A DNA stretch of 64,000 bases from a virus. Every line of letters starts with the position of its first letter. Positions within the stretch are counted from its first letter, which is position 1. The position numbers and the translations under genes were made by a program. The stretch lies in UHGV virus genome UHGV-0057547; one strand, given 5' to 3'. Below are positions 1 to 64,000 of the stretch, one piece after another. The notes under the pieces were generated by a model. The model made no database searches. It was not told the origin of the DNA and saw only the letters and a program-made list of their open reading frames with translations.

Positions 1-99
1 TACACTGTCCATACACCACCTATTCCCTATAAATAAGTAAAAGAGGGGGTACTTTATGATAATATCAATTACTGAATCAATAATATTACCTACATCCAT

Positions 100-520
100 A
101 TACACCATACCAATAAAATAACCACACTCTAATAAAACAACTATAAAAAAACGTGTTATTTTTGACCAATTTCAGTCTATTTTTAGCCAAAAACATACCA
201 TTTTTGACCAATTTTGGTACATTTTTGTACTATTTTTAATCAAAAATAACCATAAAATATACGATATATCATATAAAAAGTAATTATATAAAGTTATCCA
301 CAATTTCAACAAAGTTATCCACAGAATAATGTGGATTAAAAATAACGATAAATCACGAAAATATTAATATGACTATTTTTATATCCCATTAAGTCTCGTT
401 TTTATAGGGTAAATAAAAAAAATGTACGGTTAACCGAATAGGAAAAAATCCTACAAAAAATACATGGTTAACCGTACTCAAGAAATTGAAGTAAATAAAA
501 TACATGATTAATGATATATA
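100..520. promoter_or_regulatory. Putative replication origin: two consensus DnaA boxes TTATCCACA (294-302, 315-323) plus an inverted near-box (ttaatccaca on the minus strand); iterons ATTTTTGACCAATTT x2 (~162-230); repeated GGTTAACCG motif (~430-475)
   Basis: Direct sequence reading; DnaA box consensus TTATNCACA; AT-rich flanks. Confidence 0.45.
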
Positions 521-570
521 AAAGTGATAGAATGTAAAAAGGTTAAAGAAGTAATGAAAATAGACTACTA

Positions 571-1332
571 TTACTGTCTTAATTTGTCTTTTAAGTCAGC
601 ATTGAAATAAAAAAATTCATCCATCTTTCTTTCAAAATCATCTACACATGAACCTCTATTTAATTTTTCAATCCATTCTTCATATGATTTAGTTATGTAA
701 TGGTCTAAAGTTATTTTATCCATAGGCGTTAATCCATATGACATAGGACTATAAACTCTTTTGCAATTTGAATCAACAATAGTATTATAATTATTAGACA
801 TCATAGGAAAATGAGGTGACATTGCTACAATTCTATGAGCTTTAACTATACATTTTCCTCTAATATCATTATAATAAGGTACAACTTTTGTAAATCTTTC
901 TCTTACTAATCCATCTTCTTTTTTTATTTTGCCATTAGCATTATAAGTTAACCAATCTATATATAATCCATCATATTTTTCATATTGTTGCATAAAGTCA
1001 TTTATATTAGAATTATCCTTTATATTTATAAATTCATCAGTATCTATAAAAGCTATCCATTTTGATTCCCTACTATAATTATATAAACAATTGTTATAAC
1101 ATTTTATTTGAATATTACCATGTTCTTTTACATTTAATTTCCAATCTCTTATAGTACACTTATTTAAATATTCCTTGTTTATACTTTCTTTAATTGGTAC
1201 TGTTGACATATTATCATATATATAAAAATGATTAATACCTATACCAATATGATATTCTAACCATTCATTAATATAAGGATTTTCATCTTTGCATATAAGG
1301 CATATAGAAGTATTATATTTAAAATCCATCAT
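571..1332 (-). CDS. Glycosyltransferase-like protein (GT-A fold with DxD-like FIDTDEF motif)
   Basis: Motifs YHIGIGINHFYIYDN and WIAFIDTDEF resemble GT2/GT92-type phage glycosyltransferases. Confidence 0.4.
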   Translation of the reverse strand: MMDFKYNTSICLICKDENPYINEWLEYHIGIGINHFYIYDNMSTVPIKESINKEYLNKCTIRDWKLNVKEHGNIQIKCYNNCLYNYSRESKWIAFIDTDEFINIKDNSNINDFMQQYEKYDGLYIDWLTYNANGKIKKEDGLVRERFTKVVPYYNDIRGKCIVKAHRIVAMSPHFPMMSNNYNTIVDSNCKRVYSPMSYGLTPMDKITLDHYITKSYEEWIEKLNRGSCVDDFERKMDEFFYFNADLKDKLRQ

Positions 1333-1637
1333 TATTTTTCTTCTTTTCTATTTGCATTTGGAATAGTTTTTGGTTCAAAATAAACATTAGTTATATTTGT
1401 TGTTATATCTTCATTATCATTCAAATCTGTTGCGTTTAAACTATATACATCTGTATAAATATATAAGTTTTTATCTTTATCATTTATTTCTTTCAATCTT
1501 ATATCACTTGTTTCAACATATAAAATTTTAAAAGAAAGGCTATGTTAGCTAACTTTGTGATTAATTATATCTAAAATAGGCTATAATATAGGTATAGACT
1601 ATATTTCAACTAATTTACAGAAAGGATACCTAATATT

Positions 1638-2684
1638 ATGTCAAAAATAGATATAAAAGCTATGATAAAAGATTTAAAAAAGAATGAACTTACAGAGTTA
1701 ATTTCAGTAGCACAAGAAGTATTAAGTACTTTATTTAATTCTTCTGAAATTAGAGATAATGTTAAAGAAAGTAGATTTTCTAAAGGATACGAGTGCCCAA
1801 AATGTCAATGTAAAGATGTAAATAAAAATGGGAAATCTAATGGAAGACAAAGATATATATGTAAACGTTGTCGTACAAGTTTTGATGAGTTTACTATGTC
1901 CCCATTCTCTAATACAAAATTAGGGTTAGATAAATGGCTAAAATACTGCGAATTAATGATATTAGGACTTTCTATAAGAAAATGTGCTGAAGAAGTAGGA
2001 GTAGGTGTTAAAACGTCTTTTTACATGCGTCATAGGATACTTGATGTAATCAATTTATCATTAAAAAATGATAAAGTTGAAGGTATAGTTGAAGTAGATG
2101 AATGCTTTATTAAGGAGTCTTTTAAAGGGAATCATTCTAAAAGTACTACATTTGTAATGCCTAGAAATCCTAGAAAAAGAGGTAAAGGTAAAAATGATAA
2201 GAAGAAAAGAGGAATATCAAAAGAGCAGATTTGTATAGAGACAGCAATTGATAGAAAAGGAAATATCCTTATGGGTGCTGTTTGTAATGGTAGAATTACA
2301 ACAAATCAAATAGTTAACTTCTTTGACAATAAAATATGTGAAGATGCTACTTTTTGTGTAGATTCACATAAATCATATATGGGAATAAAGGATAAGTTGA
2401 ACATAGAGTTAAAGCAAGTTCCTAGAGGAAAATCAATGATAGATAGTGTTTATCATTTACAGCATATAAATGCTCTTCACAGTAGCTTTAAGAGATGGTT
2501 AATGACTTTTAATGGTGTATCCACAAAATATATCAATAATTATTTGGCTTGGTTTAAATTTCTACAACTAAGTAAGAAGAATAAAAAGAATGACCGAATT
2601 AAAGATATGCTAGTGAATGTAGCTACTAAGGATACATATGTAACTAGAGCCACTATTAGAAATAGATTCATTGAATTAACATAA
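1638..2684 (+). CDS. IS1595-family (ISXO2-like) transposase
   Basis: N-terminal zinc ribbon CPKCQC...RYICKRCRTSF followed by DDE region with VEVDECF motif. Confidence 0.65.
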   Translation: MSKIDIKAMIKDLKKNELTELISVAQEVLSTLFNSSEIRDNVKESRFSKGYECPKCQCKDVNKNGKSNGRQRYICKRCRTSFDEFTMSPFSNTKLGLDKWLKYCELMILGLSIRKCAEEVGVGVKTSFYMRHRILDVINLSLKNDKVEGIVEVDECFIKESFKGNHSKSTTFVMPRNPRKRGKGKNDKKKRGISKEQICIETAIDRKGNILMGAVCNGRITTNQIVNFFDNKICEDATFCVDSHKSYMGIKDKLNIELKQVPRGKSMIDSVYHLQHINALHSSFKRWLMTFNGVSTKYINNYLAWFKFLQLSKKNKKNDRIKDMLVNVATKDTYVTRATIRNRFIELT

Positions 2685-2817
2685 AGTAAGGAACTTTACT
2701 TCAAATTAATGAAACCATTTTATAATTGGAAAACAATTGAATACTTTATATAATATAATTAAGTTCGTAATTATTATATATTGAGAATTAATTATAAATA
2801 AAAAGGGGAAATTTTAT

Positions 2818-3525
2818 ATGGTAAAAGTAATTAGGTTAAGTTTATTTTTAATTGCTATATCATTATTTTTAACAGGGTGCAGTAATTCAAAAGAAGATAT
2901 AACTTTGGATATTAATAAAAATGAGAATTTAATTGATACTAATAATATTAATCAAATTATTTCTAATGATATTTATTCAAAAGAAACCGAAGAACAAGAA
3001 TTGATAAATATAATAGAATCAGTAGAAAAAAATAAACCTACTATGTCAGATGAAGAACGATATGATTTAAGAACTGATATATTCTTTAACTTAAATCAAG
3101 AGCAAGTTCTTAAATTTGGAGACTGTTATACTGCATTGAACCAAGTTATTTTTGATGATAGATATAAAGAATTATTCGATAAGGCAAATAATCGATGGGA
3201 TGCTTATGATAATAATGATTTATATGGAATTGTAAATACTATAAGATACATATCTAATTCAGTAAAAAATCAAGCGTTTAAAAATGATTTAAATAGAATT
3301 GAAGAATTGTGTTCATATGGATTAGAATATAGAGATATAATCGCACTTATTGATGCAAGAAGAATAATGAGAGATATTCAATATCACATATTTGAAGTTC
3401 CATATTTTAAAGAGGGAGATGCTATAGTTGAAATAAATGAAGAAGATTATAGCATATATTATGGAGCTAGTGAAGTATTAGAAGGAGATAGATATAAAAC
3501 TATAGGTATATATAGATATAAATAG
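2818..3525 (+). CDS. Lipoprotein, unknown function
   Basis: Signal peptide plus lipobox LFLTGC; RBS aaaagggg upstream. Confidence 0.5.
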   Translation: MVKVIRLSLFLIAISLFLTGCSNSKEDITLDINKNENLIDTNNINQIISNDIYSKETEEQELINIIESVEKNKPTMSDEERYDLRTDIFFNLNQEQVLKFGDCYTALNQVIFDDRYKELFDKANNRWDAYDNNDLYGIVNTIRYISNSVKNQAFKNDLNRIEELCSYGLEYRDIIALIDARRIMRDIQYHIFEVPYFKEGDAIVEINEEDYSIYYGASEVLEGDRYKTIGIYRYK

Positions 3526-3641
3526 TTTAACATAGCCTTTTATAAAATTAGGCTATGTTTTAAATAAGTGTTGAAAATGATATAATATAAACTAAATCGC
3601 AATTGTCATATATTGTGACTTATAAGTAAAACACTATAATA

Positions 3642-3998
3642 GTGTTGATTATGAAGAAAGGTGATGCGATGAAACAAGAAAAAAGGATATATATACGAAA
3701 GTATGTTTCAGCAATTATATTTTCTAACATAATAGTATGGTTTAGCTGGGCATTGCCATTAATACTACTAGATGGTATAAAACTTAATGATGAATATCTT
3801 TTACAATTGGGATTTCTGTTAAGAATAGTGCTAAGTACAATACCTTTCATAGTGCTATTTGATTATACTAAGAGGAAGTATAAAGAAAATAAATTTACGA
3901 AAATGTGCTATATTTGTAGTATTATAAGTATGTTGTTATTACCAACTTTGTTTTTCATATTACATCTTGAAATAGGATATGGAGGTTGGTTTTGGTAA
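3642..3998 (+). CDS. Small integral membrane protein
   Basis: Three hydrophobic helices; ORF track. Confidence 0.35.
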   Translation: MLIMKKGDAMKQEKRIYIRKYVSAIIFSNIIVWFSWALPLILLDGIKLNDEYLLQLGFLLRIVLSTIPFIVLFDYTKRKYKENKFTKMCYICSIISMLLLPTLFFILHLEIGYGGWFW

Positions 3999-4106
3999 AA
4001 GTTATAATTTATAGAAGTAGCTTAATAGACAATATTAATATATTACGAACAATTTATAGTAAGTTATATAATCAACCACATATTAGAATTCAATATATTG
4101 AAAATT

Positions 4107-4505
4107 CTAAGGTGTGGTTGTTTTTATGTCATATTTATCACGAAGATAGCTAACATAGCCAAAAGAAATATCAGTACCATATTGACTAGCTTTATAACAT
4201 ATTAATTCATTTTTTTTAACAATATAAACTGGCATGTCTTCATATGAATCATAAGAAAGTAAATTCTTTTTATCGAATAAAAGTGGAATATCTATGCTTG
4301 ATGTACCAACATCAACTATAACATGTATATATCCACCCATATCTAATAATTTTTCAATATTTACATCTTCCTGTGAAATGGTAGCATTACCATATGTATC
4401 TGAAGTAAATGTTATAGGAATCATTTTTGAATCATTAGTATTTACTCCACCTGTTTCATTATTGTTATTAACAATAAAACCAAATTTATTATTTTTATCA
4501 AACAT
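4107..4505 (-). CDS. Hypothetical protein, paralog of the following gene (shared MFDKNNKFGF N-terminus)
   Basis: N-terminal identity to the 4532..5689 product; near-identical upstream RBS/leader. Confidence 0.45.
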   Translation of the reverse strand: MFDKNNKFGFIVNNNNETGGVNTNDSKMIPITFTSDTYGNATISQEDVNIEKLLDMGGYIHVIVDVGTSSIDIPLLFDKKNLLSYDSYEDMPVYIVKKNELICYKASQYGTDISFGYVSYLRDKYDIKTTTP

Positions 4506-4531
4506 ATTATTTCTCCTTTCTATTCTTTTAT

Positions 4532-5689
4532 TTATTCACTTTTAGGTACAAATATTTTACTAACTCCATTTATTGTTACAACTAGTTCACCATTTTCATT
4601 AAAAGATAACATATTATTTAGACTATCATCTACATATTTTTTAGTAGCTATTTCATCAATTTCTAATATTTTTTTACTCTTTATAATTAAATCATTAGTA
4701 AACACATAATTTTTAACAGATGCTAATGCAGTACTACAAGTAACCAAGTTATTATTAGAAAATGTCATACATAACTCAATGACATGTCCATCTTCCAATT
4801 CGCAAAGAGTGCCAGTATATCCAACTGTTTTATTTGAAACATATGTTAATTCATTAATAATATCTCCATAACAAGCATAATAAATATGTTTTCCATCATT
4901 AGGATTTATAACATTTAAATTTTGACTTGGTGAAATTCCAGCTCCACTATCATTACATTTGTCCAACTCAGACTGTGGTACAGTTAAAACAGTTTCTAAT
5001 TCATCAATTAAAAATTTATTATCTACATATCTTTTAGTTACTGGTTGATATGTATCTGTAGGTGTAAATTCATTAGAATTATCTAATGTTAAATAATTTC
5101 TTCTTCTCACATATACAGATACAACACTATTTTTAATTGAATTAATATCTTCTTCTGATATATATCCTGATGAGATTCTTACTTGCAATACACAATAAGA
5201 ATTATCATCTATTGTTGTTGTAGCGTTTGTACATCTCTTATTAGGTAATACTTTTACTGCTATATAACCATATTTTATTTTAACGCCGGAATAATTGATT
5301 GCATCTGATAATTCCATTTGAAAAGATTTTCCATATTTAATATCACCTGATATAGCACCAGTTTTTATTTCGTTTCCAATTTTATATTTTACACTAAAGA
5401 ATAATTCATCTAAATCATTTAAACCATCTAAAGATTTATTTATATTACAAACGAATAAAGGTGCTTTATAATTATTGTTGACAGTTGAGTTTCTCATTTG
5501 TTCAAATGAAATTATATCAGATAATTTTGATTCTACAATTAAAAAATTTTTTGAATATAAATTTTCACTAATAGTTTGGATATTTTTAAGTTCTAAAACA
5601 TCAGCTTTATCATCTATATATTTTTTTATATCTGAACTATTTGATTCATTGTTATTAATGAATCCAAATTTATTATCTTTATCAAACAT
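4532..5689 (-). CDS. Hypothetical protein (MFDKDNKFGF N-terminus; possible virion or cell-surface binding protein)
   Basis: ORF with RBS; duplicated N-terminal module and upstream region. Confidence 0.45.
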   Translation of the reverse strand: MFDKDNKFGFINNNESNSSDIKKYIDDKADVLELKNIQTISENLYSKNFLIVESKLSDIISFEQMRNSTVNNNYKAPLFVCNINKSLDGLNDLDELFFSVKYKIGNEIKTGAISGDIKYGKSFQMELSDAINYSGVKIKYGYIAVKVLPNKRCTNATTTIDDNSYCVLQVRISSGYISEEDINSIKNSVVSVYVRRRNYLTLDNSNEFTPTDTYQPVTKRYVDNKFLIDELETVLTVPQSELDKCNDSGAGISPSQNLNVINPNDGKHIYYACYGDIINELTYVSNKTVGYTGTLCELEDGHVIELCMTFSNNNLVTCSTALASVKNYVFTNDLIIKSKKILEIDEIATKKYVDDSLNNMLSFNENGELVVTINGVSKIFVPKSE

Positions 5690-5769
5690 TTTATTTCTCC
5701 TTTCTATTTATTATAAAAAAATAAAGGGAAATATATAGAATCATATCTATTATTTCCCTTTATACAAAA

Positions 5770-6033
5770 TTAATTTAACCCTATATATCTAACTTTTGAA
5801 CCACTTTCAACAACAACTATTGATTCTATTATTACATTTCCTAAACTTAAAGTTTCATTAGCACGCATTAATATTTTGTCTCCGTCATTGAATATAACAT
5901 TTATTTCTCCTTCACCCATGTTTTGAACTTGAACGTTAGTTATTGATTCTATAGTTCCTTCATTACCATCAGATAATATTTCTTGATTTTCTTTTTCAGT
6001 TGTAACTACTTTACCTCTAACTTTAACTGCCAT
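5770..6033 (-). CDS. Hypothetical small protein (start at MAVKVRG preceded by aaggaggtg RBS)
   Basis: Strong RBS before internal Met; ORF track. Confidence 0.4.
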   Translation of the reverse strand: MAVKVRGKVVTTEKENQEILSDGNEGTIESITNVQVQNMGEGEINVIFNDGDKILMRANETLSLGNVIIESIVVVESGSKVRYIGLN

Positions 6034-6127
6034 TGTCTTCACCTCCTTAATTACATTATACATATATAATATAATACTTGATTTTTAAAAAAAACATTAG
6101 TATAATAAAATTAAAAGGAGAGATTTA

Positions 6128-6295
6128 ATGGAAGAAAAGAAAGTAAGTTGTGGATTTTGCAAATATTTTAGGGTAAAAGATTTAGGAAATGGATTTTGTG
6201 AAATCCTATGTGATAAAAATGAAGTAAATTTACCTTATCAACCTTGCGAGGTTTATGAAGAAAAACTAAAATCTAATGAACAGAATGGAGAATAA
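6128..6295 (+). CDS. Small Cys-rich protein (55 aa), translationally coupled to the next ORF
   Basis: RBS aaaaggagag; CGFC..C..C motif; stop adjacent to next ATG. Confidence 0.3.
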   Translation: MEEKKVSCGFCKYFRVKDLGNGFCEILCDKNEVNLPYQPCEVYEEKLKSNEQNGE

Positions 6296-6297
6296 AT

Positions 6298-6540
6298 ATG
6301 GATAAAAAATACAACAAAATGGATATGGAAATGTTAAATGTACCTTGTGGTAGTGTTATTATGGAATTTGAAAAAGATGGAGAAGAATATAAGGCTGAAA
6401 TAATAAAAATACCTATTAAATATTTTTTAATAACTGATATGCTAGATGGATTTATGAAAAGAATTATAGAAGATTTATATAAGCAAGGTTGGGATTTTTC
6501 TAAAGCAATAGATTTTACTGAAATAGTTAATGAAGATTAG
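6298..6540 (+). CDS. Hypothetical protein
   Basis: ORF track. Confidence 0.35.
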   Translation: MDKKYNKMDMEMLNVPCGSVIMEFEKDGEEYKAEIIKIPIKYFLITDMLDGFMKRIIEDLYKQGWDFSKAIDFTEIVNED

Positions 6541-6566
6541 AGAGGATACTATCCTCTCTTTTTATA

Positions 6567-7526
6567 TTATTTATAATCTCTAAATACCATAATAATACCA
6601 TTATTTCTTAAGACTATATAACCTGTTTTTACAGTAAAAGAATATTCATATCTACTTCTAAATAATTTCATATTTTTTACATTTGCTCTAAGACCTAAAT
6701 TGTTCATCTTTAAAAGATGGTCTTCATATTTATGGCAAGGAATACCATATAATGTATATGCCATTTGAATAAAATCTAAACTATCTTTATCTTTAGGTAT
6801 TATCTTATTGTTCATATCATTTAATCTATCTAATTTATCAACTATAAATCTTATTTCATCATAAGAATAATTAAGTATACTCTTAAGAAATACATCTTTA
6901 TCTCTAGGTAAACTAAAACTTAATGTTCTCCAACGAACATCTTTTTTATATCTTACTTTACATTTATTTAATAAAACTTCCCAAGGTTTCATGGTTTTTT
7001 CAAACTTTTCAATAGATTCATCTCTCATATCCAAAGTGCATACATTAGATTTGTCTATATTTCCATACATTATACTTCTTAACATTAGTTCCATTTTATT
7101 TTCTGTTAATTGACTGCTAGTATTAGAAATATAAGTAAAAGTATTTATAAATAAAAAATGAGAAAATATTGATTTTTTAAGTGGAATATCTTTAGTCATA
7201 ATATCTACATATCTATTATCATGTCTAAATATTACATCTCCATATTCATTTATACTAGTATCTCTATATTTACCAAAGAATATTCCTTCATCATTTATTA
7301 ATATATCTAATTTTCTTTGAAAAGTAATCCTATTTAATCCTTTAGATTTTCTTTTAATATAATTGAGTGGTAATAATAATTCAACATGTTTATCTTTAGG
7401 AAAATATGTTAATACCTTTTCTCCTTTTTTATAATCTTTTATATATTTCCATTCTTGTCCATTAAAATACTCCATATTTTCTCCAAAGAAAGTATTTCTT
7501 GTTTCTAATCTTGGCATTAATATCAA
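6567..7526 (-). CDS. Hypothetical protein
   Basis: ORF track, 319 aa, no recognisable motif. Confidence 0.4.
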   Translation of the reverse strand: MILMPRLETRNTFFGENMEYFNGQEWKYIKDYKKGEKVLTYFPKDKHVELLLPLNYIKRKSKGLNRITFQRKLDILINDEGIFFGKYRDTSINEYGDVIFRHDNRYVDIMTKDIPLKKSIFSHFLFINTFTYISNTSSQLTENKMELMLRSIMYGNIDKSNVCTLDMRDESIEKFEKTMKPWEVLLNKCKVRYKKDVRWRTLSFSLPRDKDVFLKSILNYSYDEIRFIVDKLDRLNDMNNKIIPKDKDSLDFIQMAYTLYGIPCHKYEDHLLKMNNLGLRANVKNMKLFRSRYEYSFTVKTGYIVLRNNGIIMVFRDYK

Positions 7527-7743
7527 TCCTTTCTATTTTATTTACATATATTAAATAAGACAATAAAATTTTATACGATATTTCGAGTAATTTATTTTAC
7601 TTTTAATAAAATTATGAGTATAATATATATAAAATAAATAAAAACAAAGGGGAGATAACAGTTAAAGATAAGTTATAAAATTTTATAAAATACTATTGAT
7701 TTTTATCACTTATCTTAGTATTTTATAATAAAGAGGTGATAAA

Positions 7744-8874
7744 ATGATAAAATCATTCACTATTAAATTATATCCAAATAAACAACAAGAATTATTATTT
7801 TATAAACATATTAATTGCCAAAGATATATTTATAATTGGGCATTAAATTTAAATAATGAATTGTATAAAAAAGATAAAAAGAAATATTCTTCAACAGAAT
7901 TAGGTAAAATACTAACGCAATATAAAAAGCAAGAAATTTGGTTGAATGAAGTTTCTAATGCAACATTAAAAGAATCAATTAGAAATTTAGACAAAGCATA
8001 TACTAATTTTTATAAGAAAAAAGCAAATTTACCTAGATTTAAAAGTAAAAAGAAATCTAAATTAAGTTTCTATAGTAGATATGAGAAAATTAAATTTTAT
8101 GAAAATAATAGAGTTAATTTAGAAAAAATAGGTAAAGTTAAATATAAATCTAGTTACAATATTGATTTTAGTAAAGAAACTTCATTCAAGAATCCACATG
8201 TTAGTTATAATGGTAGATGTTGGATTTTAACTTTTGCATTAGATATTGAAGATAAAATTGAGTTTTTGACAAATGAAGTAATAGGAATAGATTTAGGAAT
8301 TAAATATTTAGCAATTTGTAGTGATGGTGTTGTTTACAAAAATATCAATAAAGAAATGAAAGTTAAAAAATTAGAAAAAAGATTAAAGAGATTACAAAAA
8401 CAAGTAAGTAGAAAATATGAAATGAATAAGAAAGGAGGTCGTTACTTTAAGACTAATAATATTAAAAAGTTAGAAAAAGACATTAAACGTATTCATCGAA
8501 GACTTAAAAATATAAGATTGAACTATTTACATCAAACAACTGCTGATATTGTGAAAACCAAACCATACAGAGTTGTAATGGAAGATTTGAGTATAACTAA
8601 TATGATGAAGAACAAATCAATAGCTAAGCAAGTATCTAAATTAGGCTTGTATGAGTTTATAAGACAAATGAAATATAAATGCGAGTGGAATGGTATTGAA
8701 TTTATACAAGTAAATAGATATTATCCTTCAAGTAAAAAATGTAGCAATTGTGGAAATATTAAAAAAGATTTGAAGTTATCAGATAGAGTTTATAAATGTG
8801 ATAAATGTGGATTAGATATTGATAGAGACTTTAATGCTAGTTTAAATCTTATGAATTATGGATTATCACATTAA
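7744..8874 (+). CDS. tnpB: TnpB (IS200/IS605-family OrfB, RuvC-like RNA-guided endonuclease), solo without TnpA
   Basis: C-terminal zinc finger CSNCG...CDKCG and RuvC-III-like DRDFNASLNL; N-terminal IKLYPNKQQ typical of OrfB. Confidence 0.8.
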   Translation: MIKSFTIKLYPNKQQELLFYKHINCQRYIYNWALNLNNELYKKDKKKYSSTELGKILTQYKKQEIWLNEVSNATLKESIRNLDKAYTNFYKKKANLPRFKSKKKSKLSFYSRYEKIKFYENNRVNLEKIGKVKYKSSYNIDFSKETSFKNPHVSYNGRCWILTFALDIEDKIEFLTNEVIGIDLGIKYLAICSDGVVYKNINKEMKVKKLEKRLKRLQKQVSRKYEMNKKGGRYFKTNNIKKLEKDIKRIHRRLKNIRLNYLHQTTADIVKTKPYRVVMEDLSITNMMKNKSIAKQVSKLGLYEFIRQMKYKCEWNGIEFIQVNRYYPSSKKCSNCGNIKKDLKLSDRVYKCDKCGLDIDRDFNASLNLMNYGLSH

Positions 8875-9010
8875 AAGATAACCATAATATGTACCTATTC
8901 GTTAGTGGGGAATTTAAGTCCTTCAAATATTATTACTAGAGTAGGTTTGCTGAAATAGAATAATAAAAGGAAATTATAACTTTTTTATAAGTTTTAAGTA
9001 ACGGAGATAG
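8875..9010 (+). ncRNA. Candidate omega-RNA / right end of the TnpB element
   Basis: Inference from established TnpB architecture (guide RNA encoded at tnpB 3' end and downstream); not verified structurally. Confidence 0.25.
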
Positions 9011-9012
9011 AT

Positions 9013-10155
9013 ATGAACGAATTTGAAAAATTCATGATAATAAATGAAAATAAAAGTTTAAAGAAAGAAATTGAAAATTTAGAAAAAATAATAAAAGGTT
9101 ATGAAAACAATAAATGTGATGAAAGTAATGAAGAAGTTGAAGGAATAGAATGTGCATATGACTATGATACTTCTAAAGAATTTGAAAATCAACTTAAAGA
9201 AATAAGAAGAAAACAAAAAGTGTTAATTAAAAATAAAGAAGCTATAATACATGACATGGAATGGACAGTTCAAGGAAGTGAAGCTAAAGGTAATAAGCTT
9301 ATGAAAGATATATCTAACTTAGCACTTATGAGTTTCAATGATTATTGCGATACATTAATAATTAAATTAAAATATAGTGGAATTGACAAAGTAAAAGACA
9401 ATATTACAAATAAATATAATAAAATAAATAAATTACTTAAATCTTTCTGTACAAGAATATCTGTTGATTTACTTAAATTAAAATATATAGAAGCTGATTT
9501 ACGATGTGGCTGGTTAAGAAAAAAAGAAGAAGAAAAAGAAGAAATTAGAAGAAAAGAAGCTGAAATAAGAGAACAATTAAAATTAGAAGAAGAAATAAAC
9601 AAAGCTAAAGAAAAAATACAATATGAACAAGCACAGTATAATTCTGAGATAGTAAGATTACAAGAACAATTAATTAATGAACAAGGTAATAATAAAGTTA
9701 TAAAGAAACAATTAGCTAAATTAGAAGACAAAATAGCTAAATTAGAAGAAAAGAAAAAAGATGTATTAAATAGACAAATAAATAAAAAGGCTGGTTGGGT
9801 ATATGTAATAAGTAATGATTCATTTGAAGGTAAAGAAGTATACAAAGTGGGAACAACAAGAAGATTAGAACCTTTAACTAGAGTTGCAGAATTATCTAGT
9901 GCTTCTGTTCCATTTAAATTTAAAGTACATTCAATAATATTTAGCGAAGATTGTTATGATTTAGAGTCTACTTTACATAAGGCTTTAGATGACAAACGTT
10001 GGAATTTAGCAAACAAACATAAAGAGTTTTTTGTTTGTAGTCTTGATGAAATAAAAGAAGAAGTATTAAAATATAATCCTACTGCAACATTCATAGATAA
10101 TCCAACTGATGATGAATATGAAATAACTCAACAATTAAGTAAGAAGGTGATTTAA
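9013..10155 (+). CDS. DUF4041-like coiled-coil N-terminus plus C-terminal T5orf172/GIY-YIG-like domain protein
   Basis: C-terminal GWVYVISN...YKVGTT...R......PF..K.H motif pattern; long coiled coil. Confidence 0.5.
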   Translation: MNEFEKFMIINENKSLKKEIENLEKIIKGYENNKCDESNEEVEGIECAYDYDTSKEFENQLKEIRRKQKVLIKNKEAIIHDMEWTVQGSEAKGNKLMKDISNLALMSFNDYCDTLIIKLKYSGIDKVKDNITNKYNKINKLLKSFCTRISVDLLKLKYIEADLRCGWLRKKEEEKEEIRRKEAEIREQLKLEEEINKAKEKIQYEQAQYNSEIVRLQEQLINEQGNNKVIKKQLAKLEDKIAKLEEKKKDVLNRQINKKAGWVYVISNDSFEGKEVYKVGTTRRLEPLTRVAELSSASVPFKFKVHSIIFSEDCYDLESTLHKALDDKRWNLANKHKEFFVCSLDEIKEEVLKYNPTATFIDNPTDDEYEITQQLSKKVI

Positions 10156-10159
10156 TTAT

Positions 10160-10621
10160 ATGGGGTTTTTTAAGGAAAGAAAAGATAGAAAAAATGAAGA
10201 AAAAAGAATGAAAGAATATATTAGAGAATATATAAAAGTATGTGATACAATATGCTATGAAGATATTTATATGAAAGAAATTATTATACAATATGATGAA
10301 TTAATACCTGATATGTTTATTAGTATACATGTTGATAATAAAGATATAGATGAAGTTTTATATGATATATACAATAGAAGATTACATGAAGTTTTATTAA
10401 AGTTTCCAAATGGACTTGAAGAAAAATGTAAAGTTAATGGAAAAATAGAGAAACGTATTGTTGATGAATTAAATGATGTAATATGGGAAGAACCTTTAGT
10501 AAAACTAAAACATTATAAAATAGATGTATCATTATTTGATTTAATAGCTCAAGATGTTAAAGTCTATATATTAGATTATGATTTGAAAGGAATTGATATT
10601 GATGAAAACACAAGAAGATAA
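10160..10621 (+). CDS. Hypothetical protein
   Basis: ORF track. Confidence 0.35.
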   Translation: MGFFKERKDRKNEEKRMKEYIREYIKVCDTICYEDIYMKEIIIQYDELIPDMFISIHVDNKDIDEVLYDIYNRRLHEVLLKFPNGLEEKCKVNGKIEKRIVDELNDVIWEEPLVKLKHYKIDVSLFDLIAQDVKVYILDYDLKGIDIDENTRR

Positions 10622-11111
10622 GAGTATATGTTCAACTTGTAAACATTTGAAAGGTATATTTACTTACACCGAAGATGGTATTAAACCTAGTTATATATGT
10701 ATGGCTAATGATAACTGTTGGATAACAATAACAGAATTGTGTACTAATAAAGATTTTGCTGAATGTGAAGATTATGAAAGTTTTGATAGGTTATTAACAG
10801 AAGATGTGTCAATATGTCCAATTAAATATGATAATAATGGTGAAATTAACCCAACTGATTGTACTAACTGTGCATATTTTTTAACTACACCGATTCAATT
10901 TCCTTGTGGGCATTGTATGATAAAGACTGACTTGAATGTTGGCTGTTTTAGATTTTGTGAACACTTTACAACAGAAAGACCAAAAATGCAATTACGAATT
11001 GAAGCAAATGATATGGACTTACAAAAACTTTATATACAAAGAAATCAATTATTATTAAAGAAAGCAACTAAAAATAAAAGAAAGGATAACGAAAATGATG
11101 GAAGTAACTAA
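10593..11111 (+). CDS. Cys-rich hypothetical protein
   Basis: ORF track; many Cys pairs. Confidence 0.35.
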   Translation: MILMKTQEDKSICSTCKHLKGIFTYTEDGIKPSYICMANDNCWITITELCTNKDFAECEDYESFDRLLTEDVSICPIKYDNNGEINPTDCTNCAYFLTTPIQFPCGHCMIKTDLNVGCFRFCEHFTTERPKMQLRIEANDMDLQKLYIQRNQLLLKKATKNKRKDNENDGSN

Positions 11112-11574
11112 TGTAGATAAATATTATTCATTGTTAGGCATAAGACCCTCAATGATAAATGATTCAATATTTGGAAATGTATATGTATTAATTAATTTAG
11201 ATAAGTCAAATTATCCTAAAGTATTCATAGGATATTCAACTAAGAAAGAAAAGTTTTATTTATTTAACTGTATATATCTTGAAGATGCTATTTATCCTTT
11301 TGGGAAATTAGTAGAATATATAGTAGTTGATTTAACATCAGCAGATTTATTTAAGATTGTAAATAAAGGAACAAAAATAAAAGACATATATGATAATAAA
11401 ACAATATTTTCATATGTAATAGATGATACAGATGGTGACTTAGAACAAGTACAAAAAAGTTATTTATCCAAAGAAGAAGATATATCAAATGTAAATTTTT
11501 ATGATACTTTAGAAATGGAACTTAAATTAACAAATGAACAATTTAATGAAATTATTTTATTATCTGCTCTTTAG
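11095..11574 (+). CDS. Hypothetical protein
   Basis: ORF track. Confidence 0.35.
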   Translation: MMEVTNVDKYYSLLGIRPSMINDSIFGNVYVLINLDKSNYPKVFIGYSTKKEKFYLFNCIYLEDAIYPFGKLVEYIVVDLTSADLFKIVNKGTKIKDIYDNKTIFSYVIDDTDGDLEQVQKSYLSKEEDISNVNFYDTLEMELKLTNEQFNEIILLSAL

Positions 11575-11585
11575 AAAAAATAAAA

Positions 11586-11612
11586 AAGAAGAGATTAATT
11601 CTCTTCTTTATC
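11586..11612. terminator. Bidirectional rho-independent terminator hairpin (aagaagag-attaatt-ctcttctt)
   Basis: Perfect 8-bp stem flanked by A/T runs. Confidence 0.5.
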
Positions 11613-11856
11613 TTCTAAACATTCTCCAAAAACCAATAATGGATAAATAAAAATCATGATAATGCCACTAAGTAAATCTAATAAACTTAAACATATATTA
11701 TATATAATTTTTATAATATCTTTTATTAAATTTATAATAATTTCAAAATGAAAATTTTTAATATATCTTTTTATAAATTTCATTCTATCAACTCCTTTGG
11801 GTTTTATATAAATTATACTAAAAATTTTATTAGAAGTAAATAATAAATAAAGAAAG

Positions 11857-12081
11857 GTGAAAAATATGAAAAAATTTTTAGAAAAAATAGGAAAGAAATT
11901 ATGTAAGGATTATTTACAAACTGTCAATGCAGAATCAGAAAACTTAAAACTTATGTTAGAAAAAAGTAGTAAAGATTTTGAAATGTTACATAAAGAAATC
12001 GAAGAATTAAGAAGTGAATTAAACATAGAAGAACCTAAAGAAATAATTGAAGAATTAGATGAAGAAGAAAAAGAAGAATAA
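11857..12081 (+). CDS. Small coiled-coil protein
   Basis: ORF with RBS aaaggtg. Confidence 0.35.
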   Translation: MKNMKKFLEKIGKKLCKDYLQTVNAESENLKLMLEKSSKDFEMLHKEIEELRSELNIEEPKEIIEELDEEEKEE

Positions 12082-12087
12082 AAAAAT

Positions 12088-12116
12088 AGCCTACTTAATA
12101 GTAGGCTATTTTAATT
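12088..12116 (+). terminator. Rho-independent terminator (atagcctact-taat-agtaggctat + T run)
   Basis: 10-bp perfect stem followed by tttaattttt. Confidence 0.6.
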
Positions 12117-12200
12117 TTTCTTTTAAACTTATACTAAGATTCACTATATTTATTATATCTATTTTTTTAATATTTTAAGATATTATTCATTAATAATTTA

Positions 12201-14543
12201 TTATCCATAGACAATTACTACACCTAACCATTCTGTGGTATAAGTGAAAATAAACTCATATGTTTTATTAGCTGAAATTGTTGGAATATTTCCATTTTGC
12301 CACTTACAAGTTGGTAATGTTAAAGTTAAATCTGCTGTTGTACTAAAGAATAAATGAATTTTTGTAAAAGAAGTAACTGCTGGTAATGTAATTTCAGTAC
12401 CATTTACGATAGTAGCAGTTTGATATTTGTCTGTTGTTAATGATAAAGTAGTACCTGATATATTAGTAGTTACTAGAGTATTATTAATTTTATCGTCTAA
12501 GTATTTCTTAGTAACTACATCCATATCATCAGTAGGATTTTTACCTACAGTTAATTTACCTGCATACCAAGCATTACCTTGCCAATCTAAAGTGTGTGCA
12601 TTTGACCTTTTAGCATCACCAGCACCATTACCTACTATATGAGCATATTTATTAGCAGTATCTTCTATATTATATTTACCTTGTACATGTTGATATTTAG
12701 AAGAAGCTTTAGTATTATTACCTTCTGCATGTGAAGATTCACCTGAAGCTGTTGTCGTAGAGCCTTCTGCATGTGAACCATAATTACCTGAAGCTGTTGT
12801 ATTATTACCTTCTGCATGTGAACCATAACTACCTGAAGCTGTTGTATTATTACCTTCTGCATGCGGACCATAATCACCTGAAGCCTTTGAAGACCATCCT
12901 TCTGCATGTGAAGAATAACCTGAAGCCTTTGAAGACCATCCTTCTGCATGTGAACAATCACCTGAAGCTTCTACATCTTCTCCCGTAGTAAAACTATTTT
13001 CTCCTACTGTAGTCCCTTCTTTTCTTCCTAAACTTACACTTCCTGTAAATACTGGATTATTTGTAGTAGCATATCCATTCAAACTTTGATGTTCTGTTAA
13101 ATATTGACTATGTGTATGTGAAGTTACATCACCAGTTAATTTAGCTTCTATTTCTGCTTTAGTTATATCACTATTTTTCTGTGCTGTACTTGGTGCATGA
13201 GCTGCTTGACTATGTGTATAAGCAGCATCATAATTAGATTTTAAAGCATTAGTTAAGTCATTAGTAGATAAACCTTTACCTGTTTCTTTTTTAACGAAAT
13301 TTGAGGTATCAACAGTTGTTCCTCCTGAACCTTTATTTGCATCGAAGTATTTCTTAGTAACTACATCCATATCATCAGTAGGTTCTTTACCTACAGTTAA
13401 TTTACCTGCATACCAAGCATTACCTTGCCAATCTAAGGTATGGGCATTGGAATTTTTACCATCCTCACCATTACCAACTATATGTGCATAAGTACCATTT
13501 AAGTCTTCTATATTATACTTACCTTGCACGTGTTGATTTTGAGAAGAAGCAATAGTACTAGCGCCTTCTGCGTGAGAATTTTCTCCCGAAGCTGTTGTAC
13601 AATTACCTTCGGCATGAGAACAATATGCTGAAGCAGTCGTACTATCACCTTCGGCATGCGAAGATTCACCTGAAGCTGTTGTATATTTACCTTCTGAGTG
13701 AGAATTTTCTCCTGAAGCAGTCGTACTATCGCCTTCTGCATGTGAATAATAATTTGAAGCAGTTGTAGAACTGCCTTCAGCATGAGAAGCAACACCACTA
13801 GCTATTGTATTACTACCTTCAGCATGTGAACCATAATCACCTGAGGCAGTTGTACCTTCACCTTCTGTATGTGAACCATTACCTGAAGCAGTTGTATCAC
13901 TACCTTCTGCATGTGAATAATCGCCTGAAGCTATTGTCATAGAGCCTTCAGCATGTGAATAATCGCCTGAAGCTGTTGTCATAGAGCCTTCAGCATGTGA
14001 ATTCATACCTGAGGCAGTTGTACCTTCACCTTCTGCATGTGAACAATCACCTGAAGCTTCTACATGCATACCTATAGCACTACTTCCTGCTCCTATATCT
14101 CCTACTCTTCCTAAACTTATACTATTTTGTAATACTAAATCAGTTTCTAAATATTTACTATCTAAATATTTAACTTCTTCTTCGTAAATAACTAAATCAG
14201 TAAAAGTATTAGTAGTAATATCATTTTTACCTAGTTCAATAAGTAACATTATATTTGTTAAATCCTCAAATGCTTGTATACTATAATTGCCAATACTACA
14301 TACAATACAATTACCAATTTCTTCACTTACTAATAAAGTACATAATTTTTTACTACCTAAGAATTCTATATAATATCTTCTATCTTTATTAATAGAAACA
14401 TTATTTACAGTAATATTATCATTTAATTTTATATCACTAGCAGGTACAGTAACTAATACTTTACTAGAAATAGTTTTTATTACATTATTATCATTGTTAT
14501 TTCCATTGGTTTTATCTTCTCTAATAAACCCCATTAAATTCAT
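12201..14543 (-). CDS. Tail fibre / receptor-binding protein with two tandem SHAEG-repeat beta-helix modules
   Basis: About 25 copies of x-SHAEG-xxTTASG-xx; duplicated module ending NAHTLDWQGNAWYAGKLTVGK-PTDDMDVVTKKY. Confidence 0.55.
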   Translation of the reverse strand: MNLMGFIREDKTNGNNNDNNVIKTISSKVLVTVPASDIKLNDNITVNNVSINKDRRYYIEFLGSKKLCTLLVSEEIGNCIVCSIGNYSIQAFEDLTNIMLLIELGKNDITTNTFTDLVIYEEEVKYLDSKYLETDLVLQNSISLGRVGDIGAGSSAIGMHVEASGDCSHAEGEGTTASGMNSHAEGSMTTASGDYSHAEGSMTIASGDYSHAEGSDTTASGNGSHTEGEGTTASGDYGSHAEGSNTIASGVASHAEGSSTTASNYYSHAEGDSTTASGENSHSEGKYTTASGESSHAEGDSTTASAYCSHAEGNCTTASGENSHAEGASTIASSQNQHVQGKYNIEDLNGTYAHIVGNGEDGKNSNAHTLDWQGNAWYAGKLTVGKEPTDDMDVVTKKYFDANKGSGGTTVDTSNFVKKETGKGLSTNDLTNALKSNYDAAYTHSQAAHAPSTAQKNSDITKAEIEAKLTGDVTSHTHSQYLTEHQSLNGYATTNNPVFTGSVSLGRKEGTTVGENSFTTGEDVEASGDCSHAEGWSSKASGYSSHAEGWSSKASGDYGPHAEGNNTTASGSYGSHAEGNNTTASGNYGSHAEGSTTTASGESSHAEGNNTKASSKYQHVQGKYNIEDTANKYAHIVGNGAGDAKRSNAHTLDWQGNAWYAGKLTVGKNPTDDMDVVTKKYLDDKINNTLVTTNISGTTLSLTTDKYQTATIVNGTEITLPAVTSFTKIHLFFSTTADLTLTLPTCKWQNGNIPTISANKTYEFIFTYTTEWLGVVIVYG

Positions 14544-14704
14544 CTCCTTTAAAGATATTTTTACATATCTTAATTTTTTAATAATCTACATTACGATAAT
14601 AAGACCAGCCTATTATATTTAATTATGATTTATCATACATTTTATTTGACTTTTAATAACTATATTAGTATAATTTATGTAAAATATAATTTGGTGGGTG
14701 ATGA

Positions 14705-17018
14705 AATGAGCAAACTTATAAAATTAGATAATCCTATTGAAATAGAATTTACTTTGGATAAAAAGGTATATAAAAGTCCTAATAGCAACTTTATGATATT
14801 AAGAATATTCAGTGACACAATGGAAATTAAACCTTATTTAAATCCTGTATACAACAATGTTAGTATGAAAGTAAATACAGTAGGAGATATAAAATATAAT
14901 GTAAAATATAAAGCTAAAATAATGGAATTAGAATACGATAAAAAATGGGGGTATTCAATCAAAGGACAAGAGATAATACCTTCTGACTTTTCAGCAGATT
15001 CCATTAATGATGATGATACAATGTTAAATTTTATAGAATTATTTATAGGTGAAAGTGTAGCAGATAAATTAAAAAATGTAATCGGTATATGTGATATAAT
15101 AAAAAATAAAAATACTGAAGAATTATTAAAGGTACATGGGATAGGAGAAAAGACAGTAAATAAAATATATAATTCTTATCAAGAGAATGTTGAAAATGCA
15201 CATTATCTTATGACATTAAAACAATTAGGATTTACAGATAATGCTATAAATAAATTAAACACAGTATATAATAAAAATTTATATGAAGCATGTCAACAAA
15301 TAAAGAGTAATATATTTGATTTAGTATTTAAAGGATTTAGATTAGATATTATAGATAATATATTCTTAAGCAAAATGGAAGGAAATAAAAGAGACGAAAG
15401 AAGATTAGAATGTTATACTTATAAAGCTATTAATGATGTATTATATGAAGATTTTGAAAGTTTTATAAGTATTAGTAGATTTATGAGATTACCAGTAATA
15501 GAAAATACAATAGATAATGTTGGAGATAAAATATTTAATAAATGTATAGATAAATTAATAAAAGATAGAAAGATTTATATCATAGAAGATAAGTATATAA
15601 CAACTTATGGTATTTATAATTGCGATGTTAATTTATATAGAAATTTAAGAAGATTAATAAATGGAGATAACAAAAGTAATGTAAACATAGATATAGATAA
15701 AGAAATAAATTATGAAGAAGAAAGATTAGGAGTAAAATTAAACAAAGGACAAAGAAATTGCGTTAAATCTGTATTAACTCATAATATATCTCTATTAACA
15801 GGTGGTGGAGGTGTTGGTAAGACTTTCACTTTAAACATAATATTAAATATAATGGATAGATTATATGAACCATTCTTACCTACTTTAGTAGCCTTAAGTG
15901 GTAAAGCTAGTGGAGTATTAGCTGAATCAACTCATAGAGAAGCAAGTACAATCCATAGAGCTTTAGGTTTCTCAGGTGGATTTTTTATGTATGATAAAAC
16001 TAACCCATTAAAAACTGATATACTAGTTATAGATGAAGTTTCTATGGTATCAAATGAATTAATGCTAGATTTATTAAGTGCTATTGAGACTGGAACTAAA
16101 ATATTATTTATAGGAGATGAAAAACAATTAACTAGTATTGGACATTCTAATACTATAAATGATTTAAATAAATTACCAATAAATAAATGTCAATTAACTG
16201 AACCTATGAGACAAGCGATGAAAAGTGGTATATTAAATGTATGTACAGACATAAGAAATGATAAGAATCCATTTGTAAATAAAAAATCTGCATTATATGG
16301 TGAATTAAAAGATATGTCAGTTACTATAGGTGATGATAAATATTGGGAAATGATTAATGATTATGTAGAAAACTTTGATGTTAATAATAAATTAGATTAT
16401 GTAGTTTTAGCTTGTACTAAAAAAGAAACAAGTAAAATAAATATAGATATTCAAAATGAATTAATTAAAAAAGGTAAACTTAATAAAAACAGTAATTATA
16501 TAGAAATTAGTACTGACCTTAAGGAAAATGATAAAAAAGTTAAAATGAAAATATACCCAGGAAGTGTATTACTTATAACAAAAAATAAATATAACGTATT
16601 ATCAGAAGAAGATTATTATAACAATAGAAAAGATGGAAATAAAAGTTTATTCAATGGTAATACAGTAATAGTAGAAGAAATATATTCTGATGCAATTAAA
16701 GTTAGTTTCAATAATGAAAACTTTATAATTCTTAGTGCATTTTATGATATATTAAGTGGTGGCTATAGCTATTCAATACATCGTTCTCAAGGAAGTACTA
16801 TAAAGTATTTATATATCTACTTAAGCAACACATATGTTGTAAAAGAAATGTTATTAGTAAATGAAGCATTATACACTGCTATATCAAGAGGAAAAATAAG
16901 ATGTAAGCTATATGTAGAAAAATACATTGTATTGACAAAAGCAATAAATAATAGAGAGATAAACAAAAGACAAACAATATTAGAATTATTAATAGATGGT
17001 AAAATATCTCTTAGATAA
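14705..17018 (+). CDS. RecD-like SF1 DNA helicase (HhH + AAA_30 + UvrD_C)
   Basis: Walker A LLTGGGGVGKTF, Walker B ILVIDEVSMV, SIHRSQGST motif, HGIGEKT helix-hairpin-helix; start chosen at ATG with RBS ggtgggtga. Confidence 0.7.
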
Positions 17019-17317
17019 TTTATAAGTTGTATTTGCTTTAGGAATGTTTATAAAAGGAGAGTAAAAATACTCTTCTTTTTTTAAAAGAATTAAATAATTT
17101 CATGAGCTTAAGCAATGAAAAAAATGTAAAACTGTCAATATAAATTGTACATAATTTAAAGAAACTCGTACATCTTTTAAAAATGTAAAAAAATTAATTA
17201 CTAATGTCTTATAGTATATATGAAAAACAAATAAAGGTAGGTGAAAAATTTTGTACAGAATATAATTATTATTATATATTATATATTATATATATATTAT
17301 AATAAGATTCTAATTCT

Positions 17318-18730
17318 GTGCAAAAAATAAATATGAATATAGAAAATCTAGAGTTAAATAAAGAGTATACATGGAAACAAATTTGTGAATTAACCGATAT
17401 ACCATATAAAACGGGTAATACTAAAGTAAAACAAATGAAACAATTTGAAAGTCTATGTAGATTTACTAAAGAAAAAACTAAATTTACAATACATGAAATA
17501 TATAATAAACCTAAAGAAATAGAAGATGGTAGGAAAAATAATGGAAGTTTTGATAGAAAAAGTAAATATGAACCTTTAGACGACCAACTGTTTGCAATGT
17601 TTGATGATATACTTGAGAATAATTCCAATTTACCTATTATAGAAGATAAAACAAATGAGTTATATAAAGTGTATCTTTGGACAAGTGAAATAAAGAAAGT
17701 AACTGGAATGGTCAATAGTGAATTTAAAGGAAATAGAAACGATACGACAAAAACACATATTAAAGAAAGTGTAAAAAATATTACCCCTTATGAAAAATAT
17801 AAAAAAAATATTAAAGAGGATATAAAAAACGAGGAGGAGATACTTATAAAAGAATATGAAAAATATGTTGATGAGAGTGTTAATTTAATATTTAATGATA
17901 TATTCCCAACTTGTAAACAAAGAACAGATGAAATGTTACATGGAGCTTTAGGAAGGTTAGAAAAACAACATGTGATATTTGTAAATAGAGCCTATATGTT
18001 GCAATTTAAATATGAGACTGGAGAATATGATGAAGATGGGAATGAAATAATTTTATATTGTCAACAATATACAAATGGAGTAGAAGAAACAGCTGTAATA
18101 GATAATATAAAGTTATCAGTAATTGAAGATTGGAATAAAATACTTGATAGAAAAAAATTTATTAAAGGAATTGAATTAAAAATATATAAATATTTTAAAA
18201 ATAGAAAAGATGAAAATGGTAATATAAGAAAAATATCTAATATGAATGATATACCTAATGATTTATTGAATATATTTAATAAATGTTTTAAAGAAAAAAT
18301 GATAAAAAAATTTGGAGATTCTGCAATGTATTTTGATGGTGCTTTTGCTTGTAATGAAGTATTAATTAATAAAAAAATGATGAATTTTAAATATGATGAT
18401 AATAAAAGAAAACAAATAATAACTTGTAAAAAGGATTTAACTAATAAAAAGAAAATTAATCAATTAGTTACAACTAGTTTAGTTAATACTTTTAAAAAGA
18501 AAATAGAAAATTCTAAAAACAATACTTCATCTTTTAGTAATAAAAAATATGATAAGGTAAGAAATGATTTTGAGGAAATATATCTAACAACAGTTGAGGA
18601 TAAAGTAAGAATAGATTTCAAGAAAGATAATTCAGAAATACTTAGATTATCATCACCAAAAATAAAAAATGAAAGTGATACAATAATTAATTTGCTTAAA
18701 GATGATGATGATAGTAAGAATATTAAATAG
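17318..18730 (+). CDS. Hypothetical protein (470 aa, Lys/Asn-rich)
   Basis: ORF track. Confidence 0.4.
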   Translation: MQKINMNIENLELNKEYTWKQICELTDIPYKTGNTKVKQMKQFESLCRFTKEKTKFTIHEIYNKPKEIEDGRKNNGSFDRKSKYEPLDDQLFAMFDDILENNSNLPIIEDKTNELYKVYLWTSEIKKVTGMVNSEFKGNRNDTTKTHIKESVKNITPYEKYKKNIKEDIKNEEEILIKEYEKYVDESVNLIFNDIFPTCKQRTDEMLHGALGRLEKQHVIFVNRAYMLQFKYETGEYDEDGNEIILYCQQYTNGVEETAVIDNIKLSVIEDWNKILDRKKFIKGIELKIYKYFKNRKDENGNIRKISNMNDIPNDLLNIFNKCFKEKMIKKFGDSAMYFDGAFACNEVLINKKMMNFKYDDNKRKQIITCKKDLTNKKKINQLVTTSLVNTFKKKIENSKNNTSSFSNKKYDKVRNDFEEIYLTTVEDKVRIDFKKDNSEILRLSSPKIKNESDTIINLLKDDDDSKNIK

Positions 18731-18883
18731 TAATTATATTGTGCAAAAATGTGGAGTAAGCTTAAATAGAGCTTGTGCAAAAATGTGGAGTAAGCTCATA
18801 TGAAAACAGTATATTTTGTACATAAACTAAAATCTTTCTATAGGATAAGAAGTTTGTGTGAAAATAAAAAAAGGAACAGAAAA

Positions 18884-19618
18884 TTAATCTGTTCCTTTTT
18901 TGCTATCTAAAACCTTATTAATTATATTCATTCCATTTTTCTCTTTATGTTTATTAAATGATAAGAGATAATCTTTGGCACTTTGTTTTTTAGGTTTTTT
19001 TAATAACTTATCAATTATTTTCTTATTTGTTTTGGTGTTTGTTCTTCTAACAGTGACACCCTCATGTTTTTCTTTTTTAGATTTTTTAGGAGTTTTATCT
19101 TCTATTGATTTAATTCCATGCATTTGTTTTAATAACATATGATAATATCCATTATCACATCCATTTTCTACCCAATACATATCTCCTAAATCTTGTATAT
19201 AATGACATGAATTAAAATAGTAAGTGTTGGATTTTCTAACTCCTGACATTACAGCAAGTTTATCAATCATTGCTTTATAACCATCTTTGATATTTTTAAA
19301 TCTCATCCAACCATGAGTAGCTTTTAAACCTCCAGGGTTATTATAGCTTCTAAAAAGATGACTTTTACCATAGCCTGTTTCTATGCTTGTCATTGCTATA
19401 ACTAATGTTGCATCTATTCCTACTTTATCACAGTATTCATAGATATAATCAACACAACCCATTAATTTTTTACTAGTGTTTCTATTGTATAAAAATACTT
19501 TAGCTTGATAAGGTGTTGATGTATTATCAGTTGCTATTATTGGTTTACTCGCATAACTAGAGCAAGGAAGTAAAACCATTAATGCACATAAAAATAAAGT
19601 AAATATTTTCTTTTTCAT
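18884..19618 (-). CDS. Secreted N-acetylglucosaminidase (GH73/FlgJ-like) cell-wall hydrolase
   Basis: Signal peptide; AMTSIETGYGKS...YNNPGGLKA matches glucosaminidase catalytic motif. Confidence 0.6.
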   Translation of the reverse strand: MKKKIFTLFLCALMVLLPCSSYASKPIIATDNTSTPYQAKVFLYNRNTSKKLMGCVDYIYEYCDKVGIDATLVIAMTSIETGYGKSHLFRSYNNPGGLKATHGWMRFKNIKDGYKAMIDKLAVMSGVRKSNTYYFNSCHYIQDLGDMYWVENGCDNGYYHMLLKQMHGIKSIEDKTPKKSKKEKHEGVTVRRTNTKTNKKIIDKLLKKPKKQSAKDYLLSFNKHKEKNGMNIINKVLDSKKGTD

Positions 19619-20508
19619 TATTTATCATCTCGACGATAATAAATATTCATATCAACTTTACCTATGCCATCAACATAACCCTTATCTGTATATTGCCACA
19701 TTTTAAACTTACCTACTTTTATACATTTTCCATTCCATGAAGCAATCCATGTATAGTGATTATTTAATAAATCTTTTGTAAAATAATTATCGCTAAAATC
19801 TAAATTTGTATATATACCACTATCGTATCCATCTTTTTCTACTATTCTACAGAATTCGTCACCAAGAGATGTAACTAATTTCTTAGTAGGTATAACTCCA
19901 AATTGAGTAGAATATCGTACTGAATCATATTCATAGTCAAACCATACTCCTAATGTTATATGTTTTCTGTATGGTTCAATTAATTTTAAACAGAGGCTTG
20001 TCTCTTTCTTGACATCATTTAAATTCATAGCATAACTGAAATGATACACACCTATTTCCATATCATTTTTTATCGCTTGTTCTATATTGTATTTAAATTT
20101 ATAATCTTCTGTTTTAGCATATCCAGTTCTTATTATACAAAAGTCTATCCCTGCCTTTTTAACTCTCTTCCAATCTATAGTCCCATTCCATTTAGAAACA
20201 TCTATTCCTTTAAGTTGTTTCTTATCTGATTTTATATTACCCTTCTTTTTAGATTCTTTATTTATCTCTTTTTCTAATTCTCTACTGTTGCTTATTACTT
20301 TAGTTTTCTCTTCTTTGTTTTTCTTACTTTCTTCAACTTTAGAATTCTTTCCGATAAGAGAATTTATCAAATCTAAACCATTACTTTTTGGTCTTTGATT
20401 GCTATTGTCTAAAATATTGTAAATAATGTCAGCTGGTTGGGCATTAATTGTTTGTATTGGGAAAGTTAATACACATAAAGTAATTAAAAAAGACAGTATC
20501 TTTTTCAA
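19618..20508 (-). CDS. GH25 muramidase (lysozyme) with signal peptide
   Basis: GIDVSKWNGTIDW...GVYHFSYA motifs typical of GH25. Confidence 0.7.
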   Translation of the reverse strand: MKKILSFLITLCVLTFPIQTINAQPADIIYNILDNSNQRPKSNGLDLINSLIGKNSKVEESKKNKEEKTKVISNSRELEKEINKESKKKGNIKSDKKQLKGIDVSKWNGTIDWKRVKKAGIDFCIIRTGYAKTEDYKFKYNIEQAIKNDMEIGVYHFSYAMNLNDVKKETSLCLKLIEPYRKHITLGVWFDYEYDSVRYSTQFGVIPTKKLVTSLGDEFCRIVEKDGYDSGIYTNLDFSDNYFTKDLLNNHYTWIASWNGKCIKVGKFKMWQYTDKGYVDGIGKVDMNIYYRRDDK

Positions 20509-20509
20509 T

Positions 20510-21124
20510 CTAGTCGTCTTCTTTATCTTTTGGTATTATTACTTTAAAAGTTAATATACCAGCGACAACAAATAATCCCATTTTAAACAAATCAACCAAA
20601 ATATTAACAAAACTTTCTTGTAGAGTTGTAAACCATGCTCCTTGTGGTGATATGCCTAAAGCTAAAACGAACATGATTGCCCACATTATCCCAATTGCTA
20701 GTTTCTTTTTATTTCTTTGAAACCAAGTTTTTTTAGGATGAGGACAACATTTTTCACAATGACATCCTGTTGGATGTTGTTCAGTTTTAGGAGATTCAAC
20801 GACTACTTTCTTTTCCACAATACAGGATTCAACGCCTTTACAAGTAAGAGGTTCGTATTGTTCTCGTTGTTGAATTTCACCATTAATAGGACAACCTATT
20901 CCATTTTTACTTGTGCTGTTTAAGATGTTATTTATTTCATCTAGTTTCTTCATTTCAGCACATAACTCATCTTTTTTCAATCTTATGTCTAAGTTTTGAG
21001 TTTCTCTTATTCTTTTTTCCTCTAAAGCTTCTTTAATTTCACGAATGTTCTCATTTCTATCTTTTTCATTCATAGTGATTTTTTCAGCTCCTTCTAACAT
21101 ATTTTTGATTTTTAGAGATTTCAT
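20510..21124 (-). CDS. Membrane protein with N-terminal coiled coil and C-terminal transmembrane helices (possible holin-like lysis partner)
   Basis: Position immediately upstream of the two hydrolases on the same strand; two C-terminal TM segments. Confidence 0.35.
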   Translation of the reverse strand: MKSLKIKNMLEGAEKITMNEKDRNENIREIKEALEEKRIRETQNLDIRLKKDELCAEMKKLDEINNILNSTSKNGIGCPINGEIQQREQYEPLTCKGVESCIVEKKVVVESPKTEQHPTGCHCEKCCPHPKKTWFQRNKKKLAIGIMWAIMFVLALGISPQGAWFTTLQESFVNILVDLFKMGLFVVAGILTFKVIIPKDKEDD

Positions 21125-21321
21125 GCTTCCACCTCACAATCTCTTATTATTTTGGTGATAATTATTTTACATATATTTAATAATACATTTTTATTAATTT
21201 TATATTAAAACTATTTACTTTTAATAAAAACATTAGTATATTATATATATAAAATTTTTTAAACATATTTACTTTTAATGAGAATCATAGTATAATATAA
21301 ATAAAGGAAGGAGATGAAGGT

Positions 21322-21645
21322 ATGAAAAATCCAGCTAATCAAATTCATAAGAAGATGTTAGAAGAATTTGAGAATAAAAGAAAATACAACAAAAGAATGA
21401 TAGAAGAAGATATATCTTGGAGAAAAGTACCATTTGAAGTAAAGGAAATGTTTTATAATGCATATGATTTAACAAATGAATTATCAGATAAATTATTAGT
21501 AAAAATAGAGAATAGTAAAGAAGAATTTGATTATGAGGTAGATGAATACTTTAATTATATTACATTAGAAGAAGAATGGTATAATTTAATATTTTTCTCA
21601 TTATGTAAGAAATATGGAATAAAGAAAAGTGTTTTATCAATTTAG
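21322..21645 (+). CDS. Hypothetical protein
   Basis: ORF track; promoter motif upstream. Confidence 0.35.
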   Translation: MKNPANQIHKKMLEEFENKRKYNKRMIEEDISWRKVPFEVKEMFYNAYDLTNELSDKLLVKIENSKEEFDYEVDEYFNYITLEEEWYNLIFFSLCKKYGIKKSVLSI

Positions 21646-21699
21646 TAAAATATAAAATAAAAATAAAGTAAATATAGTTAGAAAATGGAGAGATAATAA

Positions 21700-22725
21700 A
21701 TGGAAGAAAAGGAAAAAAGAGCAATAGATATAGAAGATATGTTTGAAATCTGTGTTATAAAAGATGAACATGGAGAAGATGGTTATAGTCTAGGAACATA
21801 TAAGGATAGACAAGCTTTAAGTGGTTTTTATATAAAAGCAAAAAAAGATAGTTTATTGGAAAAAGTAGAAGGTTTCTTTTGTGGTAAATTTAAGTTAGAA
21901 AATGACCCTGAAAATTATAGACAAGAAGCAAGGATAGAGCTTTGGTTGTCAATAGATAAATACTATAATAAGCTTGGTTATGATGATACTGTTAAAGGAG
22001 ATGGGTTAATATTTACCAATTGCAAATATAAGGCAATGGATATGGCTAAATTAGCTAAAGGAAACGTATCTGTTTGTGATAGAACAACTGGTAAATATTA
22101 TATAAATAAAATAGAATCATTTGAGCAGAAATTTATTGAAGAAAATGATAAAATGAGAAATCAAAAAGATGAAAAATACTTAAGTGAAAAATATAATATT
22201 GAAGATTTTAATAAAGTATTTACAGGAGAATATGAGACAACAAATGAATTTATTCGATGGTTTGAAAAAAATAAAAGTTACATATTAACAAAAAAACAAA
22301 TAGATTATTTAAATGGAGATGCAATAATAAAAAACGCAAGTGGTGTTTGGATAATAAATAAAAATATAAGAAAAAGAGTAGAAAGTTGTTATGCAAACGA
22401 TAAATTAAAAAAAGAAAGAATTAAGAAATTAAATAAAAAATTAAAAAATGTAAATTATTTATTGGATTTCAGTGATGAAGAAGATTTGATTAATAGACTT
22501 AAGAAAATGTCTAAGAGAAAAGATGATAGAATCTTAATGAAATTATTTGAATATCTAACTAAAGACGAATGTATTCTATTAACTAGAATATTAAATGATA
22601 AAGATTATGAAGTTGAAAATAAAAAATTTTATTATAACATAATAGAAATATTGATAAATGAAGAAGCATACATTAATAATTTAATTGAAAATATGAAGAA
22701 GGAAGGTGAAATCCCTTGGGATTAA
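21700..22725 (+). CDS. Hypothetical protein (341 aa)
   Basis: ORF track. Confidence 0.35.
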   Translation: MEEKEKRAIDIEDMFEICVIKDEHGEDGYSLGTYKDRQALSGFYIKAKKDSLLEKVEGFFCGKFKLENDPENYRQEARIELWLSIDKYYNKLGYDDTVKGDGLIFTNCKYKAMDMAKLAKGNVSVCDRTTGKYYINKIESFEQKFIEENDKMRNQKDEKYLSEKYNIEDFNKVFTGEYETTNEFIRWFEKNKSYILTKKQIDYLNGDAIIKNASGVWIINKNIRKRVESCYANDKLKKERIKKLNKKLKNVNYLLDFSDEEDLINRLKKMSKRKDDRILMKLFEYLTKDECILLTRILNDKDYEVENKKFYYNIIEILINEEAYINNLIENMKKEGEIPWD

Positions 22726-23321
22726 AAAGAAGAAATGTTAGAAGTGTTAATAAAAAAGATAAAGATATTGGTGGAATAAGTTTAAGTGATTATCAAAAAG
22801 AAGCAATAAAAATAGCAATAGCTAATAAAAAAGAAAATAATAAAATAGAGATATGTACTTCAGAGGAAAATAAAGAAGATATAAAGGAAGTTGCTACTGA
22901 AAAGGTAGAATTAGCTAATGACATGGTTAAAACTCCAACAGAGCCAATTAATGAGCTTACAGATACAACTGAAGAAGATACTAATGTTGCAGAAGTAGCT
23001 GAAGAAAAGGTAATTGAAGTTCAAGAAGAAAAAGTAGTAGTCGAAGATGTTGATGCCGAAGAAAAAGAAGAAAAAGAAGTAGAAGATTTAAATACAGAAA
23101 AAGATGATGTAGCAAAAATAATAGAAGAAGAAAACAATAAATCTGAAGAAGATAAAAGGGTTATATGTTTAGATACTGGAATAGTATATGAAAACAGTAA
23201 AGATGCAGAAAGTAAAACTGTTGCCAAAGCCAATGCTATCACTAGGTGTTGTAGAGGAAATTGTAAAAAAGCTGGTAAATTGAGATGGCAATACTATAGT
23301 GATTATTTACTTGAAAAATAA
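22716..23321 (+). CDS. Acidic protein with C-terminal NUMOD1/IENR-like DNA-binding motif
   Basis: C-terminal VICLDTGIVYENSKDAESKTVAKANAITRCCRG..AGKLRWQY resembles the nuclease-associated HTH motif. Confidence 0.35.
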   Translation: MGLKRRNVRSVNKKDKDIGGISLSDYQKEAIKIAIANKKENNKIEICTSEENKEDIKEVATEKVELANDMVKTPTEPINELTDTTEEDTNVAEVAEEKVIEVQEEKVVVEDVDAEEKEEKEVEDLNTEKDDVAKIIEEENNKSEEDKRVICLDTGIVYENSKDAESKTVAKANAITRCCRGNCKKAGKLRWQYYSDYLLEK

Positions 23322-23482
23322 AATAAAAACATTTGACTTTTAATGAAAGTCTTAGTATTATATAAGTAAAGCTACGATAAATCAATAAAAAATATATATA
23401 GTTGTCTTACATAAAAAATGTAATATTTCGATTAATGCACCATAAATGGTATATTAATTAATATGTAAGGAGAGATGCGACA

Positions 23483-24268
23483 ATGACTGAAAAAGAATTT
23501 GTAAGGGCATTGGTAGCAGAATGTAAAAGGAATGGTTATAGAATATCGCAACCCAATGTTAAAAAAGTAATAAAATCTTTAAGAAATTTGACATTTAAAA
23601 CTTGCTTAGAAGGAGAAGAAGTTAGATTGTTAGGATTTTGCACATTTACACCTGAAGAAACAAGAGATGTAATCCTACCAAATGGAGAACATAATAAAAA
23701 GAGAACAGTCATAAGAGTAAAATTAACAGAAGTGTTTAAAAGAAGATTTAGAGATACAGCAGTATTAGTAAGAGATGGAGCTATGGATTTATCAGATATT
23801 CATTATAATATGTTTTTTGAAGATGATGAAGAATATGATGATTTGTTTGATGACTTAGACGAAGAAATAGAGGAAATAGAAGAACAGATAGCAGAATTAG
23901 AAGATGAGGACGACGAAGATGAATCAGAGGATGAGGATGATACTGACACAGGTGATGAAGAAGATACAGATAGTGAAGATGTTGAAGATGATGTAAGTGA
24001 AGAAGATAGTGACACAGATGACGATGAAATTGGTACAGAAGATGAAGAAATCATTGAAGAAGAAGACGATACAGAAGAAATGGAAGAAGACGAAGATGAT
24101 GAAAATACAGATGACGATACTGATTCTGATGATGAATTAGAAGATGAAGACGACGAAGAAGATACTAATAGTGATGAAGAAGATGAAAATTCTGAAACAG
24201 AAGAATTATTAGAAAAATTAAATAGTTTATATGAAGAATTTAAAAATAATTTAAGAGGTGAAAAATAG
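23483..24268 (+). CDS. HU/IHF-like DNA-binding protein fused to an ~150-aa poly-acidic (D/E) tail
   Basis: N-terminal 90 aa match the HU fold pattern (..LLGFCTFTPEETRDVILPNGEH..); C-terminus almost entirely D/E. Confidence 0.5.
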   Translation: MTEKEFVRALVAECKRNGYRISQPNVKKVIKSLRNLTFKTCLEGEEVRLLGFCTFTPEETRDVILPNGEHNKKRTVIRVKLTEVFKRRFRDTAVLVRDGAMDLSDIHYNMFFEDDEEYDDLFDDLDEEIEEIEEQIAELEDEDDEDESEDEDDTDTGDEEDTDSEDVEDDVSEEDSDTDDDEIGTEDEEIIEEEDDTEEMEEDEDDENTDDDTDSDDELEDEDDEEDTNSDEEDENSETEELLEKLNSLYEEFKNNLRGEK

Positions 24269-24660
24269 TGGAATTAAAAGCTATAAACAATATTAGTGAT
24301 GTAATCATAAGTACAGAAAATTGTAATAAATATTTATTAAAAACAATTAATTCTATAAAATTAATTTATTACAATAATGAAATCTATATTAAACTATCTA
24401 TTGAAGTATTTTCAGAAAAAGAAATAGAATTATATAAGAAGTTCATACAAAAAACAATAGAAAAAGAAAAAAGTAAAGTATTTGTAGATTTTCATATAAA
24501 TGAAGTAAATACAAATGGTAAAAAACATAATAAATATAATCATTTAAGTTGTTCTTATGGTATACCAAATAATATATGTTTATTAGAATTAAATTACACT
24601 GAAATCACATCAATAGATTATTATTTTAAAATTAATGATATTAATGAATTAAATTTATAA
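24268..24660 (+). CDS. Hypothetical protein
   Basis: ORF track; GTG start overlapping previous stop. Confidence 0.3.
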   Translation: MELKAINNISDVIISTENCNKYLLKTINSIKLIYYNNEIYIKLSIEVFSEKEIELYKKFIQKTIEKEKSKVFVDFHINEVNTNGKKHNKYNHLSCSYGIPNNICLLELNYTEITSIDYYFKINDINELNL

Positions 24661-24681
24661 TTAAAAAGGAGAGATGTTATT

Positions 24682-24891
24682 ATGGCAAAAATTTCAAAAA
24701 GTATGAGTTTTAAAAATTTTAGTTTTCGCATTAATAAAGATGAAGTGTTAAATAAAGATGTTATATATTTAGTTGAAGAAACTAAAGATGACCAATTATT
24801 CCATTCATTAGATGAAATATTAGAATATTTTGCTGGTGAAGATGGATTATCAATGACTATAAAAATAGAAAAGAACCTTGGCGAAGAATAG
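24682..24891 (+). CDS. Hypothetical small protein
   Basis: ORF with RBS aaaggagag. Confidence 0.3.
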   Translation: MAKISKSMSFKNFSFRINKDEVLNKDVIYLVEETKDDQLFHSLDEILEYFAGEDGLSMTIKIEKNLGEE

Positions 24892-24929
24892 TAATTAAAA
24901 AGAAAAAAAATAATAGAGGTGAAATAACA

Positions 24930-25199
24930 GTGATAACAAGTCCAAAAAGATTAAGAAGTAAACATGGGGTATTTGATAAAGAATATGATATGATAGAATA
25001 TCCTGAAGGCGTTGATATACAATTAGCTTATGAATTTAATGTTTATAACTTAGGTGAAGAAAATGTAGAAATACAATTTAACAAAGAAGGAGATTTCTTA
25101 ACTTTAGAACCTGGTGAAGGATTTGAAGTTTTCTTACCTATAACTCATGCAGTAGTTAAAACTGCTAATTCGAGATTGAAATATTCTTATTGGTGTTAA
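24930..25199 (+). CDS. Hypothetical small protein
   Basis: ORF with RBS agaggtg. Confidence 0.3.
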   Translation: MITSPKRLRSKHGVFDKEYDMIEYPEGVDIQLAYEFNVYNLGEENVEIQFNKEGDFLTLEPGEGFEVFLPITHAVVKTANSRLKYSYWC

Positions 25200-25518
25200 T
25201 AATATTTTTTTCAAAAAGTGTTTACAAAATTAAATAAAAATGTTATATTATATATATAAGATAAAATAAGGCTACGATAATTATTCCTTCTAATTATATA
25301 AAATAAAAGATTAGGAAATATAAATATAATTATACCGTCTATCGGTATAATGAAAGTATAATTATCAATTTCCTTATTAATAAATAAAATTATGTTTGGC
25401 TATATTAATTATTCCTTCTAATTGGTGCAGATTACATATATATAATTAATGCTTTCCAAACAACAATATAATTTTATAATAAATATTTCATATACATCAC
25501 CCCCTTTTATATATAATA

Positions 25519-25640
25519 TCCACTCGGTTCGTTCGAGTGGATATTTTTCAAAGGTTAAATTAATGAATTTTCCTTTTGATAGTATGTCGCATTATATATG
25601 GCTATGTGTTTAGAATAAACAATTTCCATTAAATATAATG
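25519..25640. promoter_or_regulatory. Two strong hairpins in the intergenic region (atccactcg-gttcgtt-cgagtggat; long imperfect inverted repeat around tcgcattatat...atataatgcga)
   Basis: Inverted repeats read directly from sequence. Confidence 0.35.
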
Positions 25641-25734
25641 CGACTTTTATTGTTTATGTGTTGAACAGATGGAGATAATAATTTTTATCTCTATGTATTG
25701 AATATATAAATAAAAATTAAGGAGTTGGTATTTA

Positions 25735-27840
25735 ATGAAAGAAATGAACACTATGTATTTAAGAAGAAGAAATAAAATGATAGTTAGCTTTAATGACAAA
25801 GATAGCGAAAAAGTTAGTGAACAAATAATAGCAACTTCATTAGTAAATTTAGAAAGTTATGGATATACATTTTCAGAAAAACTTATAGAAGAATTAAAAT
25901 TATTATCTGTTGAACAATATATAGATTTTTATAATATGACAGTATCAATAATTAAAGAATTAGTAGGAGCAGATAAAGTTACCGAACCTATGTATCCTAA
26001 TTTCCCACAACAAGTAATGGAAATGGATGAAGTTGAATTATATCTTAATGCAATAATTCATTATGCTACTGATGGTCAATTAGTTCCTGAATATGAAAAG
26101 AAAGAAAGATTCCCTTTAATAGGAAATTATGACTTAACTGTTATAGACTTAGGAAATGTTGAAGATTTCAATACAATATTTACTAATTTAGTATCTTCTA
26201 AAGTAAGTATATCTGCTTCAGATAAATCAGATATATCATGGTTTTTAAAAAAATTCAATAAAGAATATCTAAAGAAAATTATGCCTGAAGAAATTCCATT
26301 TAAAGAAATATTGAGTTATGTGACTTCTGAATTATGGTTTGGTGAATACAATGATGACATTAAAGAAATATTGATACCTTATTATAAAACAGCCACTGAT
26401 GTCTTAAGATTAGCAACAGTTTTAAGTGATGGAGATGAAAGTTTATCAAAAGATTATTATTATAATTCATTTAAAAGAAAAGACAGAAGAATACTATTAA
26501 CAATGTTAGAAAATGCAAATAACATAGAAGAGGATATGCTTAGATATAAAAATAGATGGATAAGATTAGGAGAGGTATTACACCCAGGTGAATATAAGAA
26601 ATTTAAAAAAGTTAATAGAGCATTTGATAAAATAAGAAATGATAAAAAAATAGATACATTTAATAGTAATATAGAAAAAGCATTTGAAGAAAAAGACTTA
26701 GATAAAATTCTTGAATTATTAACTAGTAGACCTGGTGAATTCGCTAGAAGATTAGATAGAACTCTTAGATTAGCAACTGATAAAAATGAAAGCAATAAAA
26801 TAGTATTAGCATTTAGTCAAATAGCTGAAAAAATTCCTACTCCTCTTTTACTACAAATTAGAAGTTATTTCATAAAAAGAAAAGAAAACAACAACTTAAG
26901 AGTTTTCTCAATAAAAGGTTCAGGAAAATTATATGGTAAAGAAAATGATTTAAAAGAACTAGATAAAATAACTTGTACTAGAATAGAAAACATTTGTAAT
27001 CTTAGATTAATGAATGAATATTCTAAAAGAGATTATTTAGGGAAAGTTTATATAGACGAAGAATTAAAAGATTATATAGCACCAACATCTCAAAGAAACT
27101 CTAGTAAAGCATTAAAATCAATGGCAAAAGGTAGTAAAATGAAAATAAAAGATGGAACAAATTTTTTAAGAAATTTCGTATATTGGAAACAAAAAAATGG
27201 TTGTAGAACAGATTTAGACTTGAATGCATTATGTTTTACTAATGAGTTAGAAGTTATTGATGAAATATGGTATGGTAATTTAAGAGGTCGTAAAACAAAT
27301 ATTTGTCATAGTGGAGATTTTATATCAGCTAAAGATGGTGCAAGTGAATTTATTGACATTGATATTGAAAAATGTAAAGAAAGTGGCGTTAGATATATCT
27401 TAGTTTCAATTAATAGTTTTTCAGAAGAATATTTCAGTGAATTAGAAGATTGTTTTATAGGTTACATGGAATTAGATAATAATACAACTGGCGAAGTATT
27501 TGAGCCAAAAGCAGTAGCCAATAAATCTGACTTAAGTTCTGATTGTGAACAAGTAATCGCTAACATAATAGATTTAGAGGAAATGTGTATTTATTGGGCT
27601 GATATGCCAGTATCAAAAAGCTATGGATATAATAATATAAAATTTAATAAAAAGAATTTGACATATACCCTAGAATCAATAATGAATATATGCAAACCTA
27701 ATTTATACGATGTAATATTCATGAATGCAATTGCTAGAGGAGAAGTAGTAGATAATAAAGAAGAAGCAGAAATAGTTTATTCAACAGATGGAGATATTAC
27801 ACCATTTGATGTAGATATAATTGTCGGAGAATATATATAA
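25735..27840 (+). CDS. Large hypothetical protein (701 aa), unknown function
   Basis: ORF with RBS aaggag; no confidently recognisable motif. Confidence 0.45.
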   Translation: MKEMNTMYLRRRNKMIVSFNDKDSEKVSEQIIATSLVNLESYGYTFSEKLIEELKLLSVEQYIDFYNMTVSIIKELVGADKVTEPMYPNFPQQVMEMDEVELYLNAIIHYATDGQLVPEYEKKERFPLIGNYDLTVIDLGNVEDFNTIFTNLVSSKVSISASDKSDISWFLKKFNKEYLKKIMPEEIPFKEILSYVTSELWFGEYNDDIKEILIPYYKTATDVLRLATVLSDGDESLSKDYYYNSFKRKDRRILLTMLENANNIEEDMLRYKNRWIRLGEVLHPGEYKKFKKVNRAFDKIRNDKKIDTFNSNIEKAFEEKDLDKILELLTSRPGEFARRLDRTLRLATDKNESNKIVLAFSQIAEKIPTPLLLQIRSYFIKRKENNNLRVFSIKGSGKLYGKENDLKELDKITCTRIENICNLRLMNEYSKRDYLGKVYIDEELKDYIAPTSQRNSSKALKSMAKGSKMKIKDGTNFLRNFVYWKQKNGCRTDLDLNALCFTNELEVIDEIWYGNLRGRKTNICHSGDFISAKDGASEFIDIDIEKCKESGVRYILVSINSFSEEYFSELEDCFIGYMELDNNTTGEVFEPKAVANKSDLSSDCEQVIANIIDLEEMCIYWADMPVSKSYGYNNIKFNKKNLTYTLESIMNICKPNLYDVIFMNAIARGEVVDNKEEAEIVYSTDGDITPFDVDIIVGEYI

Positions 27841-27954
27841 TAATAATTTATGGTAGAAAAGTAATTTTCTACCTTTTTTTATTTACTTTTAATAAGAATC
27901 TTAGTATAATATAAGTAAAAAGGATAATAACAGATATAGAAGGAGAGATTGTAT

Positions 27955-29208
27955 ATGTTAGATGAAAAGTTCTTAAGAAAAGAAAATGAAACATTAGAAG
28001 AATATCAACTGAGATTATCTGTGATGAAATTAAAAGATGGAGAAGATATAGAATGGCAAGACATTAAAGAGTTATTAGATAGTGACGAACATAGAGATAC
28101 TCTTAGAAGAAAAGGAAAAGGTCTTGTTATGGCTTATGATATATACGAAGAAAAAATAGCAAAATTAGAAGATGAATATTACTACAAACTTAAGAAAATG
28201 AGAGAAAAAGTTGATGAAGACATAGAAGATAAAAGATTAAGAGAAATCAATAACAAAGTGTTACAGCTTGAAAAAGAAAAAATTAAATTAAAAGACCAAA
28301 GAAATGATTTAAATGCAACAAAAAGAACAATAGCTAGAGTAGAACATTTAGTTGAATGCATGGAAGATAAAATAGAAGAATTAAGTAAAGCTAAACCATT
28401 ACTTGAAAAAGAAGTTATTAAACCAATTAATAATACAATTGGGATAGCAATGATATCAGATATTCACTTAGGAGTTGGAGTTGATAATGAATTATCACAA
28501 TATAATCCTGAGATATGTAAGAAAAAAATGAATCATTATATCAATGAAGTTATTAGATATGGAGAATTTAATAATATAAGTGAATTGTATGTATTAGGCT
28601 TAGGCGATTATGTTACTGGAATTATAAGAAATACAAATAGATTAGAATCAAGATTAAATATAGTTCAACAAGTTTTAGTAGTAAGTGAATTGTTATCTGA
28701 AGCCATTGGAAGACTATCAGAACATTTTATATGTAAAGTTGGTTTAGTTCAAGGTAATCATGATGAGATTAGATTGGGTGATAAGGATAATACATTGATA
28801 GAAGAATCATTTACATTTTTTATAGATGAATATATAAAACAAAGATTAAAAGAAAATAAAAATGTTGAATTCTTACCAACTGAAGATAAAGAAAAAGAAT
28901 ACATAACTTTTAAAATAAATGGATTAAATTTCTTTGCATCTCATGGACAACGAGATAAAGATAGACAACTTGATAGAACTATTGAAATGTTTGATGAAAG
29001 AATAGATGTTGTATTAAGAGGACATTTTCATCAACCGTCAAAACATTATAAGAATAAAACATTGGTAATAACCAATGGTTGCTATTCCGGTGAACCTTAT
29101 TCAAAAAGAGCTAGATTGTATACACCTAGTATTCAAAAATTCTTAATATTTGATGAATATGGATTAGTATGTGATTACGACATCAATATAGATAGATATG
29201 AAAATTAA
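27955..29208 (+). CDS. Calcineurin-like metallophosphoesterase with N-terminal coiled-coil
   Basis: Motifs DIH, GDYV, GNHD, SHGQ and RGHFH in canonical order; RBS aggagag 7 nt upstream of ATG. Confidence 0.55.
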   Translation: MLDEKFLRKENETLEEYQLRLSVMKLKDGEDIEWQDIKELLDSDEHRDTLRRKGKGLVMAYDIYEEKIAKLEDEYYYKLKKMREKVDEDIEDKRLREINNKVLQLEKEKIKLKDQRNDLNATKRTIARVEHLVECMEDKIEELSKAKPLLEKEVIKPINNTIGIAMISDIHLGVGVDNELSQYNPEICKKKMNHYINEVIRYGEFNNISELYVLGLGDYVTGIIRNTNRLESRLNIVQQVLVVSELLSEAIGRLSEHFICKVGLVQGNHDEIRLGDKDNTLIEESFTFFIDEYIKQRLKENKNVEFLPTEDKEKEYITFKINGLNFFASHGQRDKDRQLDRTIEMFDERIDVVLRGHFHQPSKHYKNKTLVITNGCYSGEPYSKRARLYTPSIQKFLIFDEYGLVCDYDINIDRYEN

Positions 29209-29452
29209 CACATATAAATTTTATTATACGGTGAGAAATTAATTAAAGATATTAAAAATGTAAAAAGTAGTCTTATAAAAATAGTGTAAGTCAATGTGGA
29301 AGGACGGTTTCACAGCTTACAATTTCCTTCTTTTTTACTATACTATTCTTATAATAATCTATATTTACTTTAATATCTCTCCGATTTGGGTATCATAGTC
29401 CTTTCAACTATGATACCCTTTTTTTATTATATAAAACAGAAAGGAGAAAAAT

Positions 29453-30006
29453 ATGGCAAAAGCAAAAAAAGAAATAAAGAAAATAATATGTACTACATGT
29501 GGAAGAGAATTGCCTGAAAAAGACTTTGGTAAATCTTATTCATTTAGAGATAAGTTAAATGGAAGATTACCGATTTGCAAAGACTGTTGTGCTAGTTTAT
29601 ATGATAAGTTAATGGTAGATTATCAAGATGAAATGAAGGCGTTATATAGATTTTGTATGATATTAGATTTATATTTTTCTAAAGATACAGTTATGGGATT
29701 AATAAGTAAGAATAGAAATTCTGAAAGTAATCTTGGATATCTATATGTATTAAAATATAATTTGGTACAATATAAAAATAAAACATTTCAAGATACAACA
29801 GCATTTGTAAATATATTTGGTATGACAGAAGAAGAGATGGAAGAAGCATTATATTTAAATACTGAAAAAACAAAAGAAGAAATAGAAAGAAAAACTAAGA
29901 AAATAGTTACTCCGGAAGTAATCAAACGTTGGGGCTCGGATTTAGAGCTAGACGATTATATTTTTCTTGAAGATAGATATAACCAAATGCTTCTTGCTTA
30001 TGATGT
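29453..30006 (+). CDS. Terminase small subunit-like protein, exon 1 (zinc-ribbon N-terminus)
   Basis: Position directly upstream of the terminase large subunit gene; ORF reads through into the intron for 6 codons; P1 pairing gatgt/gcgtc defines the 5' splice site. Confidence 0.4.
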
Positions 30007-31417
30007 AATTATGCGTCCTATGTAAAGAAATTTGCATAGAAAATCTCCTTAATTGCAGGTAATTCCTAAAGCCTTACACCAAAACGGAAGGTGAAAACCT
30101 AAACGGCAACGGTACGAAAGTAGAAAAAACGTAAGGATGGATATAAGGTTAAATCCTAAGTATCCAAACATATTTATATATGTTAAAATGGATGTTCATG
30201 CAGGTAAGATTCTAAATTAAATTATTTTAAATACTTAACTTTTAATAAGATAAATTGTATAATATAAATAAAGAGAGGTGATAAAATGGCAAAAAAGAAA
30301 TCTCATGAGGAGTTTGTTAATGAATTAAATATAAAAAATCCTAATATAAAAGTATTGAATAAATATGTAAATGTGTCTACGAAAATAATGGTTAAATGTA
30401 TAATTTGTGGAAATGAATGGATGGCAATACCTGGTAGTTTATTAAATGGAACTGGGTGTCCAAAATGTGCAAATAAAAATAAATCAAATAAACAAAGAAA
30501 GACAAAAGAACAATTTATAGAAGAGATGAAAATTATTAATCCTAATGTTAAAATAATCGGTGATTATATTAATAATCATACGAAGATAAAATGTGAATGT
30601 TTAATATGTGGGAATATATATTTTATGATACCTAAAAATTTAAGGAAAGGGCAAAATTGTCCTGAATGTGCTATGAAACAAAGAGTATCTAAAAAATCTA
30701 AAATTCATGAACAATTTATAATTGAATTAAATGATATAAATAAAAATATTAAAGTATCAAATAAATATATAAATGCAAAAACAATCATGGAATGTTCTTG
30801 TGATATTTGTGGTCATAAATGGAAATCTAATGCTGATAATTTATTAAGAGGTCATGGGTGTCCAAAGTGTGCAATAGAAAATAGTAGAGGTGAAAATAAC
30901 CATAATTGGAATCCTAATCTTACACAAGAAGATAGAGAAAATAAAAGAAATTATATGGAATATAAAGAATGGAGAAAAAATTGTTATGAACGAGATGATT
31001 ATACTTGTCAAGTTACAGGGAAAAGAGGAGTAGAATTATGCGTACATCATTTATATTCTTATAATAAATATTATTGTTTAAGAACTGCATTAGATAATGG
31101 TATAACAGTATCTAAAGAAATACATGAATTGTTTCATAAAATATATGGACGAGGAGATAACACATTAGAACAATGGGAAGAATTTATTAAAAGTTTAGAA
31201 TAATTTAATATGAATCAAAGCTCAACGACTATTCCGTAAGGAAGTAAAACCACAAGCTATTGGTGGAAGAAAAGGGAGATACCTTAACAGATAATGCTGA
31301 AGGTGAAGAAATAGTCTACTCTCATATGAAAGTATGAGCAGTTTTGTATATATACAAAACGGATTAAGTGTAGCGAACTTAATTGAATATAAAGGATAAG
31401 AATCCCTCATCCCTTTG
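30007..31417 (+). mobile_element. Group I intron carrying an HNH-type homing-endonuclease ORF
   Basis: P1 and P2 hairpin ctatg..catag; conserved 5' core; P7 elements caacGACTA ... gaaATAGTCTa; 3' end inferred from frame (ccctttg|g). Confidence 0.6.
30286..31203 (+). CDS. Intron-encoded homing endonuclease: three zinc-ribbon repeat modules plus C-terminal HNH domain
   Basis: Repeats CxxC...GxGCPKC; C-terminal CQVTG...CVHHL..YN...DNG motif; own promoter and RBS. Confidence 0.6.
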   Translation: MAKKKSHEEFVNELNIKNPNIKVLNKYVNVSTKIMVKCIICGNEWMAIPGSLLNGTGCPKCANKNKSNKQRKTKEQFIEEMKIINPNVKIIGDYINNHTKIKCECLICGNIYFMIPKNLRKGQNCPECAMKQRVSKKSKIHEQFIIELNDINKNIKVSNKYINAKTIMECSCDICGHKWKSNADNLLRGHGCPKCAIENSRGENNHNWNPNLTQEDRENKRNYMEYKEWRKNCYERDDYTCQVTGKRGVELCVHHLYSYNKYYCLRTALDNGITVSKEIHELFHKIYGRGDNTLEQWEEFIKSLE

Positions 31418-31696
31418 GTCATATCAAGAAATATGTATGAATTATTTACTCCTTAGAAAAGATAGAGGAAATGTTCAACTTCAAAAAAGTATTCAAGAAA
31501 TTAATAGTAAATTACAAGCTGACTGTAAAATGAAATTATCACAAATAGATAATGATGATGATGACAATGCTTGTTTTGGGAAATTTATAGATAGAATAGA
31601 ATTATATGAACCATGTAATAAAAAGTTACCATTTTTTGAAGATATAGATGGAATAAGACAATACTTAAAACGATGGAAACAAAAAGCCACGACTGT
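31418..31696 (+). CDS. Terminase small subunit-like protein, exon 2
   Basis: Only open frame; phase matches exon 1 (2-nt carry-over); P1 ctgt|at with IGS atatgcag. Confidence 0.4.
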
Positions 31697-32088
31697 ATAG
31701 AAATATGCAGTGGACACAGATTTAATTGCAGGTAATTCCTAAAGCCTTACACCAAAACGGAAGGTGAAAACCTAAACGGCAACGGTACGAAAGTAGAAAA
31801 AACGTAAGGATGGATATAAGGTTAAATCCTAAGTATCCAAACATATTTATATATGTTAAAATGGGTGTTCATGCAGGTAAGATTCTAAGTGATAATTTTA
31901 TATCATATGAATAAACTTCAACGACTAGAATGCAAATTCGTAGGGTGTAAGCGATTGACACTCGAAAAGGTCTGCCCTTAACAGGTAATGCTGAAGGTGA
32001 AGAAATAGTCTAGTCACTCTAGGAAACTAGGTGCTTAGAATTAACTAAGGTTTATAGTGTAGCGACTATAAGTAAATATTAACGTTTG
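31697..32088 (+). mobile_element. ORF-less group I intron (3' boundary 32088 or up to 32110)
   Basis: 5' half nearly identical to 30031-30285; contains caacGACTAg and ATAGTCTAg P7 strands; ends aacgtttg. Confidence 0.55.
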
Positions 32089-32110
32089 TTTTGCCTTTTG
32101 CGAAGCAGTG

Positions 32111-32259
32111 GAAATTAGCTAAAAATGATGTTTTAGGGGGAGAAGAAGGAATAGAAGATTATGAAGATGTAGATAAAATATACAATGAACAAAATAAGAA
32201 TAATACCGAAGTAGAAAATGAAGTAGAAGATGAAGTAGGTGAGGAAAACAATGACAAGT
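32111..32259 (+). CDS. Terminase small subunit-like protein, exon 3 (acidic C-terminus); start uncertain
   Basis: 53-codon open frame ending in a stop that overlaps the ATG of the next gene; boundary chosen by frame. Confidence 0.3.
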
Positions 32260-32401
32260 AGTCCAAAAGAAAATGTTGAAAAAGAAGAAATACTTTCCGA
32301 TGATGTCATGAAAAGTCCTCATAGAAAAAGAAGGAATTTATCCCAAAGAAAAAAAGATAGATTAAATGAAGGTATGAAAATATGGACTGCATTTTATAGG
32401 T
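32251..32401 (+). CDS. terL: Terminase large subunit, exon A
   Basis: ATG overlapping upstream stop; exon ends ttttatagg-t with P1 pairing to IGS gctta. Confidence 0.5.
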
Positions 32402-32747
32402 TAAATATTTAGCTTATTTTATTAGGTAACTAATAATCTAAACCCTTTGAATTGCTGGAAAGGACTTAGAGCCTATTGAACTACAACGTGACTAGAAATG
32501 GTGAGCGTGAATGTTTAAAAATCAATAGGATTGTTTAATCAGCAGGTAAGATTCTAAATTGCTATAAACAATATGAATAAACTTCAACGACTAGAGTTTA
32601 AACTCGTAGGCTACAAGTTATTGGTAGTCGAAGCGGAGGGCATCCTTTCATAGGATGAAGATATAGTCTGTTCTTATATGAAAATATAAGTAGTTCTTTA
32701 TTTAATAAAGAACAGTATGTATGTAGCGAATACATATGAACATTTAG
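32402..32747 (+). mobile_element. ORF-less group I intron
   Basis: Conserved 5' core (aattgctggaaagg...cagcaggtaagattctaa) directly joined to 3' core (aataaacttcaacgactag...gatatagtctg). Confidence 0.6.
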
Positions 32748-32863
32748 TAAACATCCATAGATTCGCACTGGATTTTTTGGGACTTAATTTATATCCGTTC
32801 CAAATTATATTGCTTTATATGATGAATATAATGTATAGCACTTGCCTAATATGTGCAAGGGGT
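32748..32863 (+). CDS. terL: Terminase large subunit, exon X (LxLxPFQ motif and start of P-loop ..CARG)
   Basis: Open in the phase set by exon A; ends ggggt before a P1/IGS gctcc and P2 hairpin. Confidence 0.5.
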
Positions 32864-34032
32864 AAATAGATATGCTCCATTATATAGAAATATATAATTA
32901 AAAATCAATCAAAATCGGTAAAAGTCTAAGTTTAATATTTACATTTTTTAGGAATATAAGTATAATATATAAAAGGGGTGAGATTAAATGGGTAAAATAA
33001 TAAATAAATATGATAGAATAGGTGAAACATCGATATCAAAAGAAGGATATGAAATGAAAATAATTGAATATATTGATGCAAGACATATTCTAATAGAATT
33101 TCAAGATGAACATAAAACTAGGTTAATGTGTCAATATGGTGACTTTAAATGTAGAAAAAATATTAAAAATCCATATCATCCAGCAGTATATAAAATAGGG
33201 TATTTGGGACAAGGTAAATATAATAAAAAAAATTATCAACGTATATATTGGACATGGAAAGATATGCTGAGAAGATGTTATAGTGAAGAGTACTTAAAAA
33301 GAGAACCTTCTTATAGAGGCTGTTGTGTTTGTGAAGAATGGCATAATTTCCAAAACTTTGCTAAATGGTATGAAGAAAATTATTATGAAGTTGAGAATCA
33401 AAGAATGCATTTAGATAAAGATATACTTGTAAAAATGAATAAAACATATAGTCCACAAACTTGTATATTTGTTCCACAAATAATTAATAGTTTATTTATA
33501 ACATCTAAGGCTATAAGAGGAGAATATCCTATTGGCGTTTCAAGAAAACAGAATAAATTAATTGTTCAAATTAATAAATATGATGAAAATATGAAAAAAT
33601 CAAAATATACAATGGTAAAAAAATTTGAAATAGAAGAAGTAAATGAAGCATTTTTTTGCTATAAAACAGAAAAAGAAAATGAAATAAAGAAAAGAGCCGA
33701 TTTATTTAAAGAATATATTCCAAAAAAATTGTATAATGCATTATATAAATATAAAATTGAAATAACAGATTAAATATGATAATACCGAGGTAAGATAGAA
33801 AATTAAAAAGTTCTATCCACTGTAGAGCATAGAGATTGAACCTTTGTAAGAACTATTATACAATAGTTCTTTTTTAATTGCAAAGAATAAAATATCTCCA
33901 AGAGTGATTGACACCTTACTATTAAGTTAAAGGTGAAAATATATGCCATACTGAGCTAGAATTGACTAGCTGATGAAAATGAGGGAAACCTCCAGAGGTT
34001 AAGATAAAAAACTTAACGTTAATAATGAATAG
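32864..34032 (+). mobile_element. Type-2 (T-family) intron carrying an HNH endonuclease ORF; 3' part is element T1
   Basis: P1 ggggt/gctcc, P2 attatatagaaatatataat, caaaatcggt block, internal promoter, ORF, then about 270-nt T1 element. Confidence 0.5.
32988..33773 (+). CDS. Intron-encoded HNH-family homing endonuclease (Bacillus-phage type: WTW-DML-RRC...CCVCEEW..F..F..W...LDKDIL motif)
   Basis: Diagnostic conserved motif set read directly; own promoter and RBS aaaagggg. Confidence 0.55.
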   Translation: MGKIINKYDRIGETSISKEGYEMKIIEYIDARHILIEFQDEHKTRLMCQYGDFKCRKNIKNPYHPAVYKIGYLGQGKYNKKNYQRIYWTWKDMLRRCYSEEYLKREPSYRGCCVCEEWHNFQNFAKWYEENYYEVENQRMHLDKDILVKMNKTYSPQTCIFVPQIINSLFITSKAIRGEYPIGVSRKQNKLIVQINKYDENMKKSKYTMVKKFEIEEVNEAFFCYKTEKENEIKKRADLFKEYIPKKLYNALYKYKIEITD

Positions 34033-34135
34033 TTATCGAAATCGTATATGACAGCAATATTCCTTTGTTGTAAAGCAATATTATATCCAAATAGTTTAAT
34101 TGTAGTTTCTTGTTCAACTAAGGAGCAAGCGAGAT
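34033..34135 (+). CDS. terL: Terminase large subunit, exon e34 (P-loop ..LSKSYMTAIF.. and LIVVSCSTKEQAR Q-motif)
   Basis: Joins exon X in phase to give ICARGLSKSY Walker A-like loop; ends gcgagat with IGS gtctc. Confidence 0.5.
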
Positions 34136-35567
34136 ATAATGTCTCCTATATTAAGTGATTAGTATAGCAAATCTTTTGAATTGCTGGAAACTCCTAAAGC
34201 TCAATTCACTACAACGTAAGGTTAAATCCTAAGCGTGAATGTTACGAAAGTAGAAAAAAGTAATTGAGATGGTATAAGGTTAAATCCTAAGTACTTTTAC
34301 AATGGACAATCAGCAGGTAAGATTTATATTTATTTTACTTTACTTTTAATAATTAATTTCGTATAATTTAAGTAAATGGAGGTGAAATATTATGGCATGG
34401 AAATATGAAGATGTGAAAAAGTATGTAGAATCATTTGGTTATAAATTAATATCAAAAGAATATAAGACTTGTAAAGATAAACTTCATTTAATGTGTCCTA
34501 ATGAAAGTGATTTTATTGTAAGATTTGATAATTTTAAAAATGCTAAACAACGTTGTAAATGTGATAAATGTAAAGGTAGAAATCCAAGAATGTTTTCTTA
34601 TGAATATGTAAAAGAATACATAGAAAAAGAAGGGTATAAATTAATATCAAAAGAATACAATGGAAATAAAAAACGTATAGAATTAGAATGCCCAAATGGT
34701 CATAAATGGAAAGTAAGATTTACTGATTTTAAAAATGGAAGAAGATGTTATTATTGTTCTTGTTGTTATAAACCTACCATTGGAGAAATTAGAATGAGAT
34801 TATCAAAATATGGTTATACATTGTTATCTGAAGAATATAAAAATGCAAATGAAAAAATTAATGTAAAATGCCCTAATGGTCATAAATATCCTACTACATA
34901 TCATAATTTTGATAATGGTAAAAGATGTCCATACTGTTATAATAAATATAGTAAAGGTGAGTATAGACTTATAAATTTATTTAATAATTATAAAATAAAC
35001 TATAAACATCAATATATTTTTAATGATTGTAGAGATATAAATCCTTTGCCATTTGATTTTTATTTATATGATTATAATTGTTGTGTAGAATTTGATGGAG
35101 AAGGGCATTATGAACCTAGAAATTGGAATGGAGCTTCAGATGAAAAAGCAATAGAAACATATAAAATAACGGTATTACATGATAAAATTAAAACACAATA
35201 TTGTAAGGATAATAGCGTAAAACTCATAAGAATACCATATTGGGAATTTAATAATATAGAAAACATTATTTGTCAAGAATTAAATATTAAAAGAAAACAA
35301 AGAAGAAAAGGTAATAAATTAAAATAAATATGAATAAACTTCAACGACTAAGTATCCTAGTAGTCTAGGTAGAGGAAGAGGTCTTATATTAATAAGATTG
35401 TGATATAGTCTGCTCTCATGCGAAAGCATGAGCAGTTCATAAAAGAACGGATAGAATAGTAACGATATTCTATTGAACATAAGGAATCTTATAAAGGAGA
35501 AGATAGCTAAAGAGCTATGTTCTCAATCGAAAATGTTAAATAGAGAAATTGCTAAAGTAGTCACTGG
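34136..35567 (+). mobile_element. Group I intron carrying a Zn-ribbon/DUF559 homing-endonuclease ORF (3' end approximate)
   Basis: P1 gagat/gtctc, P2 ctatattaagtgattagtatag; conserved 5' and 3' cores flanking the ORF. Confidence 0.55.
34392..35327 (+). CDS. Homing endonuclease, Zn-ribbon repeat modules plus DUF559/Vsr-like PD-(D/E)xK nuclease domain
   Basis: Three modules YEYVKEYIE..GYKLISKEY...CPNGH...F..FKNG.RC; C-terminal PLPFDFYL...VEFDGEGHYE...KLIRIPYWEF. Confidence 0.6.
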   Translation: MAWKYEDVKKYVESFGYKLISKEYKTCKDKLHLMCPNESDFIVRFDNFKNAKQRCKCDKCKGRNPRMFSYEYVKEYIEKEGYKLISKEYNGNKKRIELECPNGHKWKVRFTDFKNGRRCYYCSCCYKPTIGEIRMRLSKYGYTLLSEEYKNANEKINVKCPNGHKYPTTYHNFDNGKRCPYCYNKYSKGEYRLINLFNNYKINYKHQYIFNDCRDINPLPFDFYLYDYNCCVEFDGEGHYEPRNWNGASDEKAIETYKITVLHDKIKTQYCKDNSVKLIRIPYWEFNNIENIICQELNIKRKQRRKGNKLK

Positions 35568-35631
35568 TACTAATGAAACAGTGGTTATCTTTAACAATGG
35601 TAGTACCATTCAAGTTTAATGCTTTGCACAT
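35568..35631 (+). CDS. terL: Terminase large subunit, exon e35 (boundaries approximate)
   Basis: Only open frame; phases fit e34 (1-nt) and e38 (2-nt carry-over); P1 gcacat/gtgtgt. Confidence 0.35.
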
Positions 35632-35877
35632 TGAGTAATTAGTGTGTATAACCGATTGAATTGCTTGTAAATCCTAAAGCTAACTAAACTACAACGTAAC
35701 CTGAAAAGGTAAGCGTGAATGTAGCGAAAGCAGAAAAAATTAGTTAGATGGTATATGGTTAAATCCTAAGTACTTTTACAATGGAAGTCTAGCAGGGAAG
35801 ATTCTAAAATTATTTAAATTAAATATTTGACTTTTAATAATATAAGTTGTATAATATAAATAAATGGAGGTGATAAT

Positions 35878-36834
35878 ATGTCAAAAATAATGTGGGATGA
35901 AAAATCAATAAAAAAATTTGTTGAGCAATATAATCATGAATTCATTGAAATTATAGAATTTAATAACATAAGAAGTTTAATAAAAATTAAATGTAAAAAT
36001 AAAAAACACAAACCATTTGAAATAAAATTTACATCATTTAGACAAACTATGCTAAAAAATGGAAATTCTTGCAAAGAATGTAAAAAAGAAGCAAAAATGT
36101 TAAAAAGAGAAGATGTAGAAAACCTAATTAGAGAAAGAGGACTTATTTGGCTAGAGGGAGAGTATATAAGTAATGATACAAAAAATTTATTAGTATGGTG
36201 TGGAAATATTAATCATGAACCATTTTTAACAAGTCAAAATTATATATTATGTAATAATGGTAATAGTTGCAAAAAATGTGGTATAGAAAATAATGCAAAT
36301 AACAAAAGACTTTCATATGAGTATGTATATAACTATATAAAAAATGAGGGTGATGAACTATTATCAAAAACTTATGTAAACAATTCACAAAATTTAAAAA
36401 TTAAATGTGGTAAATGTAATAATGTATTTGAAACTTCATTTGGGCACTATCAAAATAAAGATAGAAGATGCTTATGTAAAGCTCAATCAAGAGGAGAATA
36501 TGAAATTAAACGAATATTTGATAAATATAATTTAATTGAAAATGTAGATTATGAATGTCAAAAAAAATACGAAGGATTAATTGGGGTTGGTGGTAGAAAA
36601 CTTTCTTATGATTTCTATATCAATAATACATTAATAGAATATCAAGGTTCTTATCATGATGGAACTGCTAGAAAACAAACAGATGAAGGATATGAGATAC
36701 AAAAGGAACATGATAAAAGAAAAAAAGATTATGCTAAAAATAATAACATTAATTTATTAGAGATATGGTATTGGGACTTTAATAATATAGAAAATATACT
36801 TATAGAAAATTTTAATTTAAATAATAATGAATAA
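35878..36834 (+). CDS. Homing endonuclease, Zn-ribbon repeats plus DUF559/Vsr-like domain
   Basis: Same modular architecture as 34392..35327; C-terminal LSYDFYI...IEYQGSYHD...NLLEIWYWDF. Confidence 0.55.
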   Translation: MSKIMWDEKSIKKFVEQYNHEFIEIIEFNNIRSLIKIKCKNKKHKPFEIKFTSFRQTMLKNGNSCKECKKEAKMLKREDVENLIRERGLIWLEGEYISNDTKNLLVWCGNINHEPFLTSQNYILCNNGNSCKKCGIENNANNKRLSYEYVYNYIKNEGDELLSKTYVNNSQNLKIKCGKCNNVFETSFGHYQNKDRRCLCKAQSRGEYEIKRIFDKYNLIENVDYECQKKYEGLIGVGGRKLSYDFYINNTLIEYQGSYHDGTARKQTDEGYEIQKEHDKRKKDYAKNNNINLLEIWYWDFNNIENILIENFNLNNNE

Positions 36835-37086
36835 CCTTCAACGAACAAGTATCCTAGTAGTCTAGGTAGTGGTCGGTATCCTTAGTAAAGGATAATGATA
36901 TGTTCTGCTCTCATGTGAAAGCATGAGCAGTTTATGTGATTAATTAAAATTCACAAATAAACGGTATAAGGTATAACGAACCTTATATGAACACAAATGC
37001 AGTAAACGCTTCTCAAAATACAAGAGGTAAATTTTTCATATCACTTTACATTTTTTAATAATTAGAGTATAATATAAACAAAGGGG

Positions 37087-37956
37087 GTGATTGAATTGAA
37101 ATGGACTAAGGATATGGAGCAATACTTAATTGATAATTATAATAAATTAACTATTGAAGAATTAGCTAAAAATATAGGAGTAACAAAATCCTCAATAATA
37201 AATAAAGCTTTTTCATTAAAAATAACAAATAATGTTAAAAATAAAGATAGAGGAAATATTAATATATTTAAAAATATAAATTCAGAAGAAAGTGCTTATT
37301 GGTTAGGATTTATATATGCTGATGGTTATATAGTTAAAAGTGAAAATGATAAAAAACATCATAATTATGAATTAGGTATAGAACTTCAAGAATCTGATAT
37401 TTCTCATTTGAAAAAATTTAATAAAATATTTAATGATTATTATAAAATAAAAACAAGAATCAGAAAAATGGATTCATTGGATATTTTAAATGGAAATGAA
37501 GTTTCAAATAGATTAAATAAAACTTGTTTGATAAGAATATATAATAAAGAAATAGTTAATGATTTAATAAAAAATAATATTGTTCAAAATAAAACTAATT
37601 CAGATATATTTCCTATTATAGATGATGACAATATGTTTTTACATTTTTTAAGAGGATATATTGATGGCGATGGTTCTTATGTTGTTGATAGTAAAAATAG
37701 ATACATAATATCAATTCAAGGTAATAATAAAAAATGTTTTGAATTTATATCTAATAAGTTATTAACAAGTTTTAATATTAATTCATATATAACAAAAGAT
37801 AAAACAGGTTGGAAATTAAATATAAGAAAAAAAGATGATGTTTTAAAATTAATAGATTTAATGTTTAATAATTCAAATATTTATTTAGATAGAAAATATG
37901 AGAAAGTAAAAGATATGAAAAAAGCCGTCTTTAATAGAAATATTAAAGATAATTAG
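37087..37956 (+). CDS. LAGLIDADG homing endonuclease (double-motif, single-chain)
   Basis: Two LAGLIDADG motifs: LGFIYADGYI and LRGYIDGDGS; GTG start after RBS aaaggggg. Confidence 0.7.
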   Translation: MIELKWTKDMEQYLIDNYNKLTIEELAKNIGVTKSSIINKAFSLKITNNVKNKDRGNINIFKNINSEESAYWLGFIYADGYIVKSENDKKHHNYELGIELQESDISHLKKFNKIFNDYYKIKTRIRKMDSLDILNGNEVSNRLNKTCLIRIYNKEIVNDLIKNNIVQNKTNSDIFPIIDDDNMFLHFLRGYIDGDGSYVVDSKNRYIISIQGNNKKCFEFISNKLLTSFNINSYITKDKTGWKLNIRKKDDVLKLIDLMFNNSNIYLDRKYEKVKDMKKAVFNRNIKDN

Positions 37957-38280
37957 AGAACAAAATCGGTCATAGTAAATCGTAAGATTAAGCTGATAAG
38001 AGAGCCTAAGTCCTTATAGGATATGGTAATACCGAGGTAAGATAGAAAATTAAAAAGTTCTATCCACCGTAACGCATAGAGATTGAACCTTTGTGAGAAC
38101 TATTATACAATAGTTCTTTTTTAATTACAAAGAATAAAATATCTCCAAGAGTGTTCTCCACCTTATCATTAAGTTGAAGGTGAAAATATATGCTGGACTG
38201 GGTATGAATTGACATACCATAATGCGAGGAAACTCCTAGAACTAGAGGATAAAAAGCCTTTAGGATAACAAAACGTTAAG

Positions 38281-38325
38281 ATGCCATGTACTCGTGGTTG
38301 ATGAGTATAGAATGATACAAGGAGT
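38281..38325 (+). CDS. terL: Terminase large subunit, exon e38 (Walker B ..CHVLVVDEYRMIQG)
   Basis: Open frame; ends ggagt paired to IGS gctcc of the next intron. Confidence 0.45.
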
Positions 38326-39865
38326 AATATATAGCTCCCTATGTTTATAAAAAGCATAGAAAAACTCTTTAATTGCTGGAAACTCCTAAAGTCCTATAAA
38401 CTACAACATGATTAGAAATAATGAGTGTGAATGTTACGAAAGTAGAAAAAATTATAGGAATGGTATATGGTTAAATCCTAAGTACTTTTACAATGGACAA
38501 TCAGCAGGTAAGATTTATATTTATTTTACTTTACTTTTAATAATTAATTTTGTATAATTTAAGTAAATGGAGGTGATAAAATGTTAAAATATAATAATGA
38601 TTATATTATCAATTATATAAATGAAAATTATAAAAATTTTAAAATAGTAAGTATAGATGGTAATGGAAAGGAAGCTATTGTAACTTTATGGTGTGGCGTT
38701 AGTGGTCATAAACATATACAATGCACATTTGCTAATCTTTTATATAAAGATAGTTTTCACTGTAGAGAATGTAAAAAAGATGATAAGATAAACGAAATAA
38801 AAAAGATTATAGGTGATGAATATCAAATAATCTCAATAGATTATATTAGTAATGATTGGATAAGAAGTAGAGCTATATTATGGTGTGGAATAGAAGGACA
38901 TGAATATATTGATGTATCTTTTAAATCAATAATAAATGGAAATATTATTGGATGTAAATTATGTAGAAAAAATAAACATATATTAAAAATAAAAGAAAAT
39001 GTAGAAAAAGTTAATAAAAAATTAATAGAAGTAAAAAAATATAATGAAAAAGATTATCACAAATCAAGAATAATAGTATCTTGTGGTAATGAAAAACATG
39101 AATTAATAGAGACTTCTTTAAATAAAATTATAAATTCAAACGTTAAATGTAAGGATTGCATAAAAGAAGATAATATTAATAAAATGATGCTATATATAAA
39201 TTCTACTCAATACAAATTTAATAAAATTGTAAAATATTGTGAATCAGATTATATAAAAAGTATGGTAGAAATAACATGTCCAAAAGATGAAACCCACATA
39301 TTTACAATGAGATTTTCTAATTTTAAATATGAAGGTAAAAGATGTCCTCATTGTGGTATGACTTATGGTGAACAAGAAGTTGCAAATGTATTAAAAAGAT
39401 ACAATATAAAATATAAATTTCAATATAAATATAAAGATTGTAGATTTATAAATCCTCTTCCTTTTGATTTTTATTTACCTGATTATAACATATTAATTGA
39501 ATACGATGGTAAACAACATTATGAATCAGTAGATTTATTTGGTGGAGAAAAAGGTTTTAAATATACAAAACAAAATGATGGAATAAAAAATCAATACTGT
39601 AAGAATAATAATATAAAATTAATAAGGATACCATATTGGTGTTTTAATAATATAGAAGAAATATTAATTAAAGAATTAAAAGTAAACATAAATAAATATG
39701 AATAAACTTCAACGACTAGAACGTAAGTTCGTAGGGTGTAAGTGATTGACACTCGAAATGGGAGTTACCTAATAATAGGTAGTGATATAGTCTAGTCTCA
39801 TATGAAAGTATGAGCAGTTCATAAGAGAACGTACATAACGTAGCGAATTATGTAGAATATAACGG
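38326..39865 (+). mobile_element. Group I intron carrying a Zn-ribbon/DUF559 homing-endonuclease ORF
   Basis: P1 ggagt/gctcc, P2 ctatgtttataaaaagcatag, conserved cores, P7 GACTA/TAGTC; ends ...gaatataacgg. Confidence 0.6.
38581..39705 (+). CDS. Homing endonuclease, Zn-ribbon repeats plus DUF559/Vsr-like domain
   Basis: Four Cys-pair modules; C-terminal PLPFDFYLPDYNILIEYDGKQHYE...NNIKLIRIPYWCF. Confidence 0.6.
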   Translation: MLKYNNDYIINYINENYKNFKIVSIDGNGKEAIVTLWCGVSGHKHIQCTFANLLYKDSFHCRECKKDDKINEIKKIIGDEYQIISIDYISNDWIRSRAILWCGIEGHEYIDVSFKSIINGNIIGCKLCRKNKHILKIKENVEKVNKKLIEVKKYNEKDYHKSRIIVSCGNEKHELIETSLNKIINSNVKCKDCIKEDNINKMMLYINSTQYKFNKIVKYCESDYIKSMVEITCPKDETHIFTMRFSNFKYEGKRCPHCGMTYGEQEVANVLKRYNIKYKFQYKYKDCRFINPLPFDFYLPDYNILIEYDGKQHYESVDLFGGEKGFKYTKQNDGIKNQYCKNNNIKLIRIPYWCFNNIEEILIKELKVNINKYE

Positions 39866-40021
39866 TTTTGATACATTAAACTCAGTATTAAGACCATTCT
39901 TAAACTGTGTTAGAATACCAAAATTTAAGAATAGAGATGATGGAAAATATGCAGATTATCCATCAGAGGAAAACCAAGAGATTTATTTGAGCAGTGCATT
40001 AAAACTAGTGCAAACTATGGT
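39866..40021 (+). CDS. terL: Terminase large subunit, exon e39
   Basis: 52-codon open frame in AT-rich DNA; phases consistent with both flanking exons. Confidence 0.45.
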
Positions 40022-40341
40022 GAAATGTAGATAGCTATAGTTGAGTATCAATCAAAATCGGTCATATGTATAGTGATATACATGGTAAGAAAGACTAAGT
40101 GTTAATTTAACATAAGTTGATACCGAGGTAAGTTAAGGAACTAAAAAGCCTTATCCACTGTAACGCATAGAGATTGAACCTTTGCAAGAACTATTATATA
40201 ATAGTTCTTTTTTAATTGCAAAGAATAAAATATCTCCAAGAGTGATTGACACACGCTACATTTATTGTGTGAAAATATATGCTGAACTTATAGGAAACTA
40301 TAAGAACTAAAGGATAAAAAGCCTTTAGGATAACAATTTGG
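40022..40341 (+). mobile_element. Standalone ORF-less T-family intron (element T3); 5' boundary 40022 or 40033
   Basis: P1 atggt/gctat, caaaatcggtcatatg block, about 300 nt, shares covarying hairpins with T1, T2 and T4; both boundary choices give a consistent terL frame. Confidence 0.45.
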
Positions 40342-41428
40342 GTTCGAGAATCATTGGAGTTATGACCTCTATTCTTCCCATGTTAAGAAAATGTTAGCAG
40401 GTGATGATTATTTTGTATGTAATTTACCTTATCAATTATCTGCTTATCATGGAATATTAACTAAAAAAAGAATACAAGATATTTTATCAGATGAGAATAT
40501 GTCGGAAATATCATTTATGATGGAATTTGAAGCATTATTTTATTCTGATAAAGATACTAGTTATTTTAAATCAAGTGACATATTACCTTGTAGAACATTG
40601 GAATATGCATGGTATCCTCCAACACCTGAGGAATATTATAGAAATAAAAATAAAGAGAAAAAGAGTTATCATTTGAAGAAATTAAATGATAAAGAACTTA
40701 GAATAATTAGTTGTGATATAGCCTTAATGAATAGTAAAAATGGACATGACAACGATAATGCCGTATTTACTTTTATAAGAAGTATTCCAAAGAATCAAAA
40801 TTATATATCACAAGTTTTATGGCAGGAAACCTATGATGGTTGTACAGCTAAACAATTAGCATTAAATATAAAAAGATTATATTTTGACACTCAAAGTGAT
40901 TATATAGTACTAGATACTGCCGGTAATGGGATATCTGTGTTAGATGAGTTAGGTGAATATACAACAGATGTAGAAAGAGGAATAGTTTATCCTCCATTGA
41001 AAGCAATGAATGATGAAAAATATGAAGAACGTTGTGGTTATTCTGAGGCACAAAAATCTATATTTTGTGTTAATGGTAACTCAAAGTTTAACCACGAAAT
41101 TGCAGTAACCCTTAAAACAGCATTTCAAAATAAAACCATTAGATTATTAAAAACACAATTTGAAGCAGATGACTTTATAGAAGGATATCATAAGATGTCT
41201 CCTAAAGAACAAGCTGACAAATTAATGCCTTATATTCAAACTTCTTTAATGCAAGATGAAATAACTCAATTGGAATATGAAATAAAAGATTCTTATATTA
41301 AACTTTATGAAACCACAGGTAAACGTAAGGATAGATATTCAAGTTTAGCTTATGGTAATTATTTTATAAGAGAAAGAGAAAAAAAATTAAAGAAAAAGAA
41401 AAAAGGTGGATTAGCTAATCTATGGTAG
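40342..41428 (+). CDS. terL: Terminase large subunit, final exon (C-terminal RNase H-like nuclease domain)
   Basis: RIISCDIALMNS..GHDNDNA, LDTAGNGIS and DRYSSLAYG catalytic-Asp regions typical of TerL nuclease domain. Confidence 0.65.
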
Positions 41429-41465
41429 TCTTATTAAAATATTGAGAAAGAAAGGGATGATATGA

Positions 41466-42364
41466 GTGAGTGAAGAAAAAAAGCAAAAGAAGTTGTTTGC
41501 AGAAACTTCTGTAGCTAACAATGCACAAAAATATACAACTAAACCAGTTAAATATAGTGCTAGTGAAATAATGGGATTCTTAGAAGACCCACAAGCAAAT
41601 GCACTTAACTTACAAAAAGCTAGTATTTGGTTGTATTATAATAGTGGTATATACAATAGAATAATTAATAACTATGCTGGTATGAATATCTATGATTTAT
41701 ATTTATATCCAACTACAATTAGTAAATTTTCTAAATCAAAAAGAAAAATAACACCTGATAAATTATATAAAGATTATTTAGATATAAGTAATTTATTAGA
41801 AAGAATTAGTTGGAAATCAAATTATCGTAATATAGGAGTTAACCTTATGATACAAGGAGAAGTTTTCTTATATGATGTATCTGATAATCAAGGTACTATA
41901 TTAAAAGAAATACCAACTGAAATATGTAAAATATGTAAGGTTATAAATGATAATTTATATAAATATGCAATCAATGTAAATAAATTAGGTACAGCAGAAT
42001 ATTATTCAATGATGCCTTTAGGATTACAAAGATTATATGACCAACATAAAGCAGGTTCACTATCACCTGAACAATATTTAGGAACTGCTGGTTCAGGTTA
42101 TGTAATAGTAGATGACCCTGAAGCAATATGTTTAAGTTTAAATAATATGACTTCAACAAAATCTGTTCCAACTTTATCTTATTTATTTCCTTCATTATTA
42201 AGATTAATGGAAGAAGAAGAAAATGAAGTTGTGGAAAATAAAGCTAATAATTTAAAAATGATACATATGCAATATGATGTAGATGAAGAAGGCGAATCAA
42301 GAATAGCTGAAGCTGACCTTATAAAAATGCATAATTCAGCTAAAGCCAATTTACCAGTAGGAGT
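41466..42364 (+). CDS. Portal protein, exon 1
   Basis: Gene order after terL, size and acidic C-terminus of the spliced product; exon ends ggagt (2-nt carry-over). Confidence 0.5.
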
Positions 42365-43679
42365 AACATATAGCTCCCTATGTTTATAAAAAGCATAGAA
42401 AACTCTTTTAATTGCTGGAAACTCCTAAAGCTCAATTCACTAAAACATAATCTGAAAATGATAAGTGTGAATGTTACGAAAGTAGAAAAAAGTAATTGAG
42501 ATTACCCAAGGTTAAATCCTAAAGGTGAATGAATGGACAATCAGCAACCAAGATTTTAAGTTTAATTCATTGATTTTTAATATAATATAAAATAAAGTGA
42601 GGTAATTAATATAGCATTAAAATGGACTGAAGAAAAAATAATAGAATTTATAAATAATGAAAATTATATAGTAAAAAAAATAATAAGTGGAATTGGAAAA
42701 GAAACGAGATTATTGGTATGGTGTGGTAATCCTAATCATAAACCATATAAAGTTATTTTTAATAATTTTAAAAGAGGAACAAGATGTCAGTCTTGTTATG
42801 ATGAAAGAAGAAGAAAATGGACTGATGAAATTATTAAAGAATATTTAGAAAGTTATAAATATAAACTAATAGAAATTATAAAATCTAAAGGCGTTCAATC
42901 TATTGTAAAAATAAAATGTCCTAAATGTGGATATGTATATACTATTAAATTTGATACATTTAGAAATGGTCGTAGATGTATGCAATGTTTTCTTAAAGAA
43001 AATAGAATTAGTGAAGAAGAAATAAAAAAAATAATAAAAGATAATAAAGATATATTAATAGATATTGAGTATCATAGTTTAGATAGTATTTTATATTTAT
43101 ATTGTAATAAATGTAAAAAAAATTATCCTATTACATTTTATTGGTATTTAAAAGGCGGAAGATGCAAGTTTTGCAAAGAATCAAGAGGGGCTAGAAAAAT
43201 AAGAGAATATTTAGAAAATAAACAATATAATTTTAAACAAGAATTTAGAATTAAAGAATGTAGATATAAATTTCCATTACCATTTGATTTTATGGTTACT
43301 ATAAATGATAATATTATTTTAATAGAATTCGATGGGTTAGAACATTATGAACCTATTGAGTATTTTGGAGGTATAGTTAAATTTAATGAAAGAAAAAGAA
43401 ATGATAATATTAAAAATCAATATTGTAAAGATAATAATATAAAACTTATAAGGATTCCATATTGGGAATATGACAACATAGATGAAATATTAAATAAAGA
43501 ATTAAACTTAAAATAAGGTTCAACGACTAGAGCGTAAGCTCGTAGAGTGTAAGTGATTGACACTCGAAATGGAGAGTATCTAATAATAGGTAGTGATATA
43601 GTCTAGTCTCATATGAAAGTATGAGCAGTTCATAAGAGAACGGATTAGGAGTAGCGACCCTAATTGAATACAACGTTTG
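42365..43679 (+). mobile_element. Group I intron carrying a Zn-ribbon/DUF559 homing-endonuclease ORF
   Basis: P1 ggagt/gctcc; cores as in the other type-1 introns; 3' end aacgtttg fixed by reading frame. Confidence 0.6.
42713..43516 (+). CDS. Homing endonuclease, Zn-ribbon repeats plus DUF559/Vsr-like domain; conserved N-terminal region extends to an ATA at 42611 behind a good RBS (possible start-codon mutation)
   Basis: TTG at 42713 is the first canonical start; upstream in-frame IALKWTEEKIIEF matches paralog N-termini. Confidence 0.5.
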   Translation: MVWCGNPNHKPYKVIFNNFKRGTRCQSCYDERRRKWTDEIIKEYLESYKYKLIEIIKSKGVQSIVKIKCPKCGYVYTIKFDTFRNGRRCMQCFLKENRISEEEIKKIIKDNKDILIDIEYHSLDSILYLYCNKCKKNYPITFYWYLKGGRCKFCKESRGARKIREYLENKQYNFKQEFRIKECRYKFPLPFDFMVTINDNIILIEFDGLEHYEPIEYFGGIVKFNERKRNDNIKNQYCKDNNIKLIRIPYWEYDNIDEILNKELNLK

Positions 43680-44241
43680 TGTAAATACTAACCCTTTGAA
43701 AGTACAAGCATTAACATTACAAAGAACTGGTAATGTAAATGCAAGTAATAGACAAACATTAACTGAATTAGTTTATAATAATTCAGGTGTTAATAGTGAG
43801 ATATTCAATGGTAATCAAAGTAATAACCAAGCTATACTTACTGGAGTAACAGCAGATGAAATATATTGTGATGTTTTAAATAATGTATTTGAAAACTATA
43901 CTAAATATAGAGTAAAACAATTAAAAAGAAATCCTTTATGGATGGTTAGATTTGTAAGAAACACTCAATACAATAAACAAACTTTAGTAACAGAATCAAT
44001 GCAAGGTTGTACAGTAGGATTATCAAGAATGAAATTTTTAGCTTGTAATCATTATGCACCATTAGAAGCATTATCATTACTTGAATTTGAAACTGAAAAT
44101 GGTATAGATGAATTCTTTGTACCTCTAGCTACTTCTTACACTCAAAGTGGAGATGAAGAAGAAGAATTAGGTAGACCTAAGAATTCAGAAAACCCTGATA
44201 ATCAAAAAGATGTTGGCGAGAATCCTGATAGCACTAAATAA
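43680..44241 (+). CDS. Portal protein, exon 2
   Basis: Frame continuity with exon 1 across the intron. Confidence 0.5.
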
Positions 44242-44327
44242 TACTTCATTTTTCGATATTTTATTAAAAATATCGTCTTATAAATAATATGTAAGATTGA
44301 CATTTTTCAAAGGAGAGTGTTGCTTTT

Positions 44328-44522
44328 ATGCTTGTTTATACGACTGATGAAAGTATAAAAGATAAATTGTTAGATAATAAACAAGTTCTAAAAAAACAAA
44401 AAGAAGTTAATGGAGAAATGATTTATGTATTCTTTATTAATGATATGAGTTTATTAAATAGAAATTTTAGTAAAGAAGAAAATAGTAAAATAATATTAGT
44501 AAATAACAAATTTACCTTCTAA
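44328..44522 (+). CDS. Hypothetical small protein
   Basis: ORF with RBS aaaggagag. Confidence 0.3.
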   Translation: MLVYTTDESIKDKLLDNKQVLKKQKEVNGEMIYVFFINDMSLLNRNFSKEENSKIILVNNKFTF

Positions 44523-44523
44523 T

Positions 44524-45098
44524 TTGAAAGGAGGTGTAATTATGAATAACAAACTTAGATTACCTATTAAAAGATTTGAAAGTACAGATGAAGTTTTAGT
44601 TAATACAAACTTTAAAAAAGTTAAAATATACATTATGCATACAGGTGAAAACCTTAATGGTTCTGTATTTTCAGTAGATAGTATAAATGATTCAATAGAT
44701 ACACTTGCAAACATTCCAATATTGGCATTTGTTGAAAAAACTGATGGACAAGATAACAAAGATTTTGCAGGACATGAAACTGATTTAGATATATTTACAG
44801 ATGAAGATGGAACAATTAAAGTAAGAGAATACTATAAAGAAGTACCTATTGGAGTAATACCTGAAAGTAATGATTATTTCTTTGAAGAAAAAGATGGAGA
44901 AACATACTTAGGGTGTTATGGTTACATATGGAAATGTTATTCTAATGATGCTTATGACATATTAGAAGAAGACCAAGAAAAAGAAGTCTCTATGGAAATT
45001 TATATAAATAATTGTTCTTATGATAGAAAACAAAGATGTAATATTAATAAATTTGAATTTCTTGGAGTTACAGTGTTAGGTGCTAAATACCCAGGAGT
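44524..45098 (+). CDS. Prohead protease/scaffold-like protein, exon 1
   Basis: Position between portal and capsid genes; exon ends ggagt paired to gctcc. Confidence 0.4.
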
Positions 45099-45491
45099 GA
45101 TTAGCTCCCTATATGGAGTGATTCATATAGCAAACTCTCTGAATTGCTTGTAAATCCTAAAGCTAACTAAACTACAACGTGATTGGAAACAATGGGCGTG
45201 AATGTGGCGAAAGCAGAAAAAATTAGTTAGATGGTATATGGTTAAATCCTAAGTACTTTTACAATGGAAGTCTAGCAGGTAAGATTCTAAATTACTATAA
45301 GTGATATGAATAAACTTCAACGACTATTGAAATAATTGTAAGAACCTTATTACAATTAAAGTAAAGTACATTCAAGTGAATGGAAGTAGAGAGTGTCTTA
45401 TTTAATTAATGTAAGATAATGATATAGTCTCAACGTTTAGCGAAAGCTAAAGAAGTTCATAAGAGAACTGCATAAGAATAACGAACTTATG
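45099..45491 (+). mobile_element. ORF-less group I intron (3' boundary within 45483-45509)
   Basis: P1 ggagt/gctcc, P2 ctatatggagtgattcatatag, complete 5' and 3' cores without ORF. Confidence 0.55.
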
Positions 45492-46707
45492 TGAAGATAT
45501 TGCTATGGGGGAAGATTGTGTACTTAGTATGAATTTTTCTAAAGAAGATAGTGAATATAAAGAATATTTATCTTCTGTTGAAAAATTAAATAAATTATTA
45601 AAATGTCAAAGAGAGGAGGGATTAAGTGTGGATGTAAATAAAGAAACTTCTACTGTTGAAAACAAAGAAGAATTTGCTGAAGAAAACAAAGATGAAGAAG
45701 TTTGTCCTGAATGTGGTGAAAATCCTTGTGTATGCAAAAAAGAAAATCATGCAGTTAATGATGATGAAGAAGATAAAGCAGATGACAAAAAAGATGATGA
45801 TAAAGAAGACGATAAAGACAAAGAAGATGAATCTTGTAAAAAGAAAAATCATGCAACTGAAGATAAAGCAGATGATGATAAAAAAGACGATAAAGCAGAT
45901 GACGAGGAAGACGACGACAAAGATGATGATAAATCAGATGAAGAAGATGACAAAGATAAAGACAAAGAAGATGAATCTTGCAAAAAGAAAAATCATACAG
46001 TAGAAGATGACAAAGCAGACTTTGGACTTTCTTTAAATAATACATTTAAAGCTATAAGAAAACAATTAGAATCTTACACTTATGAATATGTGAGCTATTG
46101 GGGTGACACTTATACTTGGAGAAAATATTACGTAGTAGAATTAATCCCTGAAGATTCTGTTGTTGTTATAGAAGATGAAGAAGAAAATGAATTCTATGGA
46201 GTAACTTATTCTATAAATAATGATGATGTTACTTTAGATTTGGATAATAAAGCATTATATATTCAAGAATGGAGACCTAAAGAAACTAGTTCTGCTAGAT
46301 TTGAAAATACTGATAAAAAAGAAAAATATACTGCTAAAGATGAAATGTATCAAGCAGTTGGAAAAGAATTAAAAGAACTTAGACAATTTAAAGCTGATAT
46401 AGAAGCTCAAGAAGAAAAGGCTCAATTCGATGAAAAAGTTAATGCTATCTTATCACAATTTGAATTCAATGAAGAAGAAACTTCTGATTTAGTAGAAAAA
46501 GTTTATAACAAATCAATTAATTTAGATATGTTTGAAACTTGCTTATTTGCTTTAGAAGCTAAAAAGAATAGAGCAGAAAAAGAAAAATTTGCTAAAATGG
46601 AAAAAGAAAACAGTTTAAATATAGTTGATTCTAAAAAAGAAGAACCAGCAAAACCAAAATCAAGATTTGATTATCTATTAAAAGAATTTGGAAACAAAAA
46701 TAAATAA
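45492..46707 (+). CDS. Prohead protease/scaffold-like protein, exon 2 (acidic tandem repeats, coiled-coil C-terminus)
   Basis: Three repeats of KEDESCKKKNH.(T/V)EDKADD; scaffold-like composition. Confidence 0.4.
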
Positions 46708-46726
46708 TAAAAGGAGCATGAAAAAC

Positions 46727-47251
46727 ATGGATGTAAAAAATATAGTTAGATTAGACATAATCGAAGGTAAACCAAGAACATTTGTTCATAGTGAAAACTT
46801 ACAAAATGGACTTTTCCTAGAAATAGATGGAAAAGTTGAAAATGCTGTACTAGGAGTTGAAGCTGATTATGAAGCTTATAAAGTTAAATTAGCTACTGCT
46901 GATACTAAAAGAGCTAATTTATTATTCCATTGCAGTGTTGCAAACCAATACGATGAAAGAAAATTACCTTGCGAATTTGAATTAGAAGCAGGTAGACCAG
47001 GAAGAGGATATCAACCAGTTTTAGGTGATATAGTTACAATACCTGAAGCATTAGTTGCTGATACAGTAGTTGAAAAAGACGAATTAAAATTAGGAGCAGA
47101 TGGTAAATTAGCTAAAGCTACTACTGGTGACACTGTAATAGCTGTTGTTGAAGCTAAAGAAGACATAGTAATACCTATGTATAAATATGAATTTGGAAAA
47201 CAAGGTGTAGACGATACAGTACAAAAATCATTAGTAATAAGATTTGTATAA
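46727..47251 (+). CDS. Hypothetical virion protein (possible head decoration protein)
   Basis: Position between scaffold and major capsid genes. Confidence 0.35.
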   Translation: MDVKNIVRLDIIEGKPRTFVHSENLQNGLFLEIDGKVENAVLGVEADYEAYKVKLATADTKRANLLFHCSVANQYDERKLPCEFELEAGRPGRGYQPVLGDIVTIPEALVADTVVEKDELKLGADGKLAKATTGDTVIAVVEAKEDIVIPMYKYEFGKQGVDDTVQKSLVIRFV

Positions 47252-47287
47252 AATATAAAATAAATAAAATATAAGATAAAAAGGAGA

Positions 47288-47737
47288 ATGAGACGAATGT
47301 CAGAATTAAATATAACTGATGTAAGAGATATGGCTTACAGTCTATATAAAGGTAAAACTGCTAATTTCGATGCAGAATCTGCAAATGAAGCTATAAAAAA
47401 TATAATACTTAAAACAGCTGGATGTGAAGATGGTTGGGATATGTATAAATTCATGGATAACAAATACAAAGTATTTGCTATAATGAGAGAAATATTAACT
47501 CCAGTTGTAGCTGAAAATGTTTTAGCTAGATTTGAATCTTGGGTAGACATAGAAGATATAGCTTTAGGTGATACTAAAGACTTTGAAGTTATGAACCAAG
47601 AATTATTTGAAATAGGATATGTAGCTGATGGTACTTCTGAATTAAGAAGACAAAACTTAACTCATGGTAAAATTACTATGACTGGTTTCCAATTAGGTGC
47701 TAAATTATATACTGAATTTGATGACTTTAGAAGGGGT
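47288..47737 (+). CDS. Major capsid protein, exon 1
   Basis: Position and size; exon ends ggggt paired to IGS gcccc (compensatory change relative to ggagt/gctcc). Confidence 0.5.
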
Positions 47738-49092
47738 AACTTAGTTTACTAGACAGCCCCCTATGTTTGTAAAAAGCATAGCAAATCCTTTTAATTGCTG
47801 GAAACTCCTAAAGCTCAATTCACTACAACGTAAGGTTAAATCCTAAGCGTGAATGTTACGAAAGTAGAAAAAAGTAATTGAGATTACCCAAGGTTAAATC
47901 CTAAAGGTGAATGAATGGACAATCAGCAGGGAAGATTTTAATTAACACTTAATTTTTTATAAGTTTATGAGTATAATATAAATAAGTGGAGGTGATGAAA
48001 ATGACAAGAAAGATTTGGAATGAAATTACAATAAAAGAATTTATAGAAAATGAAACAAATTATAAATTCATATCAATGGTTAAATTAAATGGAATGAAAT
48101 CAATAGTGCTAGTATGGTGCGGTAATACTAATCATAAACCTTATAAAGTTCGATTTGATGCATTTAAAGGTACTTCTAAAAAAGAAGGAACGAGATGTGA
48201 ACAATGTAGAAGAGAAAAGGATACTATTTGGACTAAAGATGAAATTATAAAATATGTAGAATCTCAAGATTATAAATTTATAAGATTTGTAAAATTTAAT
48301 AAATATGCAAGTATAATAGAAATTCAATGTAATAAAGGACACGAATCATATGAAACATACTTTAGTAATTTCTATAATAATAGAAGATGTTTTCAATGTC
48401 ATATAATATGGTCTAAAAAAGATATTATTAATTTTATAGAATCTCAAAATTATAAATTTATAAGATTTATAACATATGAAAAAAATAATAGTTTAATAGA
48501 GATAAAGTGTCCTAAAGGACATATGAATCAAGTTAGATTTAGAAAATTTAAAGAAGGAACTAGATGCACAGAATGTAATAAGTCTAAAGGTGAGGAAAAA
48601 GTAAAAGATATATTAAAAGAAATGTGTATAGATTTTAAATCACAATACAAATTCAAAGATTGTAAATGTAAAAAAGAGTTGCCATTTGATTTTTACATAC
48701 CTTCATTAAATATTGCAATAGAATATGATGGAATACAACATTTTGAAATATTACCACATTGGGGTGGTATTGATAAACTTATAGAAACTAAAATACATGA
48801 TGAAATAAAAACACAATATTGTAAAAGAAAAAGAATAAAACTTATTAGAATTCCTTATTGGGAATTTAAAAATATAGAAAACATACTTATAAAAGAATTA
48901 GTGTTAAATTAGAATAACCTTCAACGACTAGAGCATAAGCTCGTACACTCAAGTGGGTGGAAATGGAGGATACCTAGAAATAGGTAGTGATATAGTCTTG
49001 TCTCATGTGAAAGCATGAGCAGTTCATAAGAGAACGGATTAGGAGTAACGACCCTAGTCGAAAATAAACGCAGAACTGATTTTGCTGAATGG
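47738..49092 (+). mobile_element. Group I intron carrying a Zn-ribbon/DUF559 homing-endonuclease ORF
   Basis: P1 ggggt/gcccc; P2 ctatgtttgtaaaaagcatag; 3' end ...gattttgctgaatgg fixed by frame. Confidence 0.6.
47986..48912 (+). CDS. Homing endonuclease, Zn-ribbon repeats plus DUF559/Vsr-like domain
   Basis: ELPFDFYIPSLNIAIEYDGIQHFE...KRIKLIRIPYWEF. Confidence 0.6.
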   Translation: MEVMKMTRKIWNEITIKEFIENETNYKFISMVKLNGMKSIVLVWCGNTNHKPYKVRFDAFKGTSKKEGTRCEQCRREKDTIWTKDEIIKYVESQDYKFIRFVKFNKYASIIEIQCNKGHESYETYFSNFYNNRRCFQCHIIWSKKDIINFIESQNYKFIRFITYEKNNSLIEIKCPKGHMNQVRFRKFKEGTRCTECNKSKGEEKVKDILKEMCIDFKSQYKFKDCKCKKELPFDFYIPSLNIAIEYDGIQHFEILPHWGGIDKLIETKIHDEIKTQYCKRKRIKLIRIPYWEFKNIENILIKELVLN

Positions 49093-49638
49093 ATAAGCAG
49101 ATTAGGAAAATCATTTGAAGTTAAAATAGGTGAATATATAGTTAGAGGTATAGAAGATGCTTACTCTAGTTTAGGTGCTAAATTCGGTGTGACTGGTGCA
49201 TACCAAGATGAAAAAATGGTTGAATTAATAGAAAGAGTTGAAGCTAAAACTGGACAAAAAGCTACTATATACGGAACTAAAACTGCTTTAGCTAAATTAA
49301 GAACTGGTGCAGATGGTGCATTCCAAGCATACTTATCAGATAGCGACAAAGAAAACATAAGCAAAACTGGTAGAGTTGGAGATTACTACGGAACTCCTGT
49401 TGTTGAAATACCTCAATCAGTTAACAGAAAAGATGAATTTATGTTAAGTAATAAAATGCTTTATGTAATACCTAACGGAACTAAAATAATAAAATTATTA
49501 TTTGAAGGCGATGTAGATGTTATAGAAGTATCTGACCCAGCAGTAAGAAAAGATATGCAATTTGAATATATGTTCATGAGAAGAATACAATTAGGTGTTT
49601 GTAAAGCTTCTGTTTATGGAATATACAAAATGAACTAA
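49093..49638 (+). CDS. Major capsid protein, exon 2
   Basis: Continuous frame with exon 1 after intron removal. Confidence 0.5.
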   Translation: MSRLGKSFEVKIGEYIVRGIEDAYSSLGAKFGVTGAYQDEKMVELIERVEAKTGQKATIYGTKTALAKLRTGADGAFQAYLSDSDKENISKTGRVGDYYGTPVVEIPQSVNRKDEFMLSNKMLYVIPNGTKIIKLLFEGDVDVIEVSDPAVRKDMQFEYMFMRRIQLGVCKASVYGIYKMN

Positions 49639-49704
49639 TTTATAAATAGTAAAAAAGGGAGGATATAATTTCTCCCTCGTATAATTATTTAAAGGAGAGA
49701 TAAT

Positions 49705-50295
49705 ATGCGTGAAAGAAAAAAAGATAGATTAGATAAAAAAACAATCAGTGAGATGAAAAGAGATTTAAAGGATGCAGATATAACAATTAAAAATAATTCT
49801 ATATTTGAAGTCGTTCTTAGAAGTGATAAAAATGGTGGAAGCTATATATCTTTAAAACCAACTGAAGAAGAAGATATAACTTTTAGTGATTTACAAAGTA
49901 TAGTAAAAAAACAAAAGAGCTTATTTGAAGATTTCTCAGTATTAATAGAAGATGTATATTGTCCGAATAATGAAAATATTGGTATAGAAGAATTAGAACA
50001 AATAGTAGGATTAGGAAGAATTAAAAAAGGCATGGAAGAAATCCCTGATGAAGAGTATTTTGATGATTTACTTTCAGCTGACTGTAGTGTAGATGAGTTT
50101 TTCTATGAAGTAGATAAAATGAAAATCCAAGTAATTAATAGATTGATTGAAAGAGCTATTTATTTATATAAAGAAAAAGAGTTTTCTAATAATTTCAAAA
50201 TGTCATATTTAGAGAAAAAACTCGGTGTACAAAATGTTTTTGATGATATAGATAGAAGTATGAAGAAGATACAATCAGATGTAGATAGATTATAA
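49705..50295 (+). CDS. Hypothetical head-tail connector region protein
   Basis: ORF track; gene order. Confidence 0.35.
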   Translation: MRERKKDRLDKKTISEMKRDLKDADITIKNNSIFEVVLRSDKNGGSYISLKPTEEEDITFSDLQSIVKKQKSLFEDFSVLIEDVYCPNNENIGIEELEQIVGLGRIKKGMEEIPDEEYFDDLLSADCSVDEFFYEVDKMKIQVINRLIERAIYLYKEKEFSNNFKMSYLEKKLGVQNVFDDIDRSMKKIQSDVDRL

Positions 50296-50302
50296 GAAGG
50301 AG

Positions 50303-50770
50303 GTGTTCATAATGACACCTGTTTCAAACATATATGCAAGAATATCAGTTCTTATTGAGGATTCGAGATATTGCAAAATATCTGATGAAGAAATTGAGTT
50401 TATATTTGAAAAATATATAGAAACTGCAATTGTTCTTTTTAAAGAATTAAATAAAAAATATAAACCTAGAGTAGTTGAAGATGAATTTGGTGAAAAATTT
50501 ATTAAGAAAACTATAAATTCTGATGATGAAGATTTAGATTTAGATGAAGAAGTTATATTGGCTCATGGTATGATAATATCATGGCATAATAGTGTAGTTC
50601 TTAGAGATAGATTCTTAAAACAAAACCTTAATACAAGCGATTTCCAACAATTATCTAATGCTACAATGTTAGCTAATAATGAAGTTTTACATGAAAGAAT
50701 TGAAAAAGATTTCATTAAAATGAGGATAAGATACAGAAATAGAGATTGGTCAGGTGATGGATTTGAATAA
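50303..50770 (+). CDS. Hypothetical head-tail joining protein
   Basis: ORF track; gene order. Confidence 0.35.
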   Translation: MFIMTPVSNIYARISVLIEDSRYCKISDEEIEFIFEKYIETAIVLFKELNKKYKPRVVEDEFGEKFIKKTINSDDEDLDLDEEVILAHGMIISWHNSVVLRDRFLKQNLNTSDFQQLSNATMLANNEVLHERIEKDFIKMRIRYRNRDWSGDGFE

Positions 50771-51734
50771 TAAAGATTATCTTCAAATATTTAGAAGAAG
50801 AATGTATACTAATAGAGTTTGTAATCCATCAGAAGCAGGAACACAGGAAGCGAGAGAAACCTTCGATGATTTAATAGATAATAAACTTGCACCAACTGTA
50901 CATACAGTTCCTTATGTAAAAAGAGAGAATGTTGGAAAGAGTACTAAAGATTGTGAAATCAATGTTTTAGTTGAAGATACTTCTAAGAATGACCAAAAAA
51001 CTAATGATGAAAAATATTTTAGCTTTAAATGGGATATGGATGTTAATAGTGGAGATATATTATTTTGGCATGGACTATGGTGGGTAATGTATCATGAAGA
51101 AAAGAAAGCCGTATTATCACATAAAACTTTTACAGCTAAAAAATGTAATTTTTCATATGCATTTGATTTTCATGGAAAAAGATATATCATACCAATGTTA
51201 GTAACAAACTTAACACTATATAGTGATGGTTTAAAAGACAAGGTTTATATGTCTAATGAAGATGGTAAAAGAAGATTAACTTTTACAGATAATGAATTAA
51301 CAAAACCACTTGATTGTGGTCTTAAAATAATGGTTAGTGGTAAAGTCTTTGAAATTACTCATATAGATGATTTCAGTAGACCAGGTGTAAAAGATTGTAT
51401 TGTCGGACAAATTTTTTCAACATCACTGGATGATAAAAAGAATAATCATGCTTATAATAAAGTAAATGATGAAGTTGATGAAAGTGGAATTATAGGTCTT
51501 GATTATATATATTTAGGTGGTAATGAAGTTTATACAACAAATCATGAAGTTATCAGATGGGAAATAGAAGCCAAAGATAACTGTGTTTACATAGATACTA
51601 AATACAATGGTAAAGGTTGTAGGATAATTTGTACGGATGATATTGATTATATAGGCACTAAGGTTAAATTAAAAATAATAAGAAGAAATCAAGAAGATAT
51701 AGTTAAAGAAATTTTAGTGAAGGGGATGTTTTAG
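50754..51734 (+). CDS. Hypothetical virion protein
   Basis: ORF track. Confidence 0.35.
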   Translation: MMDLNNKDYLQIFRRRMYTNRVCNPSEAGTQEARETFDDLIDNKLAPTVHTVPYVKRENVGKSTKDCEINVLVEDTSKNDQKTNDEKYFSFKWDMDVNSGDILFWHGLWWVMYHEEKKAVLSHKTFTAKKCNFSYAFDFHGKRYIIPMLVTNLTLYSDGLKDKVYMSNEDGKRRLTFTDNELTKPLDCGLKIMVSGKVFEITHIDDFSRPGVKDCIVGQIFSTSLDDKKNNHAYNKVNDEVDESGIIGLDYIYLGGNEVYTTNHEVIRWEIEAKDNCVYIDTKYNGKGCRIICTDDIDYIGTKVKLKIIRRNQEDIVKEILVKGMF

Positions 51735-51737
51735 AAT

Positions 51738-52238
51738 ATGGCATTATATGGTTATACGAATAAAGTGTTAGCTGAGATTCATGCACATTTATTAAAACAC
51801 CCTGAGCTAACAAAATTCTTATATTATACTGATAATGAATATAAAGAAAAAGATATATTAGAACAAGAAAAACCAAAAGTTAGTGATATAGCAAATAAAA
51901 AGATATTCATGTATAAAAGAGTAGAAGAAACAGTTAAAGATGCTGGTGCTTATATGTTTATAGATGTATATAGAATTACTCCTACAACAATTGGGGGTAA
52001 AATTAGAGAAGTAACTTTTACAGTAGATATATTAGTTCATCAAGATTGTGTTGATACAATGCATGGTAATAGAGCAATTTGTATATTAAGTGCCTTAGAA
52101 GAAGCATTAGGTGAATATGTGAAAAAACATTCCATTGGTTCTATTGATTTAATTAGGGTCGCTCCTATATTAGGTATAATTAAACAATTCACCGGATACC
52201 AAATGCAATTCAGAGCCTATGGATTTAATGGAGATTAA
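51738..52238 (+). CDS. Hypothetical tail-completion-like protein
   Basis: ORF track; gene order. Confidence 0.3.
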   Translation: MALYGYTNKVLAEIHAHLLKHPELTKFLYYTDNEYKEKDILEQEKPKVSDIANKKIFMYKRVEETVKDAGAYMFIDVYRITPTTIGGKIREVTFTVDILVHQDCVDTMHGNRAICILSALEEALGEYVKKHSIGSIDLIRVAPILGIIKQFTGYQMQFRAYGFNGD

Positions 52239-52241
52239 TAT

Positions 52242-53066
52242 ATGAAAAAGGTAAAGGAAGAAAAATTATATTTTGGTATACCTATAAAGTTTAATGATGA
52301 AGTTACTTTATATCAACCAACTTTAAAAGATATAATTTATAGTGACTTATCTTTTGAAGCTTTAGTAGAACCATTTATGTCTTTAGATAAAAGAAATTTT
52401 GAATCAGAAGAAGAAAATAGTGAATTAGAAAATTTTGATATGTTTTTTATTCAAATATTTACTTCTTATCTATCTGTGCTTAAAAATGGTGAAAGTATCA
52501 CTTTGCAAGAATGGTTAGATTCAGAACTCTCTAAAGGCTTGGTACTTAATAGACTTGTAAAAGTTATTAAATTTTTGTTCAAGACTGATGATGTTCAAGT
52601 TTCAATGTGTGAAAATATCATTGATAAATTGGATGATAACTATATTTTAATCAATAAGTCTTATAAAATAAATAGAAGTAACTATGAGGACTTTAAATGG
52701 ATAATCTGTGATATATTTGATACAGATATGAAAGTAGAAAAGAAACGCCCTCAAACTGAAGAAGAAGATGAACTTGCTAAAAGATTCGCTAAGAAGAAAG
52801 CAAGTTATGAGAAACAATATGGTAGAGAGGCTAGAGAAGGTAAAAATAAAGACCATTTAACAATTTATACTCTAGTTAACTACATAGTAAATAATAAAAA
52901 TTCTCAATATACTTATGAGAGTATACAAAATTTAACAATATATCAAATTAAAAACACTTTCAAATATTATCAAAATCAAGAAAGTTATGATATAGATATC
53001 AGATATAGAACCAGTGGTAATTTTAAAGTAGATAAACAAAGTGAACATTGGTTCTTTGATAAATAA
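52242..53066 (+). CDS. Hypothetical virion protein
   Basis: ORF track. Confidence 0.35.
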   Translation: MKKVKEEKLYFGIPIKFNDEVTLYQPTLKDIIYSDLSFEALVEPFMSLDKRNFESEEENSELENFDMFFIQIFTSYLSVLKNGESITLQEWLDSELSKGLVLNRLVKVIKFLFKTDDVQVSMCENIIDKLDDNYILINKSYKINRSNYEDFKWIICDIFDTDMKVEKKRPQTEEEDELAKRFAKKKASYEKQYGREAREGKNKDHLTIYTLVNYIVNNKNSQYTYESIQNLTIYQIKNTFKYYQNQESYDIDIRYRTSGNFKVDKQSEHWFFDK

Positions 53067-53107
53067 AATATAAAATAATAAAATAATTAAAAGAAAGGTG
53101 ATTACAA

Positions 53108-53253
53108 ATGGCTACACTATTTGCTATAAAAGATGCAATAGATTTAAAAATAACTAAAAAAGGTGAATCAGCAGTTTTCACTACAATAGACTACTTAAAT
53201 GAATGTCAAATACAAATGGACTCAGAACAAGTATATGCTCTTAAAAAAGGAGT
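53108..53253 (+). CDS. Major tail protein-like, exon 1
   Basis: Exon ends ggagt paired to gctcc; spliced product ends in an Ig-like-looking C-terminal exon. Confidence 0.4.
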
Positions 53254-54610
53254 AATTTGCTCCCTATGTAAGTAAATTGCATAGCAAATCCTTTTAATTG
53301 CTGGAAACTCCTAAAGCCTTGCAAACCACAACGCAACTTGAAAAAGTAAACGTGATGGTGACGAAAGTAGAAAAAATTGTAAGGATTACCCAAGGTTAAA
53401 TCCTAAAGGTGAATGAATGGACAATCAGCAGGTAAGATTTATATTTATTTTACTTTACTTTTAATAATTAATTTCGTATAATTTAAGTAAATGGAGGTGG
53501 TAGATATAAAATGGACAGAAGATAGAATTAAAGAATATGTTGAAAATCAAGGATATACTTATATAAAAAGAATTGAAGGAAAAGCAAGTATGTCGATTAT
53601 AGAAGTTTGGTGTGGAAATCTTAATCATAAATCTTATAGGGTTATGTTTAAAAATTTTAAAGGTAATAAAGCAAAAAAACCAACAAGATGCCCATATTGT
53701 AGTAAAAATAAAAAATTAACCATTGAAGAAGTAAGAGTATTTGTTGAAAAATATGATTTTAGTTTATTATCTGTAGAATATATTAATAATAGAACTCCAT
53801 TAACACTACAATGTAAAAATGGACATATATTTTCAATAAGATTAGATAATTTTAAACAAAGTTTAAAATGTCCAATGTGTTATAGACATTATGGTGCTTA
53901 CACCGAAGATGAAGTTAAGCAATACCTTGAAAGTTTTGGTTATGAATTACTGAATAAATATATAGATATACATAAAAAAATAATAATTAAATGCCCTAAA
54001 GGTCATATTTATAAAACTTCATTTAATAGTTTTAAAAATAATGGAACTAGATGTTCTATTTGTAGAAAATCAAAAGGTGAAGAAAAAATATCTAAAACAT
54101 TAAAAGAATTAAAAATAAAATTCATAAGTCAATTTGTATTCGATGATTGTCAATATAAAACATATCTTCCATTTGATTTTTATTTACCTGAATATAATAT
54201 ATTAATTGAATACGATGGGATTCAACACTATGAACCTGTAGACTTTGGTGGTAAAGGAAATGAATGGGCAAATAAACAACTCGAATTAACAAAAATAAAA
54301 GACAATATAAAAACACAATATTGTGAAAATAATAATATAAAACTTATAAGAATATCTTATTGGGAATTTGATAGCATAGAAAATATATTAAGTAAAGAGT
54401 TAAAAGTAAGAAAATAAATATGAATAAACTTCAACGACTATTCCGTAAGGAAGTAAAGCCACAAGCTATTGGTGGAAGAAATGGAGGATACCTAGAAATA
54501 GGTAGTGATATAGTCTGTTCTCATGTGAAAGCATGAGCAGTTTATATTGAATGAGTATAAACGATGTATGTGTAGCGAACATATGTGAACACAAAGATAA
54601 CTATATATCA
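53254..54610 (+). mobile_element. Group I intron carrying a Zn-ribbon/DUF559 homing-endonuclease ORF (3' end approximate)
   Basis: P1 ggagt/gctcc, P2 ctatgtaagtaaattgcatag; cores and P7 present. Confidence 0.55.
53491..54417 (+). CDS. Homing endonuclease, Zn-ribbon repeats plus DUF559/Vsr-like domain
   Basis: YLPFDFYLPEYNILIEYDGIQHYE...NNIKLIRISYWEF. Confidence 0.6.
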   Translation: MEVVDIKWTEDRIKEYVENQGYTYIKRIEGKASMSIIEVWCGNLNHKSYRVMFKNFKGNKAKKPTRCPYCSKNKKLTIEEVRVFVEKYDFSLLSVEYINNRTPLTLQCKNGHIFSIRLDNFKQSLKCPMCYRHYGAYTEDEVKQYLESFGYELLNKYIDIHKKIIIKCPKGHIYKTSFNSFKNNGTRCSICRKSKGEEKISKTLKELKIKFISQFVFDDCQYKTYLPFDFYLPEYNILIEYDGIQHYEPVDFGGKGNEWANKQLELTKIKDNIKTQYCENNNIKLIRISYWEFDSIENILSKELKVRK

Positions 54611-54639
54611 TTCTCAAGTGGTAGAACAGGAACATTAAC

Positions 54640-55026
54640 AATGAACTGTAACTAGTACAGCGTATGTAAAGAAATTTACATAGGACACAACCTTAAAACC
54701 AGTAACTCCTAAAGCTCAACAACTACAACAAAGGATAGAATCAGAAACCTTTGTGAATGTGAGGAAACTCTGAAACAATAGTTGAGATGATATATGGCGA
54801 GAGCCTAAGTATTGTAACAATGGATGTTTGGTCGCCAAACTTAGAAATAAGAAGGTCAAACGACTATGATTTGAAAGAATCATAAAGCCTCAAGCGAATG
54901 GAGGAAGAAATGGGTTGCCCCTAACAGATAATGCTGAGGGTGAAGAAATAGTCTAGTCACTCTAGGAAACTAGGTGCTTAGAATTGACTAAGGTTTATAA
55001 GTTGCGATTATAAATAAATATTAACG
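54640..55026 (+). mobile_element. ORF-less group I intron directly downstream of the previous intron, separated by a putative micro-exon within ~54611-54650
   Basis: P2-like hairpin atgtaaagaaatttacat, 5' core aactcctaaagctcaacaactacaac...tagttgagatgatatatgg (ctcaaca/tagttgag covariation), P7 caaacgactatg...gaaatagtctag. Confidence 0.5.
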
Positions 55027-55381
55027 TCAAGTAATGGATGAAGACTTCTTATGTATGATGCTTGGTGCTACTAAAGGTGCAGATGGTAAAATATCTGTAA
55101 CATCTTCAGTTCCAAACCAAAGTTATACAGCAGAAGGTACTTTCAGAACTACTTCATTAAATGGAGACCAATACAAAAAAATAAAATTCTACAACTTAAA
55201 AGCACAAGTTTCAGCTGACTTAACTTTATCTGCTTCTGATGTTTCTGAATTCTCATTAGTATTAGATATAATGGCTGACGATGCTGGTAAAATATTAGAT
55301 ATAGAAAACACTGCTGGTGGAGTATCTGCTGGATTTAATGAACCTGAAATTGTTTCTATAAAAGCTAAAGCTGATAAATAA
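55027..55381 (+). CDS. Major tail protein-like, terminal exon
   Basis: Open frame begins immediately after ...attaacg of the intron. Confidence 0.4.
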
Positions 55382-55484
55382 TTAAATATATACTTGATAA
55401 ATGGTGAGAGATAACTACTATCTCTTACCATTTTTTTTATGCCCCAATAGTCTTATTTTAGATATGTAAAATAAAAAGAAGGAG

Positions 55485-56039
55485 ATGATTTTTGTGGATA
55501 GATTAGCATTCACAAGCGATTTAATCGCAGATGATATAAGATGTAAATTAAAAGTTATAAGCAAAGAGGATGGTGAACCTAGTTACATAACTATATGGAA
55601 CATCAAAGGTGATAGAAGACAAGAAGTATTAAATGAATTAAACACTATTATGGAATTACATAATGAAGATGATGAAAAATTATTTAATATGTTTTATACT
55701 AGTCTTATTTTAGAATTCACTGATTTAGTAATAGATACAGATGATGTATTATTTTTATTAAATGATAGCACATTAACTGGAAAAATGTTAATGCAAGAAT
55801 TTAATGATATGATATATGAAATACAATATGAAATAGCTATGGATAACTTACAACAAACTAGAAATTTAGCTATGGCTTTAATAGCTAAGTCTACAATAGA
55901 TGAAATGAATTATGCACAAGAAAGAGTAGACCGTGCTAAAGATAAAAGAGATAAGAATATTTTTATAGATTTAGAAAAAGAAAAAAGAGAAAAACATCTT
56001 GCCTGTAAAAGAAAAGGAAATAAAAAATATAGAAAATAG
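55485..56039 (+). CDS. Tail assembly chaperone-like protein
   Basis: Position between major tail and tape-measure genes. Confidence 0.35.
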   Translation: MIFVDRLAFTSDLIADDIRCKLKVISKEDGEPSYITIWNIKGDRRQEVLNELNTIMELHNEDDEKLFNMFYTSLILEFTDLVIDTDDVLFLLNDSTLTGKMLMQEFNDMIYEIQYEIAMDNLQQTRNLAMALIAKSTIDEMNYAQERVDRAKDKRDKNIFIDLEKEKREKHLACKRKGNKKYRK

Positions 56040-56042
56040 GAT

Positions 56043-56468
56043 GTGATTGAATTGGTTTTTGATTCAATGGAGCAACTAGAAGCATATGTATTAAAGGCAA
56101 TGGATGATTGTGCTAAATTAAGTGCAAAAAAAATGTTAGACATAATGACAGATGAATTAGAAAATAGAATTTATAATAATTATTCACCTAACCTATATGT
56201 AAGAACAGGTGATTTGATGAATACACCTCAAATAATTTCTGCTGATTCAACTGGAATGCATACTGAATTTGTAGATAATGGTGGTTGGTTTAGTTTAGTA
56301 AGTGCAACAAAAGGGCAACATTTCTTTGCTTTAGAAGGATTAGAAGGTGGTCATTCTTGGGGAAGAGAAGCAACAAATGCTTACCCATTTGCTTACACTA
56401 GATGTCTTTCTGAAATACCCGACTATTATAGAAGTTGTTTAGTGGCATTTGGGATACCAATAGTTTAA
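56043..56468 (+). CDS. Tail assembly chaperone-like protein (second of pair)
   Basis: Gene order; overlaps TMP start. Confidence 0.35.
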   Translation: MIELVFDSMEQLEAYVLKAMDDCAKLSAKKMLDIMTDELENRIYNNYSPNLYVRTGDLMNTPQIISADSTGMHTEFVDNGGWFSLVSATKGQHFFALEGLEGGHSWGREATNAYPFAYTRCLSEIPDYYRSCLVAFGIPIV

Positions 56469-56502
56469 TCAATCTATTAATAAGAAAGAGTGGTGGTAAT
56501 TT

Positions 56503-59500
56503 GTGAGTGAATTTGATATAAGAATTGGTACGCAACTAGATACTAGTAAAGCGTTACAACAATTGATGGAATTCGTCAAAAAATATGACAATAAAGAAAA
56601 GATAAATATAGACATAGGCCAAACAAAAGGTGCTAATAACATAAAAAACACAACCAAAGCTATGAAAGAAATGCAAAAGATAGCTAAGGCGTTAGGAAGC
56701 ACAAAGATTGACATAGGTGGCAATATAGGTAAGGCTACTGGTGAAGCTACTAAATCATTAGAAAATAGTATAGACAAACAAGCCAAATCTATTGCCAAAA
56801 TAACTAGTAATGCACAAAGAGATTTAACTAAAGATGCTCAAAAAGGTATTGGGAATAGTCTTAAAGGTATCAATGCAGAAATGAAAGATACCCAAAGAAA
56901 TGTCGAGAGAATGATTAGTACTCTTGAACGAGCTAAGAAAGTTGAATTAATAGACCAAAAAGGTTTAGATGAAGGGTTAGCTAAATTAAAAGATATGAAA
57001 GCTAATCTTAATATAGGTAATATTGACAATGTAGAAAAAAAATTAGGGGAAGTAGCAAGTGACTATAAGAAATTAATGACAGATGCAACTAAGGAAGCAT
57101 TTAATAATGTTGAAGTATCAGGGTTATTAGAAGACTTAAAAGTTGTCAGAGAAGCTATGTCAGCTAAAAACATGGATTTAAGTGGTGTTGATACTTTAAT
57201 TTCTAAAGCTAAACAACTTACTTCTTTAAGTGTTGACCAAATGTTACAACAGTACAAAGAATTAAGACAAGTATTTAGTAAAGAATTAAAGATACCATTA
57301 GGTTTAAGTGGCATAATGAACGCTGAAACTGCAATTAAAAATGTTCTAGATTATAAAAACAAACTAACTGCTAAAGTTTCAGTTGAAACAAATTCAGAAC
57401 AAATAGATATTTTAAAAGATAAAATAATAAGATGTGATGAAGTTGTTGAACAACTTAGAGGAGATTTAAACTTAGTAGGTAGAAGTACAGCATTAAATTT
57501 AATGGAACAAGCTAATGAAAGAGAATTAGATACATTAAGCGCTAAATTAAAAAAATGTAAAAATGATTATGCTAGTTTAGAAAAAGAAAGAGAAAGATTA
57601 AATAAAGATAGTAGATACCTTGGAACAGAAGATTTAAACAACATAGAGAAACAATCATTAGCCATAAAGAAAAACCTTGATAGTTTAAATGTTGGAAATT
57701 TAAATACTGATAAAATAAATAAAGTTACTGGTGACATAGATAATTTAAGAAAAACAATAGAATCAACTGGTAATTCAGCTAAAAAATTAGATATAGAAGC
57801 AACAGTTAAAGTAGATATGAAAAATGCTCAAGACCAATTAAATGGTATGTATTCTGCTTTAATAAAATCTAATAAATCTACCGTAATGGTTAAAAAATAT
57901 AAAGATGAATTAGAAGGATTATTTGATTTATCTAAGACTAACCCAGGTGTAGCACTAGACAAAATAAGTGGTTTTATAGAAAAAGTAAATAAAGAAGCCA
58001 AGAATAAAGGTTTAGGTAAAATAACTGGTGGTTTAGACCAATACAAACAATACTTAAAAGATTATGAATCATTAGTTAAAAAAGCTAGTGGTACTACTGA
58101 TATTGGTTTTGCAAAAGCTTACAAATCAGAAGTTACACAAATAGAAAAAGCATTAGACCAATTAGAAAGTGGATTTAACCAAACTCAAAAATCTATGGCT
58201 AAATCTTTGAGATTAGAGTCAATTAATAAGAATACTCAAGAATTTATTAATCAAGTTGAGAAATCTATTAAGAAAACTCAAGAATATAAAAAAGAATTAC
58301 AAACTCTTAATAATGATATAAATTTTGATGGTCTTACTTCTAAATTAGGTCAAAAAGTCAAAGAAGAATTTGACGGAATGATTAATAAAACTAATCAATT
58401 AGAAAAAAGACTTGGCAATATGTTATCATCAGGTAACATAAATACTACTGAACTATCTAAGTTAAAATCAGAACTTGAAAGTACTTTTTCCGGACTTTCT
58501 AAACTTAAGGATACTAGTATAAAAATTAAAACTGATGAAACTGTATCAGGACTTAATAAAATCAAAAAAGATTTAGAAACATTAGGACAAGATACTAGTC
58601 AAATAGAAAGAGTTATTAACGCATTAAAAGAACTTAAAGCCAATTTCAATGGTGGTACAGCAGGTTATAAAGAATTAGCCAATGGAATAAAATCTATTGG
58701 AAAAGATAATAACTTAGAAAAACTAAATAGTTCTTTAGAAAAATCAGTTAAGAAATTTAATAACTTAGCTAAAGCTGTCGGAGAACTAAAGGTTAAAAAT
58801 ATAGGTAATATAGACCAAGGTGCTTTTCAATCTTTAGATAGTCAAGTTGCACGAATACAATCTCATATAGAAGGTTTAAATAAAAATGATATATCTTTAA
58901 TAGATGTTAAAAAAGTTGAAGCAGAAGTAAATGAATTAAGCAACTGTGTAGAAAAAATGAGTAGTGAATTAACTCAATATAGTAAATATTTGGAAGAATA
59001 TAAAAGATTATCTAGTCAAGCAGGTAAAACAAATGATGTTAATTTAGCTACAAAATATCAACAAGAAGCAGAAGGTATAAAAGGTGTATTAACTCAATTA
59101 GAAAGTGAGTTTACACAAGCTCAAAAATCTATTGCTCAAGGATTAAAAACTGATGCTTTCTCTAATGCTAATGAAAAAATGTCTTCTGAAATTAATAAAT
59201 CAATTAAAACAGTTGATAATCTTAAAGAAAAACTTAATACATTAGATAAAGATGTACATTTTGAAAATATGACATCTGAATTAGGTAAAGAATTAAATAG
59301 TCAATTTGATACTTTAGCTAATAAAGGTGAAGAATTAAAAGATAAATTAAATAAAATATTAGCATCTGATAACGTAGATATTTCTGCTTTAAGTAAAATT
59401 AAAAAAGAAATAAGCGAATTTGCAAGTGAAGTTAATAATTTAAAAAATTCTGCAATGGATAATGTTATTAGAGAATCTTTTGATAACATTAAAATACCTA

Positions 59501-61630
59501 ATTTAAATAAACAACTAGAAGCCGTTAAAGATTTAATGTCACTTAAAAATATGGACACTAGTGGTATAGATACTTTAATAGAAAGAACTAAAAAATTATC
59601 AAGTTTAAGCGTAGATAAAATAGGTCAAGAGTTTAAGGAAATACAAAATGCACTTGGTAAAGAAATTAATTTACGTTTAGGTTCTAGTGGTATCAAAGAT
59701 ATAGAATCTGCATTAAAAGTTATATTACAATATAGAAATGAATTAAAAAATAAAATAGCAGTTGAAACAGATTCGTCAAAAGTAAAAGACCTTAATAACC
59801 AATTAGAAAAAACTGAGAATATAATAGAAAAGCTTAAAGGTCAAACTAGTGGTGGACTTGGTGCAAGTTTAATTAGCGATGCTAATAATAATAACTTAAA
59901 ACAATTAGAAGATACTGCTAATGGATTAGAGAAAACATTCTCTAATTTAGAAAATGAAGTAAATAAATTAAACAGCGAAGCATTGAATAAGGTTGACATA
60001 AGTCAATTAAGGGAAATGAATGAAGTTGTTAATGATGTAAAGAAAAATTTAGCATCTATTGGAGAAGGAAATGTTAATGTTGATTCAATAAATAAAACAG
60101 CACAAGATATAGAAAAATTAAAAAGACTAATAGAAAACACTAAAAAGACAATTAGTGATATGAAATTAGAAGTTTCATTTAATATTAAATCAAATGAAGC
60201 AGAACAATATTTAGCAGGTTTTGAATCAGCTTTATTAAGATTAGGTAAATCAACTAGTGGAATAAATGATTTAAAAAGTGAATTTGAAAGTATAAAAAAT
60301 TCAGCTAACGGAAATTTAAGTAGTGCCATAAAAATGATTGATGACTTTATTAATAAATTAAAACAAATGGGTAGCAAACAAGGTCTAGGTAATATAAGTG
60401 GTACTATATCTCAATATAAACAATATGCTAAAGAATTACAACAAGCTATGAGTGGAGCATTGAAATCTAGTGGTTCTGATACAGCTAAAGGATTTGAACA
60501 ACAAGCTGATAGAATAAAAAATGCTATGCAACGTTTAACTTCAAGTTTCAAAGAATCACAAAGAGAATCGGCTAATGCTTTTAACAGTAGTTCATTTAGT
60601 GGTTTTTCTTCTAAATATGAAGCTGAAATAAATAAAGTTGAAAAAAGTATAAACAGATTTAAATCATCAATGCAAAATTTAGATAAAGCTGTAAACTTCA
60701 AAAGTTTCCAAAGTGATGTAGGTAGAGGTTTATCTGAACAATTTGACCAAATAATGGCGAAAGCCGAACAATTAAGAGATAAACTAAAGAGTGCATTATC
60801 TTCAGGTACATTTGATATAAGTGAAATAAATAGAATAAAAGATGAATTAAAACAAGTTGAACAAGAAGCAGATTCATTAAAACAAAAATCTATTGTATTG
60901 AAATGTGCCGAAAGTATATCTGAATTAGAAAAGCTTAGTAGTAAACTAAGAGATATAGGTGGAGATACATCACAAATAGACAGATTAAGAGATGAATTTG
61001 TTTCACTTGGTTCAGGTATAAAAGAGGGTACTGCTGGAATAGATGATGCAATTTCTAAACTGAAATCTTTATCTTCGGAAGCACAAAGAACTTTTAGTTC
61101 TTTTGAATCATCTACTGGTAAAATAGGTTCTTTTGGTTCTAAAATACAAGGTTTCTTTGGTTCTATTAAGGATTCATTTAGGAATTTTACTATTGGTGAA
61201 TTAATGGCTGATGGTATAAATCAAGCTGTTTATCAAATAAAAGATACTATATCAGGTTTAGATGAAGCAATGTCCGAATTTAAAAGGGTTGCTCCTGATA
61301 ACTTTAGTTTAAACACATCTAACTTACAAAGTGTTGCTAATGAAGCAAGAGAAATAGGTATTAGTGTTGGGCAATCAGTAGAAGATGTTATCACTGGAAT
61401 GAGTACTGCATTACAAGCTGGTGCAGGCGACATTAAAACAGCTTCTGAAATAGCTAAAAGTTCTGCTATATTCCAAAATGTTACAGATATGGATGCAAAA
61501 AGTGCCTCAAAAGCTATTTCTTCAATGGTTAACCAATATTATGATATGGATTCAGCATTAAATCAAGTTGACCACGGTGTAGGTAAATCTGTAAAAGGAT
61601 ACAATAACTTAACTGAAGCGATGGATTTGG
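56503..61630 (+). CDS. Tape measure protein, exon 1 (about 1709 aa; internal approximately triplicated coiled-coil module)
   Basis: Length, coiled-coil repeats, position; ORF read-through of 11 codons into the intron; P1 tggt/gccg. Confidence 0.6.
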
Positions 61631-62695
61631 TAATTGATTTGCCGTTTATATTAGAAATAATATAAATTATTAGAGGGCAAAATCGGTGAAGACTAAATAT
61701 TTTAATTTATTTACTTTTAATAAAAAATATGGTATAATAATATAAAATAGGAGGGGATATAATGAGAAGATTGAGTTATGAATATGTAAAAGAGTATATA
61801 GAAAATTTTGGTTATAAATTATTATCAAAAGAATATAAAAACAATAAAACTGAATTAGAAATACAATGTAATGATTGTGGGAATATATTCCATATGAGAT
61901 TTAACAATTTTAAAGATGGTAAACATAGATGTGAATGTAAGAGCAAACCATTAGTTTTGACATATGAATATGTTAAAAATTATATTGAATCATGTGGATA
62001 TAAATTATTATCAAAAGAATATAAAAATAATGCAACCTATTTATTGGTTTGGTGTGGAAATCCTAATCACAAACCTTATAAAGTTAAATTTAATAATTTT
62101 AAAGATTGTAATAGTAGATGTCCTGAATGTAATACAACTTCAAAAGGTGAAGAAAAAATAAAAGAAATTCTAATAAAATATAATATAAAATTTAATCAAC
62201 AATATTTATTTAATGATTGTAGAAATACAAGACCACTTCCATTTGATTTTTATTTACCACAGTATAATATTACAATAGAATATGATGGGAGACAACATTA
62301 TAAATTAGATTGTTTTAATATGAATTTATTAGATTTAATGAATTTGAAATATAATGATAATAAAAAAACACAATATTGCAATAATAATAATATAAAACTT
62401 ATAAGAATACCATATTGGGATTTTAATAATATAGAAAAAATACTTAAAAAAGAATTAAAAGTAAATTGAATAAAGTACAAGTTAATACCGAGATAACTTA
62501 TTAGATTACGAAAAGGCTAATAAGTATTGTAGAGCATAGAGGATGAATAAATATAACTCCTCCAAGAGTGTCCTCCATCCTAACGTAAAGACGAGGATGA
62601 AAATATATGCCATACTGAATTGGAATAGACCAATTGATGAAAATGAGGGAAACCTCCAGAGCATAAGATAAAAAGCTTATGGATAATAACAATAG
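61631..62695 (+). mobile_element. Type-2 (T-family) intron carrying a Zn-ribbon/DUF559 endonuclease ORF; 3' part is element T4
   Basis: P2 tttatattagaaataatataaa, caaaatcggtgaagactaa block, internal promoter, ORF, then T4 with covarying hairpins. Confidence 0.5.
61762..62469 (+). CDS. Homing endonuclease, Zn-ribbon repeats plus DUF559/Vsr-like domain (shortest paralog)
   Basis: PLPFDFYLPQYNITIEYDGRQHY...NNIKLIRIPYWDF. Confidence 0.55.
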   Translation: MRRLSYEYVKEYIENFGYKLLSKEYKNNKTELEIQCNDCGNIFHMRFNNFKDGKHRCECKSKPLVLTYEYVKNYIESCGYKLLSKEYKNNATYLLVWCGNPNHKPYKVKFNNFKDCNSRCPECNTTSKGEEKIKEILIKYNIKFNQQYLFNDCRNTRPLPFDFYLPQYNITIEYDGRQHYKLDCFNMNLLDLMNLKYNDNKKTQYCNNNNIKLIRIPYWDFNNIEKILKKELKVN

Positions 62696-62708
62696 AAATT
62701 ACGCTGGT
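62696..62708 (+). CDS. Tape measure protein 13-nt micro-exon (aaattacgctggt) between two introns
   Basis: Flanked upstream by T4 3' end and downstream by P1 loop/IGS gccag complementary to its ctggt end; frame depends on exact splice sites. Confidence 0.35.
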
Positions 62709-63099
62709 TAGAATTAGCCAGGCTATATGGAGACATATAGTACAAATCTCTTTTGAATTGCTGGAAAGGACTTAGAGCCTATTGAACTACAACGTAGATG
62801 GAAACATCAAACGTGAATGTTAAAAAATCAATAGGATTGTTCAATCAGCAGGTAAAATTCTAAGTGATAATTTATCATATGAATAAACTTCAACGACTAT
62901 CCCTTGGATTTGCTAATTTAGTAAATCAATAGGAGTACGGCTCAAGCGATTGGAGTGGGTGAGAATCCCTTAAATGGAAGTGGAAGAGGACTTATAAAAG
63001 TTCAAGATATAGTCTACTCTCGTAGGAAATCTACGAGCAGTCCTTTTTTTGGACGGTATGTATATAGCGAATACATATGAATATTAAGGAATAACTTCG
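62709..63099 (+). mobile_element. ORF-less group I intron in the tape-measure gene (3' end 63089-63099)
   Basis: P1 ctggt/gccag, P2 ctatatggagacatatag, full 5' and 3' cores, P7 caacgactatc...agatatagtctac. Confidence 0.55.
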
Positions 63100-63473
63100 C
63101 AATTTCATCTGATGGTGTAACAGAAGCATTACAACGTGGTGGTTCTGTATTATCTAACTATGGAGTAGATTTAAAAGATTCCATTGCAATGATAACTGGA
63201 GCAAATGAATCTTTACAAGACCCTGCTCGTATAGGTAATGGTTTAAAATCTATAGCAATTAACCTTTCAGGTATTAAAACAAATGCACAAACAGGTGCTC
63301 TTGAATTAAATAAAACAGCAAAAGCATTACAAGAAACTGCTAAAATAGATATATTTACTGATAAATCTAAAACACAAGTTAAAGATATTGTTAGTATACT
63401 AGATGAAGTAAAAGATAAATGGGCTTCTTTGACTGATGTTGAACAAAAAGGATTATCAGAAGCCATAGCAGGT
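63100..63473 (+). CDS. Tape measure protein, further exon
   Basis: Open TMP-like frame from the intron end; exon ends gcaggt before another intron. Confidence 0.5.
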
Positions 63474-64000
63474 AGTATGTAAGATTTTGTCTTATTAATT
63501 TATTGAATAGACATTATACAAAAATAGTAGTATAATATAAGTAATAAATTAATAAGGAGGGAACTTTCATGGGGAAAAGTTCAAAAGATAAATATGAATT
63601 AGGTAAAGAAATGTTTTTACAAGGGAAAACAACAATGAATATAGCAAAAGAATTAAATATATCAAGAAGTAGATTTTCAAGATATTTAAGGGAGTGTGGA
63701 ATAGATAGTCAACAATATCATAAATTTCCTATAGATGAAAATGTTTTTAATGTAATAGATACAGAAGAAAAAGCGTACTGGTTAGGATTTTGGTTTGCAG
63801 ATGGATATGTAAGTTCAAATAGAAATACAGTAGGTATTGATTTAAAACCGAGCGATTTAAATCATCTAAATAAATTAAAAACATTTTTAAAATGGAAAGG
63901 CGATATAAAAGTAGAAGAAACTAGATGTAGATTAAATTTTAGAAATGATAAAATTAAGAATGATTTAATAAAATATGGATGTGTTCCAAATAAATCATTA
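63474..64000 (+). mobile_element. Start of a further intron in the tape-measure gene carrying a LAGLIDADG endonuclease ORF (continues beyond window)
   Basis: Internal promoter + RBS then ORF; intron identity inferred from context. Confidence 0.4.
63569..64000 (+). CDS. LAGLIDADG homing endonuclease (partial, runs off the window)
   Basis: First LAGLIDADG motif LGFWFADGYV; N-terminal HTH-like region. Confidence 0.6.
   Translation, partial: MGKSSKDKYELGKEMFLQGKTTMNIAKELNISRSRFSRYLRECGIDSQQYHKFPIDENVFNVIDTEEKAYWLGFWFADGYVSSNRNTVGIDLKPSDLNHLNKLKTFLKWKGDIKVEETRCRLNFRNDKIKNDLIKYGCVPNKSL

Follow-up and report, generated by a model that had tools for sequence, protein, structure and literature searches.

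A phage tail tape-measure gene very likely carries a 13-nucleotide exon between two unrelated group I introns

We asked whether the 13 nucleotides that separate two introns in the tail tape-measure protein (TMP) gene of a virus genome (UHGV-0057547) are a true exon or part of something that is spliced away. The window, here the whole 64,000-nucleotide stretch of DNA that was analysed, holds about 16-17 group I introns. The reading that we consider very likely is that two intact group I introns, independently acquired, lie 13 bp apart in the most conserved motif of the TMP, and that the 13 nt between them are a true exon read by both ribozymes. All features are on the plus strand. TMP exon 1 (56503..61631) breaks off in a Val codon after its first two bases (...atg gat ttg gt) and is followed by intron 1 (I1; 61632..62695), a 1064-nt group I intron with an endonuclease ORF in its P5 loop. 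Then come the micro-exon aaattacgctggt (62696..62708), delimited by frame, allele states, and pairings with the guides of both introns; intron 2 (I2; 62709..63089), a 381-nt ORF-less group I intron; and TMP exon 3 (63090..63473; 384 nt, NNFAISSDGVTEALQRGG...SEAIAG), which covers positions 93-201 of the PF10145 profile. The 5′ part of intron 3 (I3; 63474..64000), cut at the window end, completes the locus.

The boundaries of I1 were read from the related contigs L006 and L015, which lack it (L015 and L001 run on ...gat tta gtg aat tat...), and its insert closes at g62695; the end of I1 at 62695 and the micro-exon at 62696-62708 thereby match the original prediction. That prediction had opened the span at 61631: the end of exon 1 at ttggt was right, but 61631 is the last exon base rather than the first of the intron. 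The open reading frame 56503..61665 leaves the conserved TMP frame past t61631 and runs through 11 further codons to a stop at 61663-61665. The 3′ end of I2 was set by L004, L015, and L021 together with the homologous 3′ tail of an intron at 32402-32747, and its 3′ splice site after the terminal G63089 is where intron-less alleles, that homologous intron, and Pfam scoring agree. An end of I2 at 63099 with the frame resuming at 63100 had been proposed; the true resumption lies 10 nt upstream, and if exon 3 began at 63100 the frame would shift and run into stops. Lengthening the micro-exon to 14 nt would restore the frame at 63100, but the product then scores 63.8 rather than 78.0 bits against PF10145, and the intron-less alleles disagree with it. 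The predicted spliced junction is then ...ggatttggt/aaattacgctggt/aataacttcgca... (slashes mark splice sites throughout).

The interrupted gene is a phage tail tape-measure gene as judged by the curated cut-offs of two profiles, both of which the predicted spliced product passes (TIGR01760, tape_meas_TP901: 53.7 bits, cut-off 28.8; PF10145: 78.0 bits, cut-off 33.2, positions 2-201 as one stretch). Taken separately, the exons reach 20.4 and 43.2 bits, the C-terminal part of exon 1 accounting for positions 2-84. The final gt of exon 1 and the 13 nt together read gta aat tac gct ggt (V N Y A G), so that the micro-exon finishes the Val codon and then supplies the Asn-Tyr-Ala-Gly of the motif AMDLxNYAGNNFAIS; exon 3 opens aat aac ttc gca att tca, reading into NNFAISS. 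NYAGNNFAI is invariant in five aligned proteins, and the predicted spliced product aligns without a gap to the uninterrupted homologues P0002/3/4/6. Among the joins tested, only exon 1 + 13 nt + 63090... keeps the frame; removing 61632-63089 in one piece shifts the frame, and a stop follows after 10 codons. A predicted tryptic peptide (GYNNLTEAMDLVNYAGNNFAISSDGVTEALQR) covers both junctions; a search of the protein collection found no junction-spanning protein at >90% identity and no homologue match attributable to a spliced transcript.

Relatives from gut metagenomes show four of four allele states at this locus: neither intron (L001-3 and L015, reading atggatttagtgaattatgctggcaataatttcgca), I1 only (L004/L005 without the ORF, L011 with it, L012, and L014), I2 only (L006 and L021), and both introns around the same 13 nt (the window, L008, L009, L010, L018, L019, and L020). 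Because all four states occur, the insertion sites are known to the base, and because each intron occurs alone at its own exact site (L004, L011, L006, and L021), neither was inserted inside the other. The I1/13-nt/I2 junction is present in six public contigs besides the window, which come from different samples and in some cases measure about 173 kb. The site reads GGT in every allele that bears I2, and GGA, GGG, or GGC in those that lack it. In a megablast search against isolate phages, the window matched intron cores only and no close relative appeared. The relatives also contain at least seven insertion sites inside about 270 codons.

I2 is a conventional group I intron without an ORF. RF00028 aligns at 62699-63037 over its full length (positions 1-253) with E = 1e-18 and 72.7 bits, where 50 is the gathering score. 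I2 has a P7.1/P7.2-like insert as well as P9.1 and P9.2, is 76% identical to an Rfam-positive intron at 32392-32690, and shows 21 compensatory pairs in its family by RNAalifold. Its P1 pairs cuggu/ua (62704-62710) with uagccag (62715-62721), places the wobble U62708.G62717 at the splice site, and forms a local hairpin of -8.2 kcal/mol; an ORF-less intron beginning at 62709, with its guide gccag paired to ctggt, had been foreseen correctly. In the distant TMP of L013, an I2-family intron stands at exactly this codon boundary with a covarying P1 (GCGGGU:GCUCGC, vs. CUGGU:GCCAG in the window). No P10 of convincing quality was found for I2, and an in-frame tag at 62709-62711 halts read-through into the intron. 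Slice size affected these scans: RF00028 on large slices (the whole window at the gathering threshold, 61400-64000 at E ≤ 10, and a 7.3-kb slice of L010) returned neither I1 nor I2, and a 431-nt slice recovered I2 at 72.7 bits where the larger ones missed it. Since large-slice scans gave false negatives, we rejected the rule that no Rfam match means no intron.

RF00028 gave no match to the window copy of I1, which carries a 778-nt ORF cassette. The ORF-less I1 homologue in L004 (4724-5017) aligned over the full model length with 37 bits (E = 4.5e-8), below the gathering score of 50. The elements of I1 are P1 (61628-61633/61639-61644), P2 with a GAAA loop, P3-P9.2, and the terminal G62695, with splice sites uggU/aa...caauaG/aaau. 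Across five homologues its 12-helix group I fold, which includes the core helices P3-P8 and the P3/P7 pseudoknot, is paired in 99.4% of cells, and 23 of the 70 pairs show compensatory changes. The observed covariation was equalled in 0 of 500 shuffles, a control that overstates significance because the five homologues are related sequences; slid-partner controls were 35-44% paired, a comparison free of the kinship weakness, but with a structure drawn on one of the five, which favours its percentage of pairing. P7 (GCAUA/UAUGC) does not vary in the five sequences and is placed only by analogy with GACUA/UAGUC of I2. Exon bases contribute only four pairs to P1, of which two are wobbles (duplex -2.9 kcal/mol). 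P10 differs by a compensatory change between the window (AAAU:AUUU) and L014 (AAAC:GUUU). The 3′ domain is 80-85% identical to introns in the joined topoisomerase II CDS of Bacillus phage AR9, and I1 is, on these comparisons, a group I intron of a divergent phage family to which the AR9 introns also belong.

The endonuclease expected in the upstream intron is a 235-aa ORF (61762..62469) within I1, predicted to be of homing type from its PHROG matches (559, E = 3.8e-57; 9084, 'homing endonuclease', 1.5e-27; 7140, 'intron encoded nuclease') and its Vsr-like predicted fold; the PHROGs label for its family is 'HNH endonuclease'. The product is predicted to comprise two Zn-ribbon (CapR/treble-clef-like) modules, with a Vsr-like (I-Bth0305I-like) nuclease domain at the C-terminus. 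The best Foldseek matches to its AF2 model (pLDDT 83) are Vsr (1cw0) and I-Bth0305I (3r3p), with prob 1.0 and TM over target 0.52-0.71, and with E of only 0.02-0.03; no Pfam, NCBIfam, or PDB sequence match to the product rose above threshold. Six paralogues lie in other introns of the window, and the residues D...ExDxxxH...D are invariant among the seven. We infer that mobility is endonuclease-driven, and I1 is known in relatives both with and without the ORF. A promoter-like site, TTTACT-17-TATAAT with TG in front (61710..61738), stands upstream of the ORF, followed by an aggagg ribosome-binding site, and is kept in the ORF-less derivative L010. Intron-internal promoters are only suggestive, since the promoter scan gave 18 sites against 17 expected in A+T-rich DNA, which is not above background.

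The TMP frame is interrupted a third time after ggt at 63473, at the point from which a LAGLIDADG intron had been predicted (63474). The ORF of I3 begins at 63569, has 143 residues inside the window, and matches LAGLIDADG_3 (PF14528, 25.3 bits, cut-off 22.5) and the endonuclease PHROG 4645 (4.2e-31); it appears to sit in the P1 loop. Homologues without I3 (P0004, P0007) read IAGKTQAQVF... across the site. A complete copy of I3 in L001 (6618-7793) has I1-type core motifs and ends ggataacaaatcg/aaaaccc; Rfam returned nothing at E ≤ 1 on its core (L001 7480-7900), and I3 was placed in the I1 family by eye from common core motifs, not by score.

Under the reading that we favour, I1 and I2 would have inserted 13 bp apart in AMDLxNYAGNNFAIS, with the third intron 384 nt downstream. 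Bases 1-4 of the micro-exon (AAAU) pair with the I1 guide AUUU (61637-61640) as P10, beside the UGGU/GCCG P1 that would hold exon 1, and bases 9-13 (CUGGU) pair with the I2 guide GCCAG in the local 7-bp P1 hairpin, with U62708.G62717 at the splice site. We infer that both introns are self-splicing and, because the two recognition segments in the micro-exon do not overlap, that either could splice first. Precise splicing of both would be needed to give ...EAMDLVNYAGNNFAISSDGVTEALQR... and the full-length TMP, and a direct joining of exon 1 to exon 3 would shift the frame and truncate the TMP after 10 codons. Cross-recognition may occur because both 5′ splice sites are UGGU/. For the I2 guide, the predicted pairing energy is -4.8 kcal/mol with the last bases of exon 1 (UUGGU) vs. 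-7.1 with its own site, and the I1 guide binds the two 5′ sites about equally (-2.9 vs. -3.1 kcal/mol), so that mis-splicing or exon skipping at the locus is possible.

The short distance between the introns suggests that 61632-63089 (or -63099) might instead leave at once, as a nested intron (twintron) or a single composite, with the 13 nt intronic. Exon skipping between tandem introns is documented in orf142 of Twort, in the 23S rRNA gene of Coxiella (both PMC10136302), and in SIOphi (PMC11878797), and the I2 guide also has the terminus of exon 1 as a possible partner, at the energy just given. Removal in one piece, however, causes the frameshift and early stop described above, whereas the 13 nt complete the Val codon and encode the NYAG that is invariant in uninterrupted homologues. 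Moreover, both introns are complete with exon sequence between them, and each stands alone at its own site in relatives. Nested or single removal is thus very improbable, and the nested intron that the original prediction had named as its alternative falls on these grounds; by the same evidence its central claim, two separate group I introns around a real 13-nt coding micro-exon, stands. An equally slight probability attaches to a dead or split gene, in which splicing has been lost and the TMP is fragmentary or absent. Gene callers do report separate ORFs (P0001, P0005, P0007, P0010), and I1 is under the Rfam threshold, but exon 3 has neither a start codon nor a ribosome-binding site at its 5′ end, compensatory changes keep the RNA helices and so point to selection on ribozyme folding, and the exons are still conserved and in frame in an arrangement found in seven contigs from different samples. 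Long-tailed phages cannot normally do without a TMP.

More weight, though still on the unlikely side, belongs to error-prone or alternative splicing, in which a substantial share of transcripts would skip the micro-exon, either as a tolerated cost or as a means of dosing full-length TMP. The common UGGU/ and the guide energies would allow it. Skipping has been seen experimentally across natural exons of 23-34 nt (PMC10136302), engineered Tetrahymena introns skip a 24-nt exon stepwise, with the upstream junction serving as the distal 5′ site (PMC10136302), and skipping reaches about 47% in the SIOphi polymerase gene (PMC11878797). The skipped product would nevertheless be out of frame and hence no functional alternative protein, the different families of I1 and I2 speak against a 'single large ribozyme' such as has been suggested for the introns of Twort, which are nearly identical, and the P1 of I2 is a stable local hairpin of its own.

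A wider interpretation joins the shortest phage or bacterial exon between self-splicing introns with a TMP dose set by skipping, co-conversion of I2, and competition for homing sites; we offer it tentatively and regard the whole combination as rather doubtful. If it is true, the local and distal splice sites at UGGU/ would compete kinetically, and out-of-frame skipping would in this way set the amount of full-length TMP. The ORF-less I2 would be co-converted whenever the Vsr-like endonuclease of I1 starts homing, which would make the pair a composite mobile unit, and each intron would destroy or reshape the homing site of the other, making the locus a natural arena of intron competition. Apart from this interpretation, the micro-exon would be an extreme natural example of how short an exon can serve a pair of group I ribozymes, with four bases for the P10 of I1, five for the P1 of I2, and four to spare. 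Since all four allele states and both ORF-containing and ORF-less forms of I1 are public, the locus is a ready system for the study of intron gain, hitch-hiking, and skipping, and for asking whether the gains were independent or joint, whether an ORF-less intron rides on the endonuclease of its neighbour, and whether a micro-exon is skipped as in Twort. For annotation, gene callers fragment this TMP gene and default Rfam filters missed introns well over threshold; intron-rich phage genomes are probably under-annotated systematically. Phage group I introns usually sit in DNA-metabolism genes; the locus adds a tape-measure gene of the tail to their range.

At 13 nt, the exon is shorter than any between group I introns that we found reported for a phage or bacterium, the next being 23 nt and 34 nt (PMC10136302); the rarity originally claimed for such micro-exons therefore holds for phages and bacteria, but not for mitochondria, where a 1-nt exon is known (PMC5436844). 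The tail gene orf142 of phage Twort has three group I introns, with the 23-nt exon between introns 2 and 3 (Landthaler & Shub 1999, cited in PMC10136302). Like the present locus, it is a phage tail gene in which two of three group I introns surround a very short exon that is required in the product and can be skipped; here, however, the exon is shorter, the introns belong to two families rather than to a highly similar IA2 pair, the upstream intron carries a predicted Vsr-like endonuclease, and splicing is predicted from sequence. The 23S rRNA gene of Coxiella burnetii, where introns of types IB2 and IA3 surround the 34-nt exon (Hicks et al. 2011, cited in PMC10136302), likewise combines two unrelated tandem group I introns and a short exon in a bacterial-type genome, but in an rRNA gene with no reading frame at stake and around an exon 2.6 times longer. 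A 'small exon' is also described in the rNDPL gene of phage phiNIT1, for which we found no size in the main text (PMC11878797). In placozoan mitochondrial cox1, a 1-nt micro-exon lies between two group IB introns (PMC5436844); there too, a second group I intron beside an existing one makes a micro-exon that restores a conserved codon, but that arrangement is organellar and anciently fixed, whereas the phage locus is polymorphic, with four of four allele states, and has a predicted homing endonuclease in one intron. The gyrA-like topoisomerase II gene of Bacillus phage AR9/PBS1, a three-piece join in RefSeq, shares the I1-family ribozyme and the tandem introns; unlike here, its exon is about 96 nt, both of its introns are of one family and ORF-less, and the gene serves DNA metabolism. 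A Bacillus phage encodes I-Bth0305I (3r3p) within a group I intron. The C-terminal domain predicted for the I1 ORF can be superposed on this enzyme (TM 0.71 over target, prob 1.0, identity about 18%, E about 0.03), and the I1 ORF differs from this 'EDxHD' enzyme in its predicted N-terminal DNA-binding part, which consists of the two Zn-ribbon modules. The layout itself is already known from Twort, Coxiella, and mitochondria, and the present locus is an extreme case of it.

The 5′ part of the tail tape-measure protein (TMP) gene is an ORF at 56503..61665 on the plus strand whose C-terminal 200 residues align with positions 2-84 of the PF10145 profile, and a frame from 63102 matches positions 93-201 of the same profile. 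Exon 1 ends at t61631 (...atg gat ttg gt) and is followed on the same strand by intron 1 (I1), 1064 nt long, which contains a 235-aa ORF (61762-62469) and ends ...aacaatag at g62695. The 13-nt micro-exon aaattacgctggt occupies 62696-62708 (plus strand), and intron 2 (I2), beginning tagaattagccagg, lies directly 3′ of it, its gccag pairing with the preceding ctggt. The original prediction started the first intron at 61631, the last exon base, and was off by one; it also ended I2 at 63099 with the frame resuming at 63100, which is untenable: exon 1, the 13 nt, and 63100 joined in silico are out of frame and full of stops. Joining exon 1 and the 13 nt to 63090 gives an in-frame product (...NLTEAMDLVNYAGNNFAISSDGVTEALQRGGSVLSNYGV...), and omitting the 13 nt loses the frame, with a stop after VITSQFHLMV. 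Because only the 63090 join with the 13 nt reads through, I2 ends at G63089 and exon 3 begins at 63090 on the plus strand (aat aac ttc gca). The spliced TMP matches PF10145 in a single stretch (profile 2-201, 78.0 bits) and TIGR01760 tape_meas_TP901 at 53.7 bits (cut-off 28.8). Besides the 63090 join, the frame is kept only when a 14-nt exon is joined to 63100; that product reaches just 63.8 bits against PF10145 vs 78.0, and was rejected. For I1, sequence alone leaves 1-2 nt of play in the window's boundaries, since aa opens both the intron and the micro-exon; 61631|61632 and 62695|62696 were chosen by group I rules (U at -1, terminal G). Without splicing, read-through is halted early in I1 by taa at 61663-61665 and in I2 by tag, its first codon. 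The TMP is very large: exon 1 alone has 1,709 residues (window 56503-64000), and in the related locus L001 (1-12687) another ORF of the TMP region, 3′ of the introns, exceeds 2,100 residues and extends past the end of the locus.

The spliced protein, used as a query, returned four kinds of match: uninterrupted homologues (P0002, P0003, P0004, and P0006; ...AMDLANYAGNNFAISS...), ORFs terminating within I1 (P0001 and P0009; ...MDLVIDLPFILEII), ORFs terminating at I2 (P0005 and P0008; ...MDLVNYAG), and ORFs beginning in the 3′ end of I1 and continuing directly into NNFAISS (P0007 and P0010). After retrieval of the DNA, we looked for the junctions in contigs from IMG/VR and metagenomes. Neither intron is present in loci L001-L003 and L015 (atggatttagtgaattatgctggcaataatttcgca). 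I1 occurs alone without its ORF in L004/L005 (294 nt) and in L014 (308 nt, a more distant TMP), with its ORF in L011, and also in L012, a locus spanning just the 3′ part of I1; I2 occurs alone in L006 and L021. Both introns flank the same 13 nt in the window, L008, L019, and L020 (I1 with ORF), in L009 and L010 (I1 shortened to 351 nt), and in L018 (5′ end of I1 not located). These alleles define both insertion sites with single-base precision (...ttggt^[a/g/c]aattaYgcNggN^aataaYtt...) and show I1 and I2 to be separate elements. Columns N-Y-A-G-N-N-F-A-I are invariant in the protein alignment, so the 13 nt completes the Val codon and encodes Asn-Tyr-Ala-Gly, which by this alignment belongs to the most conserved motif of the domain.

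I1 and I2 are each a group I ribozyme. In a search limited to a 431-nt slice, I2 matches Rfam Intron_gpI at 72.7 bits (E = 1e-18, gathering score 50). The intron at 32392-32690, the sole match of the whole-window Rfam scan, shares 76% identity with I2 and sits in a terminase-like gene (FYR|LNIHRFALDFLGL). The 3′ ends of the two introns align (...catatgaacatttag| in the terminase-like gene vs ...catatgaatattaagg| in I2), a third argument for G63089. For four I2-family members, RNAalifold kept P4-P6, P9, P9.1, and P9.2, with 21 compensatory pairs. I2 was missed by the 64-kb gathering scan and by a 2.6-kb Rfam scan at E <= 10, and a 97% identical copy in L010 was likewise missed by a 7.3-kb scan (L010 1-7300). 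Such misses of true group I introns in large slices look like a speed-filter artefact, and they bear on the annotation of intron-rich genomes like this one.

With its ORF in place, I1 had no Rfam match; the ORF-less I1 of L004 scored 37 bits (E = 4.5e-8) over the whole Rfam model, short of the threshold of 50. On a five-member family alignment with the P5 loop trimmed, we wrote a structure of 12 helices (P1, P2, P3, P4, P5, P6, the P7 pseudoknot, a P7.1-like hairpin, P8, P9, P9.1, and P9.2) that is paired in 99.4% of cells across the five sequences. Both sides have changed in 23 of 70 pairs, a count matched by 0 of 500 shuffles, and control structures with partners slid by 1-3 columns were 35-44% paired with 0-2 compensatory pairs. 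P7 (GCAUA/UAUGC) is constant across the five sequences and, solely by analogy, would be a double swap of the GACUA/UAGUC of I2. The ORF cassette (about 61703-62480) is placed within the loop of P5. Two introns of the AR9/PBS1 topoisomerase II gene, annotated in RefSeq as a CDS joined from three pieces, share 80-85% identity with the 3′ domain of I1; with two I1-family introns in that gene, the ribozyme family is common to gut-metagenome phages and Bacillus jumbo phages. In L007 (Bacillus phage AR9, NC_031039 33668-38792), these introns lie at about 1818-2169 and 2266-2622, and the topoisomerase II (gyrA-like) exon between them is about 96 nt (...YHPHGNASVYEALVKMYQPWYVNKSLIDAHG).

A third intron (I3) with a LAGLIDADG ORF had been proposed from 63474, and this was borne out: the frame breaks after ggt 63473, a LAGLIDADG_3 ORF begins at 63569, and uninterrupted homologues read ...SEAIAGK(T/N)QA... 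at the site. A complete copy in L001 (6618-7793) terminates ggataacaaatcg|aaaaccc and has I1-type core motifs (UUGCCG guide, P2 with a GAAA loop, AUCGGUGAAG, AUACCGAG, GCAUAG, GAAAAUAUAUGC), so I3 is an I1-family intron; its ORF apparently lies in the P1 loop. An Rfam scan of I3 did not detect it.

In P1 of I1, UGGU|AA (61628-61633) pairs with UUGCCG (61639-61644). After 5′ cleavage of I1, micro-exon AAAU (62696-62699) could pair with AUUU (61637-61640), which adjoins, on the 5′ side, the GCC holding exon 1; the I1 guide places both exons on one guide sequence, the classical P1/P10 alignment. L014 has exon AAAC and guide GUUU, a compensatory change in P10. In P1 of I2, CUGGU|UA pairs with UAGCCAG around a GAAU loop, forming a local hairpin of -8.2 kcal/mol. 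A distant TMP (L013) is interrupted by an I2-family intron at exactly this codon boundary (NYAG|NNYAISS); the exon there is GCGGGU and the guide GCUCGC, so that this pairing covaries. The codon at the site is GGT in every I2-bearing allele and GGA, GGG, or GGC in alleles without I2, which fits a requirement for U at -1. The recognition segments in the micro-exon, bases 1-4 for I1 and 9-13 for I2, do not overlap, so the order would be free and splicing could begin with either intron. Both 5′ splice sites are UGGU|; the I1 guide binds the two equally (-2.9 and -3.1 kcal/mol), and for the I2 guide, pairing with the exon 1 end is worth -4.8 kcal/mol vs -7.1 on its own site. Mis-splicing at this locus is possible, and skipping of the micro-exon in the window's TMP would be out of frame. 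PMC10136302 describes skipping of short exons in Twort orf142 (23 nt) and the Coxiella 23S rRNA gene (34 nt); skipping is also documented in engineered Tetrahymena pairs (24 nt; PMC10136302) and in phage SIOphi (PMC11878797).

The I1 ORF matches PHROG 559, PHROG 9084 ('homing endonuclease'), and PHROG 7140 ('intron encoded nuclease'). Six paralogues, 37-48% identical to it, lie in further introns of the window, the seven nucleases being at 34392-35327, 35878-36834, 38581-39705, 42980-43516, 47995-48912, 53491-54417, and 61762-62469. In all of them, 1-3 Zn-ribbon modules at the N-terminal side precede a C-terminal domain with an invariant D...E.xG..H...D..K. An AF2 model from the seven sequences (pLDDT 83) had its best PDB fold matches in Vsr (1cw0) and the catalytic domain of homing endonuclease I-Bth0305I (3r3p), with probability 1.0 and E just about 0.02-0.03; the predicted fold of the family is Vsr/I-Bth0305I-like. 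These matches make the PHROGs label of the I1 ORF family, 'HNH endonuclease', doubtful, and on the model it is probably wrong. I1 is found both with and without an ORF, and I2 has none. As intron homing generally works, the putative I1 enzyme, by triggering double-strand-break repair, would be expected to cause co-conversion of I2, because I2 is 13 bp from the I1 insertion site. ORF-less derivatives of I1 (L010 reverse strand 6871-7221; L014 1030-1337) keep a promoter-like TTTACT/TTGACA...TATAAT remnant in the P5 loop, which suggests that the endonuclease gene was deleted rather than never present.

Core-motif, blastn, and nhmmer scans point to some 16-17 group I introns over 34 kb (window 29450-64000, plus strand), most with an endonuclease ORF. 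Besides the three in the TMP gene, the candidates lie, at approximate positions with unrefined boundaries, at 29450-31395, 31842-32054, 32402-32747, 32860-34032, 34130-35480, 35600-36950, 37000-38279, 38330-39860, 39990-40370, 42370-43650, 45095-45500, 47750-49050, and 53250-54600. Seven are nearly back to back in the terminase-like gene (32.4-40.4 kb), leaving exons of only about 50-130 nt. This density looks exceptional for a phage. Within about 270 codons of the TMP PF10145 domain, the window and its relatives (L001, L004, L010, L016/17) have at least seven distinct intron sites: LQ|AGA (L001 from about 4617), TE|AMD (L016/17), the I1, I2, and I3 sites, GNGL|K (in L010 and L017, where an I1-family intron carries a 305-aa ORF), and SAQRE|N (L004 from about 5532). 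Judged from these sequences, the conserved domain is an intron hot spot. A different tandem arrangement is seen at the same locus in L016 (reverse strand, about 800-1000) and L017 (300-545), where another I2-family intron, with a Vsr-like endonuclease ORF and ending ...gaacaaaaagg, precedes caatggatttagtgaattatgctggt (26-27 nt), after which comes I2. Relatives thus have micro-exons of a second kind. At the LQ|AGA intron (L001 4610-6020), the conserved ALQAGAK demands a 5′ splice site after G (tta cag g|taat...aaacg|ct ggt), and the canonical U(-1) site (caggt|) would give ALQVAK, one residue short of the motif; this allele would have either a non-canonical 5′ splice site or an altered protein.

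PMC10136302 describes tandem group I introns that flank a short exon in a tail gene of phage Twort (23-nt exon) and a bacterial rRNA gene of Coxiella (34-nt exon). A 'small exon' is reported, with its size unstated in the main text, for phiNIT1 rNDPL (PMC11878797), and in placozoan mitochondria an exon is a single base (PMC5436844). Given the Twort, Coxiella, and placozoan precedents, the arrangement in the window, where splicing of both introns is predicted, is not categorically new. At 13 nt, its exon is shorter than those of Twort and Coxiella and is the shortest such exon among the reported phage and bacterial cases that we found, and the TMP case is notable also for its two unrelated flanking introns, its tape-measure location, and its documented polymorphic allele series.
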